Assembly: GCA_048499675.1 (NCBI GenBank) | Contig: JASNZL010000002.1 | Coordinates: 40,138-104,137 of the forward strand | DNA: 64,000 bases | Source of the DNA: Candidatus Zambryskiibacteriota bacterium | GTDB lineage: Bacteria > Patescibacteriota > Minisyncoccia > Phycocordibacterales > WO2-35-19 | Reading direction: 5' to 3' | Shown: piece by piece, positions 1 to 64,000 of the stretch | Layout: each line of letters opens with the position of its first letter | How positions within the stretch are numbered: position 1 is the first letter of the stretch | Program-made: the position numbers and the translations under genes | The notes under the pieces: model-generated | Told to the model about the DNA's origin: nothing | The model's input: only the letters and a program-made list of their open reading frames with translations | Database searches by the model: none

Positions 1-1058
1 ACCAACCAAGATGATTGTTGCATTTGCATCACCCAAATATCTTTCCTCGTGACCAACAACCCTCCCCCCTTCTGACATTCCAGAACCAGCAATTATAATT
101 TTGGAACCTTTTACATTTTCAATTTGAGAAGACTCACTCACATCTCTAATAATCTTCAGATTTGGAAAATCAAAAATATCATCACCCGAATTTATCTCCT
201 CTTTAACCGATTCTTTAAATCTATCTTTGTATTTTTCGTATATAGCTGTAACTTTGGAAGCCAGCGGTGAATCAAGGAAGACGGGCACTTGTGCGATTTC
301 TCCATCTTCAACCATATTATTTATTTCATAAAGTAAAACTTGTGTCCTCTCAATAGAAAATGCCGGAATTACAATCGTTCCACCTTTCTCTATTCCCTCT
401 ATAAGGGCCTCTTTTAATTTCTCTCGTCTCTCTTTTTTTGTCTCATGATTTCTATCACCATAAACACTTTCCATTACCAAATAATCGGCCTTTACAGGGA
501 ATTCGTTGTCTGGAAGGAGTGGAGAAGGACTATTGCCCAAATCTCCCGTAAAAGCGACTGTTTTATCGCCACAAGTGACATTTATAATCGCCGAGCCCAA
601 TATGTGTCCAGCATTAATCATTTTTAAACTGCAATCTGGAAACAAATCTATTTTTTCATCATAATCAAATCCTTCCCACAGAGATAAAGATTTATCAATA
701 TCTTTCTCATCAAACATTTCCTTATCTTTATGACGCATCCTCATGACCTTCAAAGCATCATGAAGCATTGGATTCGCCAAATCTTTTGTTTCTTGTGTTG
801 AAATAATTTTGCCGTTAAACCCCTCTCTTACAAGTTTTGGAATTCTTCCTATATGGTCCATGTGCGCATGAGTAATGAGCAAAAAATCCACAGAACTCGG
901 ATCATACACAAAGTCCAAAAAGTTTTTCTCTTCCGCTTCTCTCCCTCCCTGAATCAAACCACAATCAACCAGAACTTTCCTATTATTAAAATTGAGCATA
1001 ATATTTGCTCCAGTTGTTGATCCAACTCCCCCGTAAAAATTTAAGCTCAATTTTTCCA
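1..1058 (-). CDS. MBL-fold beta-CASP ribonuclease (TTHA0252/RNase J-like), C-terminus beyond window start
   Basis: Reverse translation from ATG at 1058: MEKLSLNFYGGVGSTTGANIMLNF...VDCGLIQGG...LLITHAHMDHIGRIPKLVREGFNGKII, a metallo-beta-lactamase HxHxDH motif with beta-CASP-like downstream region; ORF runs off the window edge. Confidence 0.7.
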
Positions 1059-1288
1059 TATTAATAATTTATATTATACCCGCCAATTGCTAATACTTAT
1101 ATAATTTTTAATTTAAAATTTTCAATTTCCAATAAATTTTCAATGATTCAATTTTCAATTTAAAATTTTTAAACAAGCTTATTCCTTTCCCATCTCCCAC
1201 TCGCTATGATTAGTGTGCATTAGCCCGCCTGCAACGCTTATGCGATAGCATTGCGGGCAGGTGGATTGGCGGGCTACTTTTAAACTTT

Positions 1289-1696
1289 CTAACTTTTTAC
1301 TTTCAACTCTTGTAGGTACCCATAAAAACACCCTGCTAATGCCCCAAAAAAGTCCATTATCAGGTCGACCATAGTATCAAACGCATAATCATCACCACCA
1401 TACCTTGCCTCTCCTATTATTAATTCATAAGCTTCCCATAGTACACCTATAAATAGTATAGAGACTAAAGAAACTTTTAGAAATTGCTTCAAATCTCTTT
1501 TTTGAGGTTTAAATAGTTCTGAATAGAAATATAACCAAATAAAAAATAATGAAACCAATATTCCACCCAAAAAATGAACAAGACTATCAAATTCAGAAAG
1601 GCTCCAGTACAAATTAAAATAAGTTGCAACCCAATTCAGAGCTCCAACTATAAAAAACATAATGAATGTCTCCCAAAAAAGGGTTTGTTTATGCAT
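1289..1696 (-). CDS. hypothetical multi-pass membrane protein
   Basis: 135-aa ORF with 4 hydrophobic helices; no recognisable motif. Confidence 0.45.
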   Translation of the reverse strand: MHKQTLFWETFIMFFIVGALNWVATYFNLYWSLSEFDSLVHFLGGILVSLFFIWLYFYSELFKPQKRDLKQFLKVSLVSILFIGVLWEAYELIIGEARYGGDDYAFDTMVDLIMDFFGALAGCFYGYLQELKVKS

Positions 1697-1735
1697 TTAA
1701 ATTAACTTTAACATTTTTTTAAATTCTAACCAATA

Positions 1736-1760
1736 CAAAACCCCACAAATGCGGGGTTTT
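1736..1760. terminator. rho-independent terminator-like hairpin (ccccac-aaat-gcgggg plus T run), bidirectional
   Basis: GC stem flanked by A run upstream and T run downstream. Confidence 0.5.
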
Positions 1761-1980
1761 GTATGGGGTTACCCAGAAATATTCCCTAATTGAAAAATAT
1801 TAGGTGGGTGGCCTCGACTATAACAATCAGAACATAAAATGCTCATCATATTACAGAAAGTTAGCCTCCCTGAATATGAGCAATCTAGAAAATATCCGAG
1901 TAACCCTAAATGTAGTATAGCATAAAAAGCTAAGCGGTTGAAGGTTGAAGGTATCAGAAGGTAGATATCGTGTAGGATTT

Positions 1981-2044
1981 AGAATTTTTAATTTTCAATT
2001 TTGAATTTTCAATAAATTTTCAATGATTCAATTTTCAGTTCAAA
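1981..2044. repeat. AT-rich intergenic repeat family (AATTTTCAAT / ATTGAAAATT units)
   Basis: Near-identical ~40-bp block aataaattttcaatgattcaattttca at 1126-1165 and 2009-2047; related blocks at 2755-2815, 7095-7135, 7741-7860, 21930-22010, 26560-26745, 28560-28625, 29800-29880, 52680-52790. Confidence 0.7.
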
Positions 2045-2130
2045 ATTTTATCGTTACTCGTACTTCGTAACTCATAACTCGTTGCCTCAATTCGTATCAT
2101 TCGAGTTCATTCACGTATTTGTGTCGTGTT
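2045..2130. repeat. dispersed intergenic repeat containing CTCGTACTTCGTAACTCGT
   Basis: Shared 18-19-mer with 26757-26803 (just 3-prime of pilB) and, inverted, 29683-29715; also shared tail atttgtgtcRtgtta directly after the ndk and pilB stop codons. Confidence 0.6.
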
Positions 2131-2143
2131 AAAACTTTCTAAC

Positions 2144-2749
2144 CTACTCGAGTATTCCATCCAAATTAACATCATAAAGTATTTGTTCTTGGACTAAGCG
2201 ATAATCAATCAACTCTTCATCTTTAAACCAGTGTTTTATTTCTGCATTTGCTTCTTCAACAGATCCAGAACCATGAATAAGATTTCTAACAGCTCTACCG
2301 TCTGTATCAGCCATCATATAAGAATCCAAAACGAAATCGCCTCTAATTGTGCCGACATCAGATGTTCTTGGTTCTGTGCCTCCAGTTATTTTTCTTACCA
2401 CCTCCACAGCGTGTGCCCCTTCCCAAACCATTGGTATAACAGGACCACTTGTCATATAAGTAACAAGTGAATTTAGAACTTTTTCTCCAAGCTCCAATGG
2501 ATCGTTTGAGGGTGGTTTTATACCCTTTTTTTCATACGCAGAAATAGCTTTTTCTCCAACATTTTTCTTCCAGTTAGGATCAATTGTGTAATGTTTTTCT
2601 ACATGATCTTTTGTTGGTACCACTATTTTTAAACCAACAAGTTTTAATCCGACTCTTTCATATCTTTTTATAATCTCACCAACCAAAGTCCTCTGAACTC
2701 CATCTGGCTTAATAATTACAAGTGTTCTTTCCTTTTTTGCATGTCCCAT
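2144..2749 (-). CDS. ndk: nucleoside diphosphate kinase with ~50-aa C-terminal extension
   Basis: MGHAKKERTLVIIKPDGVQRTLVGEIIKRYE..., the NDK N-terminal signature; 201 aa versus a typical ~140. Confidence 0.8.
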   Translation of the reverse strand: MGHAKKERTLVIIKPDGVQRTLVGEIIKRYERVGLKLVGLKIVVPTKDHVEKHYTIDPNWKKNVGEKAISAYEKKGIKPPSNDPLELGEKVLNSLVTYMTSGPVIPMVWEGAHAVEVVRKITGGTEPRTSDVGTIRGDFVLDSYMMADTDGRAVRNLIHGSGSVEEANAEIKHWFKDEELIDYRLVQEQILYDVNLDGILE

Positions 2750-2822
2750 TTTATTTGAAAATTGAATAATTGATAATTATTTAAAAATTTTAAATTAAAA
2801 ATTGAAAATTACAAAATCTGGC

Positions 2823-3596
2823 TTATTTCGTTAGTATCTCTATTCCAGATTTTGTTACAGCTACCGTATGCTCAAAATGCGCCGAGAGGGATTTATCACG
2901 TGTAATATAAGTATATCCATCAGAAAGTTTTTTAATATCCCTACTCCCCAAGCTAAACATTGGTTCAATTGCAATGACCATGCCGGGTCTAATTTCCGGA
3001 CCTTCACCTCTCTCTGCTTTGTTTGGTACAAAAGGATCTTCGTGAACTTCAAACCCCACTCCATGCCCAGAAAGACCTTCCACTATCCCTAAATTCCTCC
3101 TTATAGCAACTTCCATAATTGCATGCCCAATGTCCCCAATATGCCCTCCAACTCGCATCGCACTGATTCCTTTTTCTAACGCCTCTCTTGTAGCATTTAT
3201 CAAATCTCTGGCCCTGTCGTCAATTTTGCCAACAGGCACAGTAATCGCACCATCTGTAATAAGATTCTTGTGAGTTAAACCCAAATCAAGGGTTACAATA
3301 TCGCCTTCAAATAGAATTTTTCCATTGCCTTCGTTTGGAATTCCGTGGACTATTTCTTCGTTTATAGAAACACACAGAGATGCAGGGTAAGGTTTTTTTG
3401 CGTCATAAGGTTGATAACCAAAAAATGAAGCCGTGCAACCCGCCTCATCAATCAAATGTTCGGCATAATCATTTAACTCTTTAGTTTTAATCCCTGGCTT
3501 AACTTTTTTTGCGACCTCTTTCAAAATACGAGCATGTATCTTGCCCCCTTCCCTAAGTATCGCTATGTCTTCTTCTGTTTTGTACCTTATTGCCAT
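2823..3596 (-). CDS. map: methionine aminopeptidase type I
   Basis: 257 aa; pita-bread fold metal-ligand context (DIVTLDLG..., HGIGH-like HGVGFEVHE); position after adk as in the canonical operon. Confidence 0.85.
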   Translation of the reverse strand: MAIRYKTEEDIAILREGGKIHARILKEVAKKVKPGIKTKELNDYAEHLIDEAGCTASFFGYQPYDAKKPYPASLCVSINEEIVHGIPNEGNGKILFEGDIVTLDLGLTHKNLITDGAITVPVGKIDDRARDLINATREALEKGISAMRVGGHIGDIGHAIMEVAIRRNLGIVEGLSGHGVGFEVHEDPFVPNKAERGEGPEIRPGMVIAIEPMFSLGSRDIKKLSDGYTYITRDKSLSAHFEHTVAVTKSGIEILTK

Positions 3597-3600
3597 TATT

Positions 3601-4194
3601 TTATTCCAAACCCACTTTTTTCATAATTTGTTGATGAACCTCTTCTATTGAACCAGATCCATCAATAGTCAAGAATTCATAGTATGGATTATTTCTGAAA
3701 AAGTTAATTGCGGGCACAACATTTTCTTCATACCAGTTGAGTCTTTTTTCTATATCCAAATTGTTATCGTCTTCCCTTTTTCTACTAAGCAATCTTTCTG
3801 AAGCTAATTCTCTTGATAACTCAATTGAAACAACAAAAGGTTTTTCTCTTCTATAAAATTTCATTGCCGAATCCAAAACTGGTGCTTCATCAACCCTTCT
3901 AGACAGACCATCAAGAACCATATGTTCATTACCCGACGTGTGTCTAACCAAATATTCTGTCCAAATCCATATAGGCAAAAATTCTGGAATCAGTCCACCA
4001 CTTCCTATTATTTCTTTTACATATTGAGCAGTAAGAGAAGCTTCTGTAGAAAATTCTCTAAACTTTTGTCCTGTTTCTAAATAAAGCACCGGTTTTTGGG
4101 GGTCAATCTCTTTTAGTTTGTCAATTAAAAGTCTCGCTTGTGTCCCTTTACCGCATCCCGATGGCCCAAAAAATATAAATGTTTGTGGTGTCAT
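3601..4194 (-). CDS. adk: adenylate kinase
   Basis: P-loop FIFFGPSGCGKGTQ. The track ORF extends to 4254 only because it reads through an upstream 18-bp tandem repeat; the ATG at 4194 (MTPQTF) is the likely start. Confidence 0.8.
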   Translation of the reverse strand: MTPQTFIFFGPSGCGKGTQARLLIDKLKEIDPQKPVLYLETGQKFREFSTEASLTAQYVKEIIGSGGLIPEFLPIWIWTEYLVRHTSGNEHMVLDGLSRRVDEAPVLDSAMKFYRREKPFVVSIELSRELASERLLSRKREDDNNLDIEKRLNWYEENVVPAINFFRNNPYYEFLTIDGSGSIEEVHQQIMKKVGLE

Positions 4195-4198
4195 ATTT

Positions 4199-4236
4199 AA
4201 AATTAACCTAATTATACTAATTAACCTAATTATACT
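4199..4236. repeat. 2 x 18-bp tandem repeat (taacctaattatactaat) in the secY-adk spacer
   Basis: Direct tandem duplication; related ctaattaacctaa / taattagaataatt motifs recur at 26500-26530 and 52340-52390. Confidence 0.7.
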
Positions 4237-4298
4237 AATTTTTTTAGTATTCACTAATTTCCTTATTTAGAAATTAGAGTAATTAGAATAATTTAAAT

Positions 4299-5570
4299 TT
4301 AGTATTCGCGAGCGGAAATTTGAGCGTCTACTTTTTTGACAAGATCAATCACAACAGAAACAACAATCAAAAGACCTGTTCCACCGATTGCAACCGCCCC
4401 TATACCAGTTAAAGATTGAACGACAAGCGGTAAAACTGCAATTACACCCAAGAACAAGGCTCCAACCATTGTTAATCTGAATAGAATTTTTCCTATGTAA
4501 GCAGATGTTGTGTTTCCCGGTCTTACCCCTGGGATAAAAGCTCCACTCCTTTGAAGATTTTTTGCTATTTGGTCTGGGTCAAAAGTAATCGCTGTATAGA
4601 AATATGTAAATAGAAATACGAGCAAGAAGTACATTATGGAGTAGAATGTTTGGTTAGACAGGATTTGTAATATAAACTCAGAAACTTTCTGTATTATTGT
4701 GTTGTTTACATTAGCCAAAAAACCAACAATCATTTGTGGGAACAACAAAATAGACATTGCAAAAATAATTGGAATAACTCCAGCTTGGTTAACTCTCAAA
4801 GGTAGGTAGGTTGAGACACCTCCATAAACTTTGTTTCCTCTAACTTGTTTTGCATATGTAACGGGTATTGGGCGTTCTGCTTCTGTGATAACCACAACTC
4901 CCCAAATAACCAAGAGTGACGCTACCAAAAATCCAACATAAACAGGCAATAGCGCTGTATCAAACGTAAAGACAAGTTGACTGATAGAACTTGGTAAGAC
5001 AGAAACTATACCAGCAAAAATTATAAGAGAAACTCCGTTCCCTATACCAAATTCAGATATAAGTTCACCAAGCCACATAAGCAAAAGAGAACCTCCAGCA
5101 ATAACAATAAGGTTTGTAGCCAAATCTAACGGCGCCAAATTGGTCAATATTCCTTGGTTTTGTAGAAGTTTCAAAAAGGCAAACCCTTGCACAAAAGCAA
5201 GCGGAACAGTAAGAAGTCTAGAATATTGTGTAAACTTCTTTCTACCAATATCACCCTCTTCTTGGTACATTGCTTTGAGTTTTGGAAACATTACAGTCAT
5301 AAGTTGCATTATGATTGAACCTGTAATATATGGACCAACACCAAGCATAACAATGGAAAGATTAGTTAAACCTCCTCCAGAGAAAATATTTAGAAGTCCT
5401 AGAAAATCATTACCAGAAATAAATTGTTCCAATCTTAATGTATCTATTCCCGGTATTGGAATAGTTGCAAGCAACCTAAATAGAGCCAAGATTAAAAGAG
5501 TAAATATTATCCTCCCTCTCAAAATTTTGTCTCCCAAAACCAATTTTAGTTTGTGAACAAAAGTATTCAT
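4299..5570 (-). CDS. secY: preprotein translocase subunit SecY
   Basis: 423 aa, 10 TM helices, N-term ...LRGRIIFTLLILALFRLLATIPIPGID; operon position after rplO. Confidence 0.9.
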   Translation of the reverse strand: MNTFVHKLKLVLGDKILRGRIIFTLLILALFRLLATIPIPGIDTLRLEQFISGNDFLGLLNIFSGGGLTNLSIVMLGVGPYITGSIIMQLMTVMFPKLKAMYQEEGDIGRKKFTQYSRLLTVPLAFVQGFAFLKLLQNQGILTNLAPLDLATNLIVIAGGSLLLMWLGELISEFGIGNGVSLIIFAGIVSVLPSSISQLVFTFDTALLPVYVGFLVASLLVIWGVVVITEAERPIPVTYAKQVRGNKVYGGVSTYLPLRVNQAGVIPIIFAMSILLFPQMIVGFLANVNNTIIQKVSEFILQILSNQTFYSIMYFLLVFLFTYFYTAITFDPDQIAKNLQRSGAFIPGVRPGNTTSAYIGKILFRLTMVGALFLGVIAVLPLVVQSLTGIGAVAIGGTGLLIVVSVVIDLVKKVDAQISAREY

Positions 5571-5580
5571 TATTTATTTA

Positions 5581-6039
5581 TTATCTTTTTTTGTCAGATA
5601 AAACAACTTTACCACCAGCTTTTTCTATCAACGTTTTAGCCTTCTCTGATATTTTAACATTTTCAAAATTAAGCGCCTTGGTTATTTCTCCAGAAGCAAC
5701 TATTTTTACATTTGGATATTTATTGCTTGTCTTCTTTATAAGACCTTTTTGTTCCAATGTAATTCTGTTTACAAGCTCACCTGCAGAGAAAATGGAGTTT
5801 ACTTCTGACATTTTTACAACCACATTTTCATCAAATCTTGATTTGAGGAAATTCTTTCCTCTTCCTCTAAGTTTTGGCAATCTTTTGATTATATCTCTCC
5901 ATTCTGGTCTTTTCTTTCTACCAGCTCTCGCATTCTGTCCTTTTGTACCTTTACCGGAAGTTTTGCCACGAGTTCCACCACGACCAACTTGCTTGGCTTT
6001 TCTGTTTGATTTATTCCTTTTTAGATTATGAGTTTGCAT
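5581..6039 (-). CDS. rplO: 50S ribosomal protein L15
   Basis: Gly/Lys/Arg-rich N-term (GRGGTRGKTSGKGTKGQ), 152 aa, operon context. Confidence 0.9.
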   Translation of the reverse strand: MQTHNLKRNKSNRKAKQVGRGGTRGKTSGKGTKGQNARAGRKKRPEWRDIIKRLPKLRGRGKNFLKSRFDENVVVKMSEVNSIFSAGELVNRITLEQKGLIKKTSNKYPNVKIVASGEITKALNFENVKISEKAKTLIEKAGGKVVLSDKKR

Positions 6040-6073
6040 AAATAAGTTTGAAAGTTATAAAGTTTAAAAGTTT

Positions 6074-6736
6074 TTAAAGTTCTTGCTTGTTAACTTGCGC
6101 CTTTTGACTTTTTAACTCTCCTAAAGCTTTTACTGTTGCTCTTGCAATATTAAGTTTGTTTTTTGATCTAGAAAGTAATTTCGACGCAATCTCTGTCACT
6201 CCAGCAAGTTCCAAAACAACACGCACAGCACTTCCTGCAATAACTCCCTTACCTGGAGCGGGCATCATCATAACTCTTATGCTTCCGTATTTTGCTTCAA
6301 CTGGATGAGAGATAGATTTTTTGTTATTAAGAGCAACCTTAATCATATTTTTCTTTGCGTCTCTTGTTGCTTTATCTACCGCAAGAGGAGTATCGCTTGA
6401 TTTGCCGACACCAACACCAACTCTGCCTTTTCTGTCTCCAATAACAATAGATACGCTGAAACTAAATCTTCTTCCTCCAGCAACAACTCTTGTAACTCTT
6501 CTAACACTGATTATTTTACTATCAAATTCTTGCCTAGCTCTTTCTGGTCTTCTTGATGGTCTCCTTTCGTTTTTTCTTCTATCAAATCTATTCTTCCTTT
6601 CTTCTGGGGGGATATTTGCCTCTACCGCATCGGCCTCTCTGTCTGTAGCAGAAACATCCGCAGTATCTAATACTGCATCAGGAGTTTCCAATACTTCTTC
6701 GCTCGTTATTATTTTATCTTCTTCTTTTGTTGACAT
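6074..6736 (-). CDS. rpsE: 30S ribosomal protein S5 with ~70-aa acidic N-terminal extension
   Basis: ...RVTRVVAGGRRFSFSVSIVIGDRKGRVGVGVGKS...; only a 34-bp gap to rplO, so no L30 gene. Confidence 0.9.
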   Translation of the reverse strand: MSTKEEDKIITSEEVLETPDAVLDTADVSATDREADAVEANIPPEERKNRFDRRKNERRPSRRPERARQEFDSKIISVRRVTRVVAGGRRFSFSVSIVIGDRKGRVGVGVGKSSDTPLAVDKATRDAKKNMIKVALNNKKSISHPVEAKYGSIRVMMMPAPGKGVIAGSAVRVVLELAGVTEIASKLLSRSKNKLNIARATVKALGELKSQKAQVNKQEL

Positions 6737-6746
6737 AACTTAAAAA

Positions 6747-7094
6747 TTAAAATTGTAGTCCGGCTTCCCTTGCCCCATCTGCCAATGCAGAAACAGAACC
6801 TGTATATATGTAACCTCCTCTATCAAAAACTGCTTTTGTTATTTTCTTTGCTTTTGCCTGTTCTCCAATTGAAGACCCTACAGCTTTTGCTCTTTCTGCT
6901 ACAGTCTTACCCTTTAGACCTTTACTTGTTGCAGAAGCAAGAGTCAATCCCTTTTCATCATCTATAAGCTGAGCACTTATGTATTTGTTGGATCTAAAAA
7001 CAGAAAGTCTTGGTTTCAATGCTGTACCAAAAATCTTAGCTCTGATTCGCTTTCTTCTTCTTTCTCTCTGAATTTTTTTTATTTTTGTATCCAT
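6747..7094 (-). CDS. rplR: 50S ribosomal protein L18
   Basis: [18 protein letters not shown]...[12 protein letters not shown]. Confidence 0.9.
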
Positions 7095-7201
7095 GTCTTT
7101 ATAATTTTCAATTTAAAATTTTCAATTTTCAATTCTTATATTCGTTTCTATTTGTGGATTGGTGGGTAATTTTTAATCTTGATTTTTAAATTTTACATTT
7201 T

Positions 7202-7747
7202 CTATGCTGTCTTCTTACCTTGTTTTCTTCTTATTACCTCTCCTTCGTATCTAAATCCTTTACCTTTGTATGGTTCTGGTTTTTTGAGAGCTCTAACCTT
7301 TGCTGTAAAACTACCTACCGACTCTTTGTCTATTCCTGATACTGTAATCAAATTTTTCTCTGCCTTAACTTCCAAGTCTTTTGGTATAGCAACTTCTACT
7401 GGATGGGAAAATCCTAGCGCTAGCACCAACTTATCACCTGTAACCTGTGATTTAAATCCAACCCCTTCAAGTATCAATTTCTTTTCAAAACCATTATTCA
7501 CTCCCTGAATCATATTTTTTATATGCGAAGCATATGTTCCCCAAAGAGCCTTTGTTTGCTTGTTCATTTTAGGAACCGAAAGAGAAATGTTTTTACCATT
7601 TACAACAATAGCAATATCAGAATTAAAAGTTCTTTGAAGTGTACCTTTTGGTCCTTTGACCGAAAATACGCCAGAATCAAAAGATATTTCTGTCTTTTCG
7701 TTTGCTACTATTTCTTTTTTTCCTATTCTACTCATTTTTGTAAACAA
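7202..7747 (-). CDS. rplF: 50S ribosomal protein L6
   Basis: MSRIGKKEI...SVKGPKGTL, 181 aa. Confidence 0.9.
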   Translation of the reverse strand: MFTKMSRIGKKEIVANEKTEISFDSGVFSVKGPKGTLQRTFNSDIAIVVNGKNISLSVPKMNKQTKALWGTYASHIKNMIQGVNNGFEKKLILEGVGFKSQVTGDKLVLALGFSHPVEVAIPKDLEVKAEKNLITVSGIDKESVGSFTAKVRALKKPEPYKGKGFRYEGEVIRRKQGKKTA

Positions 7748-7858
7748 ATTTTCAATTTAGAATTTTCAGTTTTCATTAAATTTTCAATGCTTCAATGTTT
7801 GAAAATTAAAAATTTTGATATTTATTATAAATTTTAAATTGATAATTGAAAATTATTA

Positions 7859-8251
7859 CTACCATATATTAAACAAATGTTCTCCCCCTAAATTTTGTTT
7901 CTTTGCATCAAAATCTGACATTATGCCTTTTGGTGTTGAAAATACTGACATTCCATAACCTTTTCTAAATTTAACTATATTCTTAGACTTCTTGTATAGT
8001 CTTCTCGAAGGTTTTGAAACTCTTTTTACATCAGAAATAACTGGTCTTGATTCTCCGTCATAAAGTAATTCAACGGTCAAATATTTTGCATTGCCTTTGT
8101 TTTTCTTGGATACTTTACCCAAATAACCTTTAACAGAAAGAAGCTCAGCTATAGAAAACTTAAGCTTTGAAAAAGGTAGAGAAATTTCATTTTTCCCCAC
8201 TTTGCCAGCATTCTTTATTCTTATTATAAAATCTCCTATTGGATCGTTCAT
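7859..8251 (-). CDS. rpsH: 30S ribosomal protein S8
   Basis: MNDPIGDFIIRIKNAG..., 130 aa. Confidence 0.9.
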   Translation of the reverse strand: MNDPIGDFIIRIKNAGKVGKNEISLPFSKLKFSIAELLSVKGYLGKVSKKNKGNAKYLTVELLYDGESRPVISDVKRVSKPSRRLYKKSKNIVKFRKGYGMSVFSTPKGIMSDFDAKKQNLGGEHLFNIW

Positions 8252-8362
8252 TCTGCTATGGACGAGAAATTATACAATTTAATGTATTTTTCTCATCTGG
8301 TATTACTTTAATAATTCTTTTTTATTTCGTTATAATTCGTTAACCAATTCGTTATTTCTTAT

Positions 8363-8548
8363 TTACCAAGATGATTTCTTAACTCCGGGTATTCTGCCTT
8401 CATTTGCAAGCTCTCTAAAACATATTCTACATAGCCCGAAATCACCCATATAAGCTTTGCCTCGACCACACTTGAAACATCGTCTAACTATCCGAGTGCT
8501 AAACTTCGGTTTCTTTTGTGATCTTGCTATAACTGATTTCTTTGCCAT
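8363..8548 (-). CDS. rpsZ: 30S ribosomal protein S14 type Z (zinc-binding)
   Basis: 61 aa with [10 protein letters not shown]...CRICFRE zinc ribbon. Confidence 0.9.
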
Positions 8549-8584
8549 TCTTTAATATATTTATAAAAAGCTCCAAAATAGAGC

Positions 8585-8850
8585 TACTCCAAGGTATCAA
8601 ATATAATAAAATAAGTCAACCCAGTAGTGAATTTTGGCATTGGACTCCATCCGCGCATTGTATGCGATGCCAAAATCTACTACTGGGTCAATCCCCGCTC
8701 ACCAATTTTGGTATTATTGCGAGACAATCTTTTTCTTTGTTTTTAGTGTTCGGTTTTGATGACAAATTTAATAGCGAGTAAGTTATTGATGTTGCAATAT
8801 ATAAAATACCAAAATTTGTGGCATGGGTATACCCACTCACTAATCTTTGC
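8585..8850 (-). repeat. structured ~270-bp repeat in the sense leader of the rpsZ operon; inverted copy of 55188-55560
   Basis: The reverse complement aligns (~80-85% by eye) with 55188-55560, including gtgagYgg..cccatgccacMaattttggtat, ..cgaacactMRaaacaaagaaaa.., aataccaaaattRgtgagcggggattgaccc and the gtagtRRattttggcat..atgccaaaatYYactac hairpin. Confidence 0.75.
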
Positions 8851-9036
8851 TTATAAATTAGATTATATCTTTTTTATATGATAATCTTTTTAGTACGGAG
8901 AGTTAACTCCGTGGATGAAAAGCAAACTTCTTTGCTTTTCATCCGGTCTGCGAACGGAAGTGAGCAGAATTGCCGTTGCGAGCTTTGCGAGCAGGCAATA
9001 GGTGGACGAAAGGGACTTTCGACCACTGCCATAAAC

Positions 9037-9124
9037 GGAGAGTTGGCTGAGTGGTCGAAAGCGCCTCACTGCTAACGAGGTGAGCCCTTTAAAGGCTCCG
9101 AGGGTTCGAATCCCTCACTCTCCG
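9037..9124 (+). tRNA. tRNA-Ser (anticodon GCT)
   Basis: Cloverleaf: acceptor GGAGAGT/ACTCTCC, D-arm with GG, anticodon loop CTGCTAA, long variable arm GAGCC-CTTTAAA-GGCTC, T-arm CGAGG-GTTCGAAT-CCCTC, discriminator G; no encoded CCA. Confidence 0.8.
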
Positions 9125-9258
9125 CTTGAGCTTCGCGAAAGCGGAGAGTGAGGTCTAGCTTTTGTGCAACAAAAGCGTAAGACGGATTCGAAGCCCGATT
9201 GAGATTTTTTAGGAGGACAACGAACTAAAAAATCCAATTGGGGTACTGAAGCTGTAAG
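9125..9258 (+). repeat. 134-bp element directly 3-prime of tRNA-Ser; direct repeat of 14922-15055
   Basis: Near-identical (2-3 mismatches) to 14922-15055; starts with a hairpin pairing the tRNA acceptor 3-prime strand; ends ...ggggtactgaagctgtaag. Confidence 0.8.
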
Positions 9259-9259
9259 C

Positions 9260-9299
9260 TTCGAATCCCTCACTCTCCGCTTGAGCTTCGCGAAAGCGG
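9260..9299 (+). repeat. 40-bp duplicate of tRNA-Ser 3-prime end (T-loop to end) plus 20 nt downstream
   Basis: Identical to 9105-9144 (ttcgaatccctcactctccgcttgagcttcgcgaaagcgg). Confidence 0.85.
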
Positions 9300-9351
9300 T
9301 GTGTATTGGACGAAGTTCGAATGTATTTCGGACAAAATCCGCAGGATTTTG

Positions 9352-9490
9352 ACGAATGACACTTGCGCCTCGCGCTCCCTTCGGTCGCGAACCAAAACCA
9401 AAAATTTCCTTACCAATCCTTTTTCGGCGGGGGGTGTGGGGGGAGCCGGCAAAAAATGGAAAGGAAAATTTTTGGTTTTGGTTCCGACGC
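9352..9490. repeat. left copy of an imperfect inverted repeat bracketing the 9.5-14.65 kb cargo; internally a 21-bp-stem hairpin with a G-rich loop
   Basis: Its reverse complement matches 14660-14795 (~85%); inner stem gaaccaaaaccaaaaatttcc / ggaaaatttttggttttggttc; loop contains cggcggggggtgtggggggagccggc. Confidence 0.75.
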
Positions 9491-9552
9491 TTCATAAATA
9501 CAGTATATGGCAATTTGGAATAATACACAATGGAATATTATTATATAAATAT

Positions 9553-9774
9553 ATGCCAAGAGCAATTTATCAAGATGACCACAAGAAAATCGTTGAGCGC
9601 TTGAAACAAGCACGGCTTGAGGTTGGTCTTGGGCAGGTTGAAGTTGCTGAGAAGCTTGGTAGAACTCAGTCGTATGTCTCAAAGATTGAATCAGGGCAAC
9701 GGCGCTTTGATGTTTTGCAACTCAAAGAGTTTGCAAAACTTTATAAAAAATCCTTGGATTTTTTTGTTAAATAA
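9553..9774 (+). CDS. XRE-family helix-turn-helix transcriptional regulator (C-protein-like)
   Basis: LKQARLEVGLGQVEVAEKLGRTQSYVSKIESGQRRFDVLQLKEFAKLY is a classic Cro/C1 HTH; the start is placed at the internal ATG because the upstream part of the track ORF lies in the repeat. Confidence 0.7.
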   Translation: MPRAIYQDDHKKIVERLKQARLEVGLGQVEVAEKLGRTQSYVSKIESGQRRFDVLQLKEFAKLYKKSLDFFVK

Positions 9775-9775
9775 C

Positions 9776-10858
9776 ATGAATCATAACCATGAAATTATAA
9801 TTACTAAGCAAGATGTTGTTCCGTACATCTATTTTGTATGTTCAATGGCTCAACGAGGCAGGATGTATGGGGGTCTTAGTGGAAAAAGTGATTATATTGG
9901 AGGGGTTTTTGATCGTTGGATAAATATAATTCCCGAAAGTGTAATTTTCAACAAATATTTTTTGCCCAGAATAGCCAATAATCTATCTGTCATTTCTGAC
10001 TATTATGAGTACGACCCAAAGAAATCCGGCATAGCCCCTGATGTGCTTGGTATAAGAGCTGGTCAAGACGCTAAGCCTTTTGTTGAATATGTAAATAAAT
10101 GGCAAGCATTAAATAATGCACCGCAAATTGAGGTAAAATCCTTCAAAAAAGCGCAGTACATGGTTAGTTTGAGGAACCAAGGGTACGACAATAAATATCT
10201 TGTCATGGTTGAAACAAATCTTGATAGCGATTACTTATTGCCTTTTTTTGAACAAACAGTCTTTAGTGAAGATGTCTACAACAAACTTAAAATGGACGAT
10301 AGAGTTTTTATAAAATCTAATGTTAACAATGACTTATCTTCCGTTACAAAAATTAATAGAAATAATACGGATTTAGGCTCACTAAAACTTATAACAGTTT
10401 GTTCAGCAAAAGATTTTATGTCTTTTTCAACTCTCTGCTCCTCAAATGAGAGCCCGATTTATGTAAAAGAAGTAAATGAAACTAGAACTGCAAAAACCAC
10501 TACAATTACAACGCCTTTATCTAATTATCTAACAAAAAATAGTAACAATTTATATAGTTGGAATAATAATTTGTTAGACAAAAATAACAAACATAAAATA
10601 CTAGATGTTTATATTGATGACATTCAAAACATTCATTTTGTAAAAAATAGTAAAAGCTCTATTACTATTACAACAACAGGTAGAGCCACTATAAATAATG
10701 TGGTTTTGGAAGCAAATAAAACCTATATTATTAAGTTCCAACTATTAGATCGTTCTTCAAACAATGGTGAGGAGTATTTTATGCATAAGTCCGTTATCGA
10801 TAAAATACCTAGTAAAGAGGACATTATGTTGGAGTCTATAAAGCAATATATAAAATAG
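9776..10858 (+). CDS. hypothetical protein, candidate restriction endonuclease partner of the adjacent methyltransferase
   Basis: 360 aa with no recognised family; weak PD...EVK pattern (IAPDVLGI ... IEVKSFKK); sits between the C-protein-like regulator and the convergent C5-MTase. Confidence 0.4.
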   Translation: MNHNHEIIITKQDVVPYIYFVCSMAQRGRMYGGLSGKSDYIGGVFDRWINIIPESVIFNKYFLPRIANNLSVISDYYEYDPKKSGIAPDVLGIRAGQDAKPFVEYVNKWQALNNAPQIEVKSFKKAQYMVSLRNQGYDNKYLVMVETNLDSDYLLPFFEQTVFSEDVYNKLKMDDRVFIKSNVNNDLSSVTKINRNNTDLGSLKLITVCSAKDFMSFSTLCSSNESPIYVKEVNETRTAKTTTITTPLSNYLTKNSNNLYSWNNNLLDKNNKHKILDVYIDDIQNIHFVKNSKSSITITTTGRATINNVVLEANKTYIIKFQLLDRSSNNGEEYFMHKSVIDKIPSKEDIMLESIKQYIK

Positions 10859-12436
10859 TTATTGCATTGCTCGCATCATTTCTTTTGCCACAGCTTCAAT
10901 AACAGGAACACTAACGGAATTTCCAGCTTGTTTGTATAGTGCCGAATCAGAAATTTTTGGAAGTTTGTAATTTTTTGGAAAGCCTTGAATTCTAAAACAC
11001 TCTAACGGAGTCAATTTTCGTATACCCTTTTTATCTTTTATGATTGGCACATTATGTCCACCTGTCCCCATGTTTGCAGTTAAAGTTGGGCAAACACCAC
11101 TTTTATTTTCTCTAACATATTGTCTGCGCCATTGATACACTTTACCTTCTTCCTTTACGTCATTTTTTAATCTTTCATATAATGGCTTGCCATTATAGTA
11201 ATATTTTTCAGGCACGTTTTTCTCCAATAGATCGGTTACTTTTTTCGTGAGCTTTATTGGTTTTGGAAACTCAAACTTATCAAAGTAGTTTTTATTTTTG
11301 AACCCTACAATATAGATACGCTCTCGATTTTGTGGCACATTTCCATACTCCATAGTATTTAGAACTTTTGATTTTACAAAGTATCCAAGATCTTCAAGTG
11401 TTTTTTCTATAACCTCAAAAGTTTTCCCCGAATCATGGCTCTTTAGATTTTTTACATTTTCAAGCAAAAAGCCTTCTGGTTTTCGTGCCTCAATGATCCT
11501 TGCAATATCGAAAAATAAATTTCCTCTATCCTTTTTATCTTTAAAGCCGTGCCTATATCCAGCAATAGAAAAAGCTTGGCAAGGGAAACCTCCTAAAAGA
11601 AAATCAAATTTAGGCAAATCATCAATTCCAATTTTTCGTATATCCTCAACTATTAATTTTGAATCTTTAAAATTAAGATCGTATGTATCTTTACATTGTG
11701 GTTCAAAGTCATTAGCAAAAACTGTTTGGAATCCAGCATTTTCAAAACCGATCCTTATCCCTCCTACACCCGCAAATAAATCTATTGTATTAAAACCATG
11801 TTTAGTTTTTTGTTTTGGCTTGAATTCTTCTTCGAACTGTATATTTCTAATTACTTGGACAACAACACCCCGAACTTCAACCTCTTTTCTATAAAATGGG
11901 AGCATTGATTGATTTCTCGGTTCAAGCCTAAACCGTGATTTTTCTCTATACAACTTTTTGAGTGTTGCTTCATTATCATCAATAATTGCAACGACTGTTT
12001 GTCCATTTTCTGCAACAGACTGTTTTTTTATCACAACAACATCTCCGTCAAAAATACCCTCGTCAATCATACTTTCTCCGACAACTCGTAGAGCATAATA
12101 ATCTTTAGAGTTTTGTATATTAGGATCAACAAGAGAGATAAAATCTTCTCGATTTTCTATTGCCTCAATAGGCTGTCCTGCCGCAATATTGCCTAAAATC
12201 GGAATTTCAACAACAGATTTTATTTCTTTCATGAGAGATAAACTTCTTGGAGAATTTTCAGACCTTGAAATATACCCCTTTGCCTCTAGGGAATTGATAT
12301 GCTCGTGAATGGTGGAAACTGCTTTTAGTTTTAGCTCTTTCCTGATCTCTTCAATCGTTGGGGAAATACCATTTTCAGAGATATATGTTTTTATAAAATC
12401 AAAAACCTGTTTTTGCTTTTTTGTAAGTTTAGACAT
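10859..12436 (-). CDS. fusion protein: complete LexA-like repressor (wHTH + S24 peptidase) fused to a Dcm-type DNA cytosine-5 methyltransferase
   Basis: N-terminal ~200 aa is LexA-like: MSKLTKKQKQVFDFIK...EIRKEL...EAKGYI, IAAG cleavage-site context, GESM serine, LKKL lysine, VVAII..ATLKKLYRE. C-terminal ~320 aa has m5C MTase motifs: DLFAGVGG (I), GGFPCQAFSIAG (IV), LLENV (VI), QNRERIY (VIII), GNSVSVPV (X). Confidence 0.8.
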   Translation of the reverse strand: MSKLTKKQKQVFDFIKTYISENGISPTIEEIRKELKLKAVSTIHEHINSLEAKGYISRSENSPRSLSLMKEIKSVVEIPILGNIAAGQPIEAIENREDFISLVDPNIQNSKDYYALRVVGESMIDEGIFDGDVVVIKKQSVAENGQTVVAIIDDNEATLKKLYREKSRFRLEPRNQSMLPFYRKEVEVRGVVVQVIRNIQFEEEFKPKQKTKHGFNTIDLFAGVGGIRIGFENAGFQTVFANDFEPQCKDTYDLNFKDSKLIVEDIRKIGIDDLPKFDFLLGGFPCQAFSIAGYRHGFKDKKDRGNLFFDIARIIEARKPEGFLLENVKNLKSHDSGKTFEVIEKTLEDLGYFVKSKVLNTMEYGNVPQNRERIYIVGFKNKNYFDKFEFPKPIKLTKKVTDLLEKNVPEKYYYNGKPLYERLKNDVKEEGKVYQWRRQYVRENKSGVCPTLTANMGTGGHNVPIIKDKKGIRKLTPLECFRIQGFPKNYKLPKISDSALYKQAGNSVSVPVIEAVAKEMMRAMQ

Positions 12437-12522
12437 ATTGCATTAAAAATTCATTTGCGCTACAATTTCATTGTAACCGAAAAGAAGCCGAAAAGTAAAG
12501 CGAGATTATCCACAATAATATT

Positions 12523-13764
12523 ATGAACGAACATTTTGAAAAATTTATAGATAATATCTCCCTGACTAAAAATCAAAGAGATGATTCTCTTACAAAATAT
12601 ATTGGAATATGCAAAACTCTGAATTCTGAATTCTACAGCTCAGAATATTCTGACTCTGTGAAGTTTTTGTTTGGCTCCTATAAGAAGAAAACAACCATTT
12701 CACATACAGGAAAAGATGTTGATGTTATTTTTAAAATCCCACAAGAAAAATTTGAAGAGTACCAAAAGCAAGAAAATGGACCCTCTAACCTGTTGACCAA
12801 AGTTAAAAATACTCTGAAAGACACTTATTCAACTACAGACAAAATAAAAAATTGGACAAAAGTGGTGGTGGTTGATTTCTCTACTTTTAAGGTAGAGATA
12901 CTCCCTGCGCTTGAAAAAGATGATGGTAAATTTATTGTTCCCAACACTGGAGATGGAGAAGATTGGATTATTTTTGATCCAAAAAGCGAAATAACGAGTT
13001 TTAAAAATTCAAATAACTCAAACAATGGGTTAACAAGAAACTTAATTAAAATTATCAAGAAATGGAAAATTGAAACAGGAAACGTAAATATAAAAACTTA
13101 CATTTTGGATAAGTACGTCATAGATTTTTTGAGTAATTATTCTTTTGCAAGTTATCCGAAAACCATTTTAGATTTTTTTGAATATTTGCATAAAAAAGAA
13201 AGTGGAACAAATATAGAAACAGCAAAAAATAGAGCAAAAAAAGCATATGCTTTTTACGAAGAAAACAATATTGAAAAGGCGGTAGAAGAATATCAAAAAA
13301 TCTTTGTGAATGGTTTCCCTAGAAATATTAAAAAAGAAGTTGGTGACTTTACAGATTACGTTAAAGCTCCAAATGAACAATTCATAGAAGATTTTTTTAG
13401 AGTTTCTTTAGATAAAAAAATAGACATTAATATTGAAACACGATGTAAACCTAAAAAAGGAGGCTTTATGAAGAGCATATTGTTGAGTAGATTACCAAAT
13501 GGTTGGGTATCTAAAAAAGATGATCTTGAGTTCGTTCTTAATACTAAAAACTTATCTGGGGAGTACTTAACTAAATGGAAAGTAAGAAATTTTGGCGAAG
13601 AAGCAACAAGAGATGGTAAACTCAGGGGAGAGATACTTGAGGATAATAATGGGATTCATAAATATAAAGACGGTGCGGCATTTTATGGAGAACATTTTTT
13701 AGAGTGTTACATTATTCAAAATAATATATGTATCGCGAGAAAAAGAGTTGTTGTACCAATATAG
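12523..13764 (+). CDS. pol-beta-superfamily nucleotidyltransferase resembling CD-NTase/SMODS (cGAS/DncV-like)
   Basis: FLFGSYKKKTTISHTGKDVDVIF fits the GS-x(9-13)-DhD signature, with a third acidic strand VVVVDFSTFKVEILPA; 413 aa; followed by a 2-TM partner. Confidence 0.45.
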   Translation: MNEHFEKFIDNISLTKNQRDDSLTKYIGICKTLNSEFYSSEYSDSVKFLFGSYKKKTTISHTGKDVDVIFKIPQEKFEEYQKQENGPSNLLTKVKNTLKDTYSTTDKIKNWTKVVVVDFSTFKVEILPALEKDDGKFIVPNTGDGEDWIIFDPKSEITSFKNSNNSNNGLTRNLIKIIKKWKIETGNVNIKTYILDKYVIDFLSNYSFASYPKTILDFFEYLHKKESGTNIETAKNRAKKAYAFYEENNIEKAVEEYQKIFVNGFPRNIKKEVGDFTDYVKAPNEQFIEDFFRVSLDKKIDINIETRCKPKKGGFMKSILLSRLPNGWVSKKDDLEFVLNTKNLSGEYLTKWKVRNFGEEATRDGKLRGEILEDNNGIHKYKDGAAFYGEHFLECYIIQNNICIARKRVVVPI

Positions 13765-13768
13765 AAAT

Positions 13769-14332
13769 ATGGATAAAAACAATCTATCAATCATAAGGCA
13801 ACAGTTTGCACAATGTGTGTTTACTCACAAGGTCTTGGAAAAGGCTTCTGATAGACTTGAGAAAGTAAATACGAAGATCAAATGGGCTAACGTCATAATT
13901 TTAGCCCTTGTTGTGGTTTTTCTTGTATTGCCAATTAGATTTCCTGAGTACTCATTTTTGAATGATGTCGCTATAGCCATAACAGTCTTTGAAATTTTAT
14001 TTGTCTATTTTCAAAAGGAATTTTCTTTTGAAGAAAAAGCAAAAGATCACAAAAAATTTGCCTTAAAATTTCTAGAGCTTCGTGATAAGTACAAAAATTT
14101 TATTGTTGATATAACAAACGGATTAGATAGTGGAGAAATCAGAACAAAGAGAGACCTTTTACAAGAACAGTATCAGATTATTAGTAGTTTAACCCCACAA
14201 ACTGAGTATATTGACTATAAAGAAGCGCAACTTGCTTTGTTGGGAAAAAATATTTCTGATGAAGAATTTACATGGTCTGACAAAGAGATAGATCGTTTTT
14301 TACCGAAAGAGTTAAGATTCGAAGAAGATTAA
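13769..14332 (+). CDS. small 2-TM protein, candidate SLATT-like effector partnered with the nucleotidyltransferase
   Basis: Two hydrophobic helices (WANVIILALVVVFLVLPI, VAIAITVFEILFVYF) then a charged C-term; overlaps the end of the upstream gene, suggesting coupling; an alternative TTG start lies at 13748. Confidence 0.4.
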   Translation: MDKNNLSIIRQQFAQCVFTHKVLEKASDRLEKVNTKIKWANVIILALVVVFLVLPIRFPEYSFLNDVAIAITVFEILFVYFQKEFSFEEKAKDHKKFALKFLELRDKYKNFIVDITNGLDSGEIRTKRDLLQEQYQIISSLTPQTEYIDYKEAQLALLGKNISDEEFTWSDKEIDRFLPKELRFEED

Positions 14333-14390
14333 AGAGGGTTTCGCTTGCGCGCGCATGGGAGGGTTGGGGCAAGCGCAATATGATTTGCTT

Positions 14391-14426
14391 GTGCCATTCG
14401 TCAGTTTGGCACAATCCGCTTTTTTA
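14391..14426 (+). terminator. rho-independent terminator after the 2-TM gene
   Basis: gtgcca-ttcgtcagtt-tggcac then aatccgctttttt. Confidence 0.5.
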
Positions 14427-14659
14427 GAGTTACCACGAACGCCGTCGAAGTCACAGAGCGAACACGAAGCAAGTACCGAGCAGGCATCGTGAGCGAATGC
14501 GAACGGCAAATGCGAGGTGATTGCGAAGTGTGAGCGGACGACAGAGCTATCACAAAACGCGGAGAGGAAGCGCCTCGCCCGACGCGAATGACGGAGAAAA
14601 GGACGGACGGAATATTGCCACCATGCTAAAATATACATACGAGTCCTTTTTGGAGGAAT

Positions 14660-14795
14660 GAAGCGGCGGAAACAAAACCATAAAATTTCCTTTCATTTTT
14701 TGAGCGGCTCCCCCCACACCCCCCGCCGAAAATGGATAGGTAAGGAAATTTTTGGTTTTGGTTCGCGACCGCAGGGAGCGAGGCGCGCACTGTTC
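14660..14795. repeat. right copy of the inverted hairpin repeat (partner of 9352-9490)
   Basis: ggaaacaaaaccataaaatttcc ... ggaaatttttggttttggttc stem with loop gagcggctccccccacaccccccgccg. Confidence 0.75.
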
Positions 14796-14921
14796 GCTTC
14801 ACCACGCCTGCCTGCGCCGAGGCTTCGGCAGGCAGGCAATCCGAGCGTACGATTTGGGTTCAAAGCCACCACGCGCTCCGCGCGTGCGAAGTGGGTTCGG
14901 GCAAAGGTTAGTATCTCACCG

Positions 14922-15055
14922 CTTGAGCTTCGCGAAAGCGGAGAGTGAGGTCTAGCTTTTGTGCAACAAAAGCGTAAGACGGATTCGAAGCCCGATTGAG
15001 ATTTTTTAGGAGGGCAACGAACTAAAAAATCCAATTGGGGTACTGAAACTGTAAG
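14922..15055 (+). repeat. second copy of the 134-bp tRNA-Ser-downstream element, followed by a tRNA-like 3-prime fragment with encoded CCA (15056-15079)
   Basis: cttgagcttcgcgaaagcggagagtgagg...ggggtactgaaactgtaag, then tttcgactcctgtcccatccacca, which parses as T-loop, T-stem 3-prime, 7-nt acceptor 3-prime, discriminator and CCA. Confidence 0.75.
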
Positions 15056-15094
15056 TTTCGACTCCTGTCCCATCCACCAAGTTTTACATTCAGC

Positions 15095-15127
15095 AAAAAG
15101 AGCGGGTTACTTCCGCTCCTTTTTGGG
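15095..15127. terminator. bidirectional terminator hairpin (gagcgg / ccgctc) with T runs on both strands
   Basis: aaaaagagcgggttacttccgctcctttttggg. Confidence 0.5.
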
Positions 15128-15130
15128 TTT

Positions 15131-15349
15131 TCAGACCCGAATGTGCTTGGCGAGCCAAGGAGTCTCTCTCGGTTGCTCGGGTAGTCCAACAAGAACAAAC
15201 CCTGAGTCAAAACGAGTTTGCTCGCGACGATTGTGTTCATCCCGTTGACCGTTGGCCTGAAATCCGCTTTCCGCAAGCAGATTCGTACCGCAACGGTCAC
15301 AAGCATCTCTTGACTCGAACTTACATGGACACACACTAGCATTTGGCAT
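15131..15349 (-). CDS. small Cys-containing protein in a GC-rich segment (possible zinc-binding)
   Basis: 72 aa MPNASVCPCKFESRDACDRCG...; SD-like gagagggg 4-5 nt upstream of the ATG; terminator directly downstream; GC content far above the local norm. Confidence 0.35.
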   Translation of the reverse strand: MPNASVCPCKFESRDACDRCGTNLLAESGFQANGQRDEHNRREQTRFDSGFVLVGLPEQPRETPWLAKHIRV

Positions 15350-15521
15350 TTTTCCCCTCTCTTTCTAGCGCTCCCGCAAGAGCATCTGTATTAATATTAC
15401 CACAAAAAGCACACTTACGCAAACAACTGTGGATATTGTTATGCCGGCTTAATTTGATAGAATTATAAATATTACTACTAATAAAGTTTCTAACTATTTA
15501 TAAGCATTTTTAACTAAAATT

Positions 15522-15890
15522 ATGGAAGAACAAAACAACACAACCCAAAATGAGTCACCAAAAACAGAGGAGGTGATAAAAATAGAAGCGCCCCGCAAAG
15601 AAAATTTATGGGCAATACTTTGTTATCTAGGAATTCTTATTATCATTCCATTTTTAATAGCAAAAAATAATTCTTTTGTTAAATACCACATCAAACAAGG
15701 TTTGGTTTTGCTTGCCCTATCATTTATCGCTTGGTTACTTCCGATGACTCACGATTCTTTTGATTTTGTTTCTGGCATAATAAATATTGCAATATTTATA
15801 CTATCAATAATTGGTATAATAAACGTAGTTCAAAACAGAGAAAAGGAATTGCCTCTTGTTGGTCAATTTTCAAAATATTTTAAATTTTAA
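15522..15890 (+). CDS. small membrane protein (DUF4870-like topology)
   Basis: 122 aa, 3 TM helices, acidic N-term. Confidence 0.45.
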   Translation: MEEQNNTTQNESPKTEEVIKIEAPRKENLWAILCYLGILIIIPFLIAKNNSFVKYHIKQGLVLLALSFIAWLLPMTHDSFDFVSGIINIAIFILSIIGIINVVQNREKELPLVGQFSKYFKF

Positions 15891-15892
15891 TT

Positions 15893-16147
15893 ATGAACAA
15901 CAAACCACTAATTATTACGCTTGTCATCGTCATTTTTATCCTAGGGGGATTATTTTACATTTACAATCCTGAACCGGTAGAAATAGGTAATAATGAAGAA
16001 GAAAATGTTGTTTGTACCATGGATGCACTACTATGTCCTGATGGAAGTTATGTAGGTAGAGTTCCGCCAGATTGTCAGTTTGAAGCTTGCCCAATTCCAG
16101 ACGATGCTGTTATGGAAGATGGAGTAATATTAGATGACAACAATTAA
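15893..16147 (+). CDS. small secreted/anchored Cys-rich protein
   Basis: 84 aa, N-terminal TM, CTMDALLCPDG...PPDCQFEACP. Confidence 0.4.
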   Translation: MNNKPLIITLVIVIFILGGLFYIYNPEPVEIGNNEEENVVCTMDALLCPDGSYVGRVPPDCQFEACPIPDDAVMEDGVILDDNN

Positions 16148-18380
16148 ACAGGATACGCCGATTGAAGAATTTCAAAGACTTTCGCCTATCCAAAAGAAGG
16201 CGCTACTAAAGCTACGTCTCAAAAGTGCAATAGACCTCCTTAGATATTTTCCCCAAAGATATGGCGAAGCAACTTCTACCAAATCAATTGAATATTTAAC
16301 ACAAGGAGAAAGTGCTGTAGTTTTTGGTAAAATTTCAAACTTAAAAACAGCAAAAACTTTTAAATCAAAGACTGCAATATCAAGCGCTTCAATAGAAGAT
16401 GCAACAGGAAAAGTGAGCTTGGTTTGGTTTAATCAACCCTACATTGCAAAAATGTATTTGACTGAATCTTTGGTGCGAATTGAGGGCAAAGTATCTCAAA
16501 AAAAAACTGGTGAGTTGTATTTTTCTAATCCAAAAATAGAGAAGGTTTCAAAAATCCCAGATGGAACAAGTGACACTCTTTTTATTGGAGAAGATTTCAG
16601 TAATATGTCTCCCGTATATCCCGAAAGTAGAGGGATTACATCAAATTGGATATACCACGCAATCCAAAGGATATTTGGTAGCGGGATACTAGAAGAAATT
16701 ATTGATCCCATTCCTGAATATATTTTAAAAAAATACAATCTTCCTACAATAAAAACCGCTCTTGTTTGGATTCATTCACCAAGAAAAAAAGAGGACGCGG
16801 AAATCGCTAGAAAAAGATTTGCGTTTGAAGAAATATTTTTTATCCAACTAGATAGACAAAGGGAGAAATTCCTAGCTCAAAAAGAAAAATCATTTATTAT
16901 TTCAAAATCAAAAAAAGAAATTAGAGATTTTACTAGCAGTTTTCCTTTTCCATTAACAGGAGCACAAGACAGATCCATCGAGACAATACTTTCTGATCTA
17001 AAAGATGGAGACCCTATGTCCCGTCTTTTGGAGGGGGATGTTGGCAGTGGCAAAACTGCAGTTTCAGCAACGGCAAGTTTTGCAGTAGTAACAACCACCC
17101 CACCAAATAGAGAAGTTGGTAATTTGCAAGTAGCGTATATGGCGCCTACCGAAATATTAGCCGAACAACATTTTGAATCTTTTATTGAATATTTCAAAAA
17201 ATACAAAATACAAATCGGATTAATTACAGGGAGCGGAGCAAAAAAGTTTCCATCAAAATCAAACCGCGAACTTTGGACAAAAATATCAAAACCCCAATTA
17301 TTAAAATGGGTAGAAAATGGTGAAATTGGTGTACTTATTGGTACCCACTCACTCATACAAAAGACTGTTAAATTCAAAAATTTGGCCCTTATTATAATAG
17401 ACGAGCAACATCGTTTTGGTGTTAGTCAACGTCGTGCGTTGGCTCGCGGAAAAATGCAGAATCAAACGCAGAATAACGCAGAACAAAAAACCGCTCAAAA
17501 TTCTACAGATATTTCCGTACCTAGTTCGGTCCAGAGAGCACCCATTCCGCATTTACTTAGTATGACCGCTACTCCAATCCCTAGAACTCTAGCGCTCACA
17601 CTTTTTGGTGATTTGGATTTATCAATACTCGATGAACTACCAAAAGGAAGGCAATTGCCTCTAACAAAAATAGTCTTGCAGACCGAAAGAGAAAGTGTTT
17701 ATGAAAAAATAAGAGAAGAATTAAATTCTGGAAGACAGGCTTATGTTATTTGCCCGCGAGTAAACGACCCAGATCCAGATATGGAAACTGCAATAAATGC
17801 TAAATCAGTGAAGTCCGAAATAGAAAGATTACAAACAAAAATTTTTAAAGAGTTTAAAGTCAGAGGAATTACCGGCAAAGACAAACCCAAAGAAAAAGAA
17901 GAAGTAATGAGAGATTTCAAAGAAGGAAAATTTGATATTCTGGTGGCCACTTCTGTTGTGGAAGTTGGGGTTAATGTTCCAAACGCAACAGTAATGATAA
18001 TAGAAAACGCAGAAAGATTTGGACTTGCTCAACTTCATCAACTGAGAGGCAGAATCCTCCGAAGTTCACACAAACCATACTGCTTTGTTTTTGCAGACAG
18101 CCAAAGCCAAAAAACAGTTAGTAGATTGAAATCTTTTGTTAATGCTAAAAATGGTTTTGAGCTGGCAGAAGCCGATATGCAACAAAGAGGAATTGGTGAT
18201 TTAACAGGAGTAAAACAGTGGGGAGTATCTGACCTTGCAATGGAAGCGTTGAAAAATATAAAAATGGTTGAGTACGCAAGAGAAGAAGCAAAAAGCTTAA
18301 TAGAAAAGGATTATGAATTAAAGAATTATCCCCTACTCCGAGATAAATTATTTCAGAAAGAAGGGGTACATATGGAGTAG
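16134..18380 (+). CDS. recG: ATP-dependent DNA helicase RecG
   Basis: LLEGDVGSGKT (Walker A), IIDEQHRFGV (DEQH), LSMTATPIPRTLA, C-terminal helicase domain; contains a Gln/Asn-rich low-complexity insert. Confidence 0.85.
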   Translation: MTTIKQDTPIEEFQRLSPIQKKALLKLRLKSAIDLLRYFPQRYGEATSTKSIEYLTQGESAVVFGKISNLKTAKTFKSKTAISSASIEDATGKVSLVWFNQPYIAKMYLTESLVRIEGKVSQKKTGELYFSNPKIEKVSKIPDGTSDTLFIGEDFSNMSPVYPESRGITSNWIYHAIQRIFGSGILEEIIDPIPEYILKKYNLPTIKTALVWIHSPRKKEDAEIARKRFAFEEIFFIQLDRQREKFLAQKEKSFIISKSKKEIRDFTSSFPFPLTGAQDRSIETILSDLKDGDPMSRLLEGDVGSGKTAVSATASFAVVTTTPPNREVGNLQVAYMAPTEILAEQHFESFIEYFKKYKIQIGLITGSGAKKFPSKSNRELWTKISKPQLLKWVENGEIGVLIGTHSLIQKTVKFKNLALIIIDEQHRFGVSQRRALARGKMQNQTQNNAEQKTAQNSTDISVPSSVQRAPIPHLLSMTATPIPRTLALTLFGDLDLSILDELPKGRQLPLTKIVLQTERESVYEKIREELNSGRQAYVICPRVNDPDPDMETAINAKSVKSEIERLQTKIFKEFKVRGITGKDKPKEKEEVMRDFKEGKFDILVATSVVEVGVNVPNATVMIIENAERFGLAQLHQLRGRILRSSHKPYCFVFADSQSQKTVSRLKSFVNAKNGFELAEADMQQRGIGDLTGVKQWGVSDLAMEALKNIKMVEYAREEAKSLIEKDYELKNYPLLRDKLFQKEGVHME

Positions 18381-18727
18381 CACGACACCAATACGCGAAT
18401 TGGCACGAATGACACGAATATAGAGTTAGAAAGTTAAAAAGTTAAAAGTTTATAAAGTAACCCGCCAATCGTATAAAAGCTTAACTAAAATTCTAAATAC
18501 TAAATCCGAAATCCGACTTGTCCCGCCGAAGCTTTAGCGAAGGGGGAAACAAACTCTTAAATCCTAAATACAAAATCTTTAAATTTTAGATTTTGTTATT
18601 TGTGTATTGTTTGTAATTTGGATACTGTAATTTGGTATTTTAAAAATTATTATATTAGTAATTAGTGGGTTAAAATTAAGAATTACCCACCAATCTTACA
18701 AATAGAGAAATAAAATTTTATTTTATG

Positions 18728-18752
18728 AAACAAAAATTAGTGTGCGGGTAGG
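18728..18752. repeat. 25-bp direct repeat carrying the tRNA-Gly(UCC) 3-prime end plus 15 nt downstream (partner at 19039-19063)
   Basis: aaacaaaaattagtgtgcgggtagg occurs twice, flanking the GIY-YIG remnant; the 18728-18775 copy is also a long palindrome. Confidence 0.8.
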
Positions 18753-19038
18753 CCCGTACACTAAATTTTGTTTCGGAAAAGTTTTATTGCACTAGATATT
18801 CTTTTTAGGAGCTGACACCTAGCTTGGCCTCGAAGCTTTAGACTTGATTCTCTAGATCTTGCTTCATTATCTACACTGTAGGCTTCATAATATAGAAGTT
18901 TGAGAGGTATTCTAGATTTAGTTGATAAAACTTTTCCAGAATTATGTTCTCCTAACAGCTTCTTTAGATTATTAGTGGAGCCAATATACAAATCTCCATC
19001 CTTGAGACTTCCAAGTAATATACATAGAGCATAATTTA
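18753..19038 (-). pseudogene. degenerate GIY-YIG (YhbQ/UPF0213-like) nuclease gene lacking a start codon
   Basis: Reads ...YALCILLGSLKDGDLYIGSTNNLKKLLGEHNSGK..., homologous to the intact copy at 56633-56887 (FYVYVLKSFKDSELYIGSTNNLKRRFEEHQKG); no in-frame ATG, and a TTG start loses the GIY motif. Confidence 0.55.
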
Positions 19039-19053
19039 AAACAAAAATTAGTG

Positions 19054-19124
19054 TGCGGGTAGGGGTAATCGAAACCCCGACTCAAGTTTGGAAAACTCGC
19101 ATTTTACCACTAAACTATACCCGC
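19054..19124 (-). tRNA. tRNA-Gly (anticodon TCC)
   Basis: Reverse complement GCGGGTA-TA-GTTT-AGTGGTA-AAAT-G-CGAGT-TTTCCAA-ACTTG-AGTC-GGGGT-TTCGATT-ACCCC-TACCCGC-A. Confidence 0.8.
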
Positions 19125-19265
19125 ATTTAGACTATTCTAACACAATATTCTTTTATTCAAAATAATCACAAATATAGAAATTGAGATTATATTTCGGCTC
19201 GCGATTTGATTTTTTATTGCTTTTTTATGTGGTATATGTTATAATAAGATAAGGAGGTAGTACCT

Positions 19266-19679
19266 ATGAAAAATATTTTTTTGGCGGTTGTTGCGACCAT
19301 TCTCTTTGTGGGGGTGCTTGCGACAGCTTTTAACTGGGCGCAGGAGAGACGCGTCCAGAAAATCGAACTGCGAGCCGGAGATCTCATCGATCTCCGCGTC
19401 CAGCGAGACGCGCCCGACTGGGAAAGCGGGTGCGTGGTCCATTTTACAGAGATGAGAGGGGTCTCTGGAATTGCCCTCTTACGAGCCGAGTCCGAAATGC
19501 CTCGCTCCGTGACACGCGTAGAACGTGTCGTCGGAGACAAGGTATTCTTGAAGGTTCTCTCCGAACCCTACGGCGAATTGGCAGATTACATCTGCCCCGC
19601 CGGAAGCACTTTTCAAATTGACCTCCATCTCGCCAAGGAGGCAAAGTACCGGACCCCAAAGGGAGTGCGGATGTACTGA
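19266..19679 (+). CDS. GC-rich (~58% GC) small secreted/membrane-anchored hypothetical protein, likely horizontally acquired
   Basis: Strong SD aaggaggt 7 nt before the ATG; N-terminal signal/TM (IFLAVVATILFVGVLATA); composition contrasts sharply with neighbours; perfect terminator follows. Confidence 0.55.
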   Translation: MKNIFLAVVATILFVGVLATAFNWAQERRVQKIELRAGDLIDLRVQRDAPDWESGCVVHFTEMRGVSGIALLRAESEMPRSVTRVERVVGDKVFLKVLSEPYGELADYICPAGSTFQIDLHLAKEAKYRTPKGVRMY

Positions 19680-19687
19680 ACACTCTT

Positions 19688-19728
19688 GCTGGAGTGTCCC
19701 CAAGGGGACACTCCAGCATTTTGTTTTT
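19688..19728 (+). terminator. rho-independent terminator (gctggagtgtcccc-aagg-ggacactccagc plus T run)
   Basis: Perfect 14-bp stem followed by attttgttttt. Confidence 0.7.
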
Positions 19729-20026
19729 AGTTATTTTTCTTTATATCAAGAAGTGCATCAAAATTGTCATTCTGTGACAATTTATTTTTATGAATCTTTC
19801 CACATTTTTGGCATTTTTGAATTACTCTCCAGCCATCACCATCTTTTTCTATATCGATTGGTTCCATCATTCCACCACACTCTTCTGCCCTATCCCCCGG
19901 AAAAATATCTACATGCTTACTCCAAAGACACTTGGGGCAATGATTTGTAAATCCATTACCCAGAACTTCTGTGCTACATTTTTCACATACAAAATCTTCT
20001 TTATTCTTTTTGAATTTAGAACTCAT
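19727..20026 (-). CDS. zinc-ribbon protein (four CxxC pairs)
   Basis: CEKC...CPKC...C..C...CQKC; start placed at the internal ATG (MSSKFKK) 5 nt after the pgk stop, because the track ORF overlaps pgk. Confidence 0.5.
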   Translation of the reverse strand: MSSKFKKNKEDFVCEKCSTEVLGNGFTNHCPKCLWSKHVDIFPGDRAEECGGMMEPIDIEKDGDGWRVIQKCQKCGKIHKNKLSQNDNFDALLDIKKNN

Positions 20027-21083
20027 TATTATTTTCAAATGCCAAAATTCCCGGCAATGTTCCATTGGCAAGAAAATCGAGCATTGCTCCACCAGAGGTT
20101 GAAACAAAAATATTTTTATTGTCTTTCAAAATAGAATCGATATTTATTCCAGCATTTTTTATTACCGTATAAGTGTCACCTCCACCAATTATTACTTTTT
20201 TGTCTGATTCAAAAAGAGTCCGAGCAAGAGCAGTAGTCCCCGCAATATAACCTTTTTCATAATTACCCAAAGGACCATTCCACAAAACAAATTTTGAATC
20301 AGCTATTTTTTCATAGAGCAATTCAAGAGTTTCGGTATTTGCGTCAAGAGCATCTTTTTCTCCAACAGGAAAAATAATTTTCCCTTCAAATTCTTTTTCT
20401 CTAAATTCTCTAATCTGATATGCTCTTTTTGCCATTGCCCCACCAATAAAAATAGAATCAGCAATGTCTAAAAATTTTGTCACTAAAGGGATTTTTGTAT
20501 CAAACTTGACCCCTCCCAAAATAAACAGAAAAGGATGTTCTGGATTTAGAGCTTTTGATAAATTCTCAAATTCATTTAAAAAACTGAAGCCAGCATATGA
20601 CGGCAAAAATTTAGGTATTCCTACAATAGAAGAATGTTCTCTGTGCGAAGCCGAGAAAGCTTCGTTTACATAAATGTCTCCAAAGTCCGCAAGTTTTTTT
20701 GCAAAACCGTCATCATTTTCTTTTTCTGCCCAAAATCTCAAGTTCTCAAATACTGCAATCTCGCCACATCTCATATCTTCTATTGCCGTCTTTCCTGAGG
20801 AAGAAGAATGATTCCAAGGATCATTTACAAATCTTATCCTTATCTCAGGAAAATACTTTTCTACTTCAGGAAGCACAATTTCCAAAGACTCATCTCCGTC
20901 ACCAAAATGACTAAGCACAACGACTTTTGCACCTTTTTCAAGTAAATAATTAATAGTCTTAACACCAGAGAGAATTCTCGAAGAATCAATTATTTTCTTG
21001 TCTTCATCAATTGGTAAATTCCAATCAACTCTCACCAAAACTATTGTTCCCTTCTCTATTTTTGCTTCTTCAATTGATCTCAT
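20016..21083 (-). CDS. pgk: phosphoglycerate kinase
   Basis: RVDWNLPIDE...RI N-terminal motif, hinge GGGDT, C-terminal TSGGAMLDFL. Confidence 0.85.
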   Translation of the reverse strand: MRSIEEAKIEKGTIVLVRVDWNLPIDEDKKIIDSSRILSGVKTINYLLEKGAKVVVLSHFGDGDESLEIVLPEVEKYFPEIRIRFVNDPWNHSSSSGKTAIEDMRCGEIAVFENLRFWAEKENDDGFAKKLADFGDIYVNEAFSASHREHSSIVGIPKFLPSYAGFSFLNEFENLSKALNPEHPFLFILGGVKFDTKIPLVTKFLDIADSIFIGGAMAKRAYQIREFREKEFEGKIIFPVGEKDALDANTETLELLYEKIADSKFVLWNGPLGNYEKGYIAGTTALARTLFESDKKVIIGGGDTYTVIKNAGINIDSILKDNKNIFVSTSGGAMLDFLANGTLPGILAFENNNEF

Positions 21084-21084
21084 T

Positions 21085-21853
21085 TTATCTTTTTACATCC
21101 GCCGACTTTAAAATTTTTGAGAATTGGATAGGGTCAAGAGAAGCATGACCGACAAGAAAACCATCAACATTTCCGTATTCTATAATTGAAGGCGCGTTTT
21201 CTGGTTCAACCGACCCACCATATAATATTTTGAATGAGTTTGCTATATCTTTACCAAAAATCTCACCGGCTATTTTTTTTATTATAAGAGTCATTTCGTG
21301 TATGTCTGTTGGATTCATAGATTCTTTGTAGGATTTGCCTATCGCCCAAATTGGCTCATAAGCAATTATAAGTCCGATTAAATCTTTTTTCTCCATCGTA
21401 CTCAAACATTCTTTAATCTGAGTTTTTATAAATCCCAAATATGATGCATCATGATCTCTTTCTTTTTCTCCAATACATAATATGGGCGTAAGTTTATTCA
21501 AAAAAGCCCTCTCCATCTTTTTTCTTACTATTTCGTTTGTCTCACCACCAGCCCTTCTTTCAGAGTGTCCAACTATTACATATTTTGCTCGAGCATCACT
21601 GTTTCTTGCTAACACCTCACCAGTGTGGGCACCTTTTTTCACTTGAAGATAAATCTTGAGCACCCAAATAAAAATTCTTAGGATTACTTAATTTTGAAAA
21701 TGTATGCAAATAAGGAAAGGGTGGGCAAACACAGACTTCTACATTTTTTACACCCTGAGCACTTTTTTTGATTCCATTAAAAACCTTCTTGGCTTCAAGA
21801 AGATTTTGGGGATTCATTTTCCAATTTGCGACCACCAAACTGCGACTCTTCAT
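21085..21853 (-). pseudogene. tpiA: triosephosphate isomerase with a +1 frameshift at an A6 homopolymer (coding strand; plus-strand T run 21634-21639)
   Basis: N-terminal ORF (..VVANWKMN..LGAQDLSSSEK then RCPHW*) and C-terminal ORF (QVKKGAHTGEV..IVGHSERR..YEPIWAIG..) overlap in different frames; removing one A gives the contiguous TIM sequence ...SSSEKGAHTGEV... Confidence 0.75.
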
Positions 21854-22011
21854 ATCATTATGGTATCGCAATAACTTATAATTTACAATTCTCTCCACCT
21901 ATCAAACGGACAATAATTCCCAATGTCCCAATTTGAAAATTAAAAATTAGAAATTAATTAAAAATTTTAAAACTTGTCCTGAGAGCAACGAAGGATTAAA
22001 AATTGGAAATT

Positions 22012-23793
22012 TTATTCTACCTCTTTCCAGCTCAAAATATTGAAACCTCCCGTTGGTCCAGATGAAAAATTTAAATCAGCAAGACCTGTTTCGTAGTTTA
22101 CTTGACCACCTCCAGAAATAATTATTTTATATGCCATCATAGCTTTGGCGCTTGTTCCTCCATTCATTTGTAGCGCTCCATAAGGAGCGGCGAGGACCAC
22201 AGCTCCAGAACCGCCCGAAATACTCAGTGCGTTGTTTTCAGAACACAAAGCATCATATGGGCAAACACTTGTTGTGACTACAAGCGGATAACTCCCCGTC
22301 TGACCAGATCCTGAAAACTGCCCGTTACCCGAAATACTCACCCTCCCATCCACCACCAAAACCCCACTTCTATTTCCATAGGAAGAATCAAGTTTAATTT
22401 TGCCTCCACCAGAAACAGTTACCGTACCGGTAACCCAGATTGTACCTGTTACATTCAATGTGCCACCGCCAGCAATACTTAAATCCCCATTTATTTTTGT
22501 AGGACCAAGAGTTGCTCCCGCCCATCCAACTGAATAATCACCATTATATACTCCTCCCGCTTCCGCCTCATCTTTCCATCCATTTATATTTGATTCTGAT
22601 ACGGGGAAATTTTGTGGTGAAGGATCACTTCTTGAAGTGTTGCAAGACTTACCATTATTCATAGTGCCATTTTGACAATATATTGTGCCATAAGTATTTG
22701 TACTATTAACTGTATTTGCCCAAGAATCACCTCCTTTTGTTCCAACTCTTAAGTAATCATAACCATCGCCTTCTATTTTTGAAACGAATCCATTTAGATA
22801 TATTTCAAAATAACCATCAAGACCAACAGGACTTGTATTGTTCCAACTTGAGCCCACTCTTCCGATTTTTGCCACACCATTTGCATAGTTTGTATTTGCC
22901 CCTATTGTGTAATATCGGCTTGAATTTGTTCCTCCATCAAGCACCACCCAATATGTAGTGCCTTCATTTAAAGGAATATAAGAACCAAAAACAACATCAA
23001 CCCAACCATATGATGTTGATACAAGACCTGCAGATAGAGTCGCTGAATCAAGGGTAGTAGAGCCGGGTACTCCACCATTATCAGTCACAATTCTAACTGT
23101 TAGATTATTTGGCGCACTTGAGGTTCTCCTTAAATAAAAACTTGCTTTGTTTAGTGGTCCTGACTCATTAACTACAAAACTCTGGGCAAAATCTTGGGTG
23201 GCATTATTATTACCAAAAATTATTTGATTTGGTGGAGTTGTTGGTGAATTGTTTGTTTGGTTGGCTGAAATAACAGGTGTATTAGCAGCTGTTGCAGAAC
23301 CTGTTATTGTAGAGCCCCCATCCCCTATAATATTTCCGTTTGAATAAACATTACCATCCACTGTTGATCCTCCATCAATAAAAAAACCTCCATTTCCTGT
23401 CTGTAAAGCAAAATTAAAAGCCACTCCTTCACCTATTACCAGAGCTGTCTCAATCTTTCTTGTATAATCTTCTCTGTTTGATATGGATGTAATAATTTTG
23501 TTACCTGAAACATCATCCGAAATTGAAGTAACAATATTTTCACCATCCAACACAAGATTATTATTTTCTGCTACAGTTATTCCATTTTTGATTCTATAAA
23601 TAACATCCTCAACCCCCGACTCAGCAAAATAATAACTTTTTTTAGTCTCACTAAAATTCTTCATTGCTTGCAAATGACTGAGTACTGGATTAACTATACC
23701 CATTGTTGCAATGATTGATACGGTAATAAAAATCACAATCATTATTATCATTGCTTGGCCTGAATTTTGTTTTGATTGTTTTGAATTCATCAT
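22012..23793 (-). CDS. large pilus-associated protein (N-terminal TM anchor, Gly/Asn/Thr/Ser-rich)
   Basis: 593 aa, a single N-terminal hydrophobic helix followed by beta-rich low-complexity repeats; adjacent to the prepilin genes. Confidence 0.45.
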   Translation of the reverse strand: MMNSKQSKQNSGQAMIIMIVIFITVSIIATMGIVNPVLSHLQAMKNFSETKKSYYFAESGVEDVIYRIKNGITVAENNNLVLDGENIVTSISDDVSGNKIITSISNREDYTRKIETALVIGEGVAFNFALQTGNGGFFIDGGSTVDGNVYSNGNIIGDGGSTITGSATAANTPVISANQTNNSPTTPPNQIIFGNNNATQDFAQSFVVNESGPLNKASFYLRRTSSAPNNLTVRIVTDNGGVPGSTTLDSATLSAGLVSTSYGWVDVVFGSYIPLNEGTTYWVVLDGGTNSSRYYTIGANTNYANGVAKIGRVGSSWNNTSPVGLDGYFEIYLNGFVSKIEGDGYDYLRVGTKGGDSWANTVNSTNTYGTIYCQNGTMNNGKSCNTSRSDPSPQNFPVSESNINGWKDEAEAGGVYNGDYSVGWAGATLGPTKINGDLSIAGGGTLNVTGTIWVTGTVTVSGGGKIKLDSSYGNRSGVLVVDGRVSISGNGQFSGSGQTGSYPLVVTTSVCPYDALCSENNALSISGGSGAVVLAAPYGALQMNGGTSAKAMMAYKIIISGGGQVNYETGLADLNFSSGPTGGFNILSWKEVE

Positions 23794-23794
23794 T

Positions 23795-24316
23795 TTAATA
23801 TGAGTTTCTTAGAACAGAAAAGCTTCTTAATGCTATACTTTTAACTGAATTTCCGTTTCCAGTCTCAACTTGAATAAAAATCCTAACGCCTTCAGAATTA
23901 GAATTTTGTAAATAATCATAAACCAAACCAGTTACTCTTACTTTGCTTGAAGTAAGGTTTGAAACTTCACCAGAAACCAAATTAGTCATCTGTAAAACAT
24001 TTTCGTCATTTACACCAAAAGCAATATTCTTAACCATTCCACCATCATCAGTACCACTCAGAGCCAGACTCCCAAAATTAGAACCAAAAACAGAATTCGC
24101 CACATCTACCAACTCTGCGTTTCTAATTTCCCTTGTCATTATTGACATAGCGCCCGACACAGATGATTCAATCAATTTATCGGCGAGTGTTGCTCTGTGC
24201 AAATTTAACAGACTAACTAAGGATTGAGCAACGATACCAACAATCAAAACCAGAATAGTCGCATAAAGCAAAGTTTCAATTATTGTTATTCCTTTTTTTA
24301 AAAAAAACTTTCTCAT
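23795..24316 (-). CDS. prepilin-type (class III signal) pseudopilin
   Basis: N-term MRKFFLKKG-ITIIETLLYATILV. Confidence 0.6.
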   Translation of the reverse strand: MRKFFLKKGITIIETLLYATILVLIVGIVAQSLVSLLNLHRATLADKLIESSVSGAMSIMTREIRNAELVDVANSVFGSNFGSLALSGTDDGGMVKNIAFGVNDENVLQMTNLVSGEVSNLTSSKVRVTGLVYDYLQNSNSEGVRIFIQVETGNGNSVKSIALRSFSVLRNSY

Positions 24317-24326
24317 TAACCATTAA

Positions 24327-24812
24327 TTAATTTCCAAATATATCTGCGATATAAGCACTCACTTCCCTAGTGCTTGTACCACTCTTGCTCAACCACTCCA
24401 CTTTCATTTGTAAAAATTTTGTTCCAGCATCAAGCCCCCCTCCGGTTTCTACAATATTACCGTTTACATCTCTCAACACATCGTAAACTCTAAAGGATCT
24501 ATAATATCCATTTGTATTTTGAGCAACTGTTGTAGCTACCCAACCACTATTAAATATTAAGTAGTAATCTGTATTTGGAATTAAGGGGTCTATGTTTGAG
24601 GTCCACGAATCATCTCTCATATATTTCAAAGCTTCTATTCCCTCTTCAGCCAAAAAAGAAGCTTGTATATAATGTTTGTTTCTTTTTGAAATCTCGGCAT
24701 AAAATGCATTCACAGACAAAGACAACAAAACAAAAATTGCAATTATTGATATCACTACAACTGCCTCAACCATTCCAAACCCTCTAATTTTATTTCTATT
24801 CTTAGATTTCAT
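24327..24812 (-). CDS. prepilin-type N-terminal cleavage/methylation domain protein
   Basis: RG-FGMVEAVVVISIIAIFVL. Confidence 0.6.
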   Translation of the reverse strand: MKSKNRNKIRGFGMVEAVVVISIIAIFVLLSLSVNAFYAEISKRNKHYIQASFLAEEGIEALKYMRDDSWTSNIDPLIPNTDYYLIFNSGWVATTVAQNTNGYYRSFRVYDVLRDVNGNIVETGGGLDAGTKFLQMKVEWLSKSGTSTREVSAYIADIFGN

Positions 24813-24817
24813 TTATA

Positions 24818-25267
24818 TTATTCTATCACTCCACTTGGTAATACAAAAATGGTTGTTGAGGAAGTAGAACTATTTTTTACTTTCAATTCAAAACTTCCAT
24901 GATTACCCGTATCCCCATTAAATCTAGAAAAAATTATTTGTGTCCCTCCTCCATTCAAATTTATATTAGAAATCTCAATCGATGAATGCAGATTATGAGT
25001 TTTGTTTTGAGGATCGTTTGGAACATAATTATTTCCCATAAATAGAGTTACCCCAGATGCTTCTAAATAGACACCGTATTTACTAGCGTTTTTTGATGAC
25101 ATAGAAAGCGATCTTGCCTCTTCCAAAATAGCGATTACTCCTTCTCTATCTTTCATCATTCTATCTGTACTTCTATCACCAAAAACAAAAAGAACTGCAA
25201 CTGCGAGCAAAATCATTATCCCCATAGAAATCAATATTTCCGCCAAAGTAAATCCTTTTGTTTTCAT
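24818..25267 (-). CDS. type IV pilin-like protein
   Basis: MKTKG-FTLAEILISMGIMILLAV. Confidence 0.65.
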   Translation of the reverse strand: MKTKGFTLAEILISMGIMILLAVAVLFVFGDRSTDRMMKDREGVIAILEEARSLSMSSKNASKYGVYLEASGVTLFMGNNYVPNDPQNKTHNLHSSIEISNINLNGGGTQIIFSRFNGDTGNHGSFELKVKNSSTSSTTIFVLPSGVIE

Positions 25268-25273
25268 ATTTTT

Positions 25274-26485
25274 TTATACCCCAATAACATCAACCAAAGA
25301 GTAGGTAGGAGCAAGCATTGCAATAGCAAAAATACCGACAGCAATACCTATAAGTATCATCAAAAATGGTTCTATTATTGTAGACAAATTTTTTGTTTTT
25401 TCTTCAACCTCTGCTTCGTAAAAATTAGCAACATTCTCAAACATATCAGCTATTTTGCCTGTTTCCTCACCAACACTAATCATTTCACTCATAAAAATTG
25501 GATATAGACCATTAGAATTTTCAAAAAAACTAGAAATTGACTCTCCTTTTTCTACATTTTGGGAAGCCAGAGCTAGTATTTTTTTATAAAAATGATTTTG
25601 AACAACATTTTCTGTAACTTTTAAGGCGTTAACAATATCAACTCCAGACAAAATCAGAGAAGAAAGGGTTCTTGCTGTTCTTGCAGAATTAACCTCCTTG
25701 GTCATTTGAGAAATTACGGGGATTTTTAAGACCATAACATCAATAAAATCTTTACCCCTTTTTGATTTTAAGAACGAAACAACGAGACCAATCAAGACAG
25801 AAACAAAAATCAAAACAAAAATAATATTGGTTTTTAGAAAATCACTTACCGCAATAATAACTCGTGTAGGCAGAGGCAATGGCACGTTTAATCCAACAAA
25901 AGTTTCGGTAAGCATTGGCACCATATAAACCATCATCAAAAAACCAATAACAACCATCAAAGAAACAATAATCGCTGGATAAATCATGGCTCCTAATATT
26001 TTTTTGTTTAAGTTATGTGCTTTTTCTAATTGACCCGCAACATTTTTTAATGCCTCCGCTTGTGTTCCAGACTCTTCACCTGATCTAACCATTGAAACAA
26101 AAAGATCTGAAAAAACATCTTTGTGTTCTGCCAAAGCATCAGATAGTGATTCCCCTCTGTTTATACTTGCATTTATATCTTCCAAAACCGTTTTAAGAGC
26201 TTTATTTTTTGCCTGTTTTGTCATTATTGTAAGAGCCCTACTAACAGAAAGACCTGCATCTATCATAATTGCCAAATTTTTTGCAAAAGAAATCTTTTCT
26301 TGAGCTTTTATTTTACCCAAACTCAAGTTTAATGAAAAAGTTTTTTTAGCGAGCACCTCTTCAGAAGACAAAAGTACTCCTCCTTCTTTATGTAGAAAAT
26401 CATACAAAGATTTTTTATCCTCAAATTCCTTTGTCTCCTCTTTCTCTTCGTTATTTATTATGTATTTGTATTTGTATAAAGGCAC
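25274..26485 (-). CDS. pilC: type IV pilus assembly platform protein PilC/GspF family
   Basis: 403 aa with two GspF repeats and 3 TM segments. Confidence 0.8.
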   Translation of the reverse strand: MPLYKYKYIINNEEKEETKEFEDKKSLYDFLHKEGGVLLSSEEVLAKKTFSLNLSLGKIKAQEKISFAKNLAIMIDAGLSVSRALTIMTKQAKNKALKTVLEDINASINRGESLSDALAEHKDVFSDLFVSMVRSGEESGTQAEALKNVAGQLEKAHNLNKKILGAMIYPAIIVSLMVVIGFLMMVYMVPMLTETFVGLNVPLPLPTRVIIAVSDFLKTNIIFVLIFVSVLIGLVVSFLKSKRGKDFIDVMVLKIPVISQMTKEVNSARTARTLSSLILSGVDIVNALKVTENVVQNHFYKKILALASQNVEKGESISSFFENSNGLYPIFMSEMISVGEETGKIADMFENVANFYEAEVEEKTKNLSTIIEPFLMILIGIAVGIFAIAMLAPTYSLVDVIGV

Positions 26486-26756
26486 GATATTAAATTATTC
26501 TAATTACCCTAATTCCTAATTAACCTAAAATTAAAATACTTAAAATAATTATATCAAACTAATTAAATTTTTAATCCTTCGACGTTCAGAAGACAAGTTT
26601 TTAATTTTTCAGCTATTGGAACTATAAATTTTAAAAGTAAATTCCAAAATAATTTTAAATTTTCAAATTTTCTAATTCTGTTCATAAGCGATAATTAATA
26701 CATTATTTTAGAATTTAAAATTTGTAATTTGAAATTGACTTAAAGGTGCTTTTCTC

Positions 26757-26803
26757 GTAACTCGTTACTCGTACTTCGTACCTCGTCTCTCATTTGTGTC
26801 ATG
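26757..26803. repeat. second copy of the CTCGTACTTCGTAACTCGT-family repeat, directly 3-prime of pilB
   Basis: ttactcgtacttcgtacctcg...catttgtgtcatgtta matches 2045-2130. Confidence 0.6.
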
Positions 26804-28555
26804 TTATTCCGAAACAACTCTTAGTACTTCTTCAATTGTTGTCAATCCTTGCGCCGCTTTGAAAATACCATCCTCAAGCATCGTAAGCATTCCTTCTTTT
26901 CTTGCCTGCAATTCAATATCTTCTGTCGTAGAACCCTTTATAATCAAATCTTTGATTGAGGTTGAAACGTTCAAAACTTCATAAATACCAATTCTGCTTT
27001 TAAAAGCTTCTTCTCCGGCATTTTTTTCTGGTTTATAAAAAGGAATATTTTCCCAGTCATCATTTTTACCAACAATTTTTTCTTCCTTTAGCGCCGTAAG
27101 TATGGTGTCCATATCAACCGCTTTTGATAATGAGGCGACTTCTTGTTTGGTTAAATAATATTTTTCTTTTTTATCAGAAAGTTTTCTTACAAGTCTCTGC
27201 CCAATAATTGCATCTATTGTAGAAATAATAAGAAAAGGTTCTACCTTCATATCAATCAAACGAGGCACAGCCCCTGCAGCAGAGTTTGTGTGCAAAGTAG
27301 AAAGCACCAAATGACCAGTAAGCGAAGCATTAATAGCAAGAGAAGCTGTTTCGTTGTCTCTAATTTCTCCAACCATTATTATGTCTGGGTCTTGTCTAAC
27401 CAAAGTTCGAAGTCCCGAAGCAAAAGTGAGCCCTATTTCTGGTTTAACTTGAGTTTGATTAACTCTCTTCATTTGATATTCAACAGGATCTTCAATTGTA
27501 GAAATATTTACATCCGGAGTATTTAGAATATCTAACATTGTATAGAGCGTGGTTGATTTTCCGCTTCCTGTAGGACCAGTCGTCAAAACCATTCCAGTTG
27601 TATGCTGTAGAGCTTTGTGTAAAATTTCCAGTGCTTCACCATGAAAACCAAGCGACTCTAGTGTAAAGCCAGAAACAGATTCTCTGAGCAACCTCATTAC
27701 TGTTTTTTCTCCATAATAAACTGGAAGAGTTGATACACGGAAGGATACTTTTTCTCCGTTCATATCTATTTTAAATCTCCCATCTTGTGGCAATCTTTTT
27801 TCGTCTAACCGAAGACTTGAGAGCACTTTTATACGAGCCGTCAAAGAGTGGCTTATATGTTTTGGCAATACCATTGCATCGTGCAAAATTCCATCTATTC
27901 TGTATCTAATCAAAATCTGGTCCTCAAGTGGTTCAATGTGAATATCTGATGCGTTTTGAATGATTGCGTGCTTCAAAAGTGTGTCTACAATCCTAACCAC
28001 CGGTAATTCCTCTGCCAATTTTTTCAAGTCACCCAAAGAAGTTTCTTCTCCTGGCATTTTGTCGGTTATTGTCTTTATTTCATCAGATTCACTCTTGATA
28101 ATATCTCCGAATTCATCCTTTAAGTTTTTTTGGTATTGAATAAGAGCCCCCCTGATTGATTCTGAGTCGGTCAGACGAGGTAATATTTTTAAACCAACTT
28201 TCTTTTTGATGGAATTTAGTGCCTGTAAATCATCAGTATCGAGCATAGCAACCTCCAGAGTGTCTTCCCTTTTTTCAAAAGCTACAACATTATGTTTTCG
28301 TGCAATTGGTTCTGGAATTAAATTTAAAATATCCTTATTTAGATTTTGTCCTTTGAGATTAATAAAAGGAATACCGAGTATGTATGCAGTAATTCTCCTC
28401 AGATCATCTTCTGATAATTTTCCTTTTGATATCAAAGCTTCGCTTAATTTCTTTTTTCTTGATTTCGCTTCTTTGTGAATCTCCTCAATCTCAGCTTTAG
28501 AAATAAGTCCTGCGTCAATAATAAATTCTTTTATTTGTTCATCTTCTACTCGCAT
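26804..28555 (-). CDS. pilB: type IV pilus assembly ATPase PilB/GspE
   Basis: Walker A VLTTGPTGSGKSTTLY, Asp box DPDIIMVGEIRD, His box, N-terminal GSPII domains. Confidence 0.85.
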   Translation of the reverse strand: MRVEDEQIKEFIIDAGLISKAEIEEIHKEAKSRKKKLSEALISKGKLSEDDLRRITAYILGIPFINLKGQNLNKDILNLIPEPIARKHNVVAFEKREDTLEVAMLDTDDLQALNSIKKKVGLKILPRLTDSESIRGALIQYQKNLKDEFGDIIKSESDEIKTITDKMPGEETSLGDLKKLAEELPVVRIVDTLLKHAIIQNASDIHIEPLEDQILIRYRIDGILHDAMVLPKHISHSLTARIKVLSSLRLDEKRLPQDGRFKIDMNGEKVSFRVSTLPVYYGEKTVMRLLRESVSGFTLESLGFHGEALEILHKALQHTTGMVLTTGPTGSGKSTTLYTMLDILNTPDVNISTIEDPVEYQMKRVNQTQVKPEIGLTFASGLRTLVRQDPDIIMVGEIRDNETASLAINASLTGHLVLSTLHTNSAAGAVPRLIDMKVEPFLIISTIDAIIGQRLVRKLSDKKEKYYLTKQEVASLSKAVDMDTILTALKEEKIVGKNDDWENIPFYKPEKNAGEEAFKSRIGIYEVLNVSTSIKDLIIKGSTTEDIELQARKEGMLTMLEDGIFKAAQGLTTIEEVLRVVSE

Positions 28556-28705
28556 ACGATTTGAATTTTCAATTTTGAATTTTCAATTTTTATTAAATTT
28601 AAAATTTCCAATGTTTCAATTATAACAAAATAAAACAAACAAAAGAAAAAACTTTGTTTATAAATATTAAAAAAACAGATGCTCCACTCTAAAGTAAAAC
28701 ATCTG

Positions 28706-28933
28706 TTAGTTTTGAGAATTTTTTTTGATTTTGATTTCTCTGTTCCTTTTTGCTTTTTCCAGGCGCTCACATAACTCTGTATTTTTTTGTCCCCTTTTGT
28801 GCGCCTCTTCAAGCAAGGTTTGGGCAAAAGCCACAAAACCTATATCACCAAATCCCATTGCGCTCGCAAGTAGAGTGCCAATTCTAATCTCTAAAGGCAC
28901 ATCCTTGTTTTGCAAGAAATCATCAAGTTGCAT
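28706..28933 (-). CDS. small hypothetical protein
   Basis: 75-aa non-overlapping ORF between pilB and the NYN gene. Confidence 0.3.
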   Translation of the reverse strand: MQLDDFLQNKDVPLEIRIGTLLASAMGFGDIGFVAFAQTLLEEAHKRGQKNTELCERLEKAKRNREIKIKKNSQN

Positions 28934-28959
28934 ATGAACCCCTTTCTATATTTATTATA

Positions 28960-29496
28960 TCAAATTTTTATATTAGATTGTGGCAATCTCGCCCCTATCA
29001 AATATTTTTTTGGGTTTGTATCCAAATCCACAAATTCATCAGCAATTTCAATGAGTTTTGCCGATGATGACTTACCAAAAGACATTACTTCCACCTGACA
29101 ACCTTCATTTACTTTCAAATATTCTACAAGTGGCACAAAGTCCCCATCCCCTGTTACAAGTATTACTGCATCAAGTTTTGGTGCAAGTTTGATGGCATCA
29201 ACCGCAAGTCCAACATCCCAGTCGCCCTTTTTAGCACCACCCGCAAATATCTGCAGGTTTTTTGTTTTTGTTTCAATTCCAAGTTTACCAAGCGCCTCAA
29301 AAAATCCCCTCTCTTCACCTGATTCAGTTGTTATAACATAAGCCATTGCCCTAATAAGGGACCTTCCTGCAAGACCATCTTTTACTACTTGGCCAAAATT
29401 TACCTTTGCTTTATATAAATTTTTTGCGCTGTGATATAAATTTTGTGTATCTATAAAAATACCAACTCTCTGATTTTTGTGTTTAATTACGCTCAT
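28960..29496 (-). CDS. NYN/LabA-like domain protein (PIN-like nuclease fold)
   Basis: VGIFIDTQNLY...DWDVGLAVDAI...DAVILVTGDGDFVPLVEYLK. Confidence 0.7.
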   Translation of the reverse strand: MSVIKHKNQRVGIFIDTQNLYHSAKNLYKAKVNFGQVVKDGLAGRSLIRAMAYVITTESGEERGFFEALGKLGIETKTKNLQIFAGGAKKGDWDVGLAVDAIKLAPKLDAVILVTGDGDFVPLVEYLKVNEGCQVEVMSFGKSSSAKLIEIADEFVDLDTNPKKYLIGARLPQSNIKI

Positions 29497-29882
29497 TTAT
29501 GAAAAATTATTTGTTAATAAAATAAAAACTACCAACTCTATTCTACCACTTCTCGCCCCGCGATGAGTAAAGCGAATTTTGCGGGGTGTTTAATTACTGA
29601 CATAAGTTTAGTTAAAAATAAATATTAAAAATACCCACTAATCACACGAATTCTCACTAATCTTACTAATAAAAATTTAAGGTGAGCACGAGTTACGAAG
29701 TACGAGATACGATAAAAAATTAAATTTTAAGTTAAAAAGTTAATAATAGGATACAAATAATTATATCATAAAGATATAAGACAAATTATGGTGCCCAAAG
29801 AAAATTAGAACATTGAAAATTCAATGAAAATTGAGAATTTTAAATTAAAAATTTAAAAAGATAATAATTTAGAGAGAAATTA

Positions 29883-30152
29883 TTAGCTTTTTTTGAGGCC
29901 TAACTTTTTGACTAACGAGTTGTATCTTTTTGGATCCTTTTTCTCCAAATACTTCATATGAGCTTTTCTGTCTGCAACTAGCCCCAAAAGGCCTCTTCTT
30001 GAGTGTTTATCTTTTTTATTTTTCTTTAGGTGTGTTGAAAGATCGTCTATTCTTCTTGATAGAACGGCAATTTGCACTTCAGGACTACCTGTATCTTTGT
30101 CGTGAACAGCCACATCCTTTATAATTCTTTGTTTTTTGTTTTTTGTTAACAT
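29883..30152 (-). CDS. rpsO: 30S ribosomal protein S15
   Basis: TGSPEVQIAVLSRRIDDLSTHLKKNKKDKHSRRGLL. Confidence 0.9.
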   Translation of the reverse strand: MLTKNKKQRIIKDVAVHDKDTGSPEVQIAVLSRRIDDLSTHLKKNKKDKHSRRGLLGLVADRKAHMKYLEKKDPKRYNSLVKKLGLKKS

Positions 30153-30479
30153 ATACGAATTAACGAATTTAATAACGAATTGCTACCCGCCCGAAATACT
30201 ATCGTATATAAATGGCGGGCGGGCGAAAACTTTCACATATTAAGTATATCACAATCCCCATTTTTTAGCAAACCCCGTTAGAGATTTTATTTAGATATTT
30301 AGCGGATTAACTATATTTAGAGTCATATTTCCTGCTAATAACAAAAAACGAGAGAATTTAAATCTCTAACGGGACAATCCAAACTTTTAATAAGCGAAGA
30401 GACTATAAAAATTAGGGAAGCTGAGGTAATCCGAAGTGTATTAATTTCCCTTATTTTGAGCCATTTTCTTTCATTTTGC

Positions 30480-30508
30480 TTGACTTTTATATTGAATGGG
30501 TGTATAAT
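30480..30508 (+). promoter_or_regulatory. consensus sigma70 promoter: TTGACT, 17-bp spacer, TATAAT
   Basis: ttgact at 30480-30485 and tataat at 30503-30508 with an exact 17-bp spacer; 23 nt upstream of the first GC-rich cassette gene. Confidence 0.6.
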
Positions 30509-30530
30509 ATATGTAGATAGGTTAACCCCT

Positions 30531-31475
30531 ATGTACAAGCGGTTGGTAGCCCCAACCCTACTTGAAAATCACATACTGGCAACCCCAGAAGAAAGAAAAG
30601 TGAAAATGCCTACCACGATTATGATCGAGAATGGTCCGAAGTTGCAGATGGAAGTTGCAGAGGATTGCGTTGTATTCGCAGGTCGCTGCATCTGCCACCA
30701 GATCAACAAAAACGCCGAGGTCATGATTCAGAAAGCGAAGGCTGCCGGAAAGACCAAAATCGTTATCGTTGGTGACTGCGACGAGCACAACGGAAGAGAA
30801 GGCGAGATGTTGCAAGTGATGTCGGCAGCCGGCATAGAGTGCAAGTGGCTCTATGAAGAGACTTGCTTCTTGCGAGAGGTAATGCCCAACTTCTCACAAA
30901 CTGGCATCCGTCGGTTTGCGGAAGCCGAGGATTTCAGAAAGTTGCGAAACTTGCTCGACAAGATCGGTCGCCGAGTGTGGGACATCAAGCAGAAAATCAA
31001 GCACGAATCCACACTCCTCGCCGAGTACCCAGTGGTCGCGCAGGTTCAAGCAATTGAATCTCACGACCACAACTTCGAGTACGCAGCGGGTGAAGGGACG
31101 ATAGTGTTCAACGCACTTTTCGGCCATCGTGCGAACACTCTTGTCTCTGAAGTGAACTCGGTCGTTTTGTTCAATCTGGAAAACAAAACCGGATTGATCG
31201 TGACCAAGTCGCAGAGGTTCGATTTCTCCTTTGCTAATCCCGATGATTTCGAACTGAACATCTTTCAAGGCAAGGGTAAGAGTCAATTGGAGAGAAAAGG
31301 GTACACACGCGAAGGCTGTGGTTCCATCCGGGTGAATGTGGGTAAGGGCTCAACCGAGCTTTCCATCTACTGCAATCCTGGCGTGTGGACTGTGAAGCCC
31401 CACCCCGAACTCGACGTTACTGACCCAGACGTTCATTACGTCCCCATGTGGAAACGCGTGGAGAAGGTCAAGTAG
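30531..31475 (+). CDS. GC-rich hypothetical protein (foreign composition)
   Basis: ~52% GC against a ~33% background; start placed at the first ATG downstream of the promoter (MYKRLVAPTLL), since the track ORF start at 30456 lies upstream of the -35 box. Confidence 0.5.
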   Translation: MYKRLVAPTLLENHILATPEERKVKMPTTIMIENGPKLQMEVAEDCVVFAGRCICHQINKNAEVMIQKAKAAGKTKIVIVGDCDEHNGREGEMLQVMSAAGIECKWLYEETCFLREVMPNFSQTGIRRFAEAEDFRKLRNLLDKIGRRVWDIKQKIKHESTLLAEYPVVAQVQAIESHDHNFEYAAGEGTIVFNALFGHRANTLVSEVNSVVLFNLENKTGLIVTKSQRFDFSFANPDDFELNIFQGKGKSQLERKGYTREGCGSIRVNVGKGSTELSIYCNPGVWTVKPHPELDVTDPDVHYVPMWKRVEKVK

Positions 31476-31638
31476 CCCGCCAGTATAAAATCCGGTGACG
31501 AGCCGGTGTCCAACTTCGGTTGGGCTTCTACCAAAGTTTTTTAAAAAGAAAATTTTGGTGGGAGTAATCACACAAGCAAGAATACTTACCGTGTGAAAAA
31601 CCAAATTGGGATAGTTCTATTTGGAAAGGAGAAAAGAC

Positions 31639-32055
31639 ATGCCGACCTGGTTGGATATGTTGAGTATTGAAATGGAGAACATGGACGCGACCAAGTTAAT
31701 CGAACCGCCTCACGAGGTGGATCCCAGCCGCGACCACGTTGTTTGCAAAGCCGAAGAAGCTCTTTGCAAGTTGTACAGCTTGGCTATGCAGTTTGAGAAA
31801 GAAGCCAACGTAGCGTTGATTAACGCTCGCTACTCCGGTAATCTCAACGAAATCAAGGATGCCCTTGAAAACGGTGCTCGGCTCATGAAGAAAGTGGAGA
31901 CCCTTCGGGAGATTTTTTGGATCTCCCTGAAGGATAACCACGATCTATGGAACAAGCCTTCCGTCGGCATCCGTCGGGGTTGGAAGGTGGTCTGGAGCGA
32001 TTCGGATCCGATGCCCGATATCCGGGACATCATCAGTGGACTTTTCGGACGCTGA
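31639..32055 (+). CDS. GC-rich hypothetical protein
   Basis: SD ggaaaggag 8 nt upstream of ATG (MPTWLDML...); 139 aa. Confidence 0.5.
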   Translation: MPTWLDMLSIEMENMDATKLIEPPHEVDPSRDHVVCKAEEALCKLYSLAMQFEKEANVALINARYSGNLNEIKDALENGARLMKKVETLREIFWISLKDNHDLWNKPSVGIRRGWKVVWSDSDPMPDIRDIISGLFGR

Positions 32056-32072
32056 CAAAAGGAGGTGATTTT

Positions 32073-32180
32073 ATGGCCGGATTCGGTTCTCGTGGTGGTC
32101 TCCGCAATGTTGGAGCATCCCGCAAGGATGTTCCGGAGCGGAAGACCTCGCCACCGACTAAGACCAAGCCCAAGTCGTAA
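32073..32180 (+). CDS. small basic protein (35 aa)
   Basis: SD aaaggaggtg, 6-nt spacer, ATG; MAGFGSRGGLRNVGASRKDVPERKTSPPTKTKPKS; followed by a terminator. Confidence 0.35.
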   Translation: MAGFGSRGGLRNVGASRKDVPERKTSPPTKTKPKS

Positions 32181-32216
32181 AAAATGGGTTTGATACACCA
32201 CGAAAGGAGGTGAAAA

Positions 32217-32248
32217 ACAGACTGTTCTTCGGAACAGTCTTTTGTTTT
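32217..32248 (+). terminator. rho-independent terminator closing the GC-rich cassette
   Basis: acagactgttc-ttcg-gaacagtct then tttgtttt. Confidence 0.65.
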
Positions 32249-32266
32249 ATGTTATATTTTTAATCA

Positions 32267-32452
32267 ATGACTATACTATCTCACAAAAAAATATTTATAC
32301 TGGGAGATGGTGGTAGAGGTAAAACTACCTTTGCCAAAAAGCTATCTGAACATACAGGAATACCTTTCTACTCAACAGATGATTTTTTCTGGAAAGTTAA
32401 ATTTACTGTTCCAAACGACAGAGAAAAAAGCGTTCAAATAGATTTGGATTAG
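32267..32452 (+). pseudogene. truncated P-loop kinase (topology-modulation/adenylate-kinase-like) fragment
   Basis: 61 aa KKIFILGDGGRGKTTFAKKL...IPFYSTDDFFWK matches only the N-terminus of ~170-aa family members; downstream DNA has no intact frame. Confidence 0.45.
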
Positions 32453-32850
32453 AATTTAAGATTTTAATCCATTCCAATATTCAACAATTTCTTTTTCTGT
32501 TTCTTCCGAAATGGGTTCTTTGCAAAATATATGTCAAACGAAGCCATAGATACCCATTTGGAAGATATTACTGATGCTATAGCTCCTGTTTCCCACAATG
32601 TACCAAATAAAATAGGTGCTAATCTAAAATAAAATTTGTTACCTATCCCAGTTCTAACATTATCCTCTAGCCCGTGGTGGGATGGTAAAAATAATCATAT
32701 TGAGAATATTAGAATATTACACAAATGTATTGATGGCGTATTATTATGTTAATAAGAAAGTCTATAGTATTTTAAAAATTTTCCAGATAGTAGTTTCCAT
32801 TGCCTGCGGCGTAGCAAGATATAAATAAAATAAAAAAGAAATAAAATTTT

Positions 32851-32886
32851 AAAAAAACACGCCACTTATGGCGTGTTTTTTTATTT
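32851..32886. terminator. bidirectional terminator (cacgcca-ctta-tggcgtg flanked by A and T runs)
   Basis: aaaaaaacacgccacttatggcgtgttttttt. Confidence 0.65.
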
Positions 32887-32902
32887 TTAAATTTTGATAA
32901 AT

Positions 32903-33790
32903 TTAATCTCTTTTGCCAGCGTTTTTGTTTGATTGGACATAACTTACACATTGACCCTGGTTTTTAAACTCTGGGTTGTTGAAAGTCATCCAGCCACCCT
33001 TTTTACATTGTTCCATATCTGTCGGAGTACCAATTGGAGCCTCAATTAAATTAAACTCCACGGTTTCTCTTATATTTGATTCACCAGCGTCTTCTACTGG
33101 ATTATAAATGAAGCAGTACATTCCGAGTGGTAAACTAGACATATCTCCTGTAAATGAGAATGTTTGGTTTGATAAATCACTTTGATCTATAACGGCTACA
33201 TCCGAGCGACCGTCAACATTACCAAAAACTGTTCCTATTCCTGCGGCGCAGGTACCTTGTCTTACCGCCCATTGAATTGCATCAGCATCGTCATCATCAA
33301 GATAAGCTGTGAAATTTACTAATCCATAAACATCTTGCCCTGAAGTTGGAGAAGTTATTTCTGCAGTCCTTGCATAAGGAACTGGCAAAACTTCAAATCT
33401 TGTCCAGTCAAATCTTTCATCTGTTTCTGCACCATATACCATACGAACATCTATAAATTCAACTGCTGGAATTGTTTTTGTCACTGAAGAATTATTAACG
33501 CACACCTGAGTCCAACGTCCATCAGTTACGCTTGGATTTGGGTTTGGTCCTGGAACTGTGTTTGCCTCATTATCTACCCTGTACTCAAAACAACTCCAAA
33601 ATGTTCTTGTGCTAATAAATTGTAAATCGGTTGTTCCCACACCAACACTAAGCTGATTAACGTGAGCCCATCCATTAGTTCGATTAATATCATTGGTGCT
33701 CGGTGTCACCGCATTGATTTCGGCATTAACAACACCGACCACTCCAAGAACCAGTACTAAACTCGCTAAAACTAAAATTGTTTTTTTCAT
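32903..33790 (-). CDS. secreted hypothetical protein (signal peptide)
   Basis: MKKTILVLASLVLVLGVVGVVNA then a 270-aa mature region with several Cys. Confidence 0.5.
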   Translation of the reverse strand: MKKTILVLASLVLVLGVVGVVNAEINAVTPSTNDINRTNGWAHVNQLSVGVGTTDLQFISTRTFWSCFEYRVDNEANTVPGPNPNPSVTDGRWTQVCVNNSSVTKTIPAVEFIDVRMVYGAETDERFDWTRFEVLPVPYARTAEITSPTSGQDVYGLVNFTAYLDDDDADAIQWAVRQGTCAAGIGTVFGNVDGRSDVAVIDQSDLSNQTFSFTGDMSSLPLGMYCFIYNPVEDAGESNIRETVEFNLIEAPIGTPTDMEQCKKGGWMTFNNPEFKNQGQCVSYVQSNKNAGKRD

Positions 33791-33957
33791 ATTTTTATAT
33801 TATTTAATTTATAATTTAGGTAATCGACCTCTTGGTAATTTTATCAAAAAAAGACAGGGGTTTCTTAAAAAAAGAATAAAAAGAAGTGAATAAACAGTGG
33901 AAAAGTCCAAAATATCATTAAAAGCAGTATTCCTATAAAAAATGCTACAATATTGTA

Positions 33958-36141
33958 ATGCAGAAACTAAGTGATTTAAAAAGGCAGTTTTTGGAATATA
34001 TAGAAATTGAGAAAGGTCGTTCGCTTTTAACTATAGAAAACTACGACAGATATTTAACTCGTTTTTTGGAATTTTTGAAAAGCGAAGAACCAAAAGATAT
34101 AAATGACAATTCTGTTAGAGAATTTCGTCTTTGGCTCAATAGACAACCGGCAAGTAAAATAAAGAAAAATGCAGACACCTTGTCTCGTAGAACACAAAAC
34201 TATTATCTAATTGCTCTTCGCGCCTTTCTCAAATATCTTGCAAGACAAGGAGTTACTTCCCTATCGCCCGAAAAGATAGAGCTTGCCAAGACCCCAGAGA
34301 GATCTCTTGACCTAATCACAGACGACGAGCTTATTCGCCTCCTCAAATCCCCTTCTGGCGACAGTTTGAAAAGTTTGCGGGACAGAGCGATGTTACACCT
34401 CCTTTTTTCTACCGGTCTTCGTGTTTCTGAACTTTGTGCTCTTGACCGCGATATAGATTTAAAAAAAGACGAGCATTCTATTCGAGGAAAAGGTGGGAAA
34501 ATAAGGGTGGTTTTCTTTTCGGATGAAGCCAAGAAAGCTTTAAACGATTATTTAGAAAAAAGAAAAGACCTAAACGATGCAATGTTTATCCAACTTTCAA
34601 AAAATTTAAAACCAAATGCAAAAGGCGAAGATATGCGAATAAACAAACGCAGTGTCGCAAGAATTGTAAAACAATACGCCATCAAAGCCGGAATTTCCAA
34701 AAAAGTAACCCCGCATACACTAAGACATTGTCTCCACCCAGATACACTTATTCATTTGCCTTACACCATAACAAGCGCAAGGGAACTATATTTGTCCAAC
34801 ACAAAAAGAATAACATCGGTAGACCTTAATGTTGGGAAAACCGTAAAATCAAACATAATTCAAAAGAGAAAATATAAATCACTTGATATGATTTCTCTTT
34901 CTGCTAATGGTTATCAAATTTCTGTTACTCCAGACCACAAATTTTTTACTCTTGGAACAGATGGAATAGTGGAAATTAATGCAAGAGATATAAAGAAAAA
35001 TCAATTCATTGCTGGTGTTAAGAAAATAACAATGAATAGTTCAAAAAAATCAAGAAGTAAAAACAATTGGAGAATAATTGGTTATATTTTGGAGGATGGA
35101 ACAATAAGTGAGAAGAGGCGGGGGGTCATAATTTCTGATAAGAATCCAACTTTTATAGAATTTTATAAAGATTTAATTACTTCAGAATATAAACATAAAC
35201 CAACAATAAAAAAAATAGAAGGCGCAAATAATGTTATTTTAAATTTTTATTCAAAACAATTTGTTACTTATTTGAGAAAAATAGGAATAACAGAGAAATC
35301 ACCTCTCAGAAGAGTTCCTAAAATTTTATTCTCCCAAAGCAAAGAAGTTATAGCAGAATTTTTGGCTGGATATTACGACGCTGAAGGAAATGAGGGTAAT
35401 TCTATTAAATTTTTCTCTTCAAGTGAAATGCTTTTGCGAGATATTCAAATGTTATTATTAACTTTCGGGATTGATTCTCATTTATATAAAAGATTGAGGA
35501 GAGTAAAACTACCAAAAGGAAAAATTATAAGCCACAAAATGTTATATCTACAAATATTACACAAACCAGATCAGGAACTTTTTATTAAGATTGTTCCCAC
35601 CCTAAAAAAATTAAAAGCAAAAAGCTTTTTTGCAGGGGATAAAATTCCAGTCAGAAATATGTTAAAAGACATATATATAAATCTACCAAAAAAATGGCAC
35701 AATTTTGCTCAATATCTAAAAATAGATGGGAAAATTGATATATATAGATATGTTGGTAACACAACCAAAACAGTCCCCACAAAGAAAGTTTTGGAAAAGA
35801 TAATCAAATATTTTAGAGATGCTAAATGTAATGACCCGAGATTAGATTTTATGCAAAAACTCATTGATTCTGATATTCAGTGGCTTAGGGTTCAAAAAGT
35901 TGAAAGGTGTAAATATAATGGACCAGTATATGATTTCGCTGTAAATAAATATGAGAATTTAATAACAAACGGTTTTTTGTCGCACAACTGTTTTGCGACT
36001 GACCTTTTAAGCAATGGTGCTGATCTTCGCTCCGTTCAAGCTCTACTCGGCCACGCAAATATAGGCACAACTCAAGTTTACACCCATGTCACAGACCGCC
36101 ACCTCCGCGACATCCACAAAAAATTCCATAACAAAAAGTAA
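33958..36141 (+). CDS. XerC/XerD-family tyrosine recombinase interrupted by a 420-aa intein with LAGLIDADG homing endonuclease
   Basis: N-terminal SAM-like domain, catalytic region ...[19 protein letters not shown]...TPHTLRH, then CLHPD...[11 protein letters not shown]...[13 protein letters not shown]...GFLSHN, then [34 protein letters not shown]. The host exteins sum to ~307 aa. Confidence 0.85.
34729..35988 (+). mobile_element. intein (Cys1 ... His-Asn, then +1 Cys) with two LAGLIDADG motifs
   Basis: 1260 nt in frame; begins TGT directly after HTLRH and ends CAC AAC directly before TGT TTT GCG ACT. Confidence 0.8.
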
Positions 36142-36181
36142 AGACAACTTTTTTTATGTGCTAAAATAATTTTATGAATCC

Positions 36182-36251
36182 GGTAGTGAATTTTGGCAAT
36201 AATTCCTACGGAATTGGTTAATTAATTAACATTGCCAAAATCTACTACTGG
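36182..36251 (+). repeat. third copy of the gtagtgaattttggca..tgccaaaatctactac hairpin, abutting the start codon of the Fic gene
   Basis: ccggtagtgaattttggcaat-N29-attgccaaaatctactactgg; the same hairpin occurs at 8614-8680 and 55480-55556. Confidence 0.7.
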
Positions 36252-37256
36252 ATGAAAAACGAACACAACAAATTACAAAGTATTGTCATTTATAAAGACA
36301 AGAAAGGTAATGTTGAACTAAAAACCGATATTCAAAAAGAAACAATTTGGGCAACTCAGGACCAGATTGCTTTTCTTTTTGGTACAAAAAGGCCGGCAAT
36401 TACAAAGCACTTACAAAACATCTTTAAATCAAACGAATTAAATAAGAATTCAGTTAGTTCCATTTTGGAACATACTGCAAGCGACGGAAAGAAATACAAA
36501 ACCCAATTCTACAACTTGGACGCGATGATTGCTGTTGGATATAGAGTAAACTCAAAAAGAGCTACTCAATTTCGTATCTGGGCAACCAAAACGTTGAGAG
36601 ATTACATAATCAAAGGTGTTGCTATAAATACCGAAAGAATAAAAAAATTGCATGAAGCAGGACTCAAAGATTTGCAAAACAAAATTGAATTTATTCAAAA
36701 CACTATTCAAAAAAGAGAACTGGATAAAGACGAGATCCAGAGTCTTTTGTCTGTCATAAAGGATTATGCAAACTCCTGGACCACTCTCAAAGAATATGAC
36801 GAGGGTGATATTGTAATCAAAAAAAGCAAAAACAAAGAGAGAAAAATTTTTGATTATGAATTTGCCCGTAAAGCAATCGATGAATTAAAAATAAACCTTG
36901 TTAACAAAAAAGAAGCGGGTGATTTGTTTGGTAACGAAAGAGATGAAACATTCAAAGGCATTCTAAAAACAATTTATCAAACATTTGACAGCAAAGAGCT
37001 ATACGCGAGCTTAGAAGAAAAAGCTTCTCATTTGTTGTATTTTATAATCAAAGACCATCCGTTTTCTGATGGAAACAAAAGGGTTGGTTCTCTTTTGTTC
37101 ATTTTATTTCTAGAAAGAAATAATATTTTACTTAGAAAAAATGGGGAAAGAAAAATAAACGACAATACTCTTGTTGCCCTTGCCCTCTTGGTTGCCGAAA
37201 GCAATCCTAATGAAAAAGAAACAATGACTGCTTTAATTACAAACCTTTTGATTTAA
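36252..37256 (+). CDS. RhuM-family N-terminal domain plus Fic/Doc domain protein
   Basis: YNLDAMIAVGYRVNSKRATQFRIWATKTLRDY (RhuM-like) and a C-terminal Fic motif HPFSDGNKRVGS. Confidence 0.75.
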   Translation: MKNEHNKLQSIVIYKDKKGNVELKTDIQKETIWATQDQIAFLFGTKRPAITKHLQNIFKSNELNKNSVSSILEHTASDGKKYKTQFYNLDAMIAVGYRVNSKRATQFRIWATKTLRDYIIKGVAINTERIKKLHEAGLKDLQNKIEFIQNTIQKRELDKDEIQSLLSVIKDYANSWTTLKEYDEGDIVIKKSKNKERKIFDYEFARKAIDELKINLVNKKEAGDLFGNERDETFKGILKTIYQTFDSKELYASLEEKASHLLYFIIKDHPFSDGNKRVGSLLFILFLERNNILLRKNGERKINDNTLVALALLVAESNPNEKETMTALITNLLI

Positions 37257-37403
37257 AAAATTAAAACAAAAAGGCGCCAGAACTTGTCTGACGCCACCCA
37301 CTGTTATTTTTTAGTGGGTTTTGGTTTGGGAGCAGGCTTTTCCTGCTCCCGTGTCCAGTAAGGCTTTCCGCGCCCACTGGAGCCAGAATTGGCGTATGGC
37401 ATC

Positions 37404-37790
37404 CTATTCACCCCCTTTCTTTTCAAGCTTTACCAAGGTTCCTGCACCATCATTGAACCTTGCTAGAACCCTGCTTTTGAGAAGTTTTATAACCTCTTCG
37501 TTTATTTTTGTGTTGCAATCCAAGACACGATCTTCGTCCAGGTAAAGAATTTCCCGAACAAGCTTCTCGGGAAGTTCGAGGTTCTTCTCAAACACCTCAA
37601 AGAATTTCCCCTTTAAATCCTTTTGCCAACTTGAGCTCTGGCACTGGAGGCAGTAATCCAATTTGACTCCCAGCTCCTGCAACTCAACCAGAGTTCTCTG
37701 GACTCGAAAGAAATCGTCCGCGGAAACTTCCTCGAAAACTGCCTCGAGAGCGAAGAAACCAATACCTTCAAGACTGAGAGCGATTCCCAT
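37404..37790 (-). CDS. hypothetical protein
   Basis: SD aaaggagataat before ATG (MGIALSLEG...); moderately GC-enriched. Confidence 0.4.
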   Translation of the reverse strand: MGIALSLEGIGFFALEAVFEEVSADDFFRVQRTLVELQELGVKLDYCLQCQSSSWQKDLKGKFFEVFEKNLELPEKLVREILYLDEDRVLDCNTKINEEVIKLLKSRVLARFNDGAGTLVKLEKKGGE

Positions 37791-38264
37791 ATTATCTCCT
37801 TTTCTCAAAGAACTTAGGGATTTCTCCCTAGTAAAATTCGTTTTGTTTACGGATCTTGCTAGGGAGGGCGATTGCTTTTAGGTAATCGCCCTATCTTGCG
37901 ATGATTCCTCAGGGAGAGTCAATCAACATACTGACCCTGTACCCCCTTGGCTTTTGCTATTCGCTCGGCTTCCGCACTAGGTCCTCGAGCAGTTTGTTGG
38001 GTTTGGCTTTTTCCCCTTCGCTCAACAAACCATGTTTAGCCGCAGACTCCGTCCGCCACCTGCAACCGCATCGCAAACGGAAGGCAAATTCGTCAAAGAA
38101 CTTTGTTTTACTTCTGTATCCATTATAGCAAATTTAATGTAAATAGTCAAGCACTATATCTAAACTTTAAACTAAATAAACCTTTATTTACAATGGTTTT
38201 TTGTTATATACAAGATAATAGTCAAAAATATTGACTATTTTTACGCTCTTGATATAATATAACT

Positions 38265-38996
38265 ATGATCAAAATTAAAGAAGCTTTAAAGAATTTGGGA
38301 CTTAACGAAAAGCAAACAATTGTATATTTAAGTTTACTTCAGCTTGGAAATACCACTGCATATAAAATTGCTCAAAAGAGTGGCCTTAAAAGGCCGACCG
38401 TATATGTGGTTATGGAAGAATTAAGACAAAAGGGTCTTGTTTTGAAAATTCCCTACCCCAAAAAACAAATATATGGTGCAAAATCTCCCGAGGAATTAAT
38501 AATTGAGTCTGAAAGTAAAATAAGTGCCATTAGAAATATGTTGCCAGAACTCATGGCTTTGATGAGGAACGATGACAAACCAAGTGTTATGTATTTTGAA
38601 GGACTAGATGGCATAAAGGAAATACTAAACTTTGGATTGAATAAGTTAGAAAACAGTGAGCTTGTAGGTTTCAATGCTCATGCTGACGGGACAGATGAAA
38701 GAATGGTAAGCATTTTTGATGAGTATAACAACATATTAAAAAGAAAAAATGTAAAAATCAGAGGAATCGTTCCAGAGCACTTAAGTTTGAAGCAATACCG
38801 AGAGGAAGATGAAATATTCAACAGAAAAATGAAAACTGTTGCCTTTGATAAATATTCCTCCAATGTTTCAATTGATATTGGATCAGATTTTGTAAAAATC
38901 TTAATGTTTAGTACATTGCAAGGGGTGATTATCGAAGATAAAAATTTGGCTATGGCAATGAAACAAATATTCGAAATGCAGTGGGATAGTATTTAG
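38265..38996 (+). CDS. TrmB-family transcriptional regulator
   Basis: N-terminal wHTH LNEKQTIVYLSLLQLGNTTAYKIAQKSGLKRPTVYVVMEELRQKGLV. Confidence 0.65.
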   Translation: MIKIKEALKNLGLNEKQTIVYLSLLQLGNTTAYKIAQKSGLKRPTVYVVMEELRQKGLVLKIPYPKKQIYGAKSPEELIIESESKISAIRNMLPELMALMRNDDKPSVMYFEGLDGIKEILNFGLNKLENSELVGFNAHADGTDERMVSIFDEYNNILKRKNVKIRGIVPEHLSLKQYREEDEIFNRKMKTVAFDKYSSNVSIDIGSDFVKILMFSTLQGVIIEDKNLAMAMKQIFEMQWDSI

Positions 38997-39010
38997 GTTA
39001 AGATATAAAT

Positions 39011-39823
39011 ATGAAAATCATAAGCTGGAACGTAAATGGACTAAGGGCGGTGCACAAGAAGGGGCTTTTTATGCCTTTTGTAGATAAATACAAGCCAGAT
39101 ATTATTTGTTTGCAAGAAATAAAGTCGCAAAAGGACCAAAACGAGCTTGACCTGAAAGATTATGAAGAATTTTGGAATCCGGCAGAAAGAAAAGGTTATA
39201 GTGGCACCGCCATTTTTGTTAAGAAAGACAAGAATTTAAAAGTATTAAGCACCACCCTTGGCTTCCCTCAAAAAATTGTCAAAAAATATGATTTGGAAAA
39301 TGATGGTTACGGGGACTTAAACAAAGAAGGTAGAATAATTACAGCTGAATTTAATGATTTTTACTTGGTAAACTGTTACACCCCCAACTCAAAGGAGGAT
39401 TTAAGTAGGTTGGATTTAAGATTTAAGAAGTGGGACCCTGCTTTTTTGGAACATGTTAAAAATCTGGCTAAGTTAAAAAATGTCATTTTTTGTGGCGATT
39501 TAAATGTCGCTCACACTGAAGACGATTTGGCTAATCCAAAACCAAATATAGGAAAACATGGCTTTACAAAAGAAGAAAGAGAAGGAGTAGATAAAATAAT
39601 ACAAAACGGCTTTGTTGACACCTTTAGAATATTTACACAAGGCAAAGGCCACTACACTTGGTGGACCCATTTTGCGAACGCCAGAGCAAGAAATGTTGGC
39701 TGGAGAATAGATTATTTCTTTGCAAACAAAAAGCTTGTCAAAAAAATCAAAACATCGAGCATTTTGCCTAATGTTTTGGGTTCGGACCACTGCCCCGTTC
39801 TCTTGGAAGTTGATAGTTTTTAG
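39011..39823 (+). CDS. xth: exodeoxyribonuclease III / AP endonuclease
   Basis: MKIISWNVNGLRA...DIICLQEIK...GDLNVAH...SDHCPV. Confidence 0.85.
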   Translation: MKIISWNVNGLRAVHKKGLFMPFVDKYKPDIICLQEIKSQKDQNELDLKDYEEFWNPAERKGYSGTAIFVKKDKNLKVLSTTLGFPQKIVKKYDLENDGYGDLNKEGRIITAEFNDFYLVNCYTPNSKEDLSRLDLRFKKWDPAFLEHVKNLAKLKNVIFCGDLNVAHTEDDLANPKPNIGKHGFTKEEREGVDKIIQNGFVDTFRIFTQGKGHYTWWTHFANARARNVGWRIDYFFANKKLVKKIKTSSILPNVLGSDHCPVLLEVDSF

Positions 39824-40328
39824 ATATTAGTTGTTAGTAAAAGATTTTGTTTTTACTAAAAACTAAAACCTAATACCTGTAATCTATTTAGACATAAAAA
39901 AAAACCACCAAGATGCGGTGGAGGGTTTCGCACAACAAGGTGGTTTCTAAAATATCCCTATATGAAGGGAAAAGAACATACTGCCCAGCCCTAATTTTAT
40001 ATCCAAAACTTTAGGTACAAAATTAGAGCCGGGAGCAAAAGATAAACTCAGTCAAATAGCGCCATTATAGAAATGAGTCTTATATCTCAAAAATAAATAC
40101 ACAAAAATGAAGATATGTATAACTCTCTTTTCTATTATTAACCAAGCTTTCTTTTATTTCGTCCGTCGACGAATAATAACAAAGAACTAATTGCCAATGA
40201 TAAGATGAGTTGTCTTTTTAAAATATTGGCTATGTCTGATATATATTTTATGTCCTTTACAAACAATGTAAAGGACATACTGTGGACAATTAATAAGTCA
40301 CAAGGACAATTACTAAAATGTCTTTTTA

Positions 40329-41912
40329 TTAAGCCACGGAATGCTTGTTTCTAATTTGCTTGATTATTTTTTCTTCTTCTTTTTCTCTCTTCTCTTTACC
40401 CTTTTCTGACATTTTTTTTAGTTCACCTTCTGGCAATTTACTTAGTTCAATTACTCTATTTTCTAAATACTCTTTTGTGTTTAGTTTTGGATCATCTAGT
40501 ATTTCCTCCAATAAAGCATTCAGAATTTGTCCTATTATAGGCCCAGGTTTTACATCCAATAATTCCATTATTCTTTGACCATTAACTTTTAACATTCCAA
40601 CAGAAATCGGATCAGCCATTACCTCTTCTATCATGGCTTGATATTTTCTTAGTCTATACGGATTCTCTTTTGGTCTACCTGTTCCTATTCTGTCACAGTG
40701 CCTAATATTTATTAAATCCCAAACGTTTTCTTTACCAACATTAGATATCATCCTTCTCACCGCAGAATGTGTAATTTGTGCTGTATCTGAGAAAAACATA
40801 TGCCACCTTACCAATTTTGAAACGCGCTCAATTGTTTCACGTGAAAATTTAAGATTCTCTAATATCGCCTTAGTTACACGTGAACCAATTACTTCATGGC
40901 CATAAAATGTCCATTGCTTAGCTTCCTGATCGAACCTTCTACTTGCCGGTTTTGATATGTCATGAAATAGTGCAGATAGTCTCACGTGTAACGGAAAATT
41001 TTTGTCTGCAGAATGTTGAACTGTTTTGATTAAATGAGTCCATACATCATAAGAATGCGCCTTATTTTGCTCAATTCCTATGGTGTCCTCAAGCTCTGGT
41101 ATTACATATGTTAGAACTCCAAGTTTTCTCATTAACTCCAAACCTCCACTTGGATTTGGCGACATTATAATCTTTATAAACTCATCTCTAATCCTTTCTT
41201 TTGAGATAGATTTCAAAATATCCTTATTTTCCAATATTGCTTTCTCAGTCTCTGAATCAATTACAAAACCTAGTTCCACGTGAAATCTAATTGCTCTTAG
41301 TATCCTTAGACCATCTTCATAAAATCTATCTTTTGGGTTGCCAACTGTTTTAATAATTCCTCTAGCCAAATCTGCAACCCCATAAAAAGGATCTATTATT
41401 TCACCCGTATCTGTATCATACGCTATGGAATTTATTGTAAAATCACGCCTCTTTAGATCATCCTCTATCTTATCGCTGAATTTAACACTGTCAGGCCTTC
41501 TATGGTCAGAATAAGCGCCCTCTATTCTATACGGCGTTATTTCTATAACTTTTAAGCTATTATCTCTCAATTTATCATTACTATTGGAATTTAAGCTTTC
41601 CGACTCATTTGTTACATGTGTAACCAAAGAGCCTTCTTCATGGCCTACATCCTCGGTGAATTCGTCAGATTCCTCGACAACGGCTACTGTACCGAAATTA
41701 TTCTCATACACAGTCTTGGGGAAAAGCAGAATAATCTCCTCCGGCTTAGCATTTGTTGTAACATCCCAATCTTTTGGTTTTCTACCCATAAACAAATCTC
41801 TGACACAACCACCAACCAAATATGCCTCAAAACCAGCGTTTTTGAGGACAGATGTTACACGCGAAACCTTTTCGGGTATATCAAATTTTTGTATTTTTAC
41901 ACTATTGTCCAT
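40329..41912 (-). CDS. cca: CCA-adding enzyme / tRNA nucleotidyltransferase with HD domain
   Basis: YLVGGCVRDLFMG...DWDVTT (pol-beta head), RRDFTINSIAYD, HD domain HDISK; cotranscribed orientation with the two upstream tRNAs. Confidence 0.8.
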   Translation of the reverse strand: MDNSVKIQKFDIPEKVSRVTSVLKNAGFEAYLVGGCVRDLFMGRKPKDWDVTTNAKPEEIILLFPKTVYENNFGTVAVVEESDEFTEDVGHEEGSLVTHVTNESESLNSNSNDKLRDNSLKVIEITPYRIEGAYSDHRRPDSVKFSDKIEDDLKRRDFTINSIAYDTDTGEIIDPFYGVADLARGIIKTVGNPKDRFYEDGLRILRAIRFHVELGFVIDSETEKAILENKDILKSISKERIRDEFIKIIMSPNPSGGLELMRKLGVLTYVIPELEDTIGIEQNKAHSYDVWTHLIKTVQHSADKNFPLHVRLSALFHDISKPASRRFDQEAKQWTFYGHEVIGSRVTKAILENLKFSRETIERVSKLVRWHMFFSDTAQITHSAVRRMISNVGKENVWDLINIRHCDRIGTGRPKENPYRLRKYQAMIEEVMADPISVGMLKVNGQRIMELLDVKPGPIIGQILNALLEEILDDPKLNTKEYLENRVIELSKLPEGELKKMSEKGKEKREKEEEKIIKQIRNKHSVA

Positions 41913-41965
41913 ATTTTATAAATTTAATCCTTAGATCAACTTCTTCTGCTGACATCAAACTTTTG

Positions 41966-42037
41966 CGCGCCCGCCAGGATTCGAACCCAGAATAACGGTT
42001 CCGAAGACCGCTGTGATATCCATTTCACCACGGGCGC
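41966..42037 (-). tRNA. tRNA-Arg (anticodon TCG)
   Basis: Reverse complement GCGCCCG-TG-GTGA-AATGGAT-ATCAC-A-GCGGT-CTTCGGA-ACCGT-TATT-CTGGG-TTCGAAT-CCTGG-CGGGCGC. Confidence 0.7.
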
Positions 42038-42097
42038 GTAAATAAATAGTAACACTTATTCAGTATAATTAATACAAAATATAAGTGCTTTAATGTG

Positions 42098-42168
42098 TGC
42101 GGTCAGGGGGAATCGAACCCCCATCTCAGTCTTGGCAAGACCGTATTTTACCACTAAATTATGACCGC
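42098..42168 (-). tRNA. tRNA-Gly (anticodon GCC)
   Basis: Reverse complement GCGGTCA-TA-ATTT-AGTGGTA-AAAT-A-CGGTC-TTGCCAA-GACTG-AGAT-GGGGG-TTCGATT-CCCCC-TGACCGC-A. Confidence 0.8.
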
Positions 42169-42460
42169 TTCAAGTATAAAAATATACTTGTATATAATTT
42201 AGCATAAATATTTTTATTAACAAAATCAACTTTTGGATAAAAATGACAAATCATACCAAAAGACTAAAAGTATTATAGAATTTACGAACAAAAAGTAATA
42301 TAATTAACTTAGTGTCTTTATGGTCTAGTAGACCTTATTTATCAACATAACTGTGGATAACTTTGGGGACACTGTGTATAAGTCAAAGTCAATAGATTTA
42401 ATATATGGCTTAAAATAAGGATTTATTGAAAAGACAGACTTTTACACAGTCCTATAATTA

Positions 42461-42901
42461 TTGACACAATTTTATATGGCATTACACAACGAACTAGGGG
42501 AAATGGGGGAGAATATTGCTTCTAATTTTCTTATAAATAAAGGTTTTAAACTGATAGAAAGGAACCATAATAGAAAATGGGGAGAGATAGATATAATTCT
42601 ACACAAAGACAAAAGACTACATTTTGTTGAAGTCAAAACAGTAAAAAGACAGTCAGTAAATGGATTTTTTGAGCAACCAATGACAAACACATTATCAAAA
42701 AGCAAAAATGAGATAAGACCCGAGGAAAATATGCACATTCACAAAGTTAAAAGATTGAAACGAGTTATTGAGACATACTTGCTTGAAAATAAACACAAAT
42801 GGGGAAGTGAGGTGGTTTGGCAGTTTGATTTGGTATGTGTTTATGCTGATCCAGATAAAAAAGTGGCTAAGGTAAGTATTATGCAAAATCTTATATTATA
42901 A
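42461..42901 (+). CDS. YraN-family (UPF0102) PD-(D/E)xK endonuclease-like protein
   Basis: GE.IA..FL..KGF.LIERN.R...GEIDII......LHFVEVKT. Confidence 0.7.
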   Translation: MTQFYMALHNELGEMGENIASNFLINKGFKLIERNHNRKWGEIDIILHKDKRLHFVEVKTVKRQSVNGFFEQPMTNTLSKSKNEIRPEENMHIHKVKRLKRVIETYLLENKHKWGSEVVWQFDLVCVYADPDKKVAKVSIMQNLIL

Positions 42902-42966
42902 GCTTAGAGCTTGAAGCTAACCTGCCTGCCGGCGAGGCAGGGGGCTTAGAGAAAAAGAAACATTGT

Positions 42967-42985
42967 TTCGGAGTGCCGAGAATCG
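42967..42985. repeat. 19-bp duplicate of the tRNA-Pro 3-prime end, 138 bp from the gene copy (43104-43122)
   Basis: ttcggagtgccgagaatcg occurs twice; the intervening ~120 bp has the same hairpin architecture as the element after tRNA-Ser, and the junction again reads cctgtaagg. Confidence 0.75.
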
Positions 42986-43104
42986 TTCCTTACAGGAACA
43001 GTGCAGGTTTCCTATTTATTCGGACAAAGTCCTCATAAATAAAGGAGAACCTTTTCGATTCTCGGACGCAAGCAAAGTAGTTTGCTTGCTCATCCTCACT
43101 ACGT

Positions 43105-43175
43105 TCGGAGTGCCGAGAATCGAACTCGGACCTAACGCTCCCAAAGCGTTTATACTACCACTATACTACACTCCG
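43105..43175 (-). tRNA. tRNA-Pro (anticodon TGG)
   Basis: Reverse complement CGGAGTG-TAG-TATA-GTGGTAG-TATA-AACGC-TTTGGGA-GCGTT-AGGT-CCGAG-TTCGATT-CTCGG-CACTCCG-A; the junction between acceptor and D-arm is slightly irregular. Confidence 0.6.
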
Positions 43176-43428
43176 TGAATATAAAGATAATACTATGAAA
43201 ATATATTTTTAGCCACTTTTGCTTGAAAATTAATAAATTACACTCTCTCAACAAACAAACTACTAATTCCCTTAAAACTCAATAAAAGCAAGAACTTAAA
43301 TCTAAGTAAAATAAGGTTTTTTGATGATTTTGATAAAGTGGTGGAAATCAACAAAAACAGAGTTTAAAAAACTTGACAGAGTACACCAAAAGTATATACT
43401 TATTATATACTAATTAACTTAAAATATT

Positions 43429-43716
43429 ATGACCTCACAAGTTATTTTTAAAATAGATAAAAAGATGAAAGACGCGGCTCAAGCCAAAGCCAAAAAAGAA
43501 GGGATTTCTCTTGCCGATATTTATAAATCTGCCACCCGATCATATATTGACGGTAATCTTAGTATTGGGCTCATTTATTATGGGACATTAACCCCAAACG
43601 CCAAAACAGGGAGAGCTTTAATGAAGGCTAGAAGGGAAATAAAAGCGGGTAAAAATATGTCGGGCCCTTTCAAAACTACAGCCGAAGTGAATGCTCATCT
43701 TGATAGTTTAATATAA
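43429..43716 (+). CDS. RelB/DinJ-family antitoxin
   Basis: MTSQVIFKIDKKMKDAAQAKAKKEGISLADIYKSATRSYID, a ribbon-helix-helix antitoxin pattern, 4 nt upstream of the toxin gene. Confidence 0.6.
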   Translation: MTSQVIFKIDKKMKDAAQAKAKKEGISLADIYKSATRSYIDGNLSIGLIYYGTLTPNAKTGRALMKARREIKAGKNMSGPFKTTAEVNAHLDSLI

Positions 43717-43720
43717 AAAT

Positions 43721-43981
43721 ATGCAATTTTTCTTTAAAGAAAAGTTCAATCATAGCTACAAGAAACTTAGTCCAAAAATAAAAGCAAGATTCAAAGAGAG
43801 AAGGGAATTATTTAGCAAAGAGCCAAACTGCAGAATTCTGAATCTTCACAAACTGAGCGGAAAATACGACGGTATGTGGAGCATAAATATTACCGGCGAC
43901 TACAGAGCTATTTTTGATAAGCAAAATGAAGAAATAATAATTTTCATAAATATAGGCACCCACAGTGAACTATTTAAATGA
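43721..43981 (+). CDS. RelE/ParE-family toxin
   Basis: 86 aa, ...WSINITGDYRAIFDKQNEEIIIFINIGTHSELFK. Confidence 0.65.
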   Translation: MQFFFKEKFNHSYKKLSPKIKARFKERRELFSKEPNCRILNLHKLSGKYDGMWSINITGDYRAIFDKQNEEIIIFINIGTHSELFK

Positions 43982-44291
43982 TTTCGACAAGGTGGTGAAA
44001 ATTTCTCAGGGGAAATAAAATGGTTCATGCGTCCGGAATCAAAAACTGGAATATGTTTTTTATTGGCGTGTTTTTAGTAGAACACGCGAAGTGGGTCACG
44101 AAATTTAACCAATAACTAAATAACTGGGTATTTGTGACCGATTCTAAGCACTCCAATAATACCTTCTTGTCTTTGTAAAGGTGTTACATACTAATTTTAC
44201 AAAAATGTATTCTAATTCTTTTACACAGAAGTGACGTGTATTTGTAAATTGCTGTAATATAATTTAGGTATTATCAATTTACTAGTTATAT

Positions 44292-45566
44292 ATGGTCAAT
44301 GAACAAATGCTTGATTACATCAAGCAACAATCAAGTCAGGGTGTAGATAAAGTTAAAATAAAAGAGTCTTTATTGGGTGCGGGGTGGAAAGAATCTGATG
44401 TTTCAGAATCTTTTAGAATATTGTTTCCAGAAACCACAGTTACTCCAGAGAATAATATCTCTAACAATGAATCCATGGTTCCTCAAGCTGGATTACTTGG
44501 TACCAAACAAATTTTGTCGAACGCATTAGAGGATTATAAAAAACATTTTTTCAAATACGTAGGGGTGTACCTTCTTCCAGTTATACTCATTCAACTATAT
44601 TCTATGTTCGTTATTGATAAAATATTTGGTGTAGATTATGCCGTTGCCGAATCAGTAAATCCATTAATGTTTCTGCTAATAATTCCTGTATTCATTCTAT
44701 TAACTTGGGGTCATTCTTCTCTGATTTCTGTAGTTGTAGACAGAAAGGAAGGTGGTGGCATCGCTCAATATTTCAGTACTGGTTTTTCTAAACTACCTTC
44801 TCTATTATGGGTTCACATCTTAACCCTAACGATCTTGTTTGGATTGTATATGCTCTTTGTTATACCTGGTATAATCTTTTCGTTTTACTTGGCTTTTTCT
44901 GCTTTCTTCATTTTTGATCAAGATATAAAAGGAACAAACGCGCTCAAGGCGAGCAGGTCCTATGTGCAAGGCAACTGGGGAAAAGTTGCCACAAGAGTTT
45001 TCCTAATATCAATCGCCATATTCCTGATGGGGGTATTTCTAGAAATGATCTTATCGCTCGTAGGTCTTGAATCAATTGCCAGTTTTGTAAGTTCAACTAT
45101 TCTGTTCCCGTTGTTTGTTATTGCAAATTATGTTCTATATAAAAATCTTAGGAATATAAAAGGGTTAGTCAACGAAAACGATTTGAAACAAACTGGAGGA
45201 CTAAAGGGTTTCCTGATTTGGGGAATTATTGCTGTTATTTTGGTTACCTTTTCAGTTATAGCACTTAGTGCCATGAAGGGAGCCAGGGACAGGGGAGAAG
45301 AAACAAAAAGTATTTTTTACGATATACAGCGCTCTAGCGATATTTCTACAATAAAACTAGCTTTGGATAGATACTATCTTGAGTATGGATTTTATCCGTA
45401 TATGTTAACTGAACTAAACCCAGTATTTTTAACAAGAGAATTCAATGATCCTGTTACAGGTATGGGTTATGTGTACGAAAGAATAAGTGATGATGAATAT
45501 AGTATTTGCTCAGAATTGTCTTCTGGAGAAAAATATTGTATGACCGAGCAAATGAGCAATTTGTAA
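44292..45566 (+). CDS. polytopic membrane protein with an internal prepilin-like segment and C-terminal pseudopilin (GspG-like) domain
   Basis: Several TM helices, then KG-FLIWGIIAVILVTFSVIALSAMKGARDRGEE...IKLALDRYYLEYGFYP...DPVTGMGYVYE, which resembles type II secretion pseudopilins. Confidence 0.45.
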   Translation: MVNEQMLDYIKQQSSQGVDKVKIKESLLGAGWKESDVSESFRILFPETTVTPENNISNNESMVPQAGLLGTKQILSNALEDYKKHFFKYVGVYLLPVILIQLYSMFVIDKIFGVDYAVAESVNPLMFLLIIPVFILLTWGHSSLISVVVDRKEGGGIAQYFSTGFSKLPSLLWVHILTLTILFGLYMLFVIPGIIFSFYLAFSAFFIFDQDIKGTNALKASRSYVQGNWGKVATRVFLISIAIFLMGVFLEMILSLVGLESIASFVSSTILFPLFVIANYVLYKNLRNIKGLVNENDLKQTGGLKGFLIWGIIAVILVTFSVIALSAMKGARDRGEETKSIFYDIQRSSDISTIKLALDRYYLEYGFYPYMLTELNPVFLTREFNDPVTGMGYVYERISDDEYSICSELSSGEKYCMTEQMSNL

Positions 45567-45585
45567 TAAAAACCATATGACAATC

Positions 45586-45610
45586 AAAAACCCGCTAGTA
45601 GCGGGTTTTT
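45586..45610 (+). terminator. rho-independent terminator (cccgcta-gtagcggg plus T run)
   Basis: aaaaacccgctagtagcgggttttt. Confidence 0.7.
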
Positions 45611-45650
45611 GATTAAAATAAAAAAATCATTTTATGCTATTATCCTTTTT

Positions 45651-47357
45651 ATGCCTAAAACGTACAAAGTAAAACCAGAACTACCTAAAAAAACAAAGGT
45701 GGAGCTAAAAGATTTTGACCCTCTGACAGCAAAACTTCTCTCTAATAGAGGTATAACAACAAAAAAAGAAGCGGAAAAATTTGTAAATCCAGATTTTGAA
45801 AACCATCTACATGATCCTTTTTTGCTCTGCGATATGGGGAAAGCGGTAGATAGGATATTATTTGCCATAAAAAAGAATCAAAAAATTGGAATTTGGAGCG
45901 ACTACGATGCAGACGGAATACCTGGGGGCGCGCTTTTGTATGATTTTTTCAAAAAGATTGGTTTTAATAACTTTGTAAACTACATACCAAACAGACATAC
46001 GGAAGGGTACGGGATGAATATAGAAAATATTGAAAGATTGAAAGAAGAAAAGATTGAATTATTAATAACGATAGATTGTGGCATCCGCGACATAAAAGAA
46101 GTCAACAGAGCAAACGAGTTAGGTATTGATGTAATAATTACAGACCACCACGAGCAATCCGATGGGCTGCCTGATGCTTTTGCAATAATAAATCCAAAAC
46201 GAACTGACTCAAAATATCCCGAGCAAGTTTTGTGTGGTACAGGTGTAGTATGGAAACTTATTCAAGCGATATTAATAAAGAATAGGGAATTATTAAAAGA
46301 AGGGCACGAAAAATGGCTTCTTGATTTGGTGGGTATTGCCACTCTTTCTGATATGGTTCCGCTCACTGGAGAGAATAGGGTGCTATCACGTTTTGGACTT
46401 TCTGTTTTGAGGAAGAGTAGGCGATCAGGACTCAATAAACTTTTTCAAATGCTTCGAATGAATAAACAAAATTTGAGTGAAGACGATATAGCTTTTATGA
46501 TAACTCCGCGAATAAATGCGGCGTCCCGAATGGGACATCCGATTGATGCTTTCAATCTTTTGATTGCAGAAAATGATAGCGATGCAGAAACCTATGCAAG
46601 ACACTTGGACCACATCAACAATGAGAGAAAAGGAATTGTTGCAAGCATTACCAAAGAGGCCAAGAAAAAAATAAAAGAAAAGATTTTAAATTTTGGGGAA
46701 AAGCCAGTTATAGTTTTGGGAAACCCAGATTGGCGACCATCACTTTTAGGACTAGTTGCAAACTCTGTTGCCGAAGAATACAAACGTCCGGTTTTTCTCT
46801 GGGGCAAAGAAGGGGGGGATACGATAAAAGGTTCTTGCCGGTCAGATGGTTCTACTAATTTGGTTGCCATAATGGAGAGAGCAAACGGAGCTTTTTTGGA
46901 TTTTGGAGGACACAAATTCTCTGGAGGATTCTCAGTTGATTTTGAAAAAATTCACACACTAGAAGAAACTATTATTGACGCGTGTCTACACTCACCAGTT
47001 TTGGAAGAAGATATTTTTGTTGATGAAGAAATAAGTCTTTCGGATGTTAATCAAAAAACAGTAGAGAAAATTTTTGCACTTGCCCCGTTTGGAGTAGGGA
47101 ATGAAAAACCTGTCTTTACTTTTAGAGATGTGATACCCGAGAGAATAAATCGTTTTGGAAAAAACAAAGAGCATCTCTCTGTTATATTTAGAGATGGAAG
47201 CAGTACAGCAAAAGCAATTTCTTTTTTTACTTCACCTGATCAATTTGGAGACTTGCTCAAAGAGGGAATTAAGACAAATCTTGTAGCAAATATCGAGAAA
47301 TCATTTTTCAATGGCTCAAGTGAAATAAGATTACGCATCGTGGATTTTTTTAAATAA
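45651..47357 (+). CDS. recJ: single-stranded-DNA-specific exonuclease RecJ
   Basis: DHH motifs IGIWSDYDADG, ITIDCG, ITDHHE; DHHA1 GGHKFSGGFS; start placed at the ATG after the terminator. Confidence 0.8.
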   Translation: MPKTYKVKPELPKKTKVELKDFDPLTAKLLSNRGITTKKEAEKFVNPDFENHLHDPFLLCDMGKAVDRILFAIKKNQKIGIWSDYDADGIPGGALLYDFFKKIGFNNFVNYIPNRHTEGYGMNIENIERLKEEKIELLITIDCGIRDIKEVNRANELGIDVIITDHHEQSDGLPDAFAIINPKRTDSKYPEQVLCGTGVVWKLIQAILIKNRELLKEGHEKWLLDLVGIATLSDMVPLTGENRVLSRFGLSVLRKSRRSGLNKLFQMLRMNKQNLSEDDIAFMITPRINAASRMGHPIDAFNLLIAENDSDAETYARHLDHINNERKGIVASITKEAKKKIKEKILNFGEKPVIVLGNPDWRPSLLGLVANSVAEEYKRPVFLWGKEGGDTIKGSCRSDGSTNLVAIMERANGAFLDFGGHKFSGGFSVDFEKIHTLEETIIDACLHSPVLEEDIFVDEEISLSDVNQKTVEKIFALAPFGVGNEKPVFTFRDVIPERINRFGKNKEHLSVIFRDGSSTAKAISFFTSPDQFGDLLKEGIKTNLVANIEKSFFNGSSEIRLRIVDFFK

Positions 47358-47389
47358 TATAGATGTTTTGTGATAATATTTATTTTATG

Positions 47390-47905
47390 ATAAAGAAATT
47401 AGTATTATTGCCAGAAGAAATTATCGAGAGAAAAATTTACCTAATAAAGGGAGTTAAAGTAATGCTTGATAGCGACTTAGCTTTTCTTTATCAGGTACCT
47501 ACTTTTAGATTAAATGAAGCGGTCAAAAGAAACAAAGATAGATTTCCAACCGACTTCATGTTTCAGCTAAACGAAAAAGAGGCAAGGTTTTTGACATCGC
47601 AATTTGCGATACCAAAAGGTCGTGGTGGTCGAAGAACTTTACCGTATGTATTTACAGAACATGGTGTTGCCATGCTCTCTTCGGTTCTAAATAGCAAAAG
47701 AGCAATCCAAGTCAATATTGCTATCATAAGAGCTTTTATAAAGCTCCGCGAACTTTTAGCTACACACAAGAACCTAATTTCAGAAATTAATAAAATAAAA
47801 AGAGAACAAAAAAATCAAAATCAGAAAATTAATTCTGTAATTAACGTCATTGGTCAGATGATAAATCCAAAAGTTGACGAAAAAGAACCGATAGGGTTCA
47901 AATAA
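47390..47905 (+). CDS. ORF6N-domain DNA-binding protein (antirepressor-like)
   Basis: IKGVKVMLDSDLAFLYQVPTFRLNEAVKRNKDRFPTDFMFQL...PYVFTEHGVAMLSSVL. Confidence 0.6.
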   Translation: MKKLVLLPEEIIERKIYLIKGVKVMLDSDLAFLYQVPTFRLNEAVKRNKDRFPTDFMFQLNEKEARFLTSQFAIPKGRGGRRTLPYVFTEHGVAMLSSVLNSKRAIQVNIAIIRAFIKLRELLATHKNLISEINKIKREQKNQNQKINSVINVIGQMINPKVDEKEPIGFK

Positions 47906-47945
47906 AAAATATAAAGGTCGTGCCTCAAAGAACGTATCACACGAC

Positions 47946-48545
47946 TTGAATTCACTAAATCAAATGAACAAATATATTATTTATACAGACGGTTCATCGA
48001 GAGGGAATCCAGGTAGGGGAGGATGGGCTGTCATCATTATTGAAAATAATGATGACAGCAAATTCCAAATTACACCTGTCCAGCGAAGCTTCAGCGTAGT
48101 TGGAAATGACACCTGCCTGCCGGCAAGGCAGGAATTACAAATAAAAGAATTAGGTGGGAGGGAAGAGATGACAACGAATAACAGGATGGAGATGACTGCA
48201 AGTATTGAGGGACTGAAGAACACACCAGAGAATTGTGAAGTAGAAATTTATACTGATTCAGAATATTTGATGAAAGGCATAACTCTCTGGATTTATAATT
48301 GGCAAAAAAATAACTGGAGGACCAAAGACAAGAAAGATGTTTTGAACAAGGATTTGTGGTTACAACTTTTGGAAGAGACACAAAAAAGAAAAGTGGTTTG
48401 GAAAAAAGTTTTAGGACATTCAGGAGACAAGTTAAATGATAGATGTGACGAGATTGCTACAAGCTTTGCAGACAACAAAAGTATTGTCCTATATAATGGC
48501 TTAAAACAAGACTATTTTTTGTTTCACCAAAACAGAGAAAAATAG
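47946..48545 (+). CDS. rnhA: ribonuclease HI carrying an in-frame GC-rich palindromic insertion
   Basis: YTDGSSRGNPGRGGWAVII...TTNNRMEMTA...YTDSEYL...GHSGD..NDRCDE; an extra ~25-aa segment (SFSVVGNDTCLPARQELQIKELGGRE) encoded around the hairpin at 48112-48132. Confidence 0.8.
   Translation: MNSLNQMNKYIIYTDGSSRGNPGRGGWAVIIIENNDDSKFQITPVQRSFSVVGNDTCLPARQELQIKELGGREEMTTNNRMEMTASIEGLKNTPENCEVEIYTDSEYLMKGITLWIYNWQKNNWRTKDKKDVLNKDLWLQLLEETQKRKVVWKKVLGHSGDKLNDRCDEIATSFADNKSIVLYNGLKQDYFLFHQNREK
48112..48132. repeat. GC-rich palindrome CCTGCC-TGCCGGCAA-GGCAGG (also at 42921-42942 and 14808-14837)
   Basis: Three copies of the cctgcctgc...ggcagg hairpin in an AT-rich genome, one of them inside the rnhA CDS. 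Confidence 0.7.
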
Positions 48546-48572
48546 TTTTTGTATGTTTCACTCAAACTCTAA

Positions 48573-50054
48573 ATGATTTACTTAAATGTTGTTTCATTTG
48601 CGATAGGAATTTTTTTAAAAGACTACTTCAATATTAGCTGGAGTAGTTTTTTGTTTATGGTTTTGATTGGTATTGTCTCTCTCCTTATCTTGAGAGAAAA
48701 AAAGTATTACAAATTTATAATATGTATTTTGTTTTTGACTCTTGGATTTTTTAGGATGCAAATCACAAATTCTTCCCCTGACCAAACATTACTACAAAAC
48801 ACAGGTATAGCATTTTCATTTGATGCTGTTGTAATCGAGGAGCCGGATATACGTGACAGCGGTACTCGTTACACAATCAAACCAATAGAGTACGAAAGTC
48901 TGATACTTTTGGTTGCCGATAGATTTCCTGAATTGAAATACGGAGACAAAATAAAAGTAGAAGGAAAAATTGAATTACCTAAAAATTTTATTACTGAAAC
49001 AGGCAATGAGTTTGATTACATTTCTTTCTTATCAAAAGATAAAATTCATTTTTTGATTTATAGACCAAAGATAGAAAAAATTGAAGAAGGAGAAGCAAAC
49101 GTATTGGTTGGCGCACTTTATAAACTCAAAAATAATTTTATAGAAAATATTGGAAGTGTTGTGAGAGAACCCGACTCATCACTTCTGGCTGGACTTATAT
49201 TTGGAGTGAAGCAATCTTTGGGACAAGACCTTCTGGATAATTTCAAAAAGGTCGGACTTGTTCACATCATTGTTCTCTCAGGTTACAACATTACAATCGT
49301 TGCGATGGCAATTCTTTATGTAACTGCTTACACTGGGAAAAGAACTTTGGGATTTATTTTGGCTGGAATTGGAATTGTACTTTTTGCAATTATGGTTGGT
49401 CTTGGTGCGACTGTGGTGAGAGCAAGTGTGATGGCTCTAATTGCAATTATTGCGAGACACTTAGGCAGACCGTCAGACGCTTTGCGTGCTCTATTTGTGG
49501 CCGGCTTCTTGATGCTTCTCTGGAATCCACTCACACTTATTCGCGATCCATCTTTTCAACTTTCCTTTAGTGCAACACTTGGTTTAATTTTGTACTCACC
49601 ATTTGTATACAATTTTGTTTCAGAAAAAATACCCGTGGTGACAGAAAAGCTTGGACTCCGAGAAATTCTTTCTTCAACTTTTGCAGTACAACTTTTTGTT
49701 TTACCACTTCTAACAAAAATGTCGGGAGTGGTTTCGATAATTTCTTTTATTGTTAATTTGATTGTTTTGCCTCTCGTTCCTTTTGCAATGTTTTTTGGAT
49801 TTCTCACTGGACTTTTAGGATTCATTCCACTCTTAGGAGTGCCCCTTTCGTGGATAGCAGGAATAGTTGCATTTGTATTTACTAAAATAATAATTACTGT
49901 GACAGAAATTGGAGCAAGTGTGCCATTTGCAGTTTTAAAAACTGGCACACTTCCACTATTCGGAATAATAGTTTGGTATCTGGTTTATGCTTTTGTTTAT
50001 TTAAAAATAAAAAAATTAAAACCAGCAAACAAAATTAATAGCAACACAATTTAA
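48573..50054 (+). CDS. comEC: ComEC/Rec2-family competence protein, N-terminal DUF4131 plus channel domain only (no MBL domain)
   Basis: LLAGLIFGVKQSLGQDLLDNFKKVGLVHIIVLSGYNITIV and 8+ TM helices; the MBL domain is encoded separately at 51351-52265. Confidence 0.7.
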   Translation: MIYLNVVSFAIGIFLKDYFNISWSSFLFMVLIGIVSLLILREKKYYKFIICILFLTLGFFRMQITNSSPDQTLLQNTGIAFSFDAVVIEEPDIRDSGTRYTIKPIEYESLILLVADRFPELKYGDKIKVEGKIELPKNFITETGNEFDYISFLSKDKIHFLIYRPKIEKIEEGEANVLVGALYKLKNNFIENIGSVVREPDSSLLAGLIFGVKQSLGQDLLDNFKKVGLVHIIVLSGYNITIVAMAILYVTAYTGKRTLGFILAGIGIVLFAIMVGLGATVVRASVMALIAIIARHLGRPSDALRALFVAGFLMLLWNPLTLIRDPSFQLSFSATLGLILYSPFVYNFVSEKIPVVTEKLGLREILSSTFAVQLFVLPLLTKMSGVVSIISFIVNLIVLPLVPFAMFFGFLTGLLGFIPLLGVPLSWIAGIVAFVFTKIIITVTEIGASVPFAVLKTGTLPLFGIIVWYLVYAFVYLKIKKLKPANKINSNTI

Positions 50055-50095
50055 AATCTACACTATTTTTACGGTCGTAAAAATAGTGTAGATTT
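50054..50095. terminator. perfect 16-bp-stem palindrome (tctacactatttttac / gtaaaaatagtgtaga)
   Basis: Lies between convergent genes. Confidence 0.6.
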
Positions 50096-50119
50096 TAAAA
50101 TTTTAATTTAATGATAAAA

Positions 50120-50158
50120 ATCGTAAAACGAAATCCGCCAAACCTTTCGGTTTGGCGG
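50120..50158 (-). terminator. terminator hairpin ccgccaaacc-tttc-ggtttggcgg for the minus-strand gene
   Basis: U-rich tail on the minus strand. Confidence 0.6.
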
Positions 50159-50170
50159 GAATAGGGAGAG

Positions 50171-50689
50171 CTATACAGGAAGCTTCATTCCAAAACACAG
50201 ATCAACACCGTGCTCTGCGCTCATCGATTTAATCATTTCTTTGATTTCGGCTAAATGCCTGCGTCCAAAGTTTTTGATGCGAAGACACTCACTTTCGGAC
50301 ATAGACAGAATATCTGCCAAGCGAGAAAATCCCGCCCTTTTCAGTGCATTATAGGTACGAACACTTAGAAGGAGTTCTTCAATGCACATTTCCAGGAGCC
50401 TCTTAAGTCTTTCAGACTTATCATCTTTATCTTGTTTTGCAGGCATCACAAACTCTAATACTTCTCCCTCTCCATCTTTTACTTGAGAAACAAAGAAGCC
50501 ATTCGCTGCATACCTTTCAATAGTGTTTGCAATACTCCTGTAAAAATCCAAAAGTCTCGCTGTGTACTCAACACCATCAACACATTCTTGAATTCTAGGC
50601 ATTTCAAACTTTAGAATCAGGGTTTCGCTTATCAACACAGAACACCACCTTTCTGCCCAAAAGAATATATTATATTTCCAAAAAGTCAA
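50171..50689 (-). CDS. protein with RNA polymerase alpha C-terminal-domain-like (HhH) region
   Basis: C-term LLSVRTYNALKRAGFSRLADILSMSESECLRIKNFGRRHLAEIKEMI; the N-terminal part is unassigned; the true start may be the internal ATG (MPRIQE...). Confidence 0.45.
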   Translation of the reverse strand: MTFWKYNIFFWAERWCSVLISETLILKFEMPRIQECVDGVEYTARLLDFYRSIANTIERYAANGFFVSQVKDGEGEVLEFVMPAKQDKDDKSERLKRLLEMCIEELLLSVRTYNALKRAGFSRLADILSMSESECLRIKNFGRRHLAEIKEMIKSMSAEHGVDLCFGMKLPV

Positions 50690-51283
50690 CTATTGCACTT
50701 TTCCAAAATTTTCCTCGATTGCTTTCCAGTTTAGGTTAGCGAAGAAGTCATTTACATAATCTTTCTTGCCACTCGGTTGGTAGTCATAAACAAAAGAATG
50801 CTCCCACATATCAAGAGCAAGTATTGGTGCGCATCCTTGGAGTTGACCTAAATGCTGTTCGTCTATCCAAGCATTCAAAAGACGATTTTCTTTTTTGTCA
50901 TAATAAAGAATTGCCCAGCCAATTCCACGAGTAAGAGCCATACTTTTAAAATAAGCGAGCCATTTATCAAATGAGCCAAAATCATCTTCAATTTTTTTCT
51001 TAAGAAAACTTCCTTCTTCTAATTCTTTTGGGCCACCTGAGAGTGATTCAAAATATACTTCGTGGTTTCTGATACCATTGTATTCAAAACCAAATCTCCT
51101 TTGAGTTTCGGCTATTGTGTAGGTGTTCTTCTCGAGGTCACTACTCATCTCTTCTATTTTTTCCAAAATTAAGTTTGTGTGCTTAACATACCCCGCATAA
51201 AGTTTTAGGTGCTCCTCAATATTTTTCTCTGAAATACCTTTTAGTTTTCCTATTTCAAATTGTTTTGCTTCAAAATGCTTCAT
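50690..51283 (-). CDS. sodA: Fe/Mn superoxide dismutase
   Basis: HHxKHH-type N-term (EEHLKLYAGYVKHTN), C-terminal DMWEHSFVYDY. Confidence 0.85.
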   Translation of the reverse strand: MKHFEAKQFEIGKLKGISEKNIEEHLKLYAGYVKHTNLILEKIEEMSSDLEKNTYTIAETQRRFGFEYNGIRNHEVYFESLSGGPKELEEGSFLKKKIEDDFGSFDKWLAYFKSMALTRGIGWAILYYDKKENRLLNAWIDEQHLGQLQGCAPILALDMWEHSFVYDYQPSGKKDYVNDFFANLNWKAIEENFGKVQ

Positions 51284-51350
51284 TTTTTTGTTTTTACTTT
51301 ATAAACTTTATAACTTAGAACTTTATACTATTATAATCTATCATAAAGTG

Positions 51351-52265
51351 ATGGAAAGGAGGTTTAAAATAAAAATAGCTATTTTTTCTATTTTGTTTTT
51401 AGGAGCAATTTTCTCTTTATACTTTGCAAATAGAGAAAGCAGAGCAGGGATTTTGACTGTTGCCTTCCTTGATGTAGGACAAGGGGACGCTATATTTATT
51501 GAAGCTCCAAACGGTAATCAAATGCTTGTTGATGGCGGGATTGGCAGGGGAGTGCTCCGTGAGCTCGGTAAAGCTATGCCTTTTTATGACAAAAGTATTG
51601 ATGTAGTAGTCGCAACTCATCCGGATGCTGACCACATAGGAGGATTAAATGATGTTTTAGGGAGATATAAAGTTGATTTATTTATGGAGAGCGGAGTTAT
51701 TTCTGATACTAGTTTTTATAAAGAATTAGAATCCAGAATTCTGAATCTTGAATCAAAAGGGAGAATAAAAAAGATGGAAGCAAGAAGTGGGATGATTGTA
51801 GATTTTGGCGGGGGAGTGTTTTTTGAAATCCTTTATCCTATATATGACACGGAAGGAATGGAGAGCAATAGTGCTTCAATAGTCGGGCGACTTGTTTATG
51901 GCGAAAATTCATTTATGCTCACCGGCGATTCACCCAAAAACATAGAGGAGTACTTAGTTTCTTTGGAGTGCCGAGGGCAACCCTTAATGTGCCCCGGTCC
52001 CAAAGGGTTGCCCTCGGCACTGAAGAGCAATGTATTAAAAGCCGGACATCACGGCTCAAAAACTTCCACTTCTGAAGCTTTTGTTGGAGCTGTTGCTCCA
52101 GAATACGCAGTCATTTCTGCCGGAAAAGACAACCGCTACGGTCATCCTCACCAAGAAGTTTTGGACACTCTAGAAAAATTTAACGTTCAAGTATTAAACA
52201 CCGCCGATTTAGGGAGAATTATATTTAAGAGTGATGGAAATAAAATTAACCTAATTTCTAATTAA
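51351..52265 (+). CDS. ComEC-type MBL-fold domain protein with an in-frame GC-rich hairpin insertion
   Basis: AFLDVGQGDAIFIEAPNGNQMLVDGG...THPDADHIGGL...LKAGHHGSKTS; inserted segment LECRGQPLMCPGPKGLPSALKS encoded by a 17-bp-stem GC hairpin. Confidence 0.7.
   Translation: MERRFKIKIAIFSILFLGAIFSLYFANRESRAGILTVAFLDVGQGDAIFIEAPNGNQMLVDGGIGRGVLRELGKAMPFYDKSIDVVVATHPDADHIGGLNDVLGRYKVDLFMESGVISDTSFYKELESRILNLESKGRIKKMEARSGMIVDFGGGVFFEILYPIYDTEGMESNSASIVGRLVYGENSFMLTGDSPKNIEEYLVSLECRGQPLMCPGPKGLPSALKSNVLKAGHHGSKTSTSEAFVGAVAPEYAVISAGKDNRYGHPHQEVLDTLEKFNVQVLNTADLGRIIFKSDGNKINLISN
51967..52021. repeat. GC-rich 17-bp-stem hairpin inside the MBL CDS (agtgccgagggcaaccc / gggttgccctcggcact)
   Basis: ~65% GC palindrome in an AT-rich gene; shares the 11-mer ggagtgccgag with the tRNA-Pro 3-prime repeat. 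Confidence 0.7.
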
Positions 52266-52390
52266 CCTCCCCCTTCATTATCATTTCGCAGGACAAGTAA
52301 TTGTTCTAAATAAAAAACAAAACCTGATTTAAGAATTGAGGCTTGGAAATTATTTAGGTTAATTAGAATAATTAGAGTACTTAGAATAAT

Positions 52391-52633
52391 TTATATTATT
52401 CCCGCCTCCTTCAAAGTGGCGTAAGCACCTTTCTTTTGAATAGTTTTGATTGCTTTTGTTGATAGGTTCAGAGTCAGTGTTTTGTTTATTTCAGGCACAA
52501 AAATCCTCTTTTTTTGGATATTAGCATAGCGTCTTTTTAGCCCAGTTGGATTGAATTGGGTAGCACGAGTCCTGTTGGAGTATCCGCCTCCAATTTGTGA
52601 TGTTTTTCCTGTTATAACGCATTGTTTTGCCAT
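52391..52633 (-). CDS. rpmB: 50S ribosomal protein L28
   Basis: MAKQCVITGKTSQIGGGYSNRTRATQFNPTGLKRRYANIQKKRIFVPE. Confidence 0.75.
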   Translation of the reverse strand: MAKQCVITGKTSQIGGGYSNRTRATQFNPTGLKRRYANIQKKRIFVPEINKTLTLNLSTKAIKTIQKKGAYATLKEAGII

Positions 52634-52788
52634 AGTGGACATTATGCTATCATAAGACTTGTATAAAGACAAGTAATTTTTAATTTAAAATTTTTAATTT
52701 TCATTCAATTTTCAATGTTTTAATATTTGAAAATTAAATAATTAAGACATTTATTGGAAATTCTAAATTGAAAATTGAAAATTAATAT

Positions 52789-53400
52789 ATGGAATTTATA
52801 TTTATTATCGCAATACTCATAATGTCGGTCGTTATTCACGAAGTCTCTCACGGATATGCAGCTTTGGCATTAGGGGACCCTACTGCAAAATACCAAGGGC
52901 GACTTACACTCAATCCTATTGCCCACTTAGACCCAGTCGGTTCATTTATTGTTCCAGCAATTGGATATTTTTTGGGAGGATTTATTATTGGCTGGGCACG
53001 ACCCGTCCCTTTTAATCCCTATAACCTAAAGAGTGCAAAATGGGGAGAAGCAATTGTTGCTGTAGCTGGCCCCCTTTCCAATATAGCCATTGCTGTTATT
53101 TTTGGAATAGTAATTCGTGTTGGTATCGCGAAAGACCTTCTCGATCCACAATTTTTAGGCCTTGCAAGTTTTGTAGTCTTAATAAATTTAGTTCTTGCTA
53201 TATTCAATATGATACCAATACCTCCACTTGATGGCTCTAAAATACTTTTTTCAATCCTGCCTCACAAATGGAGTCATTTGAGGTGGCAACTAGAAAAGTT
53301 TGGTTTAATATTTGTTTTTCTTTTTATATTTTTGTTCTGGCACATACTGAGTCCAATTATTTCTAAACTATTTTTATTAGTAACAGGTATTGATGCATAA
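52789..53400 (+). CDS. site-2 protease family (peptidase M50) membrane metalloprotease
   Basis: HEVSH zinc motif within a TM helix, multi-TM, LDGS region. Confidence 0.7.
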   Translation: MEFIFIIAILIMSVVIHEVSHGYAALALGDPTAKYQGRLTLNPIAHLDPVGSFIVPAIGYFLGGFIIGWARPVPFNPYNLKSAKWGEAIVAVAGPLSNIAIAVIFGIVIRVGIAKDLLDPQFLGLASFVVLINLVLAIFNMIPIPPLDGSKILFSILPHKWSHLRWQLEKFGLIFVFLFIFLFWHILSPIISKLFLLVTGIDA

Positions 53401-53455
53401 GATTTGCCTTAATATTGTAAAATAATAGAAGTGAAAATTTCACTTCTCTTATTTT

Positions 53456-54772
53456 ATGAATAAAAAACCAGTTTTTGTTCAACACGCAATCATATCACTT
53501 ATAGCTTTTGCTATTCTTCTTGGAATCGTTTTTTCTATTTTTACATTCATCCCAGAAATACTGGAGTACTCGCAAATTTATACAGGAATAAAACTTACTC
53601 CTGAAGAAATGCAATATCTATCAGTTCAAATTTTGCTTGTAATAATAAGCGTGCTTTTGTCTTATGTATTTTATTTATTATTATCTTCAAGAACTCGAAG
53701 TGAAATTCTTGCTTTTAAGCACAACAGAGCAATAGACTCTTCACTTAGGCAATTTACAAAATTATACGAGGAGTCTCCTGTACCTTATCTACTTCTAGAC
53801 GAAGAGGGCCACATACACAACCCAAATAAATCGGCCTTGCGCTTCTTTGGAGTTGTCCAAGAAGAGATAGAAGGTAAAAATATTTTTGATCTACAAATAG
53901 ATGAGAAGTCAGAAAAAAATGATCGCCTAATTAGATATTATAAATCAAATATTCCAATCAATCGGCAAGAGGTTCAGTTTGTAACAAAAAGCGGTAATAC
54001 AAAATGGGCTATTTTTTCTATATTTAACACCAAAAAAAGTAATTACTCTGGGCTAGCGACAATATTTGATATCACGGAACAAAAAAAATTGGATAAAGCA
54101 AAAACTGAATTTCTCTCACTTGCATCACACCAACTCAGAACTCCAGTTGCAACAATCAAATGGTACTTAGAAATGTTGCGCTCAGACAAAAACAAGACAA
54201 CACCAGAAAAACAAGCAGAATACCTTTTGCGAACACAGAAAGTCGCAGAGGATATGGGGGAACTTATAGATGCCCTCCTAAACGTATCTAGAATAGAGAT
54301 TGGTTCCATAAAACCAGAAATAAAAGAAACTAATTTGGTAGAGATAGTTGAGGGAATATTGAATGAGATGATTTATATGACAGAACAAAAGAAAATAGAA
54401 ATAATAAAAAAATATGAAGGGGATTTATCTAAAATAAAAACGGATCCAAAAATAATCAGAATTGTGATACATAACCTAATTTCTAATTCTTTAAAATACA
54501 CATTTCCAAACGGTAAAGTAACCATAGAAATTAGTGAATCATTTGATAAAGCCACAATCAACATATCGGACACGGGTGTTGGTATACCAAAAAACGAACA
54601 AGGCAAAATATTCACCAAAATGTTCAGGGCAGATAACGTAAAAAATCTAATTGGAAATCAAGGTACTGGTCTAGGATTATATTTGGTAAAATCATTATTA
54701 GATATAATCGGAGCAAAAATATCTTTTGTATCAGAAGAAAATGTTGGTTCAAAATTTACTATTAAACTTTAA
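53456..54772 (+). CDS. sensor histidine kinase (TM, PAS-like, HisKA, HATPase_c)
   Basis: H-box LASHQLRTPVATI, N-box NLISNSLKYT, G-box DTGVGIP, GTGLGLYLV. Confidence 0.8.
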   Translation: MNKKPVFVQHAIISLIAFAILLGIVFSIFTFIPEILEYSQIYTGIKLTPEEMQYLSVQILLVIISVLLSYVFYLLLSSRTRSEILAFKHNRAIDSSLRQFTKLYEESPVPYLLLDEEGHIHNPNKSALRFFGVVQEEIEGKNIFDLQIDEKSEKNDRLIRYYKSNIPINRQEVQFVTKSGNTKWAIFSIFNTKKSNYSGLATIFDITEQKKLDKAKTEFLSLASHQLRTPVATIKWYLEMLRSDKNKTTPEKQAEYLLRTQKVAEDMGELIDALLNVSRIEIGSIKPEIKETNLVEIVEGILNEMIYMTEQKKIEIIKKYEGDLSKIKTDPKIIRIVIHNLISNSLKYTFPNGKVTIEISESFDKATINISDTGVGIPKNEQGKIFTKMFRADNVKNLIGNQGTGLGLYLVKSLLDIIGAKISFVSEENVGSKFTIKL

Positions 54773-54778
54773 TAAAAT

Positions 54779-55159
54779 ATGGAAAAGGAGAATAAAAAAA
54801 GAATACTTGTTGTAGACGATGATGAAAATCTAAGATTGGTTTTGGTCGACAAACTAAATCAATCTGGTTTTGAAGCGATTGGTCTCGAAAATGGGAAATT
54901 GGGTTTAGAAAAAGCCCTAGAAACACATCCTGACGCTATTCTGCTTGATATTTTAATGCCAGTTATGAATGGTTGGGAAATGCTAGAGAAATTAAGGGAG
55001 GATGAATGGGGCAAAAATGCTAAAGTGATAATGTTAACCGTAATGGAAAATTCGGAATCAGTAGCCAGAGCAGTAGAGGATGGTAGTTTTAGTTATCTTA
55101 TAAAATCCAACCAGAGTATGGAAGATATTGTAAATAAGGTAAACGAAATTCTAAAATAA
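54779..55159 (+). CDS. response regulator receiver domain protein (stand-alone REC)
   Basis: ILVVDDDENLR...LLDILMPVMNGWE... Confidence 0.8.
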   Translation: MEKENKKRILVVDDDENLRLVLVDKLNQSGFEAIGLENGKLGLEKALETHPDAILLDILMPVMNGWEMLEKLREDEWGKNAKVIMLTVMENSESVARAVEDGSFSYLIKSNQSMEDIVNKVNEILK

Positions 55160-55187
55160 TCTTTCAAACAAACTCTCGCCATTCCAA

Positions 55188-55560
55188 CTTGTGAGCGGGC
55201 CTGCCCATGCCACCAATTTTGGTATCTTAAATATTGCAACATATATAACTCGCTAGTTATGGGATAGGTCACCAATATCGAACACTCGAAACAAAGAAAA
55301 GGGTCGTATTGCAATAATACCAAAATTAGTGAGCGTGCCTGCCCATGCCACCAATTTTGGTATCTTCTTGTAGAAACACCAAGGAGAGTATTGATTTGGG
55401 TATATCGCCAGATCCAATGTGGCGCAATGTTTTAATATGTAATCTTTCTACAATACCAAAATTAGTGAGCGGGGATTGACCCGTAGTGAATTTTGGCATT
55501 GGTTATAAACCATGCACTTCGTGCCATGCCAAAATCTACTACGGGGTTGCTTTTTTCTCC
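55188..55560 (+). repeat. structured repeat in the rpsL leader (partner of 8585-8850) with an internal ~135-bp tandem duplication and a terminal hairpin plus T tract
   Basis: Two gtgagcgNgcctgcccatgccaccaattttggtatctt modules (55190 and 55323), then aataccaaaattagtgagcggggattgacccgtagtgaattttggcat...atgccaaaatctactacggggttgcttttttc. Confidence 0.75.
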
Positions 55561-55610
55561 GCTTTGTATTAGATTTGTATTTGTCCGCGGAAGCGGTTTT
55601 TAAATAGAAA

Positions 55611-56021
55611 ATGGCTACAATAAACCAACTTATAAAAAGAAAGAGAAAAGACGTAAAGAAAAAGTCTAAAGCTATTGCTTTGGGCCATGGTTTTAATACA
55701 TTAAAAAACAGGCCAGTAAAATATACTTCACCTTTCAAAAGGGGTGTTTGTGTAAAAGTAACAACCAAAACACCTAGAAAACCAAACTCTGCTATCAGAA
55801 AAATAGCCAGAGTAAGACTTACAAACGGTACAGAAGTGACCGCATACATTCCAGGTATTGGACATAATTTGCAGGAACACTCAGTGGTTTTGTTAAGAGG
55901 GGGTAGAGTAAAAGACATTGGAGTTAGATACACAGTAGTAAGAGGCAAGCTAGATGCTGGAGGTGTTGAGAAAAGAATGACCTCAAGATCAAGTTATGGC
56001 GCTAAAAGACCTAAAAAGTAA
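55611..56021 (+). CDS. rpsL: 30S ribosomal protein S12
   Basis: [45 protein letters not shown]. Confidence 0.9.
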
Positions 56022-56084
56022 TATTTTATTCGTATAATTATTTTCGTTGTCATTTCGTAGTTTTCGTTTAATTTTAGTATCATT

Positions 56085-56555
56085 ATGAGAGGAAAAGTAA
56101 AAAACAGAAACATAGTAAAGCCAGACATAATGTTCAACTCTACAAAAGTTGAGAAGTTTATTAACTACATTATGGAAAGGGGAAAGAAAAATACTGCAAG
56201 AAAAATAGTATACGGTTCTTTTGATTACATAAAAACAAAAGAAAAAGTAGAAGACCCAATGGAAGTGTTCGATACCGCCCTTAAAAATGCAGGGCCAACA
56301 GTAGAAGTTAGATCAAAGAGAGTGGGTGGTGCAAACTACCAAGTACCAAGAGAAGTAAGACCCGAAAGACGAGCTTATCTATCAATGAAATGGATTATAG
56401 ACTCAGCTAAAGCCAAAAAAGGCAAACCAATGCACGAAAGACTGGGGGATGAAATAATACTGGCAAGCAAAAACGAAGGCGAGGCAATCAAAAAAAGAGA
56501 AAACGTTCACAAAATGGCAGAAGCCAACAAAGCATTTGCCCACTTTGCTTGGTAA
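56085..56555 (+). CDS. rpsG: 30S ribosomal protein S7
   Basis: 156 aa, ...RVGGANYQVP...KRENVHKMAEANKAFAHFAW. Confidence 0.9.
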   Translation: MRGKVKNRNIVKPDIMFNSTKVEKFINYIMERGKKNTARKIVYGSFDYIKTKEKVEDPMEVFDTALKNAGPTVEVRSKRVGGANYQVPREVRPERRAYLSMKWIIDSAKAKKGKPMHERLGDEIILASKNEGEAIKKRENVHKMAEANKAFAHFAW

Positions 56556-56632
56556 ACCCGCACACTCAACAATTGTGATGTGCTTTCAGCACATGCCTAC
56601 GGCATCACAATTTTGAGTGTACAGGTAAACAC

Positions 56633-56887
56633 TTACCCCAAACTTCCTTCTATTCGTTCTTTCAAAAACCTTCTAGCATTTCCTCTCAATTTTAGTGCTT
56701 GCTCTCTGAGGCGAGCATCTTTTTCACTTTTGTATGCTTCATAGTATACTAATTCAAACGGTCTCCTAAATTGAGTAGAAAAAGATAACCCCTTTTGATG
56801 TTCTTCAAATCTTCTTTTAAGGTTATTTGTACTGCCTATGTATAATTCAGAATCTTTAAAACTTTTTAATACATAAACGTAAAACAT
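56633..56887 (-). CDS. GIY-YIG nuclease family protein (YhbQ/UPF0213-like), intact copy
   Basis: MFYVYVLKSFKDSELYIGSTNNLKRRFEEHQKG...; lies antisense between rpsG and fusA. Confidence 0.75.
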   Translation of the reverse strand: MFYVYVLKSFKDSELYIGSTNNLKRRFEEHQKGLSFSTQFRRPFELVYYEAYKSEKDARLREQALKLRGNARRFLKERIEGSLG

Positions 56888-57067
56888 ATATAAAGATTAT
56901 CACAAAATAATATCTCGACCCATAGTGTAAATTTAATATTTGCTACGATTTTGCAATTTAGTAATTAATAGTGTATATTCTTTATGTCCATTGCGGGATT
57001 TTTTATTTAATTTTATTCGTATTAATTAGTATCATTTGTACAATTCGTATATTGGTATCATACTCAC

Positions 57068-59221
57068 ATGAACAGAGACTATCCATTAGATAAAGTAAGA
57101 AACTTTGGTATCATCGCGCACATTGACGCTGGAAAAACAACAACTTCGGAGCGTATTTTATATTACACAGGAAGTCAGCACAAAATAGGGGAAGTTCATG
57201 AAGGCGAAACAACAACAGACTGGATGGAACAAGAGAGAGAAAGAGGCATCACAATTACAGCGGCGGCAATTACTTGTTTTTGGGGACCAACTTATCTCTC
57301 GCCCGAAGAAAGAAACAAAAAAGAAAACAAATTTAGATTTAATATTATTGACACCCCAGGTCACATTGACTTCACTGCAGAAGTAAAAAGATCTATGAGA
57401 GTTTTGGATGGTGCCGTTTGTGTTTTTGATGGAGTAGCTGGTGTTGAACCACAGTCAGAAACAAACTGGAGATACGCTGAAGAAGCAAATGTTCCAAGAC
57501 TTTGTTTTATAAACAAACTAGACAGAATAGGAGCAAACTTTGAAAAATCCTACAAATCAATTTTAGATAGACTTTCCAAAAAAGCGGTGCGAATGCAAGT
57601 ACCTTTAGGAGAAGAGGATAAACACGAAGGTGTTGTTGATTTGCTCCAAATGAAAGCTTTTGATTTTGAAGGCAAGCTCGGTGACAATGTTATCGAAGTG
57701 GCTTTTCCTGAAAATCTAAGAGCAGATGCAGAAAAATACAGAGCAGAATTAATTGAAAAAATAGTAGAAAATGATGAAGAGTTGATGAACAAATATCTTG
57801 CCGGAGAAGAAATTCCTCTTACTGATTTGAAAAAAACACTAAGAAAGGCGGTGATTGAAAACAAAATATTCCCAGTATTTTGCGGTTCTGCTCTAAAAAA
57901 TAAAGGGGTGCAGTTGGTGCTTGATGCTGTTGTTGATTATCTACCAAGTCCACTTGATATCCCAGCCATAAAAGGTACAGATCCAAAAACAGGCGAAGAA
58001 ATTGAGAGACATCCATCTGATGAGGAACCATTCTCAGCCCTTGCTTTCAAACTACAAGCAGACCCATTTGTTGGACAACTAACTTTCTTTAGAGTTTATT
58101 CTGGAACAATAGAATCCGGTTCATATATATATAATGCAAACACAGGAGACAAAGAAAGACTGGGAAGAATCGTAAGACTTCAAGCTGATAAGAGGGAAGA
58201 GGTGAAAAAAGTTTATGCTGGAGAAATCGCTGCGGCTGTTGGGTTAAAAGATGCAAAAACTTCACACACATTTTGTGACGAAAATAATCCAATATTACTT
58301 GAAGAAATTGTATTTCCAGAACCAGTTATTTCTCTTAGAATTGAACCGAAAACTAAAGCTGACCAAGAAAAAATGGGGCTTGCTCTTAAACGACTTTCTG
58401 ACGAAGACCCAACATTTAGAATTAAATCGGATTCTGAAACCGGAGAAACTGTTATTTCTGGAATGGGTGAACTTCACTTGGATATCATCGTTGACAGAAT
58501 GAAGAGAGAATTCAATGTAGAAGCAAATGTTGGCGCGCCTCAAGTGGCTTACAAAGAAACAATCACTGGTACCGCTGAAGCAGAAACAAAATACATCAAG
58601 CAAACAGGAGGTAAGGGTCAGTACGGTCACGTCAAACTTAACATCAAACCATTACAACCAGAAGAGGAGGGTGCCAAGAAACAGAAAAACGTACACAGAG
58701 AAGATGGTTTTGAATTTATTGATTCTATCAAAGGTGGTGTCATTCCTTCAGAGTTTATTCCAGCAGTTGAAAAAGGTGTAAAAGAAGCAATGGAAAGAGG
58801 AATTGTGGCTGGATACAAGATGACGGATATTTCTTGTGAACTAACTTTTGGTTCATATCACGATGTTGACTCTTCAGAAATTGCATACAAAATCGCGGCT
58901 TCACAAGCTTTCCAGGAAGCAGCCAAAAAAGCAAACCCAGTTATTCTTGAACCAATAATGAAAGTTGAAGTAGTTGTTCCAGAAAAATTCATGGGTGATG
59001 TGACGGGTTACCTATCATCAAAGAGAGGTTTGATAGAAGGAATGGATGATAGGGCAGGCAACAAAGTTGTCAAAGCAAAAGTGCCTCTTTCTGAACTATT
59101 CGGATATGTTACCACCCTCAGATCTATGACAGAAGGCAGGGGAAACGCCAACATTGAATTTGATCACTACGCAATTGTCCCACCAAATGTCGCCATGGCG
59201 ATAGCAGAAAGCAGAAAGTAA
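57068..59221 (+). CDS. fusA: elongation factor G
   Basis: [33 protein letters not shown], domains II-V. Confidence 0.9.
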
Positions 59222-59291
59222 TATAGTCACAAAACGACAATAACCATTTCTCGCCCCGTGAATCTTTTGAGTAGCAAAAGATTTTTACGGG

Positions 59292-59332
59292 GTCCCACCA
59301 AATGTCGCCATGGCGATAGCAGAAAGCAGAAA
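59292..59332 (+). repeat. 41-bp direct duplicate of the fusA 3-prime end (59177-59217), 115 bp downstream
   Basis: gtcccaccaaatgtcgccatggcgatagcagaaagcagaaa is present twice; the stop codon differs (aaagtaa versus aaaataa) but both would encode ...[14 protein letters not shown]; the 72-bp spacer holds a ccccgtgaatcttttg...caaaagattttacgggg hairpin related to 29540-29590. Confidence 0.8.
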
Positions 59333-59429
59333 ATAAAAAAGAAATAAGATATAAGAAGTAAGATATAAGATTAGAGACAAAAGTTGAAGCCCCGCACTGG
59401 ATGGTGCAGGGCTTTTGTAAAACACGAGT

Positions 59430-59522
59430 TTAGACAAATAGTGCAAGAGCGCCGAGGAAGAGGGCGGTAACACTAATTGCTCCGATAAAATCGAGAAATG
59501 CTTGGGCTTTCATTCTAAACAT
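59430..59522 (-). CDS. possible 30-aa hydrophobic peptide
   Basis: MFRMKAQAFLDFIGAISVTALFLGALALFV, followed by a hairpin plus T-run terminator; weak RBS. Confidence 0.25.
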   Translation of the reverse strand: MFRMKAQAFLDFIGAISVTALFLGALALFV

Positions 59523-59675
59523 AAGCTACCAAGAAAACACAAAATAAGCAAAGTTTTTATAATATGTTTTTATATGTTATATTATTTTTGTTATTAGTAA
59601 TTATGAGGTTTTTCAATTTTTGAATTTGAGGATTTATATAAGTCACCAAATTCAAGAATTGGCCTCATTAAAAAA

Positions 59676-61781
59676 ATGATAAGTAAAAAATATTCGGTTC
59701 CATCAAATGGAAGCACTTTAGTAGCTGAATTTAACGATTTGGCAGAAAATGCGCATGGTTCGGTTATGTTGAAACTTGGGGACACCACTGTTTTTGCAAC
59801 AGCAGTTATGTCCAAAGGTGAAAAAGATTTGGATTATTTTCCTCTTTCTGTTGAGTACGAGGAAAGATTTTATGCAGCAGGACAAATATTAGGTAGCAGA
59901 TTTATGAGACGCGAAGGTAGACCATCAGACGAGGCAATTCTTTCTGGAAGAATAGTAGACAGAACAATTCGCCCATTATTTGATAGTGACCTTCGAAACG
60001 AAATTCAAGTTGTTGTTACTATACTTTCATTGGATGAATACGATCCAGATGTTTTGGGAGTTATAGCTTCTTCTTTGGCACTTGGTGTTTCAAAAATCCC
60101 TTGGAATGGACCAGTGAGTGCTGTAAGAATTGGAAAGAATAAAGGTAGTGACGATTTCTTGATTAATCCAACATACCTACAAAGACAAGATGAAAATTAT
60201 GAACTTGATTTGATAGCTTGTGGCAAAGACGGAACAATCAATATGATTGAGGTTGGAAGTAGTGAAGTTTCAGAAGATGTTTTGATGAAAGCTTTGGAAA
60301 AAGCAAAGGAGGAGCTAGAAAAACTACAAAAGTTCCAAGAAGATATCATAAAAGAAATCGGCCAGAAGAAAGTAGCGGTAAACAAAAAAGAAGTTCCTGA
60401 AATTCTAAAAAAATCTTTCCAAGAAAAAGTTTTGTCAAAAATTGAAAGCGTTTTGGGAGAAGCGGGGAAAGCGAGAATTTATGAACTTGAAGAAGAGTGG
60501 ATGGTTTTTGTTGAAACAGAAATGCCTGAAATGGATAAAAGAATTGCACGAAAACTTTACCACGAAGCAATAAATGAATTAATTCACAAAAAAGCTATTG
60601 AGGAAAATACCAGATTTGATGGTAGAGGTTTTGATGATTTGAGAAATCTTTATGCAAAAGCTGGGGGGATTTCAGAAATCTTACACGGATCAGGTATTTT
60701 TTATAGAGGAGGAACTCACATTTTTTCAGCTCTTACTCTAGGAGCCCCGGGAGATTCTCAGGTAATAGACGGCATGGAAACACAAACCAACAAAAGATTT
60801 ATGCACCACTATAATTTCCCACCTTTCTCTGTTGGAGAAACAGGTAGAATTGGTGGATTAAACAGAAGAATGGTAGGCCATGGCGCCCTCGCTGAAAAAG
60901 CCTTAATTCCTGTTTTGCCAAGTAAAGAAAATTTTCCTTACACAATTAGAATTGTATCAGAAGCACTCGCCTCAAACGGCTCAACATCTATGGGTTCAGT
61001 TTGTGCAAGCACTTTAGCCTTGATGGACGCTGGTGTTCCAATAACAAAACCAGTTGGTGGAATCGCGTCCGGTTTGATGATGGAGGGTGATAAATATAAA
61101 GTTCTCACAGACATACAAGGACCAGAAGACGAACATGGTGATATGGACTTCAAAGTTGCAGGTACCAGAGATGGAGTAACAGCAGTCCAGATGGATGTAA
61201 AAGTGGACGGTATTCCTCTACCTATTCTCAAAGAAGCTTTTGAAAAAGCAAAGTCAGCAAGAATAAAAATAATTGAAAGAATAGAAGAAGAAATAAAAGA
61301 ACCAAGACCGGAATTGTCACCAAAGGCTCCGAGAATTATAGCAATTAAAATAAAACCAGAACAAATAGGTATGGTTATAGGAACAGGTGGTAAGGTAATA
61401 AATGAAATCAAAGACTTGACTGGAGCTGAGATAGATATAGAAGAAGATGGAACAGTGTTTATTACTGGCGAAGCAGAAGGGGCAGAAAAAGCAAAGGGGC
61501 TTATAGAAGACATTGTAAGAGAATACAAACAAGGCGAAAGATTTGAAGGCGAAGTAATTAGAGTAGCTGACTTTGGTGCCATAGTTAAACTAGGCAGAAA
61601 CGGAGAGGGAATGGTTCATGTATCTGAAATCGCACCCTTTAGAGTGGAAAAAACAGAGGATTATCTAAAGCTCGGAATGAAAGTTCCTGTTATAATAAAA
61701 GGGGTAGACGACAAAGGAAGGCTTAAACTTTCTATCAAGGAATCTGATCCAAATTTTTTCCAAAAACCGAAACCACAGTAA
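59676..61781 (+). CDS. pnp: polynucleotide phosphorylase
   Basis: Two RNase PH-like domains, a KH domain (IGMVIGTGGKVINEI) and an S1 domain (GEVIRVADFGAIVKL). Confidence 0.9.
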   Translation: MISKKYSVPSNGSTLVAEFNDLAENAHGSVMLKLGDTTVFATAVMSKGEKDLDYFPLSVEYEERFYAAGQILGSRFMRREGRPSDEAILSGRIVDRTIRPLFDSDLRNEIQVVVTILSLDEYDPDVLGVIASSLALGVSKIPWNGPVSAVRIGKNKGSDDFLINPTYLQRQDENYELDLIACGKDGTINMIEVGSSEVSEDVLMKALEKAKEELEKLQKFQEDIIKEIGQKKVAVNKKEVPEILKKSFQEKVLSKIESVLGEAGKARIYELEEEWMVFVETEMPEMDKRIARKLYHEAINELIHKKAIEENTRFDGRGFDDLRNLYAKAGGISEILHGSGIFYRGGTHIFSALTLGAPGDSQVIDGMETQTNKRFMHHYNFPPFSVGETGRIGGLNRRMVGHGALAEKALIPVLPSKENFPYTIRIVSEALASNGSTSMGSVCASTLALMDAGVPITKPVGGIASGLMMEGDKYKVLTDIQGPEDEHGDMDFKVAGTRDGVTAVQMDVKVDGIPLPILKEAFEKAKSARIKIIERIEEEIKEPRPELSPKAPRIIAIKIKPEQIGMVIGTGGKVINEIKDLTGAEIDIEEDGTVFITGEAEGAEKAKGLIEDIVREYKQGERFEGEVIRVADFGAIVKLGRNGEGMVHVSEIAPFRVEKTEDYLKLGMKVPVIIKGVDDKGRLKLSIKESDPNFFQKPKPQ

Positions 61782-61857
61782 ATCTTTGCCCAAAATTTTG
61801 GCTTAAATCTGAATCAAAACATCTGTGCTAGAATATTGTTATATGTATTTATAATTT

Positions 61858-62928
61858 TTGATTATAGATAAAATGGGTTCAGAAAATCAAAATAAAAAAA
61901 TAAATGACCAAAAAGATGGAATGGGTGTTATTGTTGACGCTCTTCATAACAAACAAAAGCTCTCATCTTTAAGAACGTATCAGGGAGATATGGCAGAATT
62001 CATAAAAGAAAAAAATGAATCTGTTATTTCTGTTAGTTTAAAAGAGAAAAAAAGAAAAGAAGAACAAGAAAAAAAACAAAAAGAAGAGGAAGACAGAATA
62101 CAAAAAGAAGAAAAGGAGAGAAAACAGGCAAAACAAGAAAGTCACGAGAAAGAAGAAAGAAAAATTGAAGAAAGAAAAGAAATCACTCTTGATGGAACAA
62201 TAATAGTAAAAGAACCAGAACCAAAAAGATCAAAAAAATATTCCAACCTTCAAACAAACCTATTAATAACAGTGGCTAGCATTCTACTTGTTGTTGGTGG
62301 TGCTTATGTTTTGTTTAACGTATTTGGAACATTGTTGAACCGTGAGAATATTCCTGAATATATTGACCAAAAAGAAATTATCCCATACTCAAATCTGATT
62401 AATGTGAGTAACATTACCAGACAAAATATTTCTTCTCAAATTAGTGGTCTAACGATGCAAAACGGAATAAATATTATAAAAATATCAGACGAAAATGGCG
62501 ACCAACTAAAAACAGCTATAAGTTTTTTTGATTTTTTAGAAATTCCAGTTCCATCTAGCTTAAGACGAGATCTTTATGACGAATTTGCTTACGGCAAAAT
62601 AAAAAAAGGTGACACGGAAGCACAATTTATTGCTTTTGGTGTCAGAGATTTTGGTAGAGCGTTTTCATCTATGCTTGAATGGGAAGATGAAATGTTAAAC
62701 CATTTTAATTTTATGATTACTTCACAAGAACAAGGAGTGGAACAGGGGACAGAACAATGGAAAGACTTAATCATAAAAAACAAAGATGTTAGAGCTGTGA
62801 CTCTTTCAAATAACAAACCAATACTCCTTTATACCTTTCTTGATAAAAACACAATCCTTATAACCGGGGACGTGTCAGCCATTGAAGAGATGAGCAATGC
62901 CTTTTCTTCAAGGTCTTTTGCAAGATAG
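61858..62928 (+). CDS. hypothetical membrane-anchored protein with a Lys/Glu-rich coiled segment
   Basis: KEKKRKEEQEKKQKEEEDRIQKEEKERKQ..., one TM (LLITVASILLVVGGAYVLF). Confidence 0.4.
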   Translation: MIIDKMGSENQNKKINDQKDGMGVIVDALHNKQKLSSLRTYQGDMAEFIKEKNESVISVSLKEKKRKEEQEKKQKEEEDRIQKEEKERKQAKQESHEKEERKIEERKEITLDGTIIVKEPEPKRSKKYSNLQTNLLITVASILLVVGGAYVLFNVFGTLLNRENIPEYIDQKEIIPYSNLINVSNITRQNISSQISGLTMQNGINIIKISDENGDQLKTAISFFDFLEIPVPSSLRRDLYDEFAYGKIKKGDTEAQFIAFGVRDFGRAFSSMLEWEDEMLNHFNFMITSQEQGVEQGTEQWKDLIIKNKDVRAVTLSNNKPILLYTFLDKNTILITGDVSAIEEMSNAFSSRSFAR

Positions 62929-62952
62929 CAAGATGTGCTATAATCAATATAT

Positions 62953-63321
62953 ATGAAAAGAGACGATTTAGATTTTAATTACTATAAACAAAAACTTCTT
63001 GAAGAACTTTCTTTGGTTGAAAGAGAACTTGAAGGTGTCGGCAGAAGAAACCCAGACAACAAAAAGGACTGGGAGGCAGAACCAGCAGAAATTGACACTA
63101 GTAGTGCGGACGACAACGAGACCGCAGACAAAATGGAAGAGTATGAGACAAATACTGCAATACTAAAAGACTTAGAAATTAGATATAACGACATTAAAGT
63201 AGCTCTGGATAAAATAGAAGGGGGCACTTATGGTATTTGCGAAGTTTCTGGATTGCCGATTGAAAAAGACAGACTAGAAGCAAACCCAGCTGCCCGAACC
63301 TGCAAGGCGCATATGGAATAA
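62953..63321 (+). CDS. DksA/TraR-family protein
   Basis: Coiled-coil N-term and C-terminal GICEVSGLPIEKDRLEANPAARTCKAH. Confidence 0.55.
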   Translation: MKRDDLDFNYYKQKLLEELSLVERELEGVGRRNPDNKKDWEAEPAEIDTSSADDNETADKMEEYETNTAILKDLEIRYNDIKVALDKIEGGTYGICEVSGLPIEKDRLEANPAARTCKAHME

Positions 63322-63436
63322 TACGAAAACCATGCGAAACACAACGAAAAGCTACAAAAATTTAAAGGCTCAATCTAACATTATTTCCTAAAATTTTCGT
63401 TGTTATTTCGTATTTTTCGCATAATTTTAGTATCGT

Positions 63437-64000
63437 ATGAGTTACGCAAAAGTTCATAGTGCACAAGCTCACCTTTTAAAACCATACATAGTTGATGTTG
63501 AGGCAGACCTTTCAAAGGGTCTGCATTCGTTTTCTATAGTTGGTCTTGGCGACAAAGCAGTTGAAGAAGCAAAAGACAGAATAAGTGCCGCGGTAAAAAA
63601 TACAGGTTTTGAATCTCCAAAATCAAAAAACCAAAAAGTTGTTATATCTCTCGCTCCTGCAGAAATAAAAAAAGAAGGTTCTGGGCTTGATGTCCCAATC
63701 GCCCTATCTTATCTTCTTGCAAGTGGAGACGTACTTTTTGATCCCAAAGACAAGATTTTTCTCGGCGAACTTTCTCTTGATGGCAAACTTAGGGGAATCA
63801 AAGGCGCTCTTGCTTTTACCAGAAAAGCAAAAGAAAAAGGTTTTAGGGAAATATATTTACCAAAAGAAAACACAGCTGAAGCATCGCTCGTTGATGGGAT
63901 ACTTGTATATGGCGCAGAAACACTCAGAGAAATTATAGACCATATACAAGTTGATACAGATATTAACCAAAAATTAAAACCAGAAAGTAAAAAAGAAATA
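63437..64000 (+). CDS. comM: YifB/ComM-family Mg-chelatase-like ATPase, 3-prime partial
   Basis: LLKPYIVDVEADLSKGLHSFSIVGLGDKAVEEAKDRISAAVKNTGF...LAPAEIKKEGSGLDVPIAL. Confidence 0.7.
   Translation, partial: MSYAKVHSAQAHLLKPYIVDVEADLSKGLHSFSIVGLGDKAVEEAKDRISAAVKNTGFESPKSKNQKVVISLAPAEIKKEGSGLDVPIALSYLLASGDVLFDPKDKIFLGELSLDGKLRGIKGALAFTRKAKEKGFREIYLPKENTAEASLVDGILVYGAETLREIIDHIQVDTDINQKLKPESKKEI

Follow-up and report, generated by a model that had tools for sequence, protein, structure and literature searches.

The locus lies in a 64-kb stretch of DNA (the window) and consists of one open reading frame of 727 codons plus stop, in which an intein interrupts the coding sequence of a Xer-type tyrosine recombinase (Table 1). 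Pfam finds Phage_integrase (3.5e-37), Phage_int_SAM_1 (3.9e-14), Intein_splicing (3e-22) and LAGLIDADG_3 (1e-17, in two stretches) in the precursor. At the 5' junction the CAT codon of His257 ends at nucleotide 34728 and the TGT of the intein residue Cys1 occupies 34729-34731; at the 3' junction CAC-AAC (His-Asn, 35983-35988) is followed by the TGT of Cys+1 (35989-35991). The intein has a GC content of 0.29, lower than the 0.38 and 0.46 of the two exteins. Within the window, the part of the genome that was searched, no tyrosine recombinase and no intein occurs besides those of this gene: intein and extein HMMs run against the six-frame translation of the window gave no second example of either, nor did Pfam find a further intein or recombinase in the other large ORFs. 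Chromosomal housekeeping genes lie near xer in the window (EF-G, PNPase, RecG, RecJ and CCA enzyme). The host bacterium is an ultra-small member of the Patescibacteria (CPR).

Table 1. Features of the interrupted xer gene. Positions are nucleotides of the window; residues are numbered on the precursor, except Cys1 (intein numbering); a slash between two sequences marks the splice junction.
Feature	Position	Strand	Basis
Precursor ORF, Xer-type tyrosine recombinase with intein	33958-36141	+	ORF list, translation, Pfam
N-extein, 257 aa: SAM-like core-binding domain and first part of catalytic domain	33958-34728	+	
R155 in TGLRVSEL, N-extein	34411-34434	+	
K178 in RGKGGKIR, N-extein	34483-34506	+	
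H253/R256 in HTLRH, N-extein	34714-34728	+	
Intein, 420 aa, codons 258-677, 1260 nt	34729-35988	+	Profiles, AlphaFold2 model, Foldseek
Block A with Cys1 nucleophile	34729-34767	+	Cys1 in 121/121 homologues
Block B with T-x-x-H motif	34909-34950	+	T/S324 and H327 conserved
LAGLIDADG motif 1 (IIGYILEDG), catalytic Asp380	35068-35109	+	
LAGLIDADG motif 2, catalytic Glu476	35359-35397	+	
Blocks F and G: block-F Asp659, terminal His-Asn	35926-35988	+	Homologue conservation, NCBIfam intein_Cterm
C-extein, 50 aa plus stop	35989-36141	+	
H-III in LLGHANI, C-extein	36043-36063	+	
Catalytic Tyr708 in TQVYTHV, C-extein	36070-36090	+	
Presumed endonuclease target, spliced junction of the window, CATACACTAAGACAT/TGTTTTGCGACTGAC			
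Corresponding junction of the L002 empty allele, CACACAATGCGACAC/ATGTTTGCTACTGAT			

An earlier, sequence-only reading had proposed an intein at nucleotides 34729-35988 that starts with Cys, ends with His-Asn and is followed by Cys. Its coordinates proved exact (1260 nt, 420 codons in frame), the codons in question were located and the peptides it quoted are all present. The check it had suggested, a search with Hint-domain profiles, recovered blocks A, B, F and G, with the Pfam and NCBIfam intein and LAGLIDADG models above their curated cut-offs (intein_Nterm 33.7 bits, cut-off 24.5; intein_Cterm 23.2 bits, cut-off 15.6). Agreement of this order lies far outside what chance would give. Cys1 directly follows R-H in 121/121 homologues. 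The block-B motif is TPDH (intein residues 67-70), with T/S and His each present in 121/121, and the C-terminal end reads VYDF...SHN before the Cys at +1; D659, H676 and N677 are each found in 120/121 homologues, the remaining sequence being gapped here. The +1 residue of the intein-bearing homologues is Ser in 105 and Cys in 15, always a nucleophile (120/120), and it is likewise S/C in 40/40 intein-bearing GTDB loci. On these conserved residues the element is a class-1 intein that is predicted to splice.

Removal of the insert in silico restores an uninterrupted recombinase. The Phage_integrase match, broken in two around the insert in the precursor, becomes a single stretch after splicing, and the spliced extein covers positions 2-289 of the 290-position XerD model uninterrupted, aligning likewise in one stretch to the XerC and XerA models. 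The junction is also gap-free against the PDB structures of XerA (4a8e) and XerD (1a0p). The most direct comparison is with an intein-free orthologue (L002), 87% identical at the amino acid level and located in a syntenic locus with the same neighbours as in the window (T2SSE, S15, Exo_endo_phos, CCA enzyme and RecJ). Global alignment of the spliced window DNA with this allele paired 924 with 924 nt, and the junction is free of indels. This bears out both the predicted exact 1260-nt insertion and the view that the recombinase is intact on either side, the insert supplying no recombinase residues.

No member of the catalytic set R155, K178, H253, R256, H699 and Y708 is missing, and none of them varies across 25-121 homologues. 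The corresponding set in XerD is R148/K172/H244/R247/H270/Y279. The first four lie upstream of the insert and H699 and Tyr708 downstream, such that the insert separates R-I/K/H-II/R-II (N-extein) from H-III/Tyr (C-extein). As had been read from the sequence, the junction directly follows the HxLRH box, here H257 of HTLRH. The accompanying statement that the site adjoins the active-site histidine needs amending: H257, although conserved, stands outside the canonical RKHRHY set, and the insertion point, between H257 and Cys+1, is better described as one residue after the catalytic Arg-II (R256 of H253-x-x-R256). Inteins prefer the catalytic sites of DNA-metabolism enzymes, and the addition of Xer, a site-specific tyrosine recombinase, to their hosts fits and extends this preference.

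The spliced protein passes the NCBIfam XerA_Arch cut-off (241 bits, cut-off 220) and falls below those of the XerD (255.5, cut-off 329.6) and XerC (251.3, cut-off 335.15) equivalogs. It aligns end to end with the chromosome-dimer resolvases Pyrococcus abyssi XerA (4a8e), E. coli XerD (1a0p) and Thermoplasma XerA (5hxy), at E 1e-38 to 9e-39, and shares all of their RKHRHY catalytic residues; it differs in carrying a CPR-typical FATDLL in place of FATHLL and in its intein, since no characterised Xer is known to have one. The initial description of a Xer-like host is upheld by the Phage_integrase and SAM-like domains and the full catalytic set, and with the equivalog scores divided the host is best called Xer-like, of the single-recombinase type (XerA/XerD-like). 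The housekeeping surroundings and the conserved synteny are those expected of a cellular Xer, not of a phage integrase.

An AlphaFold2 model of the intein (pLDDT 95.3, pTM 0.93) has N- and C-terminal beta-strand parts and an endonuclease domain that superpose on the TliVMA, PI-PfuI and PI-SceI inteins. Foldseek comparison of this model with solved endonuclease-bearing inteins gave E-values of 6e-26 to 1e-10 and TM-scores of about 0.5-0.68, the best match being TliVMA (7qss, 6e-26). With TliVMA, PI-PfuI (1dq3), PI-PkoII (2cw7) and PI-SceI (1vde) the window intein shares a Hint domain split by a two-motif LAGLIDADG endonuclease, an extra helical region and the class-1 splicing residues (C1, TxxH, HN and C/S+1). 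Sequence identity to these solved inteins is only 10-23%, however, and they reside in other host proteins (PI-PfuI in RNR, PI-PkoII in PolB) at other insertion sites, and come from Thermococcales or yeast, whereas the Xer intein comes from CPR bacteria and DPANN archaea. By sequence the nearest relatives outside Xer are archaeal RadA and MCM inteins, which likewise favour the catalytic sites of DNA-metabolism proteins; their extein context is different. In a scan of 1.84 billion proteins they ranked after all tyrosine-recombinase hosts (MCM intein P0146, 135 bits; RadA/Rad51 intein P0148, 131 bits and 31% identity), with Xer-hosted inteins scoring 143-387 bits and all others at most 135 bits. 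The Pho RadA mini-intein was among the PDB sequence matches.

Both LAGLIDADG-type motifs that had been claimed were found, each with its catalytic acid. The motif 1 acid (Asp380) is conserved in 120/121 homologues and the motif 2 position (Glu476) holds Glu in 116 of the 121 and Asp in the other 5; G471, Y473, D474, A475 and G477 of motif 2 are invariant. Taken alone, the endonuclease domain matches I-DmoI and I-Tsp061I in Foldseek (E about 1e-6, TMt 0.6-0.7), matches through which the LAGLIDADG alpha-beta-beta-alpha-beta-beta-alpha fold is seen in the predicted model.

We consider the insert in this patescibacterial Xer recombinase to be a true class-1 self-splicing intein that harbours a nested LAGLIDADG homing endonuclease of the double-motif type and has homed repeatedly (probability about 0.9). 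The 727-aa precursor would be translated with a split active site and, since the insert divides that site, should not recombine DNA. Splicing, as deduced from the conserved residues, would then begin with an N-S acyl shift at Cys1 assisted by the block-B T-x-x-H, continue by trans-thioesterification to Cys+1 and by cyclisation of Asn420 with the help of His419 and the block-F Asp, and end with an S-N shift. The expected products are a 307-aa Xer recombinase (...HTLRH-CFATDLL...) and a free 420-aa intein, whose endonuclease would cut intein-less xer genes at the sequence encoding H-x-x-R-H followed by S/C-F-A-T. Repair from an intein-bearing copy would spread the element, and its history shows that such homing has recurred, across CPR lineages as well as between these bacteria and DPANN archaea.

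A split active site could also serve the host. The intein might have been co-opted as a post-translational switch and retained for host benefit, with splicing, and with it Xer activity, made conditional, for instance on a Cys1-Cys+1 disulfide redox trap or on DNA damage; conditional splicing has been proposed for other inteins of DNA-metabolism proteins (Novikova et al., PMC4760082). The window copy does have Cys at both position 1 and position +1, its unspliced protein should be inactive, and the intein persists in many lineages with conserved splicing residues. Cys+1 occurs in only 15/121 alleles, however, the others having a Ser that is incapable of forming the disulfide; the patchy distribution, with intein-free closest relatives, is easier to reconcile with a selfish element than with a regulator that the host cannot do without; and the endonuclease, needless for a pure regulator, is as well conserved as the Hint domain. 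We regard such a role as improbable.

The state of the host gene and of the intein was assessed against a close relative with the same architecture (L003), an independent assembly from another dataset (Logan SRR6488406) with 97% nucleotide identity to the window. Between these two intein-bearing loci omega is 0.015 for the exteins, from which it follows that the host gene is in use, and 0.27 for the intein, significantly below 1 (p = 0.002). The synonymous divergence of the intein is lower than that of the exteins (dS 0.048 vs 0.186), which could reflect recent homing or else the extreme AT bias of the intein (GC3 0.22). Saturation of most synonymous sites in more distant pairs limits us to the qualitative statement that pN is far below pS there in the endonuclease part (omega about 0.12), as in the Hint part. 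Both the splicing residues and the endonuclease acids are conserved and evolve under purifying selection. These data also bear on the rival view of xer as a pseudogene whose insert is a relic that does not splice, or arose as an artefact of assembly. The source is metagenome-type sequence, and nothing positive supports that reading; the selection on the exteins and the independent assemblies effectively rule it out, the same architecture recurring in L003 and in more than 240 protein clusters. Together with an intact reading frame, a complete set of splicing residues and a nucleophile at +1 in every intein-bearing sequence, this leaves it extremely unlikely.

A subtler possibility is that splicing has been kept while the endonuclease is dead or dying, with the element inherited only vertically and heading towards a mini-intein or loss. 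Such decay is part of the classic homing cycle. In the window copy the residue before the catalytic Asp380 is Glu379, unique among the 121 homologues; 119/121 have Gly here, including the 97%-identical L003. Of the 25 differences between these two inteins 13 are non-synonymous, many of the changes lie in the helical region that follows the LAGLIDADG core, and the intein omega is well above that of the exteins. The activity of I-CreI and I-DmoI is sensitive to changes at the equivalent Gly (PMC2847234), and the endonuclease of the window copy may therefore be impaired by Gly379Glu, a unique change that makes its ongoing nuclease activity uncertain. Against decay, the two catalytic acids are in place along with every other motif residue, the omega of the intein remains significantly below 1, and the full-length intein has an endonuclease domain whose fold is modelled with confidence. 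Moreover, a Gly-to-Ser change at this position in only one of the two motifs raised the activity of engineered enzymes (PMC2847234), so the effect of Glu is unpredictable. We judge a dying endonuclease to be a possibility worth keeping in view, though a rather unlikely one.

The wider distribution is that of a mobile element. The same site, between H-x-x-R-H and S/C, carries the intein in at least 244 protein clusters and in at least 41 GTDB species representatives, spanning Patescibacteria (CPR) and DPANN archaea; the sequence-only reading had called inteins in Xer uncommon, which holds for the searched literature and for Xer genes overall but not for this site, where they recur. That many related bacteria, and tiny archaea as well, carry this element at an identical position argues that it is real and mobile. 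The exteins closest to that of the window (69-87% identity) lack the intein, and the protein search gave no intein-free allele closer than 87%. Relatedness of intein and extein is discordant (Mantel r = 0.39): the window and another locus (L019) have extein identity of 0.68 and intein identity of 0.41, whereas for the window and an archaeal locus (L010) the values are 0.33 and 0.45. The split between archaea and bacteria was recovered in 100/100 extein bootstraps vs 1/100 intein bootstraps, in simple NJ trees built from saturated sequences. One archaeal host (L017) is genuine, with an L18e-L13-S9 operon on the same contig. From the disagreement of the intein and extein trees, the intein has moved horizontally, both among CPR lineages and between the domains. 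Such movement of one intein allele, within the CPR and across to DPANN archaea, serves as a concrete marker that two co-occurring groups of ultra-small organisms exchange genes. A virus as carrier was considered and is unsupported: a search of IMG/VR found no close relative of the intein, the best match having only 25% identity.

The +1 residue differs sharply between alleles with and without the intein. Among the 120 closest intein-free relatives it is C in 43, L in 30, M in 25, V in 13 and S in 9, so that only 52/120 have a nucleophile, compared with 120/120 when the intein is present (nominal Fisher p = 9e-27, with sequences treated as independent). The +1 nucleophile therefore seems to matter only when the intein is present, a pattern that, like the low extein omega, lends splicing indirect support. 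Variation at this codon, unusually high in the intein-free xer alleles of the clade where the intein circulates, means that 57% of these 120 alleles supply no +1 nucleophile and alter the centre of the endonuclease target. It is conceivable that this reflects an arms race, in which the variable +1 was selected as resistance to an invading element that hops between CPR and DPANN; the idea supposes that CPR bacteria and DPANN archaea share habitats, and we hold it to be doubtful.

No paper describing an intein in Xer was found in the literature on inteins, Xer and tyrosine recombinases, CPR/Patescibacteria and DPANN, including the main text of Novikova et al. 2016, and the reviews of Xer and tyrosine recombinases that were searched make no mention of inteins. 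CPR lineages are unusually rich in homing elements aimed at conserved genes (PMC11270868), and the LAGLIDADG enzymes of CPR rRNA genes belong to the same nuclease family and the same lineages as the Xer intein. Those enzymes differ in being intron- or IS-encoded and mostly single-domain, and their elements move and are removed as RNA, whereas the endonuclease in Xer is intein-encoded and removed at the protein level; the same paper names inteins in passing, none of them in Xer. What is new here is the host protein and the insertion site, the kind of element being well known, and concepts of how inteins or Xer work are unchanged. The intein is compact and apparently well folded, its endonuclease would target a recombinase motif of 30 bp that is highly conserved, and it is a possible splicing or meganuclease scaffold. 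The JGI pipeline already labels some copies automatically as 'XerD/intein/homing endonuclease', and in Patescibacteria and DPANN a 307-aa Xer plus an intein is the proper reading of the entries of about 730 aa that are annotated as 'tyrosine-type recombinase/integrase' or 'hypothetical protein'.

The insert in the xer gene is a textbook class-1 intein carrying a LAGLIDADG endonuclease. DNA reading and translation give it a length of 1260 nt, or 420 codons, with the frame kept. The Pfam Intein_splicing model matches it with an E-value of 3e-22 and LAGLIDADG_3 matches it in two stretches (E 1e-17), while the NCBIfam intein_Nterm and intein_Cterm models score 33.7 and 23.2 bits (cut-offs 24.5 and 15.6, respectively). 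The Pfam Phage_integrase match on the precursor is split in two, flanking the insert. These boundaries and profiles confirm the sequence-only reading of a LAGLIDADG intein in a Xer-like recombinase, every quoted peptide of which was found in the translation.

Positions of the xer precursor, its intein and other features (nt, window nucleotides; aa, intein residues)
Feature	Position	Strand	Basis or remark
xer precursor ORF	nt 33958..36141	+	727 aa; ORF list, translation
Last N-extein residue, His257	codon ends nt 34728	+	DNA and translation
Insert Cys1	nt 34729-34731	+	DNA and translation
Glu379 codon	nt 35092-35094		adjoins motif-1 catalytic Asp
Insert terminal His-Asn	nt 35983-35988	+	DNA and translation
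Cys codon following insert (+1)	nt 35989-35991	+	DNA and translation
Beta-rich Hint halves	aa about 1-105 and 382-420		AlphaFold2 model
Two LAGLIDADG helices in alpha/beta core	aa 111-123 and 205-217		AlphaFold2 model
Helical region	aa about 309-380		AlphaFold2 model
Inverted repeat arms, 23 nt	nt 36178-36200 and 36231-36253		87% complementary, 30-nt spacer
Variable island	nt 36252..39010		directly downstream of xer
RhuM/Fic-family gene	nt 36252..37256		Pfam Virulence_RhuM and Fic
Island ORF	nt 37404..37808	-
Island 243-aa ORF	nt 38265..38996
LexA/S24/methyltransferase ORF	nt 10859..12436	-	525 aa
ORF without Pfam family	nt 22012..23793	-	593 aa
ORF without Pfam family	nt 32903..33790	-	295 aa; directly upstream of xer

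The insertion is exact and adds nothing to the recombinase. Removal of codons 258-677 in silico yields a 307-aa protein that matches the XerD, XerC and XerA models without interruption (XerD positions 2-289 of 290) and aligns with solved XerA (4a8e) and XerD (1a0p) with no gap at the junction; Cys+1 stands where these have Ser or Ala in RH(S/A)FATHLL. The closest extein relative among the matches listed is an intein-free protein of 307 aa with 87% identity (P0268). Its locus, L002, shows synteny with the window across T2SSE ATPase, S15, xer, Exo_endo_phos, CCA-adding enzyme and RecJ. Alignment of the spliced window DNA with the L002 gene, both 924 nt, shows no junction indel, so that the exactness check proposed with the earlier reading was passed. 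The catalytic residues, whose numbering we take by analogy with XerD R148/K172/H244/R247/H270/Y279, are R155, K178, H253 and R256 in the N-extein and H699 and the nucleophile Tyr708 in the C-extein, the insertion point lying one residue past catalytic Arg-II. The active site of the unspliced precursor is therefore physically split. The host protein, a chromosomal Xer-like recombinase, scores above the NCBIfam cut-off for XerA and below those for XerC and XerD, and its gene lies among housekeeping genes (EF-G, PNPase, RecG, RecJ and CCA enzyme).

The intein was modelled with AlphaFold2 from 118 aligned sequences, with a mean pLDDT of 95.3 and a pTM of 0.93. The model's top Foldseek matches in the PDB are endonuclease-bearing inteins, namely TliVMA (7qss, E 6e-26), PI-PfuI, PI-PkoII, PhoVMA and PI-SceI, whereas free LAGLIDADG enzymes such as I-DmoI rank lower and match its central domain. 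Leaving tyrosine recombinases aside, the inteins most similar in sequence are those of archaeal RadA, MCM and radical-SAM proteins.

Conservation was assessed over 121 intein-bearing homologues of 41-98% identity. Cys1, the His of block-B (T/S)xxH and the endonuclease acid E/D476 are present in all 121; the block-F Asp (one gap), the terminal His-Asn and the endonuclease acid D380 are each found in 120. The +1 residue is Ser in 105 and Cys in 15. Among the 120 closest intein-free Xer proteins this position is C43/L30/M25/V13/S9, with the adjacent motif residues invariant, and the difference in +1 nucleophile between the two sets has a nominal Fisher p of 9e-27 with kinship ignored. Since the position varies in intein-free Xer, the nucleophile is obligatory only with the intein present, which argues strongly, if indirectly, that splicing is required in vivo. 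Through this hypervariability, intein-free relatives may be escaping the intein, by loss of either its target site or the nucleophile; an arms race between intein and host at this codon is speculative, and so is the idea that Xer is regulated by conditional splicing. The empty allele at the syntenic locus L002 encodes Met at +1.

A full-length search matched at least 244 protein clusters, and nearly all of the best 120 combine Xer, intein and LAGLIDADG, two being truncated sequences. Their hosts include Nomura-, Wolfe-, Azam-, Kaiser-, Yanofsky- and Saccharibacteria, among others, and some carry the JGI label 'site-specific recombinase XerD/intein/homing endonuclease'. When 1.84 billion representatives were scanned exhaustively with phmmer, 32 matches reached E of 1e-30 or better; of those checked, every one that scored at least about 143 bits was hosted by a tyrosine recombinase, some of these very divergent and without the SAM-like domain, with the intein still at the H-x-x-R-H|S site. 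In GTDB species representatives, 41 loci had full or near-full matches (33-68% identity), 40 of them with H-x-x-R-H|C...HN|S/C junctions. The exception, L037 from a Saccharibacteria MAG (CAYVRE010000001.1, match 3001-4240), appears frameshifted or truncated near the intein C-terminus, its translated match ending ...WYCKP* rather than ...SHN; decay of this copy or faulty assembly may account for this. IMG/VR viral contigs yielded no close relative of the intein.

DPANN archaeal MAGs (Woese-, Pace- and Nanoarchaeota) account for seven loci, L010, L013, L014, L016, L017, L029 and L030. The L017 contig carries an archaeal L18e-L13-S9 ribosomal operon 1 kb away, so this archaeal host is real. An eighth locus, L011, is labelled Chloroflexi and groups with the archaeal loci; L020, L023, L027 and L028 are labelled 'uncultured Gammaproteobacteria', yet their exteins are of the type found in candidate phyla bacteria (CPR). 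These record labels therefore look unreliable. Exteins of the archaeal group are XerA-type (SFATHLLE-G-DIR), as against FATDLL-NGADLR in CPR. Mean extein identity is 0.545 between bacteria and 0.322 between bacteria and archaea, the corresponding intein values being 0.418 and 0.409. NJ bootstrapping supports the archaea/bacteria split in 100/100 replicates for exteins and in 1/100 for inteins. Within CPR the window exteins are closest to those of L019 (0.68) and L025 (0.67), where the inteins reach only 0.40-0.41, whereas its intein is closest to those of L044 (0.68) and L004 (0.65). Pairwise intein/extein dN ratios range from about 0.4 to 5, and none of the 120 best extein matches (69-87% identity) carries the intein. 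Taken together, these sequence comparisons show repeated horizontal movement of the intein, including between domains.

Selection was examined in a close pair, the window and L003, an independent assembly of 97% identity from Logan SRR6488406. The exteins differ at 33 synonymous and 2 non-synonymous positions (omega 0.015) and the intein at 12 and 13 (omega 0.27, below 1, p = 0.002). In distant pairs, pN is far below pS in both endonuclease and Hint parts; omega is about 0.12 where computable, synonymous sites being mostly saturated. In the comparison with L003, dS is four-fold lower in the intein than in the exteins on either side (p = 5e-5), which would fit recent homing; it could instead stem from compositional bias, the intein having a GC content of 0.29 (GC3 0.22) compared with 0.38 and 0.46 in the exteins. 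Motif 1 reads EDG in the window copy and GDG in 119/121 homologues, including L003; Glu379 is unique among the 121. Changes at the equivalent Gly (I-CreI G19, I-DmoI G20) shift activity either way, depending on context (PMC2847234). Glu379 may thus alter the activity of the window endonuclease.

Beyond the anatomy, exact insertion, conservation, selection and mobility established here, standard class-1 splicing would begin with an N-S shift at Cys1, followed by passage of the acyl group to Cys+1, cyclisation of Asn420 and a final S-N shift. Two products would result, an active Xer of 307 aa and the free endonuclease; the latter would home into empty alleles at DNA encoding H-x-x-R-H|(S/C)FAT. 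The literature searched nowhere links natural inteins with Xer or tyrosine recombinases, and the word 'intein' is absent from the Xer and tyrosine-recombinase reviews searched. The host protein, insertion site and CPR/DPANN distribution are new; the domains were already recognised by automated pipelines. The finding is solid and makes a good evolutionary story, and is conceptually unsurprising.

An inverted repeat lies between the xer stop and the RhuM/Fic ORF, its right arm overlapping the ATG at 36252; it could be a terminator, a regulatory hairpin or the boundary of an inserted cassette. The island genes are all missing in L002, where Exo_endo_phos directly follows xer; L003 carries just one of them, the Fic gene. 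Neither the 593-aa nor the 295-aa ORF matched a Pfam family at E of 1e-4 or better; the latter has an apparent signal peptide at its start and lies on the strand opposite to xer. Elsewhere, the 525-aa ORF combines LexA DNA-binding (E 6e-19), Peptidase_S24 (6.5e-28) and full C-5 cytosine DNA methyltransferase (1.3e-94) domains, an unusual architecture in which a LexA-like repressor would be joined to a Dcm-type methylase.

Follow-up and report, generated by a model that had tools for sequence, protein, structure and literature searches.

Two unrelated families of small GC-rich hairpin elements, likely spread by insertion, with in-frame copies in rnhA and a metallo-beta-lactamase-fold gene of a CPR-type genome

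Two housekeeping genes in the window, the whole 64-kb stretch of DNA analysed here, carry GC-rich palindromic segments, one of 21 nt in rnhA and one of 55 nt in a metallo-beta-lactamase-fold (MBL) gene, and both reading frames remain open, as a preliminary description of the sequence had reported. We consider it likely that these segments represent two unrelated families of small non-coding hairpin elements which became dispersed by insertion, both in the small, AT-rich genome (35% GC) of this CPR/Paceibacteria-type bacterium and in its relatives, and of which a few in-gene copies have survived. This reading builds on the polarity and the exact boundaries of insertion, on a multi-copy and cross-genome distribution, and on nesting, location within loops predicted to be disordered and covariation of the hairpin arms. 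The earlier proposal that the segments are insertions held up, as orthologues lacking the extra residues were found and further copies turned up, within the window and its relatives as well as in 120 or more other genomes. The hairpins of the two genes belong to separate families.

Results

The rnhA gene (RNase HI; 47964..48545, forward strand; Pfam RNase_H, E 5e-41) hosts the element CCTGCCTGCCGGCAAGGCAGG in frame at positions 48112..48132 (forward strand), where it was recognised by empty sites and by its recurrence elsewhere. In the close relatives L001 and L219, rnhA displays a base-exact empty site, GGAAATGACA|AATTACAAA, the halves of which are separated by the 21-mer in the window and in L002, a contig of the same species from an independent assembly. 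Filled and empty sites match fully (100%) in the 52 nt before and the 16 nt after the junction, and the comparison with L001 and L219 reveals neither a target duplication nor a loss of target bases; the exact boundaries and the absence of a duplication are read from this one filled/empty site, seen in two relatives. The element splits a lysine codon (A|AA) and converts K into TCLPARQE, a net gain of seven residues (TCLPARQ). In an alignment of 21 rnhA homologues, TCLPARQ is confined to the copy from the same species, so that the suspected lineage specificity was confirmed, and outside the insert the L219 protein is 95% identical to that of the window. In alignments covering ~10 kb of L001, ~16 kb of L219 and ~18 kb of L003, the 21-mer in rnhA is the sole indel of at least 6 nt within a CDS. 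These comparisons support the view that the rnhA insertion is derived. A 21-nt unit, CCTGCCTGCCGGCRAGGCAGG, was probably inserted precisely into the lysine codon after the lineage of the window had split from those of L219 and L001, and its likely source is either the older copy that lies 5 kb upstream or some other copy in the genome. The unit forms a 7-bp stem with a 7-nt loop, for which the DNA folding z-score is only -2.2; it is its recurrence rather than the stability of its fold that makes it remarkable.

Structures of E. coli RNase HI align on either side of the insert, and in the AF2 model of the protein, the core of which reaches a pLDDT above 90, residues 29-58 are predicted to form an unstructured β2-β3 loop (pLDDT below 50 at residues 37-55). 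The 21-mer would have landed at the tip of the β2-β3 hairpin, in a surface region that was presumably already variable and disordered. The insert is likely tolerated because its length is 21 nt (3 x 7), because all six of its frames are free of stop codons, leaving the rnhA ORF open across it, and because it sits at the tip of a disordered, variable surface loop. Not all of the extra loop stems from the palindrome. A loop of ~25 residues had been attributed to it; the loop in fact spans residues ~29-58 (~30 residues), of which the palindrome contributes seven, and the stretch LQIKELGGRE, which had been counted as insert, is the conserved β3 strand. The remainder is an older, non-palindromic expansion of ~51 nt, DDSKFQITPVQRSFSVVGND (48051..48111, forward strand), which lies outside the mobile element and is present in L001, L002 and L219 and missing in L003, L004 and more distant homologues. 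We rejected the possibility that this older segment is a decayed hairpin, given folding z-scores of -0.7 to +0.4 and the lack of repeats elsewhere: across 217 loci, its core 16-mer was matched just in the orthologous rnhA genes of L001 and L002. Selection for protein function is the best reading for positions 48051-48111, unlike for the palindromic segments.

A second copy of the 21-nt element, CCTGCCTGCCGGCGAGGCAGG, is located in intergenic DNA at 42921..42941 (forward strand), 20 nt downstream of a UPF0102 gene, and differs from the rnhA copy at a single loop position (G for A); shuffled sequences are expected to yield zero matches. As L219 carries an orthologous copy at the same site, in the substituted form CCCGCCTGCCGGCGAGGCAGG, the intergenic copy is older than the insertion in rnhA. 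A CCCGCC variant of the element recurs in L172 and L215. The other intergenic repeat that had been reported, at 14807..14836 (forward strand) in the GC-rich flank of a tRNA-Ser island, is a variant, in which the arms CCTGCCTGC...GCAGGCAGG enclose another 12-nt centre; it folds with -16.7 kcal/mol as DNA (z = -3.4) and has only its 9-nt arms in common with the 21-mer. The tally for the 64-kb window is two copies and one variant, and the activity of hairpin elements in this genome is sporadic, from a low copy number. We also looked for a longer parent element with the ends CCTGCCTG...CAGGCAGG, such as an autonomous transposon; this candidate was rejected, as only chance pairs and short variants were seen.

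The second host gene (51351..52265, forward strand; Pfam Lactamase_B) encodes a stand-alone homologue of the ComEC C-terminal domain. Its in-frame 55-nt hairpin (51967..52021, forward strand), identified by folding and by the covariance model R1, encodes CRGQPLMCPGPKGLPSA and leaves the frame open. The stem had been given as 17 bp; it is in fact a perfect stem of 19 bp around a 17-nt loop, AATGTGCCCCGGTCCCA, and thus stronger than claimed (DNA dG -25.5 kcal/mol, z = -7.4, with none of 200 shuffles folding as well). Model R1 matches the window at 51966-52023 with 78 bits. Related hairpins occur in comEC and at intergenic sites in L139, L216, L166 and L188, in both orientations; the copies in L166 and L188 and two in L216 are new with respect to the training set of the model. 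Their common features are the arms (C)AAGGnnnnnCCTT(G), an outer stem that varies, and a loop of ~17 nt, GAACTGCCCCGGTCCCA, that is semi-conserved. With one copy in the 64-kb window and no matches in 729 kb of DNA from other phyla, this family is clade-restricted, dispersed and distinct from that of the 21-mer.

All distant homologues of the MBL protein (below 56% identity) have a short loop at the site of the hairpin, and solved ComEC MBL domains have 12 residues fewer, in agreement with the suggested lineage specificity. In the AF2 model, residues 207-221 are predicted with a pLDDT below 50, between a helix (196-207) and a strand (228-231). Both inserts, in rnhA and in the MBL gene, are accordingly modelled as loops with pLDDT below 50 in otherwise confident folds. 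As for rnhA, the homologue comparison supports the insert being derived, and we picture it as an older insertion of the clade-restricted family, other members of which sit in the comEC TM1-TM2 loop and behind genes of relatives. It might be argued that the extra residues in both proteins are ancestral or adaptive and that the palindromy of the DNA is incidental. The β2-β3 loop of RNase HI and the MBL loop do vary in length across the family (the TGD..HHGS span ranges from 32 to 58 residues across 120 MBL homologues), the MBL loop often has two cysteines, and the older 51-nt part of rnhA is a genuine non-palindromic expansion. Selection on a peptide, however, does not produce a 19-bp perfect stem (z = -7.4) or a 21-mer common to unrelated genes and intergenic DNA; moreover, both inserts are predicted to be disordered, and the frame and orientation in which one and the same DNA is translated differ from host to host. 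As far as the two palindromes are concerned, the shared DNA, the disorder and the multiple frames refute an adaptation of the protein loop, and overall we regard this explanation as very improbable compared to insertion of mobile hairpins.

The arms of the MBL family stay complementary while their sequence changes. In alignment A6 of the family, 93% of the cells are paired and 14 of the 19 stem pairs have changed on both sides, values which none of 500 shuffles reached, and the hairpins of the window and L216 differ by two fully compensated pairs. In contrast, changes that arose in situ between close relatives are uncompensated, with one broken pair in L002 and two in L003. Complementarity of the MBL arms may thus be renewed by re-insertion or by template switching, not by selection. 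These data bear on the question of whether the hairpins are functional motifs under selection, such as terminators, mRNA stabilisers or protein-binding sites. Covariation of the stems would suit structural selection, several intergenic copies reside just 3' of genes (42921 after UPF0102; 18081 and 2354 in L216 after EF-G and TIM), T-runs follow some 21-mer copies (L005, L009, L024, L061), and REPs have such regulatory roles (PMC3733652). Against this, the copies in rnhA and the MBL gene are in mid-gene without a subsequent T-run, near-identical relatives have an rnhA that lacks the element and is otherwise unchanged, hairpins decay between close relatives without compensation, the host genes are unrelated to one another, and Rfam contains no matching family: at the gathering threshold, the whole window yields tRNAs only, and a permissive search of 29.9-32.6 kb gave no match. 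A functional motif is an unlikely general explanation; domestication of some intergenic copies is nevertheless compatible with an origin by insertion.

The MBL stem shares the 11-mer GGAGTGCCGAG with tRNA-Pro, as had been noted before. It is found at 42970, 43107 and 51965, that is, in the duplicated tRNA-Pro 3' end (42970..42980, forward strand), within tRNA-Pro itself (43107-43117 in 43105-43175) and at the MBL hairpin. As two of these positions go back to a single tRNA-Pro 3' end, which is duplicated, there is one independent match, and MBL-type hairpins of other genomes have no outer stem bearing GGAGTGCCGAG. The match is real; the proposed link between the two is probably due to chance.

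The 21-mer is distributed far more widely than the MBL family. Exact copies, the only kind scanned for, were found in stretches from at least 120 GTDB species representatives of many phyla, with ~0.5 matches expected by chance according to our own estimate assuming uniform base composition. The carriers comprise Bacteroidota (including the cultured Arenibacter and Hyunsoonleella), many CPR classes and Omnitrophota, and further Planctomycetota, Elusimicrobia, Nitrospirae, Spirochaetia and others; the sequences flanking these loci are mutually unrelated. Among the listed copies, 54 of 123 (~44%) are located in frame within long ORFs, 72% of the ORF-internal copies using two of the six frames (LPAG[KE]AG or PA[LS]PAGR). 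Solved structures were used to check the in-frame copies that SHMT and TsaD carry in other CPR genomes. Viral vectors were considered as carriers and rejected, as 2.9 million viral contigs contained just 10 matches. The viral contigs L128 and L133 have a back-to-back (inverted) doublet. Tandem copies and sequence variants exist as well.

Most of the matches derive from metagenome-assembled genomes and the length of the unit equals a common first k-mer size (k = 21), features that would be expected of a synthetic sequence or an assembly artefact. We attach hardly any weight to this explanation: the rnhA insertion occurs at one site in two independent datasets (the NCBI contig and Logan SRR33243635), the orthologous intergenic copy of L219 bears a substitution, frames and homology run on across the element, cultured isolates carry it, and it occurs in variant, tandem and inverted-doublet form. 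Perfect palindromes are also known to result from template switching during replication (quasipalindrome or snap-back mutagenesis), which might have created the hairpins in place without any mobile element. Such a process could account for MBL arms that are complementary yet differ between lineages and for the opposite loop orientations which occur at one and the same MBL site. It cannot, in turn, place one 21-mer at sites unrelated to each other in 120 genomes or more, which already refutes it as the origin of the 21-mer, nor can it place one combination of arms and loop both in comEC and between genes of other genomes, and the empty or short alleles contain nothing that corresponds to an arm of either hairpin. 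As an account of both hairpins template switching is improbable, and insertion of mobile elements is the reading we follow below.

With respect to its surroundings, the 21-mer is preceded by a purine at position -1 in 94% of the copies, and positions +1 to +3 read GAT in 20 of 130 copies compared to 2.3 expected, a weak preference. A GTAG/CGTC tag was not found at its ends, either in flank logos or in 3- and 4-mer counts of 124-130 copies. Fifteen of the 134 listed copies (11%) reside within 7-nt tandem arrays, the period of which is unbroken, and four loci harbour nested copies: in L006 the 21-mer occupies the centre of a 31-nt CCCnACTTCGCCAAG|GCTACG element, which L219 possesses without the 21-mer, and in L064, L079 and L096 it is placed inside GTCATTGCGAG...CAATGAC hairpins. 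A general rule that the element inserts at the centre of existing hairpins was rejected, as abutting complementary flanks are not enriched over random positions. Nesting of the 21-mer in larger imperfect hairpins does occur.

Discussion

The hairpin elements described here are most readily pictured as non-autonomous units that would be moved in trans by a hairpin-recognising machinery, after which selection would filter the copies in coding sequence by frame and by the tolerance of the loop. No transposase, RAYT or reverse transcriptase was identified by Pfam among the genes of the window (53 ORFs). As a tentative and rather doubtful guess, the mobiliser might be a single-strand DNA system of the HUH/Y1 type (RAYT or IS200/IS605-like) that acts by cut-and-insert; we prefer it because it fits the hairpin, the absent duplication and the asymmetric flank preference. 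Elements of the IS200/IS605 type do not duplicate their target and adjoin a short preferred sequence. A point against it is that the 21-mer lacks the GTAG or CGTC tag borne by REPs that HUH enzymes mobilise. An RNA or reverse-transcriptase route, as was reportedly proposed by Elhai et al. for the small dispersed repeats (SDRs) of Nostoc, stays in consideration as an alternative, as does templated repair synthesis. Any mechanism has to deal with the identity of the 21-mer across phyla, for which ordinary vertical copy-and-paste is a poor explanation and which needs either a tight constraint by the machinery or frequent horizontal transfer.

The preliminary description had likened the insertions to the palindromic elements (RPE) of Rickettsia. 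This analogy applies to the outcome, as RPE are likewise palindromic, inserted in frame in surface loops and leave the ORF intact; the likeness is one of behaviour, and the SDRs of Nostoc and REPs are closer. RPE are about 100-150 bp in length. The elements here, in contrast, measure 21 and 55 nt, have other sequences, lack a CGTC tag and reside in CPR-type hosts, while RPE are restricted to Rickettsia and end with CGTC (PMC3733652). In-frame REPs outside Rickettsia are known (PMC3733652), and in-frame insertion of palindromes is thus, as a phenomenon, already known. The further suggestion that there is no precedent in CPR bacteria agrees with the literature searched, in which we found nothing on CPR and palindromic or MITE-like elements, and likewise nothing relevant for the 21-mer or for two other shared GC-rich words.

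According to Elhai et al. 2008, the units SDR1-8 of Nostoc/Anabaena are said to be 21-27 nt in length and hairpin-forming, with a structure shared despite little sequence similarity and with compensatory changes. They are also reported to be embedded in tandem heptamers, nested within each other or within small transposon-like repeats, and inserted precisely without obvious duplication. The resemblance to the 21-mer extends to the 21-nt hairpin unit, the heptamer arrays, the nesting and the precise, duplication-free insertion, and covariation of the arms is found in the MBL family. The hosts are different: SDRs are reported from Nostocaceae alone, whereas the 21-mer occurs in CPR/Paceibacteria and many non-cyanobacterial phyla, with prominent in-frame copies. 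The 21-mer would be at most a new family of the SDR kind, placed beside the SDRs by structure and behaviour and not by sequence. PMC5861425 cites SDRs as confined to Nostocaceae, PMC4390886 describes SDR5 inside HIP1 with precise insertion, and SDR families are also cited in PMC2884548 and PMC3116915. REP and REPIN-RAYT systems resemble the 21-mer in being dispersed, non-autonomous, GC-rich imperfect palindromes of 20-40 nt, mostly intergenic, with some of them intragenic and some in inverted doublets (PMC3733652, PMC3116915); unlike these, the 21-mer has no GTAG/CGTC tag, and a REP family is as a rule confined to one species or genus and not identical letter for letter across phyla.

The GC clusters of yeast mitochondria, which are 30-50 bp long, can be nested and are in some cases in frame in var1, with target duplication reported, are also short GC-rich palindromes in an AT-rich genome; their host, unlike here, is a eukaryotic organelle. 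Bacterial MITEs and the palindrome-associated elements derived from IS200/IS605 are non-autonomous, as the hairpins here would be, and likewise have an inverted-repeat or hairpin architecture. MITEs generally duplicate their target. No duplication accompanies the 21-mer, which is several-fold shorter and whose target preference consists of the purine at -1 and the weak GAT at +1 to +3; a length of 70-300 bp and terminal inverted repeats are given for MITEs (PMC3733652), compared to 21 and 55 nt here. A genuine MITE-like family is present in the window at 8621-8840 and 55186-55547.

Beyond the two families, it might be speculated, with somewhat less than even confidence, that the 21-mer is one of a domain-wide class of ultra-small (~20-30 nt) GC-rich hairpin elements which are shared letter for letter between distant phyla and which insert precisely and without duplication into each other, into heptamer arrays and into coding sequence by means of a widespread trans-acting machinery. 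Candidates for further members of such a class are CTTCGACAAGCTCAGG, GTCATTGCGAG...GAAGCAATC and CCCnACTTCGCCAAGGCTACG.... The phyla named for letter-for-letter sharing are CPR, Bacteroidota, Omnitrophota and Planctomycetota. If such a class exists, the SDRs of Nostoc would not be a cyanobacterial oddity but part of a general layer of bacterial mobile DNA that is essentially undescribed and from which protein loop insertions of seven residues would steadily arise. Identification of the mobiliser would explain a class of repeats which has been known since 2008 without a mechanism.

The element in rnhA provides a clean, dated insertion of a 21-nt mobile unit into an essential gene, with the filled and empty alleles residing in genomes that are ~95% identical in the encoded protein, and it appears to be among the smallest mobile DNA elements known. 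The occurrence of the identical 21-mer in at least 120 species implies a very frequent horizontal spread or a strictly conserved machinery. In practical terms, such elements create spurious 'hypothetical protein' fragments and can lead alignments and annotation from structure astray; their use as markers of very recent divergence is also conceivable. Genomes of the CPR type, which are usually considered streamlined and poor in repeats, do carry dispersed hairpin repeats that alter the loops of their proteins.

An exact insertion in rnhA

The rnhA gene (47964-48545; Pfam RNase_H, E 5e-41), located in a window of 35% GC, contains the GC-rich palindrome CCTGCCTGCCGGCAAGGCAGG at 48112-48132, as the preliminary description had stated. 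Comparison with the syntenic contigs L002 (same species, independent assembly, 98.9% DNA identity), L219 and L001 (88-94%) and L003 (80-86%) demonstrates that this 21-mer is a recent, exact insertion: in the DNA alignment the window and L002 read GGAAATGACA-21-mer-AATTACAAA, and L219 and L001 read GGAAATGACAAATTACAAA, which is devoid of the element. The flanks of the site are identical in these four sequences over 52 nt upstream and 16 nt downstream, the boundaries of the insertion are unambiguous, and neither a target duplication nor a loss of target bases was found between filled and empty sites. The element splits a lysine codon (A|AA), thereby converting K to T-CLPARQ-E, and represents the only indel of at least 6 nt within any coding sequence of the aligned synteny (~10 kb for L001, ~16 kb for L219, ~18 kb for L003); outside the insert, 177 of 186 RNase HI residues are identical between the window and L219. 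The proposed lineage specificity was borne out, as among 22 aligned sequences TCLPARQ occurs only in that of the window and one further sequence of the same species. The closest RNase HI homologues belong to Zambryskibacteria/Paceibacterota-type CPR bacteria and mostly comprise 157-172 aa, compared to 193 in the window.

The remaining part of the additional rnhA loop (48051-48111) is present in L001 and L219 and is, thus, older than the 21-mer; it is absent from L003 and more distant homologues, folds no better than shuffled sequences and is repeated at no other site. The loop of about 25 residues previously attributed to the palindrome therefore merges two events, of which the 21-mer contributed TCLPARQ, and it also took in the conserved beta3 strand, which is not an insert. 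Between the ORF6N gene and rnhA, the window carries a specific 31-nt insertion (47910-47940) relative to L001 and L219, which forms a GTCGTG...CACGAC hairpin, possibly a terminator.

Two intergenic copies had also been proposed. That at 42921-42941, 20 nt 3' of a UPF0102 gene, differs from the 21-mer by a single loop base (zero matches in shuffles), whereas the variant hairpin at 14807-14836 has only its 9-nt arms in common with it. The former has an orthologue at the same site in L219, reading CCCGCCTGCCGGCGAGGCAGG, and hence predates the rnhA copy, so that copies of two different ages are found at separate sites. The variant with CCCGCC is also found in two other CPR loci. The window has 14 perfect GC-rich hairpins, compared to 1-6 in Markov shuffles (an about 5-fold excess), and several of them look like ordinary terminators.

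The 21-mer in other phyla

Further copies genome-wide had been predicted, and a scan for exact matches, with each GTDB species represented by one genome, identified the 21-mer in at least 120 stretches, compared to about 0.5 expected by chance according to our own estimate (596 Gb, uniform base composition). Among the matches listed, the hosts include Bacteroidota (with Arenibacter sp. P308M17 and Hyunsoonleella flava T58 as cultured members), many CPR classes, low-GC 'Gammaproteobacteria' MAGs, and Omnitrophota, Planctomycetota, Elusimicrobia, Nitrospirae, Spirochaetia and Ignavibacteria; the flanks of these matches are unrelated between loci, and all 14-mers common to at least eight loci are the 21-mer plus one or two flanking bases. 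In viral contigs the element is rare (10 hits in 2.9 million).

Within the same set of listed matches, 54 of 123 copies reside in long ORFs (at least 40 codons on either side). The 21-mer has no stop codon in any of the six frames, which also holds for 60% of composition-matched shuffles, compared to only 4.7% of 21-mers of genome composition. Two of the six frames account for 72% of the coding copies listed, a bias which fits a filter acting on the encoded peptide. In the two coding copies compared with solved structures, Saccharibacteria SHMT and Paceibacterota TsaD, LPAGKAG falls into an alignment gap. Among the listed copies, a purine precedes the element in 117 of 124, and GAT directly follows it in 20 of 130 (2.3 expected).

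The length of the element equals 3 x 7 nt, and 15 of 134 listed copies are situated inside 7-nt tandem arrays whose period runs on through the element; a perfect 20-mer, tandem triplets and inverted doublets also occur. Copies are, moreover, nested in other small repeats. Relative to the window, L219 has an exact, GC-rich insertion of its own, the 31-nt CCCAACTTCGCCAAGGCTACGAGTGGGCAAG (L219 6171-6201, equivalent to window position 42993), and a near-identical element in the 'Gammaproteobacteria' MAG L006 holds the 21-mer exactly at its centre. Near-identical copies are also present in L093 and L135, and CCCAACTTCGCCAAGGCTACGAGTGGGCAAG looks like a second ultra-small repeat common to different phyla. 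GC-rich mini-hairpins are 5-fold more frequent in the 21-mer loci than in shuffles, and these loci share companion GC-rich words across phyla, CTTCGACAAGCTCAGG (18 hits) and GTCATTGCGAG...GAAGCAATC (40 hits), found in L003, L023, L033, L038, L047, L052, L064, L070, L096, L106, L116 and others; a text search of the literature returned no description of these words, which often form the arms of larger hairpins.

A second hairpin family in the MBL gene

The hairpin reported in the MBL gene (51351-52265), a stand-alone homologue of the ComEC C-terminal domain, is present at 51967-52021, its perfect stem comprising 19 bp rather than 17, with a 17-nt loop (DNA dG -25.5 kcal/mol, z = -7.4). Among 120 homologues, the span from TGD to HHGS ranges from 32 to 58 residues; all homologues of less than 56% identity possess the short form, and in solved ComEC MBL domains 12 residues are missing at the hairpin site. 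By this comparison the insert is derived, in agreement with the view that it is not ancestral. The genes that bear an insert have stems of 15-21 bp and differing sequence at the same site. The hairpins of the window and L216 are clearly homologous, with an identical loop and two differing pairs, both fully compensated.

Members of this family occur elsewhere. In L139 one resides in frame, in opposite orientation, within the TM1-TM2 loop of comEC, and related copies are found at this position in L216 and L166; L216 has four copies in 21 kb, including intergenic ones 3' of EF-G and 3' of TIM, and in L188 a copy is nested within another palindrome. The two types of peptide, CQGQPLNCPGPKGLPL and QSRTFGTGAVQSPTL, seem to result from one DNA element family read in opposite orientations; the reverse-strand reading was obtained by computation for the hairpin of the window and is present in L139. 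In an alignment of nine copies, 93% of cells are paired and both sides have changed in 14 of 19 pairs. None of 500 shuffles reached the observed covariation on four of five measures, and 22 of 500 did so on the fifth, the count of further pair types; slid controls scored far lower, and G-U pairs are few. Changes between very close relatives are uncompensated, so that re-insertion or template switching, rather than selection on this copy, may renew the complementarity of the arms. A covariance model detected a single copy in the window and none in 729 kb from other phyla. Thus, both families are dispersed repeats present at more than one genomic site, the 21-mer in many phyla and the MBL family restricted to a clade of related CPR genomes.

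Modelling of the inserts had been proposed, and AlphaFold models based on family alignments, with confident cores, place both window inserts in predicted disordered surface loops: residues 29-58 of RNase HI between beta2 and beta3 (pLDDT <50 at 37-55), and residues 207-221 of the MBL protein between helix 196-207 and strand 228-231 (pLDDT <50). Both sites differ in length across homologues.

An 11-mer in the MBL stem does match tRNA-Pro, as described before. The 11-mer is found twice elsewhere, at the 3' end of the tRNA and in a duplicated stretch of this end, and hairpin relatives in other genomes lack the outer stem which bears it; we therefore take the match as chance. The tRNA-Pro gene (43105-43175) is inverted relative to L001 and L003, an arrangement common to L219, and the 17-nt duplicate of its 3' end occupies 42969-42985, pointing to an earlier integration or inversion at the tRNA (42969-43175).

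Additional features of the window

ComEC is split into two genes, a DUF4131 plus Competence membrane part (48573-50054) and the MBL nuclease-like part (51351-52265), between which an RNA polymerase alpha-CTD-like gene and sodA lie on the opposite strand; this arrangement is kept in L001, L003, L215, L216 and L219. L215, which carries a single-arm MBL palindrome, encodes a reverse transcriptase (RVT_1; 768-1805) two genes upstream of recJ. At tRNA-Ser (9037-9125) lies a probable integrated defence island (9037-15070), bounded by 151-nt direct repeats (9118-9268 and 14915-15065, 97% identical, including the tRNA 3' end) and by GC-rich inverted repeats of 132 nt (9364-9495 and 14658-14789). It encodes a LexA-S24 peptidase fused to a C5 cytosine methylase (10859-12436), and a SMODS nucleotidyltransferase with AGS-C sensor (12523-13764) and a SLATT effector (13748-14332), which look CBASS-like. 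A 727-aa XerC/D-type tyrosine recombinase (33958-36141) contains an intein with a LAGLIDADG homing-endonuclease domain; its L003 orthologue (307 aa) is intein-free. A MITE-like family with terminal inverted repeats CCNGTAGTRAAWWTTGGCAT...ATGCCAAAAT occupies 8621-8840 and 55186-55547, and a 138-nt copy just upstream of the M50 peptidase gene in L001 (10270-10407; window-equivalent 52789) is absent from the window. AT-rich intergenic repeats of TTTTCAATTT / AATTTTGAAA-type units with a period of ~7-8 nt (1100-1169, 1980-2049, 2754-2811, 7100-7169, 7744-7855, 28561-28630, 29797-29862 and 52672-52784), one of them separating rpmB from the M50 peptidase gene, may represent promoter regions or kin of the heptamer arrays in which the 21-mer is found elsewhere. 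Adjacent ORFs of 339 and 144 aa (30456-32055), without Pfam or Rfam match, lie in a patch whose GC content, 40-50%, greatly exceeds the genomic 35%; horizontal acquisition is probable. The cumulative GC skew has its minimum near 42 kb (~41000-43000), where genes shift from mostly minus to mostly plus orientation; the site may represent a replication origin or no more than a boundary between divergent gene orientations, and no dnaA was seen nearby.

Mobility and relation to known repeats

The 64-kb window encodes no transposase, RAYT or reverse transcriptase, and the hairpins of both families would be non-autonomous and moved in trans. Hairpin structure, lack of duplication and asymmetric flank preference best fit single-strand 'peel and paste' insertion by an HUH/Y1 enzyme, a route to which we give a rather low probability. 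Movement via an RNA intermediate, which Elhai et al. are said to have proposed for the small dispersed repeats (SDRs) of Nostoc, would be an alternative, as would the generation of the insertions by templated repair.

The SDRs were reportedly described by Elhai in 2008 as hairpins of 21-27 nt with compensatory changes, located in heptamer arrays, nested and precisely inserted. The 21-mer resembles them as a tiny, nested, precisely inserted hairpin in heptamer arrays, and the MBL family in its compensatory changes. Part of these SDR traits is drawn from individual statements in PMC4390886, PMC5861425, PMC2884548 and PMC3116915, and a statement in PMC5861425 reports SDRs in Nostocaceae only. REPs, repetitive palindromes mobilised by RAYT transposases, are similar in size and can likewise sit within ORFs (PMC3733652). 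Unlike the elements described here, they bear GTAG or CGTC tags, none of which was found at the flanks of the 124-130 21-mer copies among the matches listed. The suggested analogy to Rickettsia palindromic elements holds for the outcome and for nothing beyond it.

In-frame palindromic repeats are, thus, of an already known kind, and the preliminary interpretation was essentially right. No link between CPR bacteria and such repeats was found in the literature searched, and the citing papers of Elhai 2008 that were found treat neither CPR nor Bacteroidota. New aspects are the group of hosts, the extremely small size of the element combined with an exact pair of filled and empty sites and, most importantly, that the 21-mer recurs letter for letter in different phyla and behaves like an SDR.

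What the first reader, a model, noticed from the sequence alone, without database searches (positions are those of the whole stretch)
55188..55560. The same ~270-370 bp structured element lies in the sense leader of both ribosomal-protein operons (rpsL and rpsZ), with a third hairpin-only copy before a Fic gene
8585-8850 (minus) and 55188-55560 (plus) are ~80-85% identical. Each points into the downstream r-protein operon, and each ends with the gtagtgaattttggca...tgccaaaatctactac hairpin followed by a T tract, which is attenuator- or terminator-like. The rpsL copy has an internal 135-bp tandem duplication. The same terminal hairpin alone abuts the start codon of the Fic gene at 36182-36251. 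Possible roles: a mobile promoter/leader module, an autoregulatory r-protein binding leader, or a small RNA.
Basis: seen in the sequence. Interest (0 to 1): 0.6.

Follow-up and report, generated by a model that had tools for sequence, protein, structure and literature searches.

The report
Mobile hairpin repeats upstream of promoters
The shared "leader" in front of two ribosomal-protein operons is a pile-up of small mobile palindromic DNA elements that are common in Paceibacteria (CPR) genomes and sit just upstream of the promoters, so it is most likely selfish repeat DNA, not a ribosomal-protein control RNA.

Summary
The repeats are real, but they are not one structured leader. The terminal hairpin (element A, 66-74 bp) belongs to a large family. 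A has conserved 20-bp inverted ends (CCnGTAGTGAATTTTGGCA / TGCCAAAATCTACTACnGG) and a variable, palindromic interior. It carries a 4-5-bp target-site duplication (TnnA), and I found orthologous filled and empty sites, so it is a MITE-like insertion element. About 40% of copies abut a promoter element, where the duplicated TTGA(C) is the -35 box. Orientation relative to genes is random (74 vs 72). At rpsZ and rpsL the predicted promoter lies downstream of the hairpin, and the "T tract" is the promoter spacer. The hairpin is inverted between the two loci. The upstream 136-138-bp unit (element B) occurs only in this lineage. It is absent upstream of rpsZ in a strain with an identical S14. Its "tandem duplication" is really two units with identical ends and unrelated interiors. 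The Fic copy belongs to a subfamily that always lands on start codons, which remains unexplained. Verdict: a nest of mobile elements, and a new member of a known kind.

The parts
55480..55545 (+). Element A, rpsL copy: 66-bp palindromic insertion element (CCCG TAGTGAATTTTGGCA ... TGCCAAAATCTACTA CGGG), GA/CT orientation on the + strand. The interior forms two mini-hairpins.
   Evidence: Imperfect flanking repeat TTGA (55476-55479) / TTGC (55547-55550).
8620..8687 (+). Element A, rpsZ copy: same family, GA/CT orientation on the + strand, so inverted relative to rpsZ (minus strand) and to element B. Flanked by the 4-bp duplication TCAA at 8616-8619 and 8688-8691.
   Evidence: (D12). An orthologous hairpin sits upstream of rpsZ in L012, L111, L023 and L130.
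36179..36252 (+). Element A, start-codon subfamily (termini T...A, interior ATAATTCCTACGGAATT...AACAT). Flanked by TGAA at 36175-36178 and 36253-36256. Its last A plus the duplicated TG rebuild the ATG of the RhuM/Fic gene (36252-37256).
   Evidence: Filled/empty proof for a sister copy at rpsB (L079 vs L078).
55191..55328 (+). Element B1 (138 nt): GTGAGCGGG-CCTG-CCCATGCCACCAATTTTGGTAT ... ATACCAAAATTA. Flanked by the direct repeat CCTG. The interior is 75% identical to the rpsZ B copy.
55329..55474 (+). Element B2 (136 nt plus the closing core GTGAGCGGGG at 55465-55474): same ends as B1, unrelated interior. The interior again extends the stem (TTGTAGAAA / TTTCTACAA).
8693..8840 (-). Element B, rpsZ copy (GTGAGTGGG-TATA-CCCATGCCACAAATTTTGGTAT ... 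ATACCAAAATTGGTGAGCGGGG). It is preceded by an ~18-nt remnant of another B right end. Absent in strain L130.
8591..8619 (-). Predicted rpsZ-operon promoter: -35 TTGACT (8619-8614), 17-nt spacer, extended -10 TGA-TACCTT (8599-8591). The -35 box overlaps the duplicated target of element A.
   Evidence: The -35 and -10 boxes are conserved and the spacer varies in L130. Equivalent TTGACT-N14-TGG-TAGCTT in L012/L111. In silico only.
55547..55575 (+). Predicted rpsL-operon promoter: -35 TTGCTT (55547-55552), 17-nt spacer, -10 TAGATT (55570-55575).
   Evidence: Read from the sequence. A parallel TTGCTT-17-TATACT follows a hairpin in L092. Weaker than the consensus and not called by the scan. In silico only.
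8569..8585 (-). Small hairpin plus T5 in the true rpsZ 5' leader (AGCTC-N7-GAGCT). This is the only leader structure downstream of the predicted promoter.
   Evidence: Conserved with compensatory changes in L111/L012.
55585..55601 (+). Small hairpin CCGC-GGAA-GCGG plus T5 in the true rpsL 5' leader.
   Evidence: A loop variant is seen in L002.

Best explanation
The '270-370-bp element' is not one functional unit. It is a nest of small non-autonomous palindromic insertion elements that have accumulated just upstream of the promoters of the rpsZ and rpsL operons.

**Element A** (the hairpin, 60-85 bp, rarely up to about 140 bp) is a MITE-like element widespread in Paceibacteria.
- It has 20-bp terminal inverted repeats ending CCC...GGG.
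- Its arms carry a conserved internal G.T/AxC asymmetry.
- Its interior varies in sequence but is palindromic.
- It is flanked by a 4-5-bp target-site duplication of the form TnnA.

Because it duplicates its target, an insertion into TTGA(C) of a -35 box, into TGnTA of an extended -10, or into A|TGA of a start codon leaves an intact copy of that signal on the gene side. Such insertions are therefore tolerated in these compact genomes (inference). This explains why A hugs promoters and start codons in either orientation.

**Element B** (136-138 bp) is a lineage-restricted relative. It has the same design (CCC...GGG ends, sub-terminal AATTTTGGTAT stem, variable structured interior). It has inserted next to A, and once next to another B (B1, duplication CCTG).

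The 80% similarity between the two operon upstream regions reflects copies of the same mobile elements, plus recombination between them. It does not reflect a shared regulatory leader.

**Shown:** family membership, copy number, TSD, filled/empty sites, nesting, lack of orientation bias, absence of B in a sister strain.
**Inferred:** transposition by a DDE enzyme of the IS1380/piggyBac type supplied in trans, the promoter positions, and neutrality for r-protein expression.
For: - All but a few generically labelled records are Patescibacteria/Paceibacteria MAGs. Single MAGs hold at least 7-11 copies.
- **Ends.** The conserved ends are A-CCC-n-G...C-n-GGG-T. An in-register 4-nt direct repeat is exact in 52 of 114 copies. 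The shifted-register controls give 0 and 4 of 114.
- **Filled vs empty sites.** L079 has ATCAT|element|ATCAT where L078 has ACCAT once. L033 carries an insertion inside the 16S rRNA gene that L030 and L066 lack. L026 carries a copy that L060 lacks.
- **Nesting.** L020 has an element nested within another element.
- **Assembly breaks.** Assemblies break inside the hairpin, as expected for a repeat.
- **Promoter adjacency.** 44 hairpin sides start with TTGA[CT], and 36 of these have TAnnnT at 16-18 nt. The baseline is 7.6% of all TTGA[CT], with 0.5 matches expected at random positions. Another 13 sides abut TGnTAnnnT.
- **Orientation.** There is no bias: 18 vs 16 next to promoters, and 74 vs 72 relative to the next downstream ORF.
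- **DNA-level palindrome.** Interior stems are almost purely Watson-Crick on both strands (G.U 4.5% vs 3.5%). C.A and T.G mismatches at arm position 3 are equally frequent (13 each). This points to a DNA palindrome, not a strand-specific RNA.
- **rpsZ comparisons.** The hairpin and promoter are orthologous in L012, L111 and L023, but the hairpin is in the opposite orientation there. L130 has identical S14, hairpin and promoter but lacks B.
- **rpsL in L035** has neither element.
- **Element B.** The B1 and B2 interiors are unrelated. B was not found in 812 kb of other Paceibacteria loci, in JGI metagenomes or in viral contigs.
- **No known RNA family.** There is no Rfam family match.
Against: - No autonomous element was found. 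No transposase gene flanked by CCnGTAGTGAA ends appears in 812 kb of fetched loci or in the window.
- The interior keeps hairpin potential (mean z = -3.1) although its sequence differs between subfamilies. A plain MITE model does not predict this.
- All 8 members of the start-codon subfamily are in sense orientation, which suggests some strand-specific constraint.
- Element B lacks clear terminal inverted repeats out to its tips. Only B1 shows a flanking duplication.
- The promoter positions are predictions, and the rpsL -35 box (TTGCTT) is weak. Read-through transcription from the upstream response-regulator gene across B and A cannot be excluded.
- The exact-arm search pattern biases the sample towards intact copies.
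Confidence: 0.75

Rival explanations
1. Cis-regulatory leader or attenuator. B plus A would be transcribed as the 5' leader of rpsL and rpsZ. Alternative pairings of the four AATTTTGGYAT segments (1:2, 2:3, 3:4) would then switch the terminal hairpin on or off as a terminator, perhaps on binding of an r-protein.
For: Four copies of the AATTTTGG(C/T)AT motif allow alternative pairings. Both loci precede r-protein operons. Both strands fold better than shuffles, z about -5.
Against: The hairpin is inverted between the two loci. The T run is 5 nt or more from the stem and is a promoter spacer. Conserved promoters lie downstream of the hairpin. B is absent in L130 and from all relatives. rpsL in L035 has neither element. 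The same hairpin occurs next to about 100 unrelated genes in random orientation. It even occurs inside a 16S rRNA gene. There is no Rfam hit.
Confidence: 0.05
2. Domesticated element. The family is mobile in origin, but copies now serve the host. They might act as read-through insulators upstream of strong promoters. They might act as RNase III or 5'-end stabilising stems. For the start-codon subfamily, they might act as a portable 5'-UTR that controls translation initiation.
For: About 40% of copies abut a promoter element. The hairpin upstream of rpsZ is kept in at least 5 genomes. The interior keeps its hairpins. All 8 members of the start-codon subfamily are in sense orientation, in front of genes as essential as rpsB, rpmI and gatC.
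Against: Orientation is random at promoters. Pairing is symmetric on both strands with almost no G.U. Orthologous sites show presence/absence. The hairpin at rpsZ flips orientation and changes interior between genomes. Target duplication plus purifying selection against harmful insertions explains the same distribution.
Confidence: 0.13
3. Element B encodes a small RNA (about 135 nt) with constant ends and a variable middle, expressed from its own promoter next to highly expressed operons.
For: Two paralogous B copies are 75-81% identical. The units have a fixed length of 136-138 nt. A long closing stem shows compensatory differences between B1 and B2.
Against: No significant promoter or terminator is found inside B. 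There is no Rfam match. B is absent from a sister strain and from every other genome sampled. The central 60 nt are A-rich and unstructured. B1 has a flanking 4-bp duplication like an insertion.
Confidence: 0.04
4. REP/REPIN-type element moved by a RAYT (IS200/IS605-like Y1 transposase). The GTAG...CTAC at the foot of the long hairpin would be the REP hallmark.
For: Each arm starts GTAG. The element is a 60-85-nt extragenic hairpin present in many copies. That REP heads carry GTAG is from memory, not tested here.
Against: Variable 4-5-bp target duplications and a clean filled/empty pair are not produced by single-strand 'peel and paste' transposition (established knowledge of IS200/IS605). The arms are not themselves palindromic REPs. 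No RAYT gene was seen in the window.
Confidence: 0.03

Closest known systems
Bacterial MITEs (e.g. Correia elements of Neisseria, ERIC, RUP, MITEAba12; review PMC3184786)
   Same: Small (60-140 bp), non-coding and multi-copy. It has terminal inverted repeats and a short target-site duplication. It is intergenic, inserts in either orientation and is often next to promoters. It nests, and orthologous sites show presence/absence.
   Different: The family is spread over many family-level lineages of one CPR class with near-invariant ends. The interior is not conserved in sequence, yet it nearly always forms one or two perfect mini-palindromes. No parent insertion sequence was identified. One subfamily lands precisely on start codons.
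IS1380 / piggyBac superfamily of DDE(D) transposons
   Same: The termini begin CCC...GGG and the target duplication is 4 bp of the T..A type (TCAA, TTGA, TGAA, TAAA). piggyBac has CCC ends and a TTAA duplication with variants such as TCAA and TAAA, and IS1380 is its prokaryotic relative (PMC10813416). IS1380 having 'CC' ends and 4-5-bp repeats is from memory of ISfinder.
   Different: No transposase was found, so the link is a resemblance of ends and duplication only. The target is relaxed (TnnA or TnnnA) rather than a strict TTAA.
REP / REPIN elements and RAYT transposases
   Same: Extragenic hairpins of similar size, with GTAG at the foot of each arm.
   Different: These elements make target-site duplications. 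The arms are not individually palindromic and are AT-rich. No RAYT gene was seen.
Ribosomal-protein leader RNAs and intrinsic attenuators
   Same: They lie in front of r-protein operons and have a stable stem-loop.
   Different: These elements lie upstream of the predicted promoters, are not orientation-fixed and are not conserved with the operons. They have no U tract adjacent to the stem and no Rfam match.
rRNA intervening sequences / CPR rRNA insertions
   Same: One copy (L033) sits as an extra stem-loop in a variable helix of a 16S rRNA gene.
   Different: Only one such case was seen. The same element is mostly outside rRNA genes.

Membership tests
MITE (miniature inverted-repeat transposable element) | Short (<~300 bp) and without coding capacity | tested here: met
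   A is 60-142 bp, median 69.5. B is 136-138 bp. Only spurious ORFs overlap them.
MITE (miniature inverted-repeat transposable element) | Terminal inverted repeats | tested here: met
   A has 20 paired positions, 18 of them Watson-Crick in at least 110 of 117 copies. B has a 15-nt inverted repeat, CACYAATTTTGGTAT, that does not reach the tips.
MITE (miniature inverted-repeat transposable element) | Target-site duplication of fixed length flanking each copy | tested here: met
   A has an in-register 4-nt repeat in 52 of 114 copies and a 5-nt repeat in 22 of 114. Shifted registers give 0-4. For B only B1 shows one (CCTG), so B is inconclusive.
MITE (miniature inverted-repeat transposable element) | Presence/absence at orthologous sites (mobility) | tested here: met
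   L079 vs L078, L033 vs L030/L066, and L026 vs L060. Nested copies occur in L020. B is present in the window and L129 and absent in L130, but there the breakpoint also changes the upstream synteny.
MITE (miniature inverted-repeat transposable element) | Many copies per genome | tested here: met
   At least 11 in JBAYKK, at least 8 in JBBUBJ, at least 7 in the 702-kb contig JBBTWE010000001, and 3 in this 64-kb window.
MITE (miniature inverted-repeat transposable element) | A related autonomous element with the same ends that encodes the transposase | tested here: not met
   No unpaired or distant arm pairs enclose an ORF in 812 kb of loci. None was found in the window. Whole genomes could not be searched.
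IS1380/piggyBac superfamily derivative | CCC...GGG termini and a 4-5-bp T..A duplication | tested here: met
   compared with PMC10813416.
IS1380/piggyBac superfamily derivative | Mobilised by a DDE/DDD transposase of that superfamily | not testable with these tools
Intrinsic terminator / attenuator | G+C-rich stem immediately followed by a U tract on the transcribed strand | tested here: not met
   The scan does not call either large hairpin. The T run begins 5 nt or more after the stem and overlaps the promoter spacer.
Intrinsic terminator / attenuator | Located within the transcript, downstream of the promoter | tested here: inconclusive
   Predicted promoters are downstream of the hairpin, and the rpsZ one is conserved across 4 genomes. 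There are no transcript data.
Ribosomal-protein autoregulatory leader | Conserved together with the operon across related genomes | tested here: not met
   B is absent from L130, L012, L111 and L023. Both A and B are absent upstream of rpsL in L035.
Ribosomal-protein autoregulatory leader | Match to a curated leader family | tested here: not met
   At the Rfam gathering threshold only tRNAs are found. The E-value scan gives only chance microRNA/snoRNA hits far below threshold.
REP/REPIN (RAYT-mobilised) | Insertion without target duplication, and a linked RAYT gene | tested here: not met
   Duplications are present. No Y1 transposase was found among the 10 window ORFs scanned against Pfam. The rest of the window was not scanned.
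Integron attC / CRISPR-like array (considered for element B) | GTTRRRY core sites next to an integron integrase, or short spacers with cas genes | tested here: not met
   The core is GTGAGCGGG, the 'spacers' are 86-88 nt, and one of them is duplicated at another locus. The only recombinase nearby is a Xer-type enzyme with an intein, 19 kb away from B.

The most novel reading that the evidence does not exclude
The hairpin family may be more than selfish DNA: a CPR-wide mobile cassette that is directed to gene-expression signals or selected at them. Copies sit against -35 boxes, extended -10 boxes and start codons. One subfamily has T...A termini and a fixed interior. It integrates exactly on ATG in sense orientation and rebuilds the start codon. 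It could act as a portable 5'-UTR or translation-control stem in organisms that use many leaderless or Shine-Dalgarno-less mRNAs. The conserved G.T/AxC bulge and the obligatory interior mini-hairpins would then be functional features, for example a processing site or a protein-binding site.
Probability: 0.13. Interest if true: 0.6.

Novelty: new member of a known kind. Interest (0 to 1): 0.33.

Why it matters
For this finding, the result removes a false lead. The shared sequence in front of rpsL and rpsZ should not be annotated as an r-protein leader, riboswitch or small RNA.

More broadly, it documents what appears to be an undescribed MITE family. No paper in the searched library contains the arm sequence. 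The family is spread through Paceibacteria genomes, which are usually regarded as streamlined and poor in repeats. This has practical and biological consequences:
- It breaks short-read assemblies at the hairpin.
- It marks promoters and start codons very precisely. That gives a free map of sigma70-type -35/-10 boxes and of leaderless genes in uncultivated CPR bacteria.
- It can sit inside a 16S rRNA gene.
- Its ends point to an IS1380/piggyBac-like transposase still to be found.

Tried and rejected
- **Rfam.** Neither the gathering-threshold scan of the whole window nor the permissive scan of 55100-55650 found any family apart from tRNAs.
- **Sigma70 promoters or intrinsic terminators inside A or B.** The counts are no higher than in shuffled sequence. 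By-eye candidates (TTGCAA-N17-18 in B, TTGGCA in the arms) lack a usable -10 box.
- **tRNA-like reading of the opposite strand (GGGTCAATCCCCGCTCACCA).** Rejected. ARAGORN and Rfam find nothing there. The 'T-arm' is simply the junction of B's GGG end, the duplicated target and A's CCC end.
- **Invertible-promoter switch.** Rejected. Only 22-45 bp lie between the arms, and the interiors differ between the flipped copies.
- **CRISPR-like or integron-like array for B.** Rejected (see the membership test).
- **More copies of B.** The 19-mer scan of JGI metagenomes gave 10 hits, all chance matches in ABC-transporter coding sequence. A gapped B pattern and the A pattern found nothing in viral contigs. 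B-like arm pairs are absent from 812 kb of Paceibacteria loci.
- **Autonomous element.** Searches for single arms, and for arm pairs up to 4 kb apart, found none.
- **Literature.** Searches for the arm sequence and for MITEs or repeats in CPR/Patescibacteria found no description.
- **Strand inference from G.U pairs.** No asymmetry was found.
- **Pfam census of all genes next to hairpins.** I began this but did not run it. The ORF list was too contaminated with spurious ORFs. Judged by eye it includes EF-Tu, rpoB, NusA, L10, L27, L35, S2, S15, S19 and HU, as well as many non-translation genes.
Full report

Yes, in outline. The regions upstream of rpsL (55611-56021, +) and rpsZ (8363-8548, -) share 81% identity over 132 nt and 92% over 49 nt. 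The 16-nt arm GTAGTRRATTTTGGCA occurs six times without mismatch, as three hairpins at 8620-8687, 36179-36252 and 55480-55545. At up to 3 mismatches there are 11 hits against 3.1 expected. The window has 35.5% G+C, and nothing else in it resembles these sequences.

Three details differ from the description.
- **The hairpin's orientation.** Its arms are asymmetric (left ...TAGTGAATTTT, right ...AAAATCTACTA). All three copies have the same orientation on the + strand (family D12). With respect to rpsZ and to the rest of the repeat, the rpsZ hairpin is therefore inverted compared with the rpsL one.
- **The "135-bp tandem duplication".** It is two units of 138 and 136 nt with identical ends. Their interiors are no more similar than shuffled sequence. 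B1 is 75% identical to the rpsZ unit.
- **Strand and fold energy.** Both strands fold equally well, with z about -4.5 to -5.5. Fold energy therefore cannot say that an RNA is involved.

**2. The hairpin (element A) belongs to a large family in Paceibacteria.**

- Almost all records are Patescibacteria/Paceibacteria MAGs: Zambryski-, Nomura-, Taylor-, Kaiser-, Vogel- and Wolfebacteria, plus TPA assemblies labelled Saccharibacteria. One record is labelled Elusimicrobia, and a few are unnamed "bacterium" records.
- Single MAGs carry at least 7-11 copies.
- The window's closest relatives are Zambryskibacteria, with S14 93% identical in L012.
- The GA/CT asymmetry is kept in 113 of 118 copies.
- Neither viral contigs, nor Rfam, nor the searchable literature contain or describe the element.

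**3. Anatomy of element A.**

I oriented all copies alike and compared them.
- **Ends.** The conserved ends are A-CCC-n-G TAGTGAATTTTGGCA(T/A) ... TGCCAAAATCTACTA C-n-GGG-T.
- **Arms.** Twenty positions pair. Position 3 covaries (C-G 40, A-T 19, G-C 16, T-A 7), and it shows equal numbers of C.A and T.G mismatches (13 each). Positions 9 and 10 are almost always G.T and AxC (112 and 111 of 117).
- **Sister subfamilies.** Some keep the outer 11-12 nt, including the asymmetry, but have different inner arms that remain complementary (AAAAATGGCA, AAAATGACA, AGTTGGCA, AAATCAG). A few are 124-142 nt long.
- **Interior.** The 22-45-nt interior is unrelated between subfamilies. It nevertheless folds far better than shuffles (mean z -3.1, with 88% of copies below -1.64), usually as two mini-hairpins.
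- **Pairing type.** Interior pairs are almost all Watson-Crick on both strands (G.U 4.5% vs 3.5%). This symmetry is what a DNA palindrome gives. A strand-specific RNA would not show it.

**4. Element A is an insertion element.**
- **Flanking repeat.** Immediately outside the ends there is a direct repeat. It is exact over 4 nt in 52 of 114 copies and over 5 nt in 22 of 114. Shifting the register by one base gives 0 and 4 of 114.
- **Form of the repeat.** It has the form TnnA or TnnnA (TCAA/TTGA most often, then TGAA, TCCA, TAAA, TGATA, TGGTA, TAGCA, TTGCA).
- **Orthologous sites with and without the element:**
  - L079 has ...ATCAT|element|ATCAT... at the rpsB start, where L078 has ACCAT once.
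  - L033 carries the element inside a variable helix of the 16S rRNA gene. L030 and L066 do not.
  - L026 has a copy that L060 lacks.
- **Nesting.** In L020 one element contains two others.
- **Assembly breaks.** Short-read assemblies of the window's own species break inside the hairpin.

Small size, inverted ends, target duplication, many copies and presence/absence variation are the defining features of a MITE.

CCC...GGG ends with a 4-bp T..A duplication recall the IS1380/piggyBac superfamily. piggyBac has CCC ends and a TTAA duplication with variants such as TCAA and TAAA, and IS1380 is its prokaryotic relative (PMC10813416). This is a lead only. No transposase with these ends was found in 812 kb of loci or in the window.

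**5. Where the copies sit, and what that means for the r-protein operons.**
- **-35 boxes.** Of 242 hairpin sides, 44 begin with TTGA[CT] within 10 nt, and 36 of these have TAnnnT 16-18 nt further on. The background rate is 7.6% of all TTGA[CT] in the same loci. Only 0.5 matches would be expected at random positions. The duplicated target is therefore very often the -35 box of a real-looking promoter.
- **Extended -10 boxes.** Another 13 sides abut an extended -10 box (GGG-TGnTAnnnT). A start codon often follows 6-12 nt later, which implies leaderless or near-leaderless mRNAs.
- **Orientation.** Hairpin orientation next to promoters is 18 vs 16. Relative to the next downstream ORF it is 74 vs 72.
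- **rpsZ.** At rpsZ the sequence after the hairpin is TTGACT-N14-TGA-TACCTT (8619-8591).
  - The same arrangement (hairpin, TTGACT, N14, TGG-TAGCTT) precedes rpsZ in L012 and L111. A TTGACA/TAGTAT version occurs in L023. In all three the hairpin has the opposite orientation to the window.
  - In strain L130 (S14 100% identical) the -35 and -10 boxes are unchanged while the spacer has five substitutions. This is the pattern expected of a working promoter.
- **rpsL.** At rpsL the equivalent is TTGCTT-N17-TAGATT (55547-55575). This is weaker and is supported only by analogy with L092.

The only structures in the true leaders are small hairpins followed by T5 (8569-8585 and 55585-55601).

**6. Element B.**

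The 136-138-nt unit has ends CCC-ATGCCACC-AATTTTGGTAT and ATACCAAAATT-AGTGAGC-GGG. It shares A's sub-terminal AATTTTGGYAT and its CCC/GGG tips, but it lacks A's GTAGTGAA block.
- The B1 and B2 interiors differ, but both prolong the stem (TATTGCAA/TTGCAATA vs TTGTAGAAA/TTTCTACAA).
- B1 is flanked by CCTG on both sides.
- B2 and the rpsZ copy share the right-hand junction GGG-GATTGA-CCC with A. Each array is preceded by a remnant of another B right end.
- B is absent from every other source searched.
- B is absent upstream of rpsZ in L130, where homology to the window starts exactly at GATTGAC.
- rpsL in another Paceibacteria genome (L035) has a 90-bp upstream region with neither A nor B.

B is thus a lineage-restricted and probably mobile relative of A. 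It is not a conserved part of either operon. Its exact mechanism is the least secure part of this account.

**7. The Fic copy.**

The gene at 36252-37256 encodes a RhuM/Fic protein. The gene upstream of it is a Xer-type recombinase interrupted by an intein.

The hairpin here belongs to a subfamily with T...A tips and the interior ATAATTCCTRCGGAATT...AACAT. All eight members found lie exactly on a start codon, in sense orientation. The genes are unrelated: Fic, rpsB, rpmI, gatC, a PIF1-like helicase (twice), a glycosyltransferase and a LOG-family gene.
- The duplication is TGA(W).
- The last A of the element plus the duplicated TG rebuilds the ATG, so the protein is unchanged.
- The rpsB case has a matching empty site.

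Target duplication explains why such insertions are tolerated. It does not explain the 8/8 sense orientation, which I leave as unexplained.

**8. Verdict.**

The sequence repeat is real. It is a nest of MITE-like palindromic insertion elements lying upstream of the rpsZ and rpsL promoters. The third hairpin is a member of the same family inserted at a start codon. The attenuator, leader and small-RNA readings fail on orientation, position, conservation and family-wide distribution.

The family itself seems to be undescribed. It has two odd properties, obligatory interior palindromes and a subfamily that targets start codons. As a kind of element, however, it is a new member of a known class.

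All statements about promoters and about neutrality are in silico. Transcript mapping and a search for the transposase are the decisive missing pieces.

Noticed in passing
window 9037-15065: tRNA-Ser(GCT) at 9037-9125 is followed by a ~5.8-kb island. The island is bounded by 151-nt direct repeats (9118-9268 / 14915-15065, 97%) that include the tRNA 3' end, and by 132-nt inverted repeats (9364-9495 / 14658-14789). Its cargo is a LexA-peptidase S24::C5 DNA methylase fusion, a SMODS/AGS_C nucleotidyltransferase with a SLATT_4 effector (CBASS-like defence), and an unknown 413-aa ORF.
   Followed up: partly
window 33958-36141: A XerC/D-type tyrosine recombinase is interrupted by an intein that carries a LAGLIDADG domain.
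   Followed up: partly
window 56633-56887 and 59177-59341: A GIY-YIG endonuclease-like ORF lies on the opposite strand between rpsG and fusA. It is also present in the Logan contigs L001/L002. A 50-nt direct repeat follows fusA, with start-to-start spacing of 115 nt.
   Followed up: no
window 1100-1170, 1980-2050, 2750-2815, 7100-7200, 7744-7855, 28560-28630, 29800-29860, 52670-52785: A second repeat family of AT-rich heptad-like runs (AATTTTC/AATTTTG)n occurs in many intergenic regions. One lies between rpsH and rplF inside the r-protein operon. Similar runs lie upstream of rpmA in Zambryskibacteria locus L092.
   Followed up: no
window 8569-8585 (-) and 55585-55601 (+): The predicted true 5' leaders of rpsZ and rpsL each begin with a small G+C-rich hairpin followed by T5. 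The rpsZ hairpin is conserved with compensatory changes in L111 and L012. It could be a 5'-end stabiliser or a genuine leader signal.
   Followed up: partly
window 18728-18752 and 19039-19063: An exact 25-nt direct repeat, 311 nt apart, overlaps the 3' end of tRNA-Gly(TCC) at 19053-19124. It may be the footprint of another integration at a tRNA gene.
   Followed up: no
window 8363-9125: The usual S10-spc r-protein cluster is split here. rpsZ starts its own operon with its own promoter, and a divergent tRNA-Ser lies upstream. In strain L130 a LAGLIDADG ORF occupies that upstream position instead.
   Followed up: partly
L033 845-916: A copy of the hairpin element is inserted inside a variable helix of the 16S rRNA gene of a Kaiserbacteria MAG. 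The orthologous position is empty in L030 and L066.
   Followed up: partly
L020 5673-6008: A 340-bp nest of four A-type elements lies in a Zambryskibacteria MAG. One element is split by two others, and its right end abuts the ATG of an ABC-F ATPase gene.
   Followed up: partly
L112, L114, L104, L077, L069, L036, L055, L014, L115 (right flanks of hairpins): Extended -10 boxes (TGnTAnnnT) lie only 6-12 nt upstream of start codons. This suggests that leaderless or near-leaderless mRNAs are common in these Paceibacteria.
   Followed up: no
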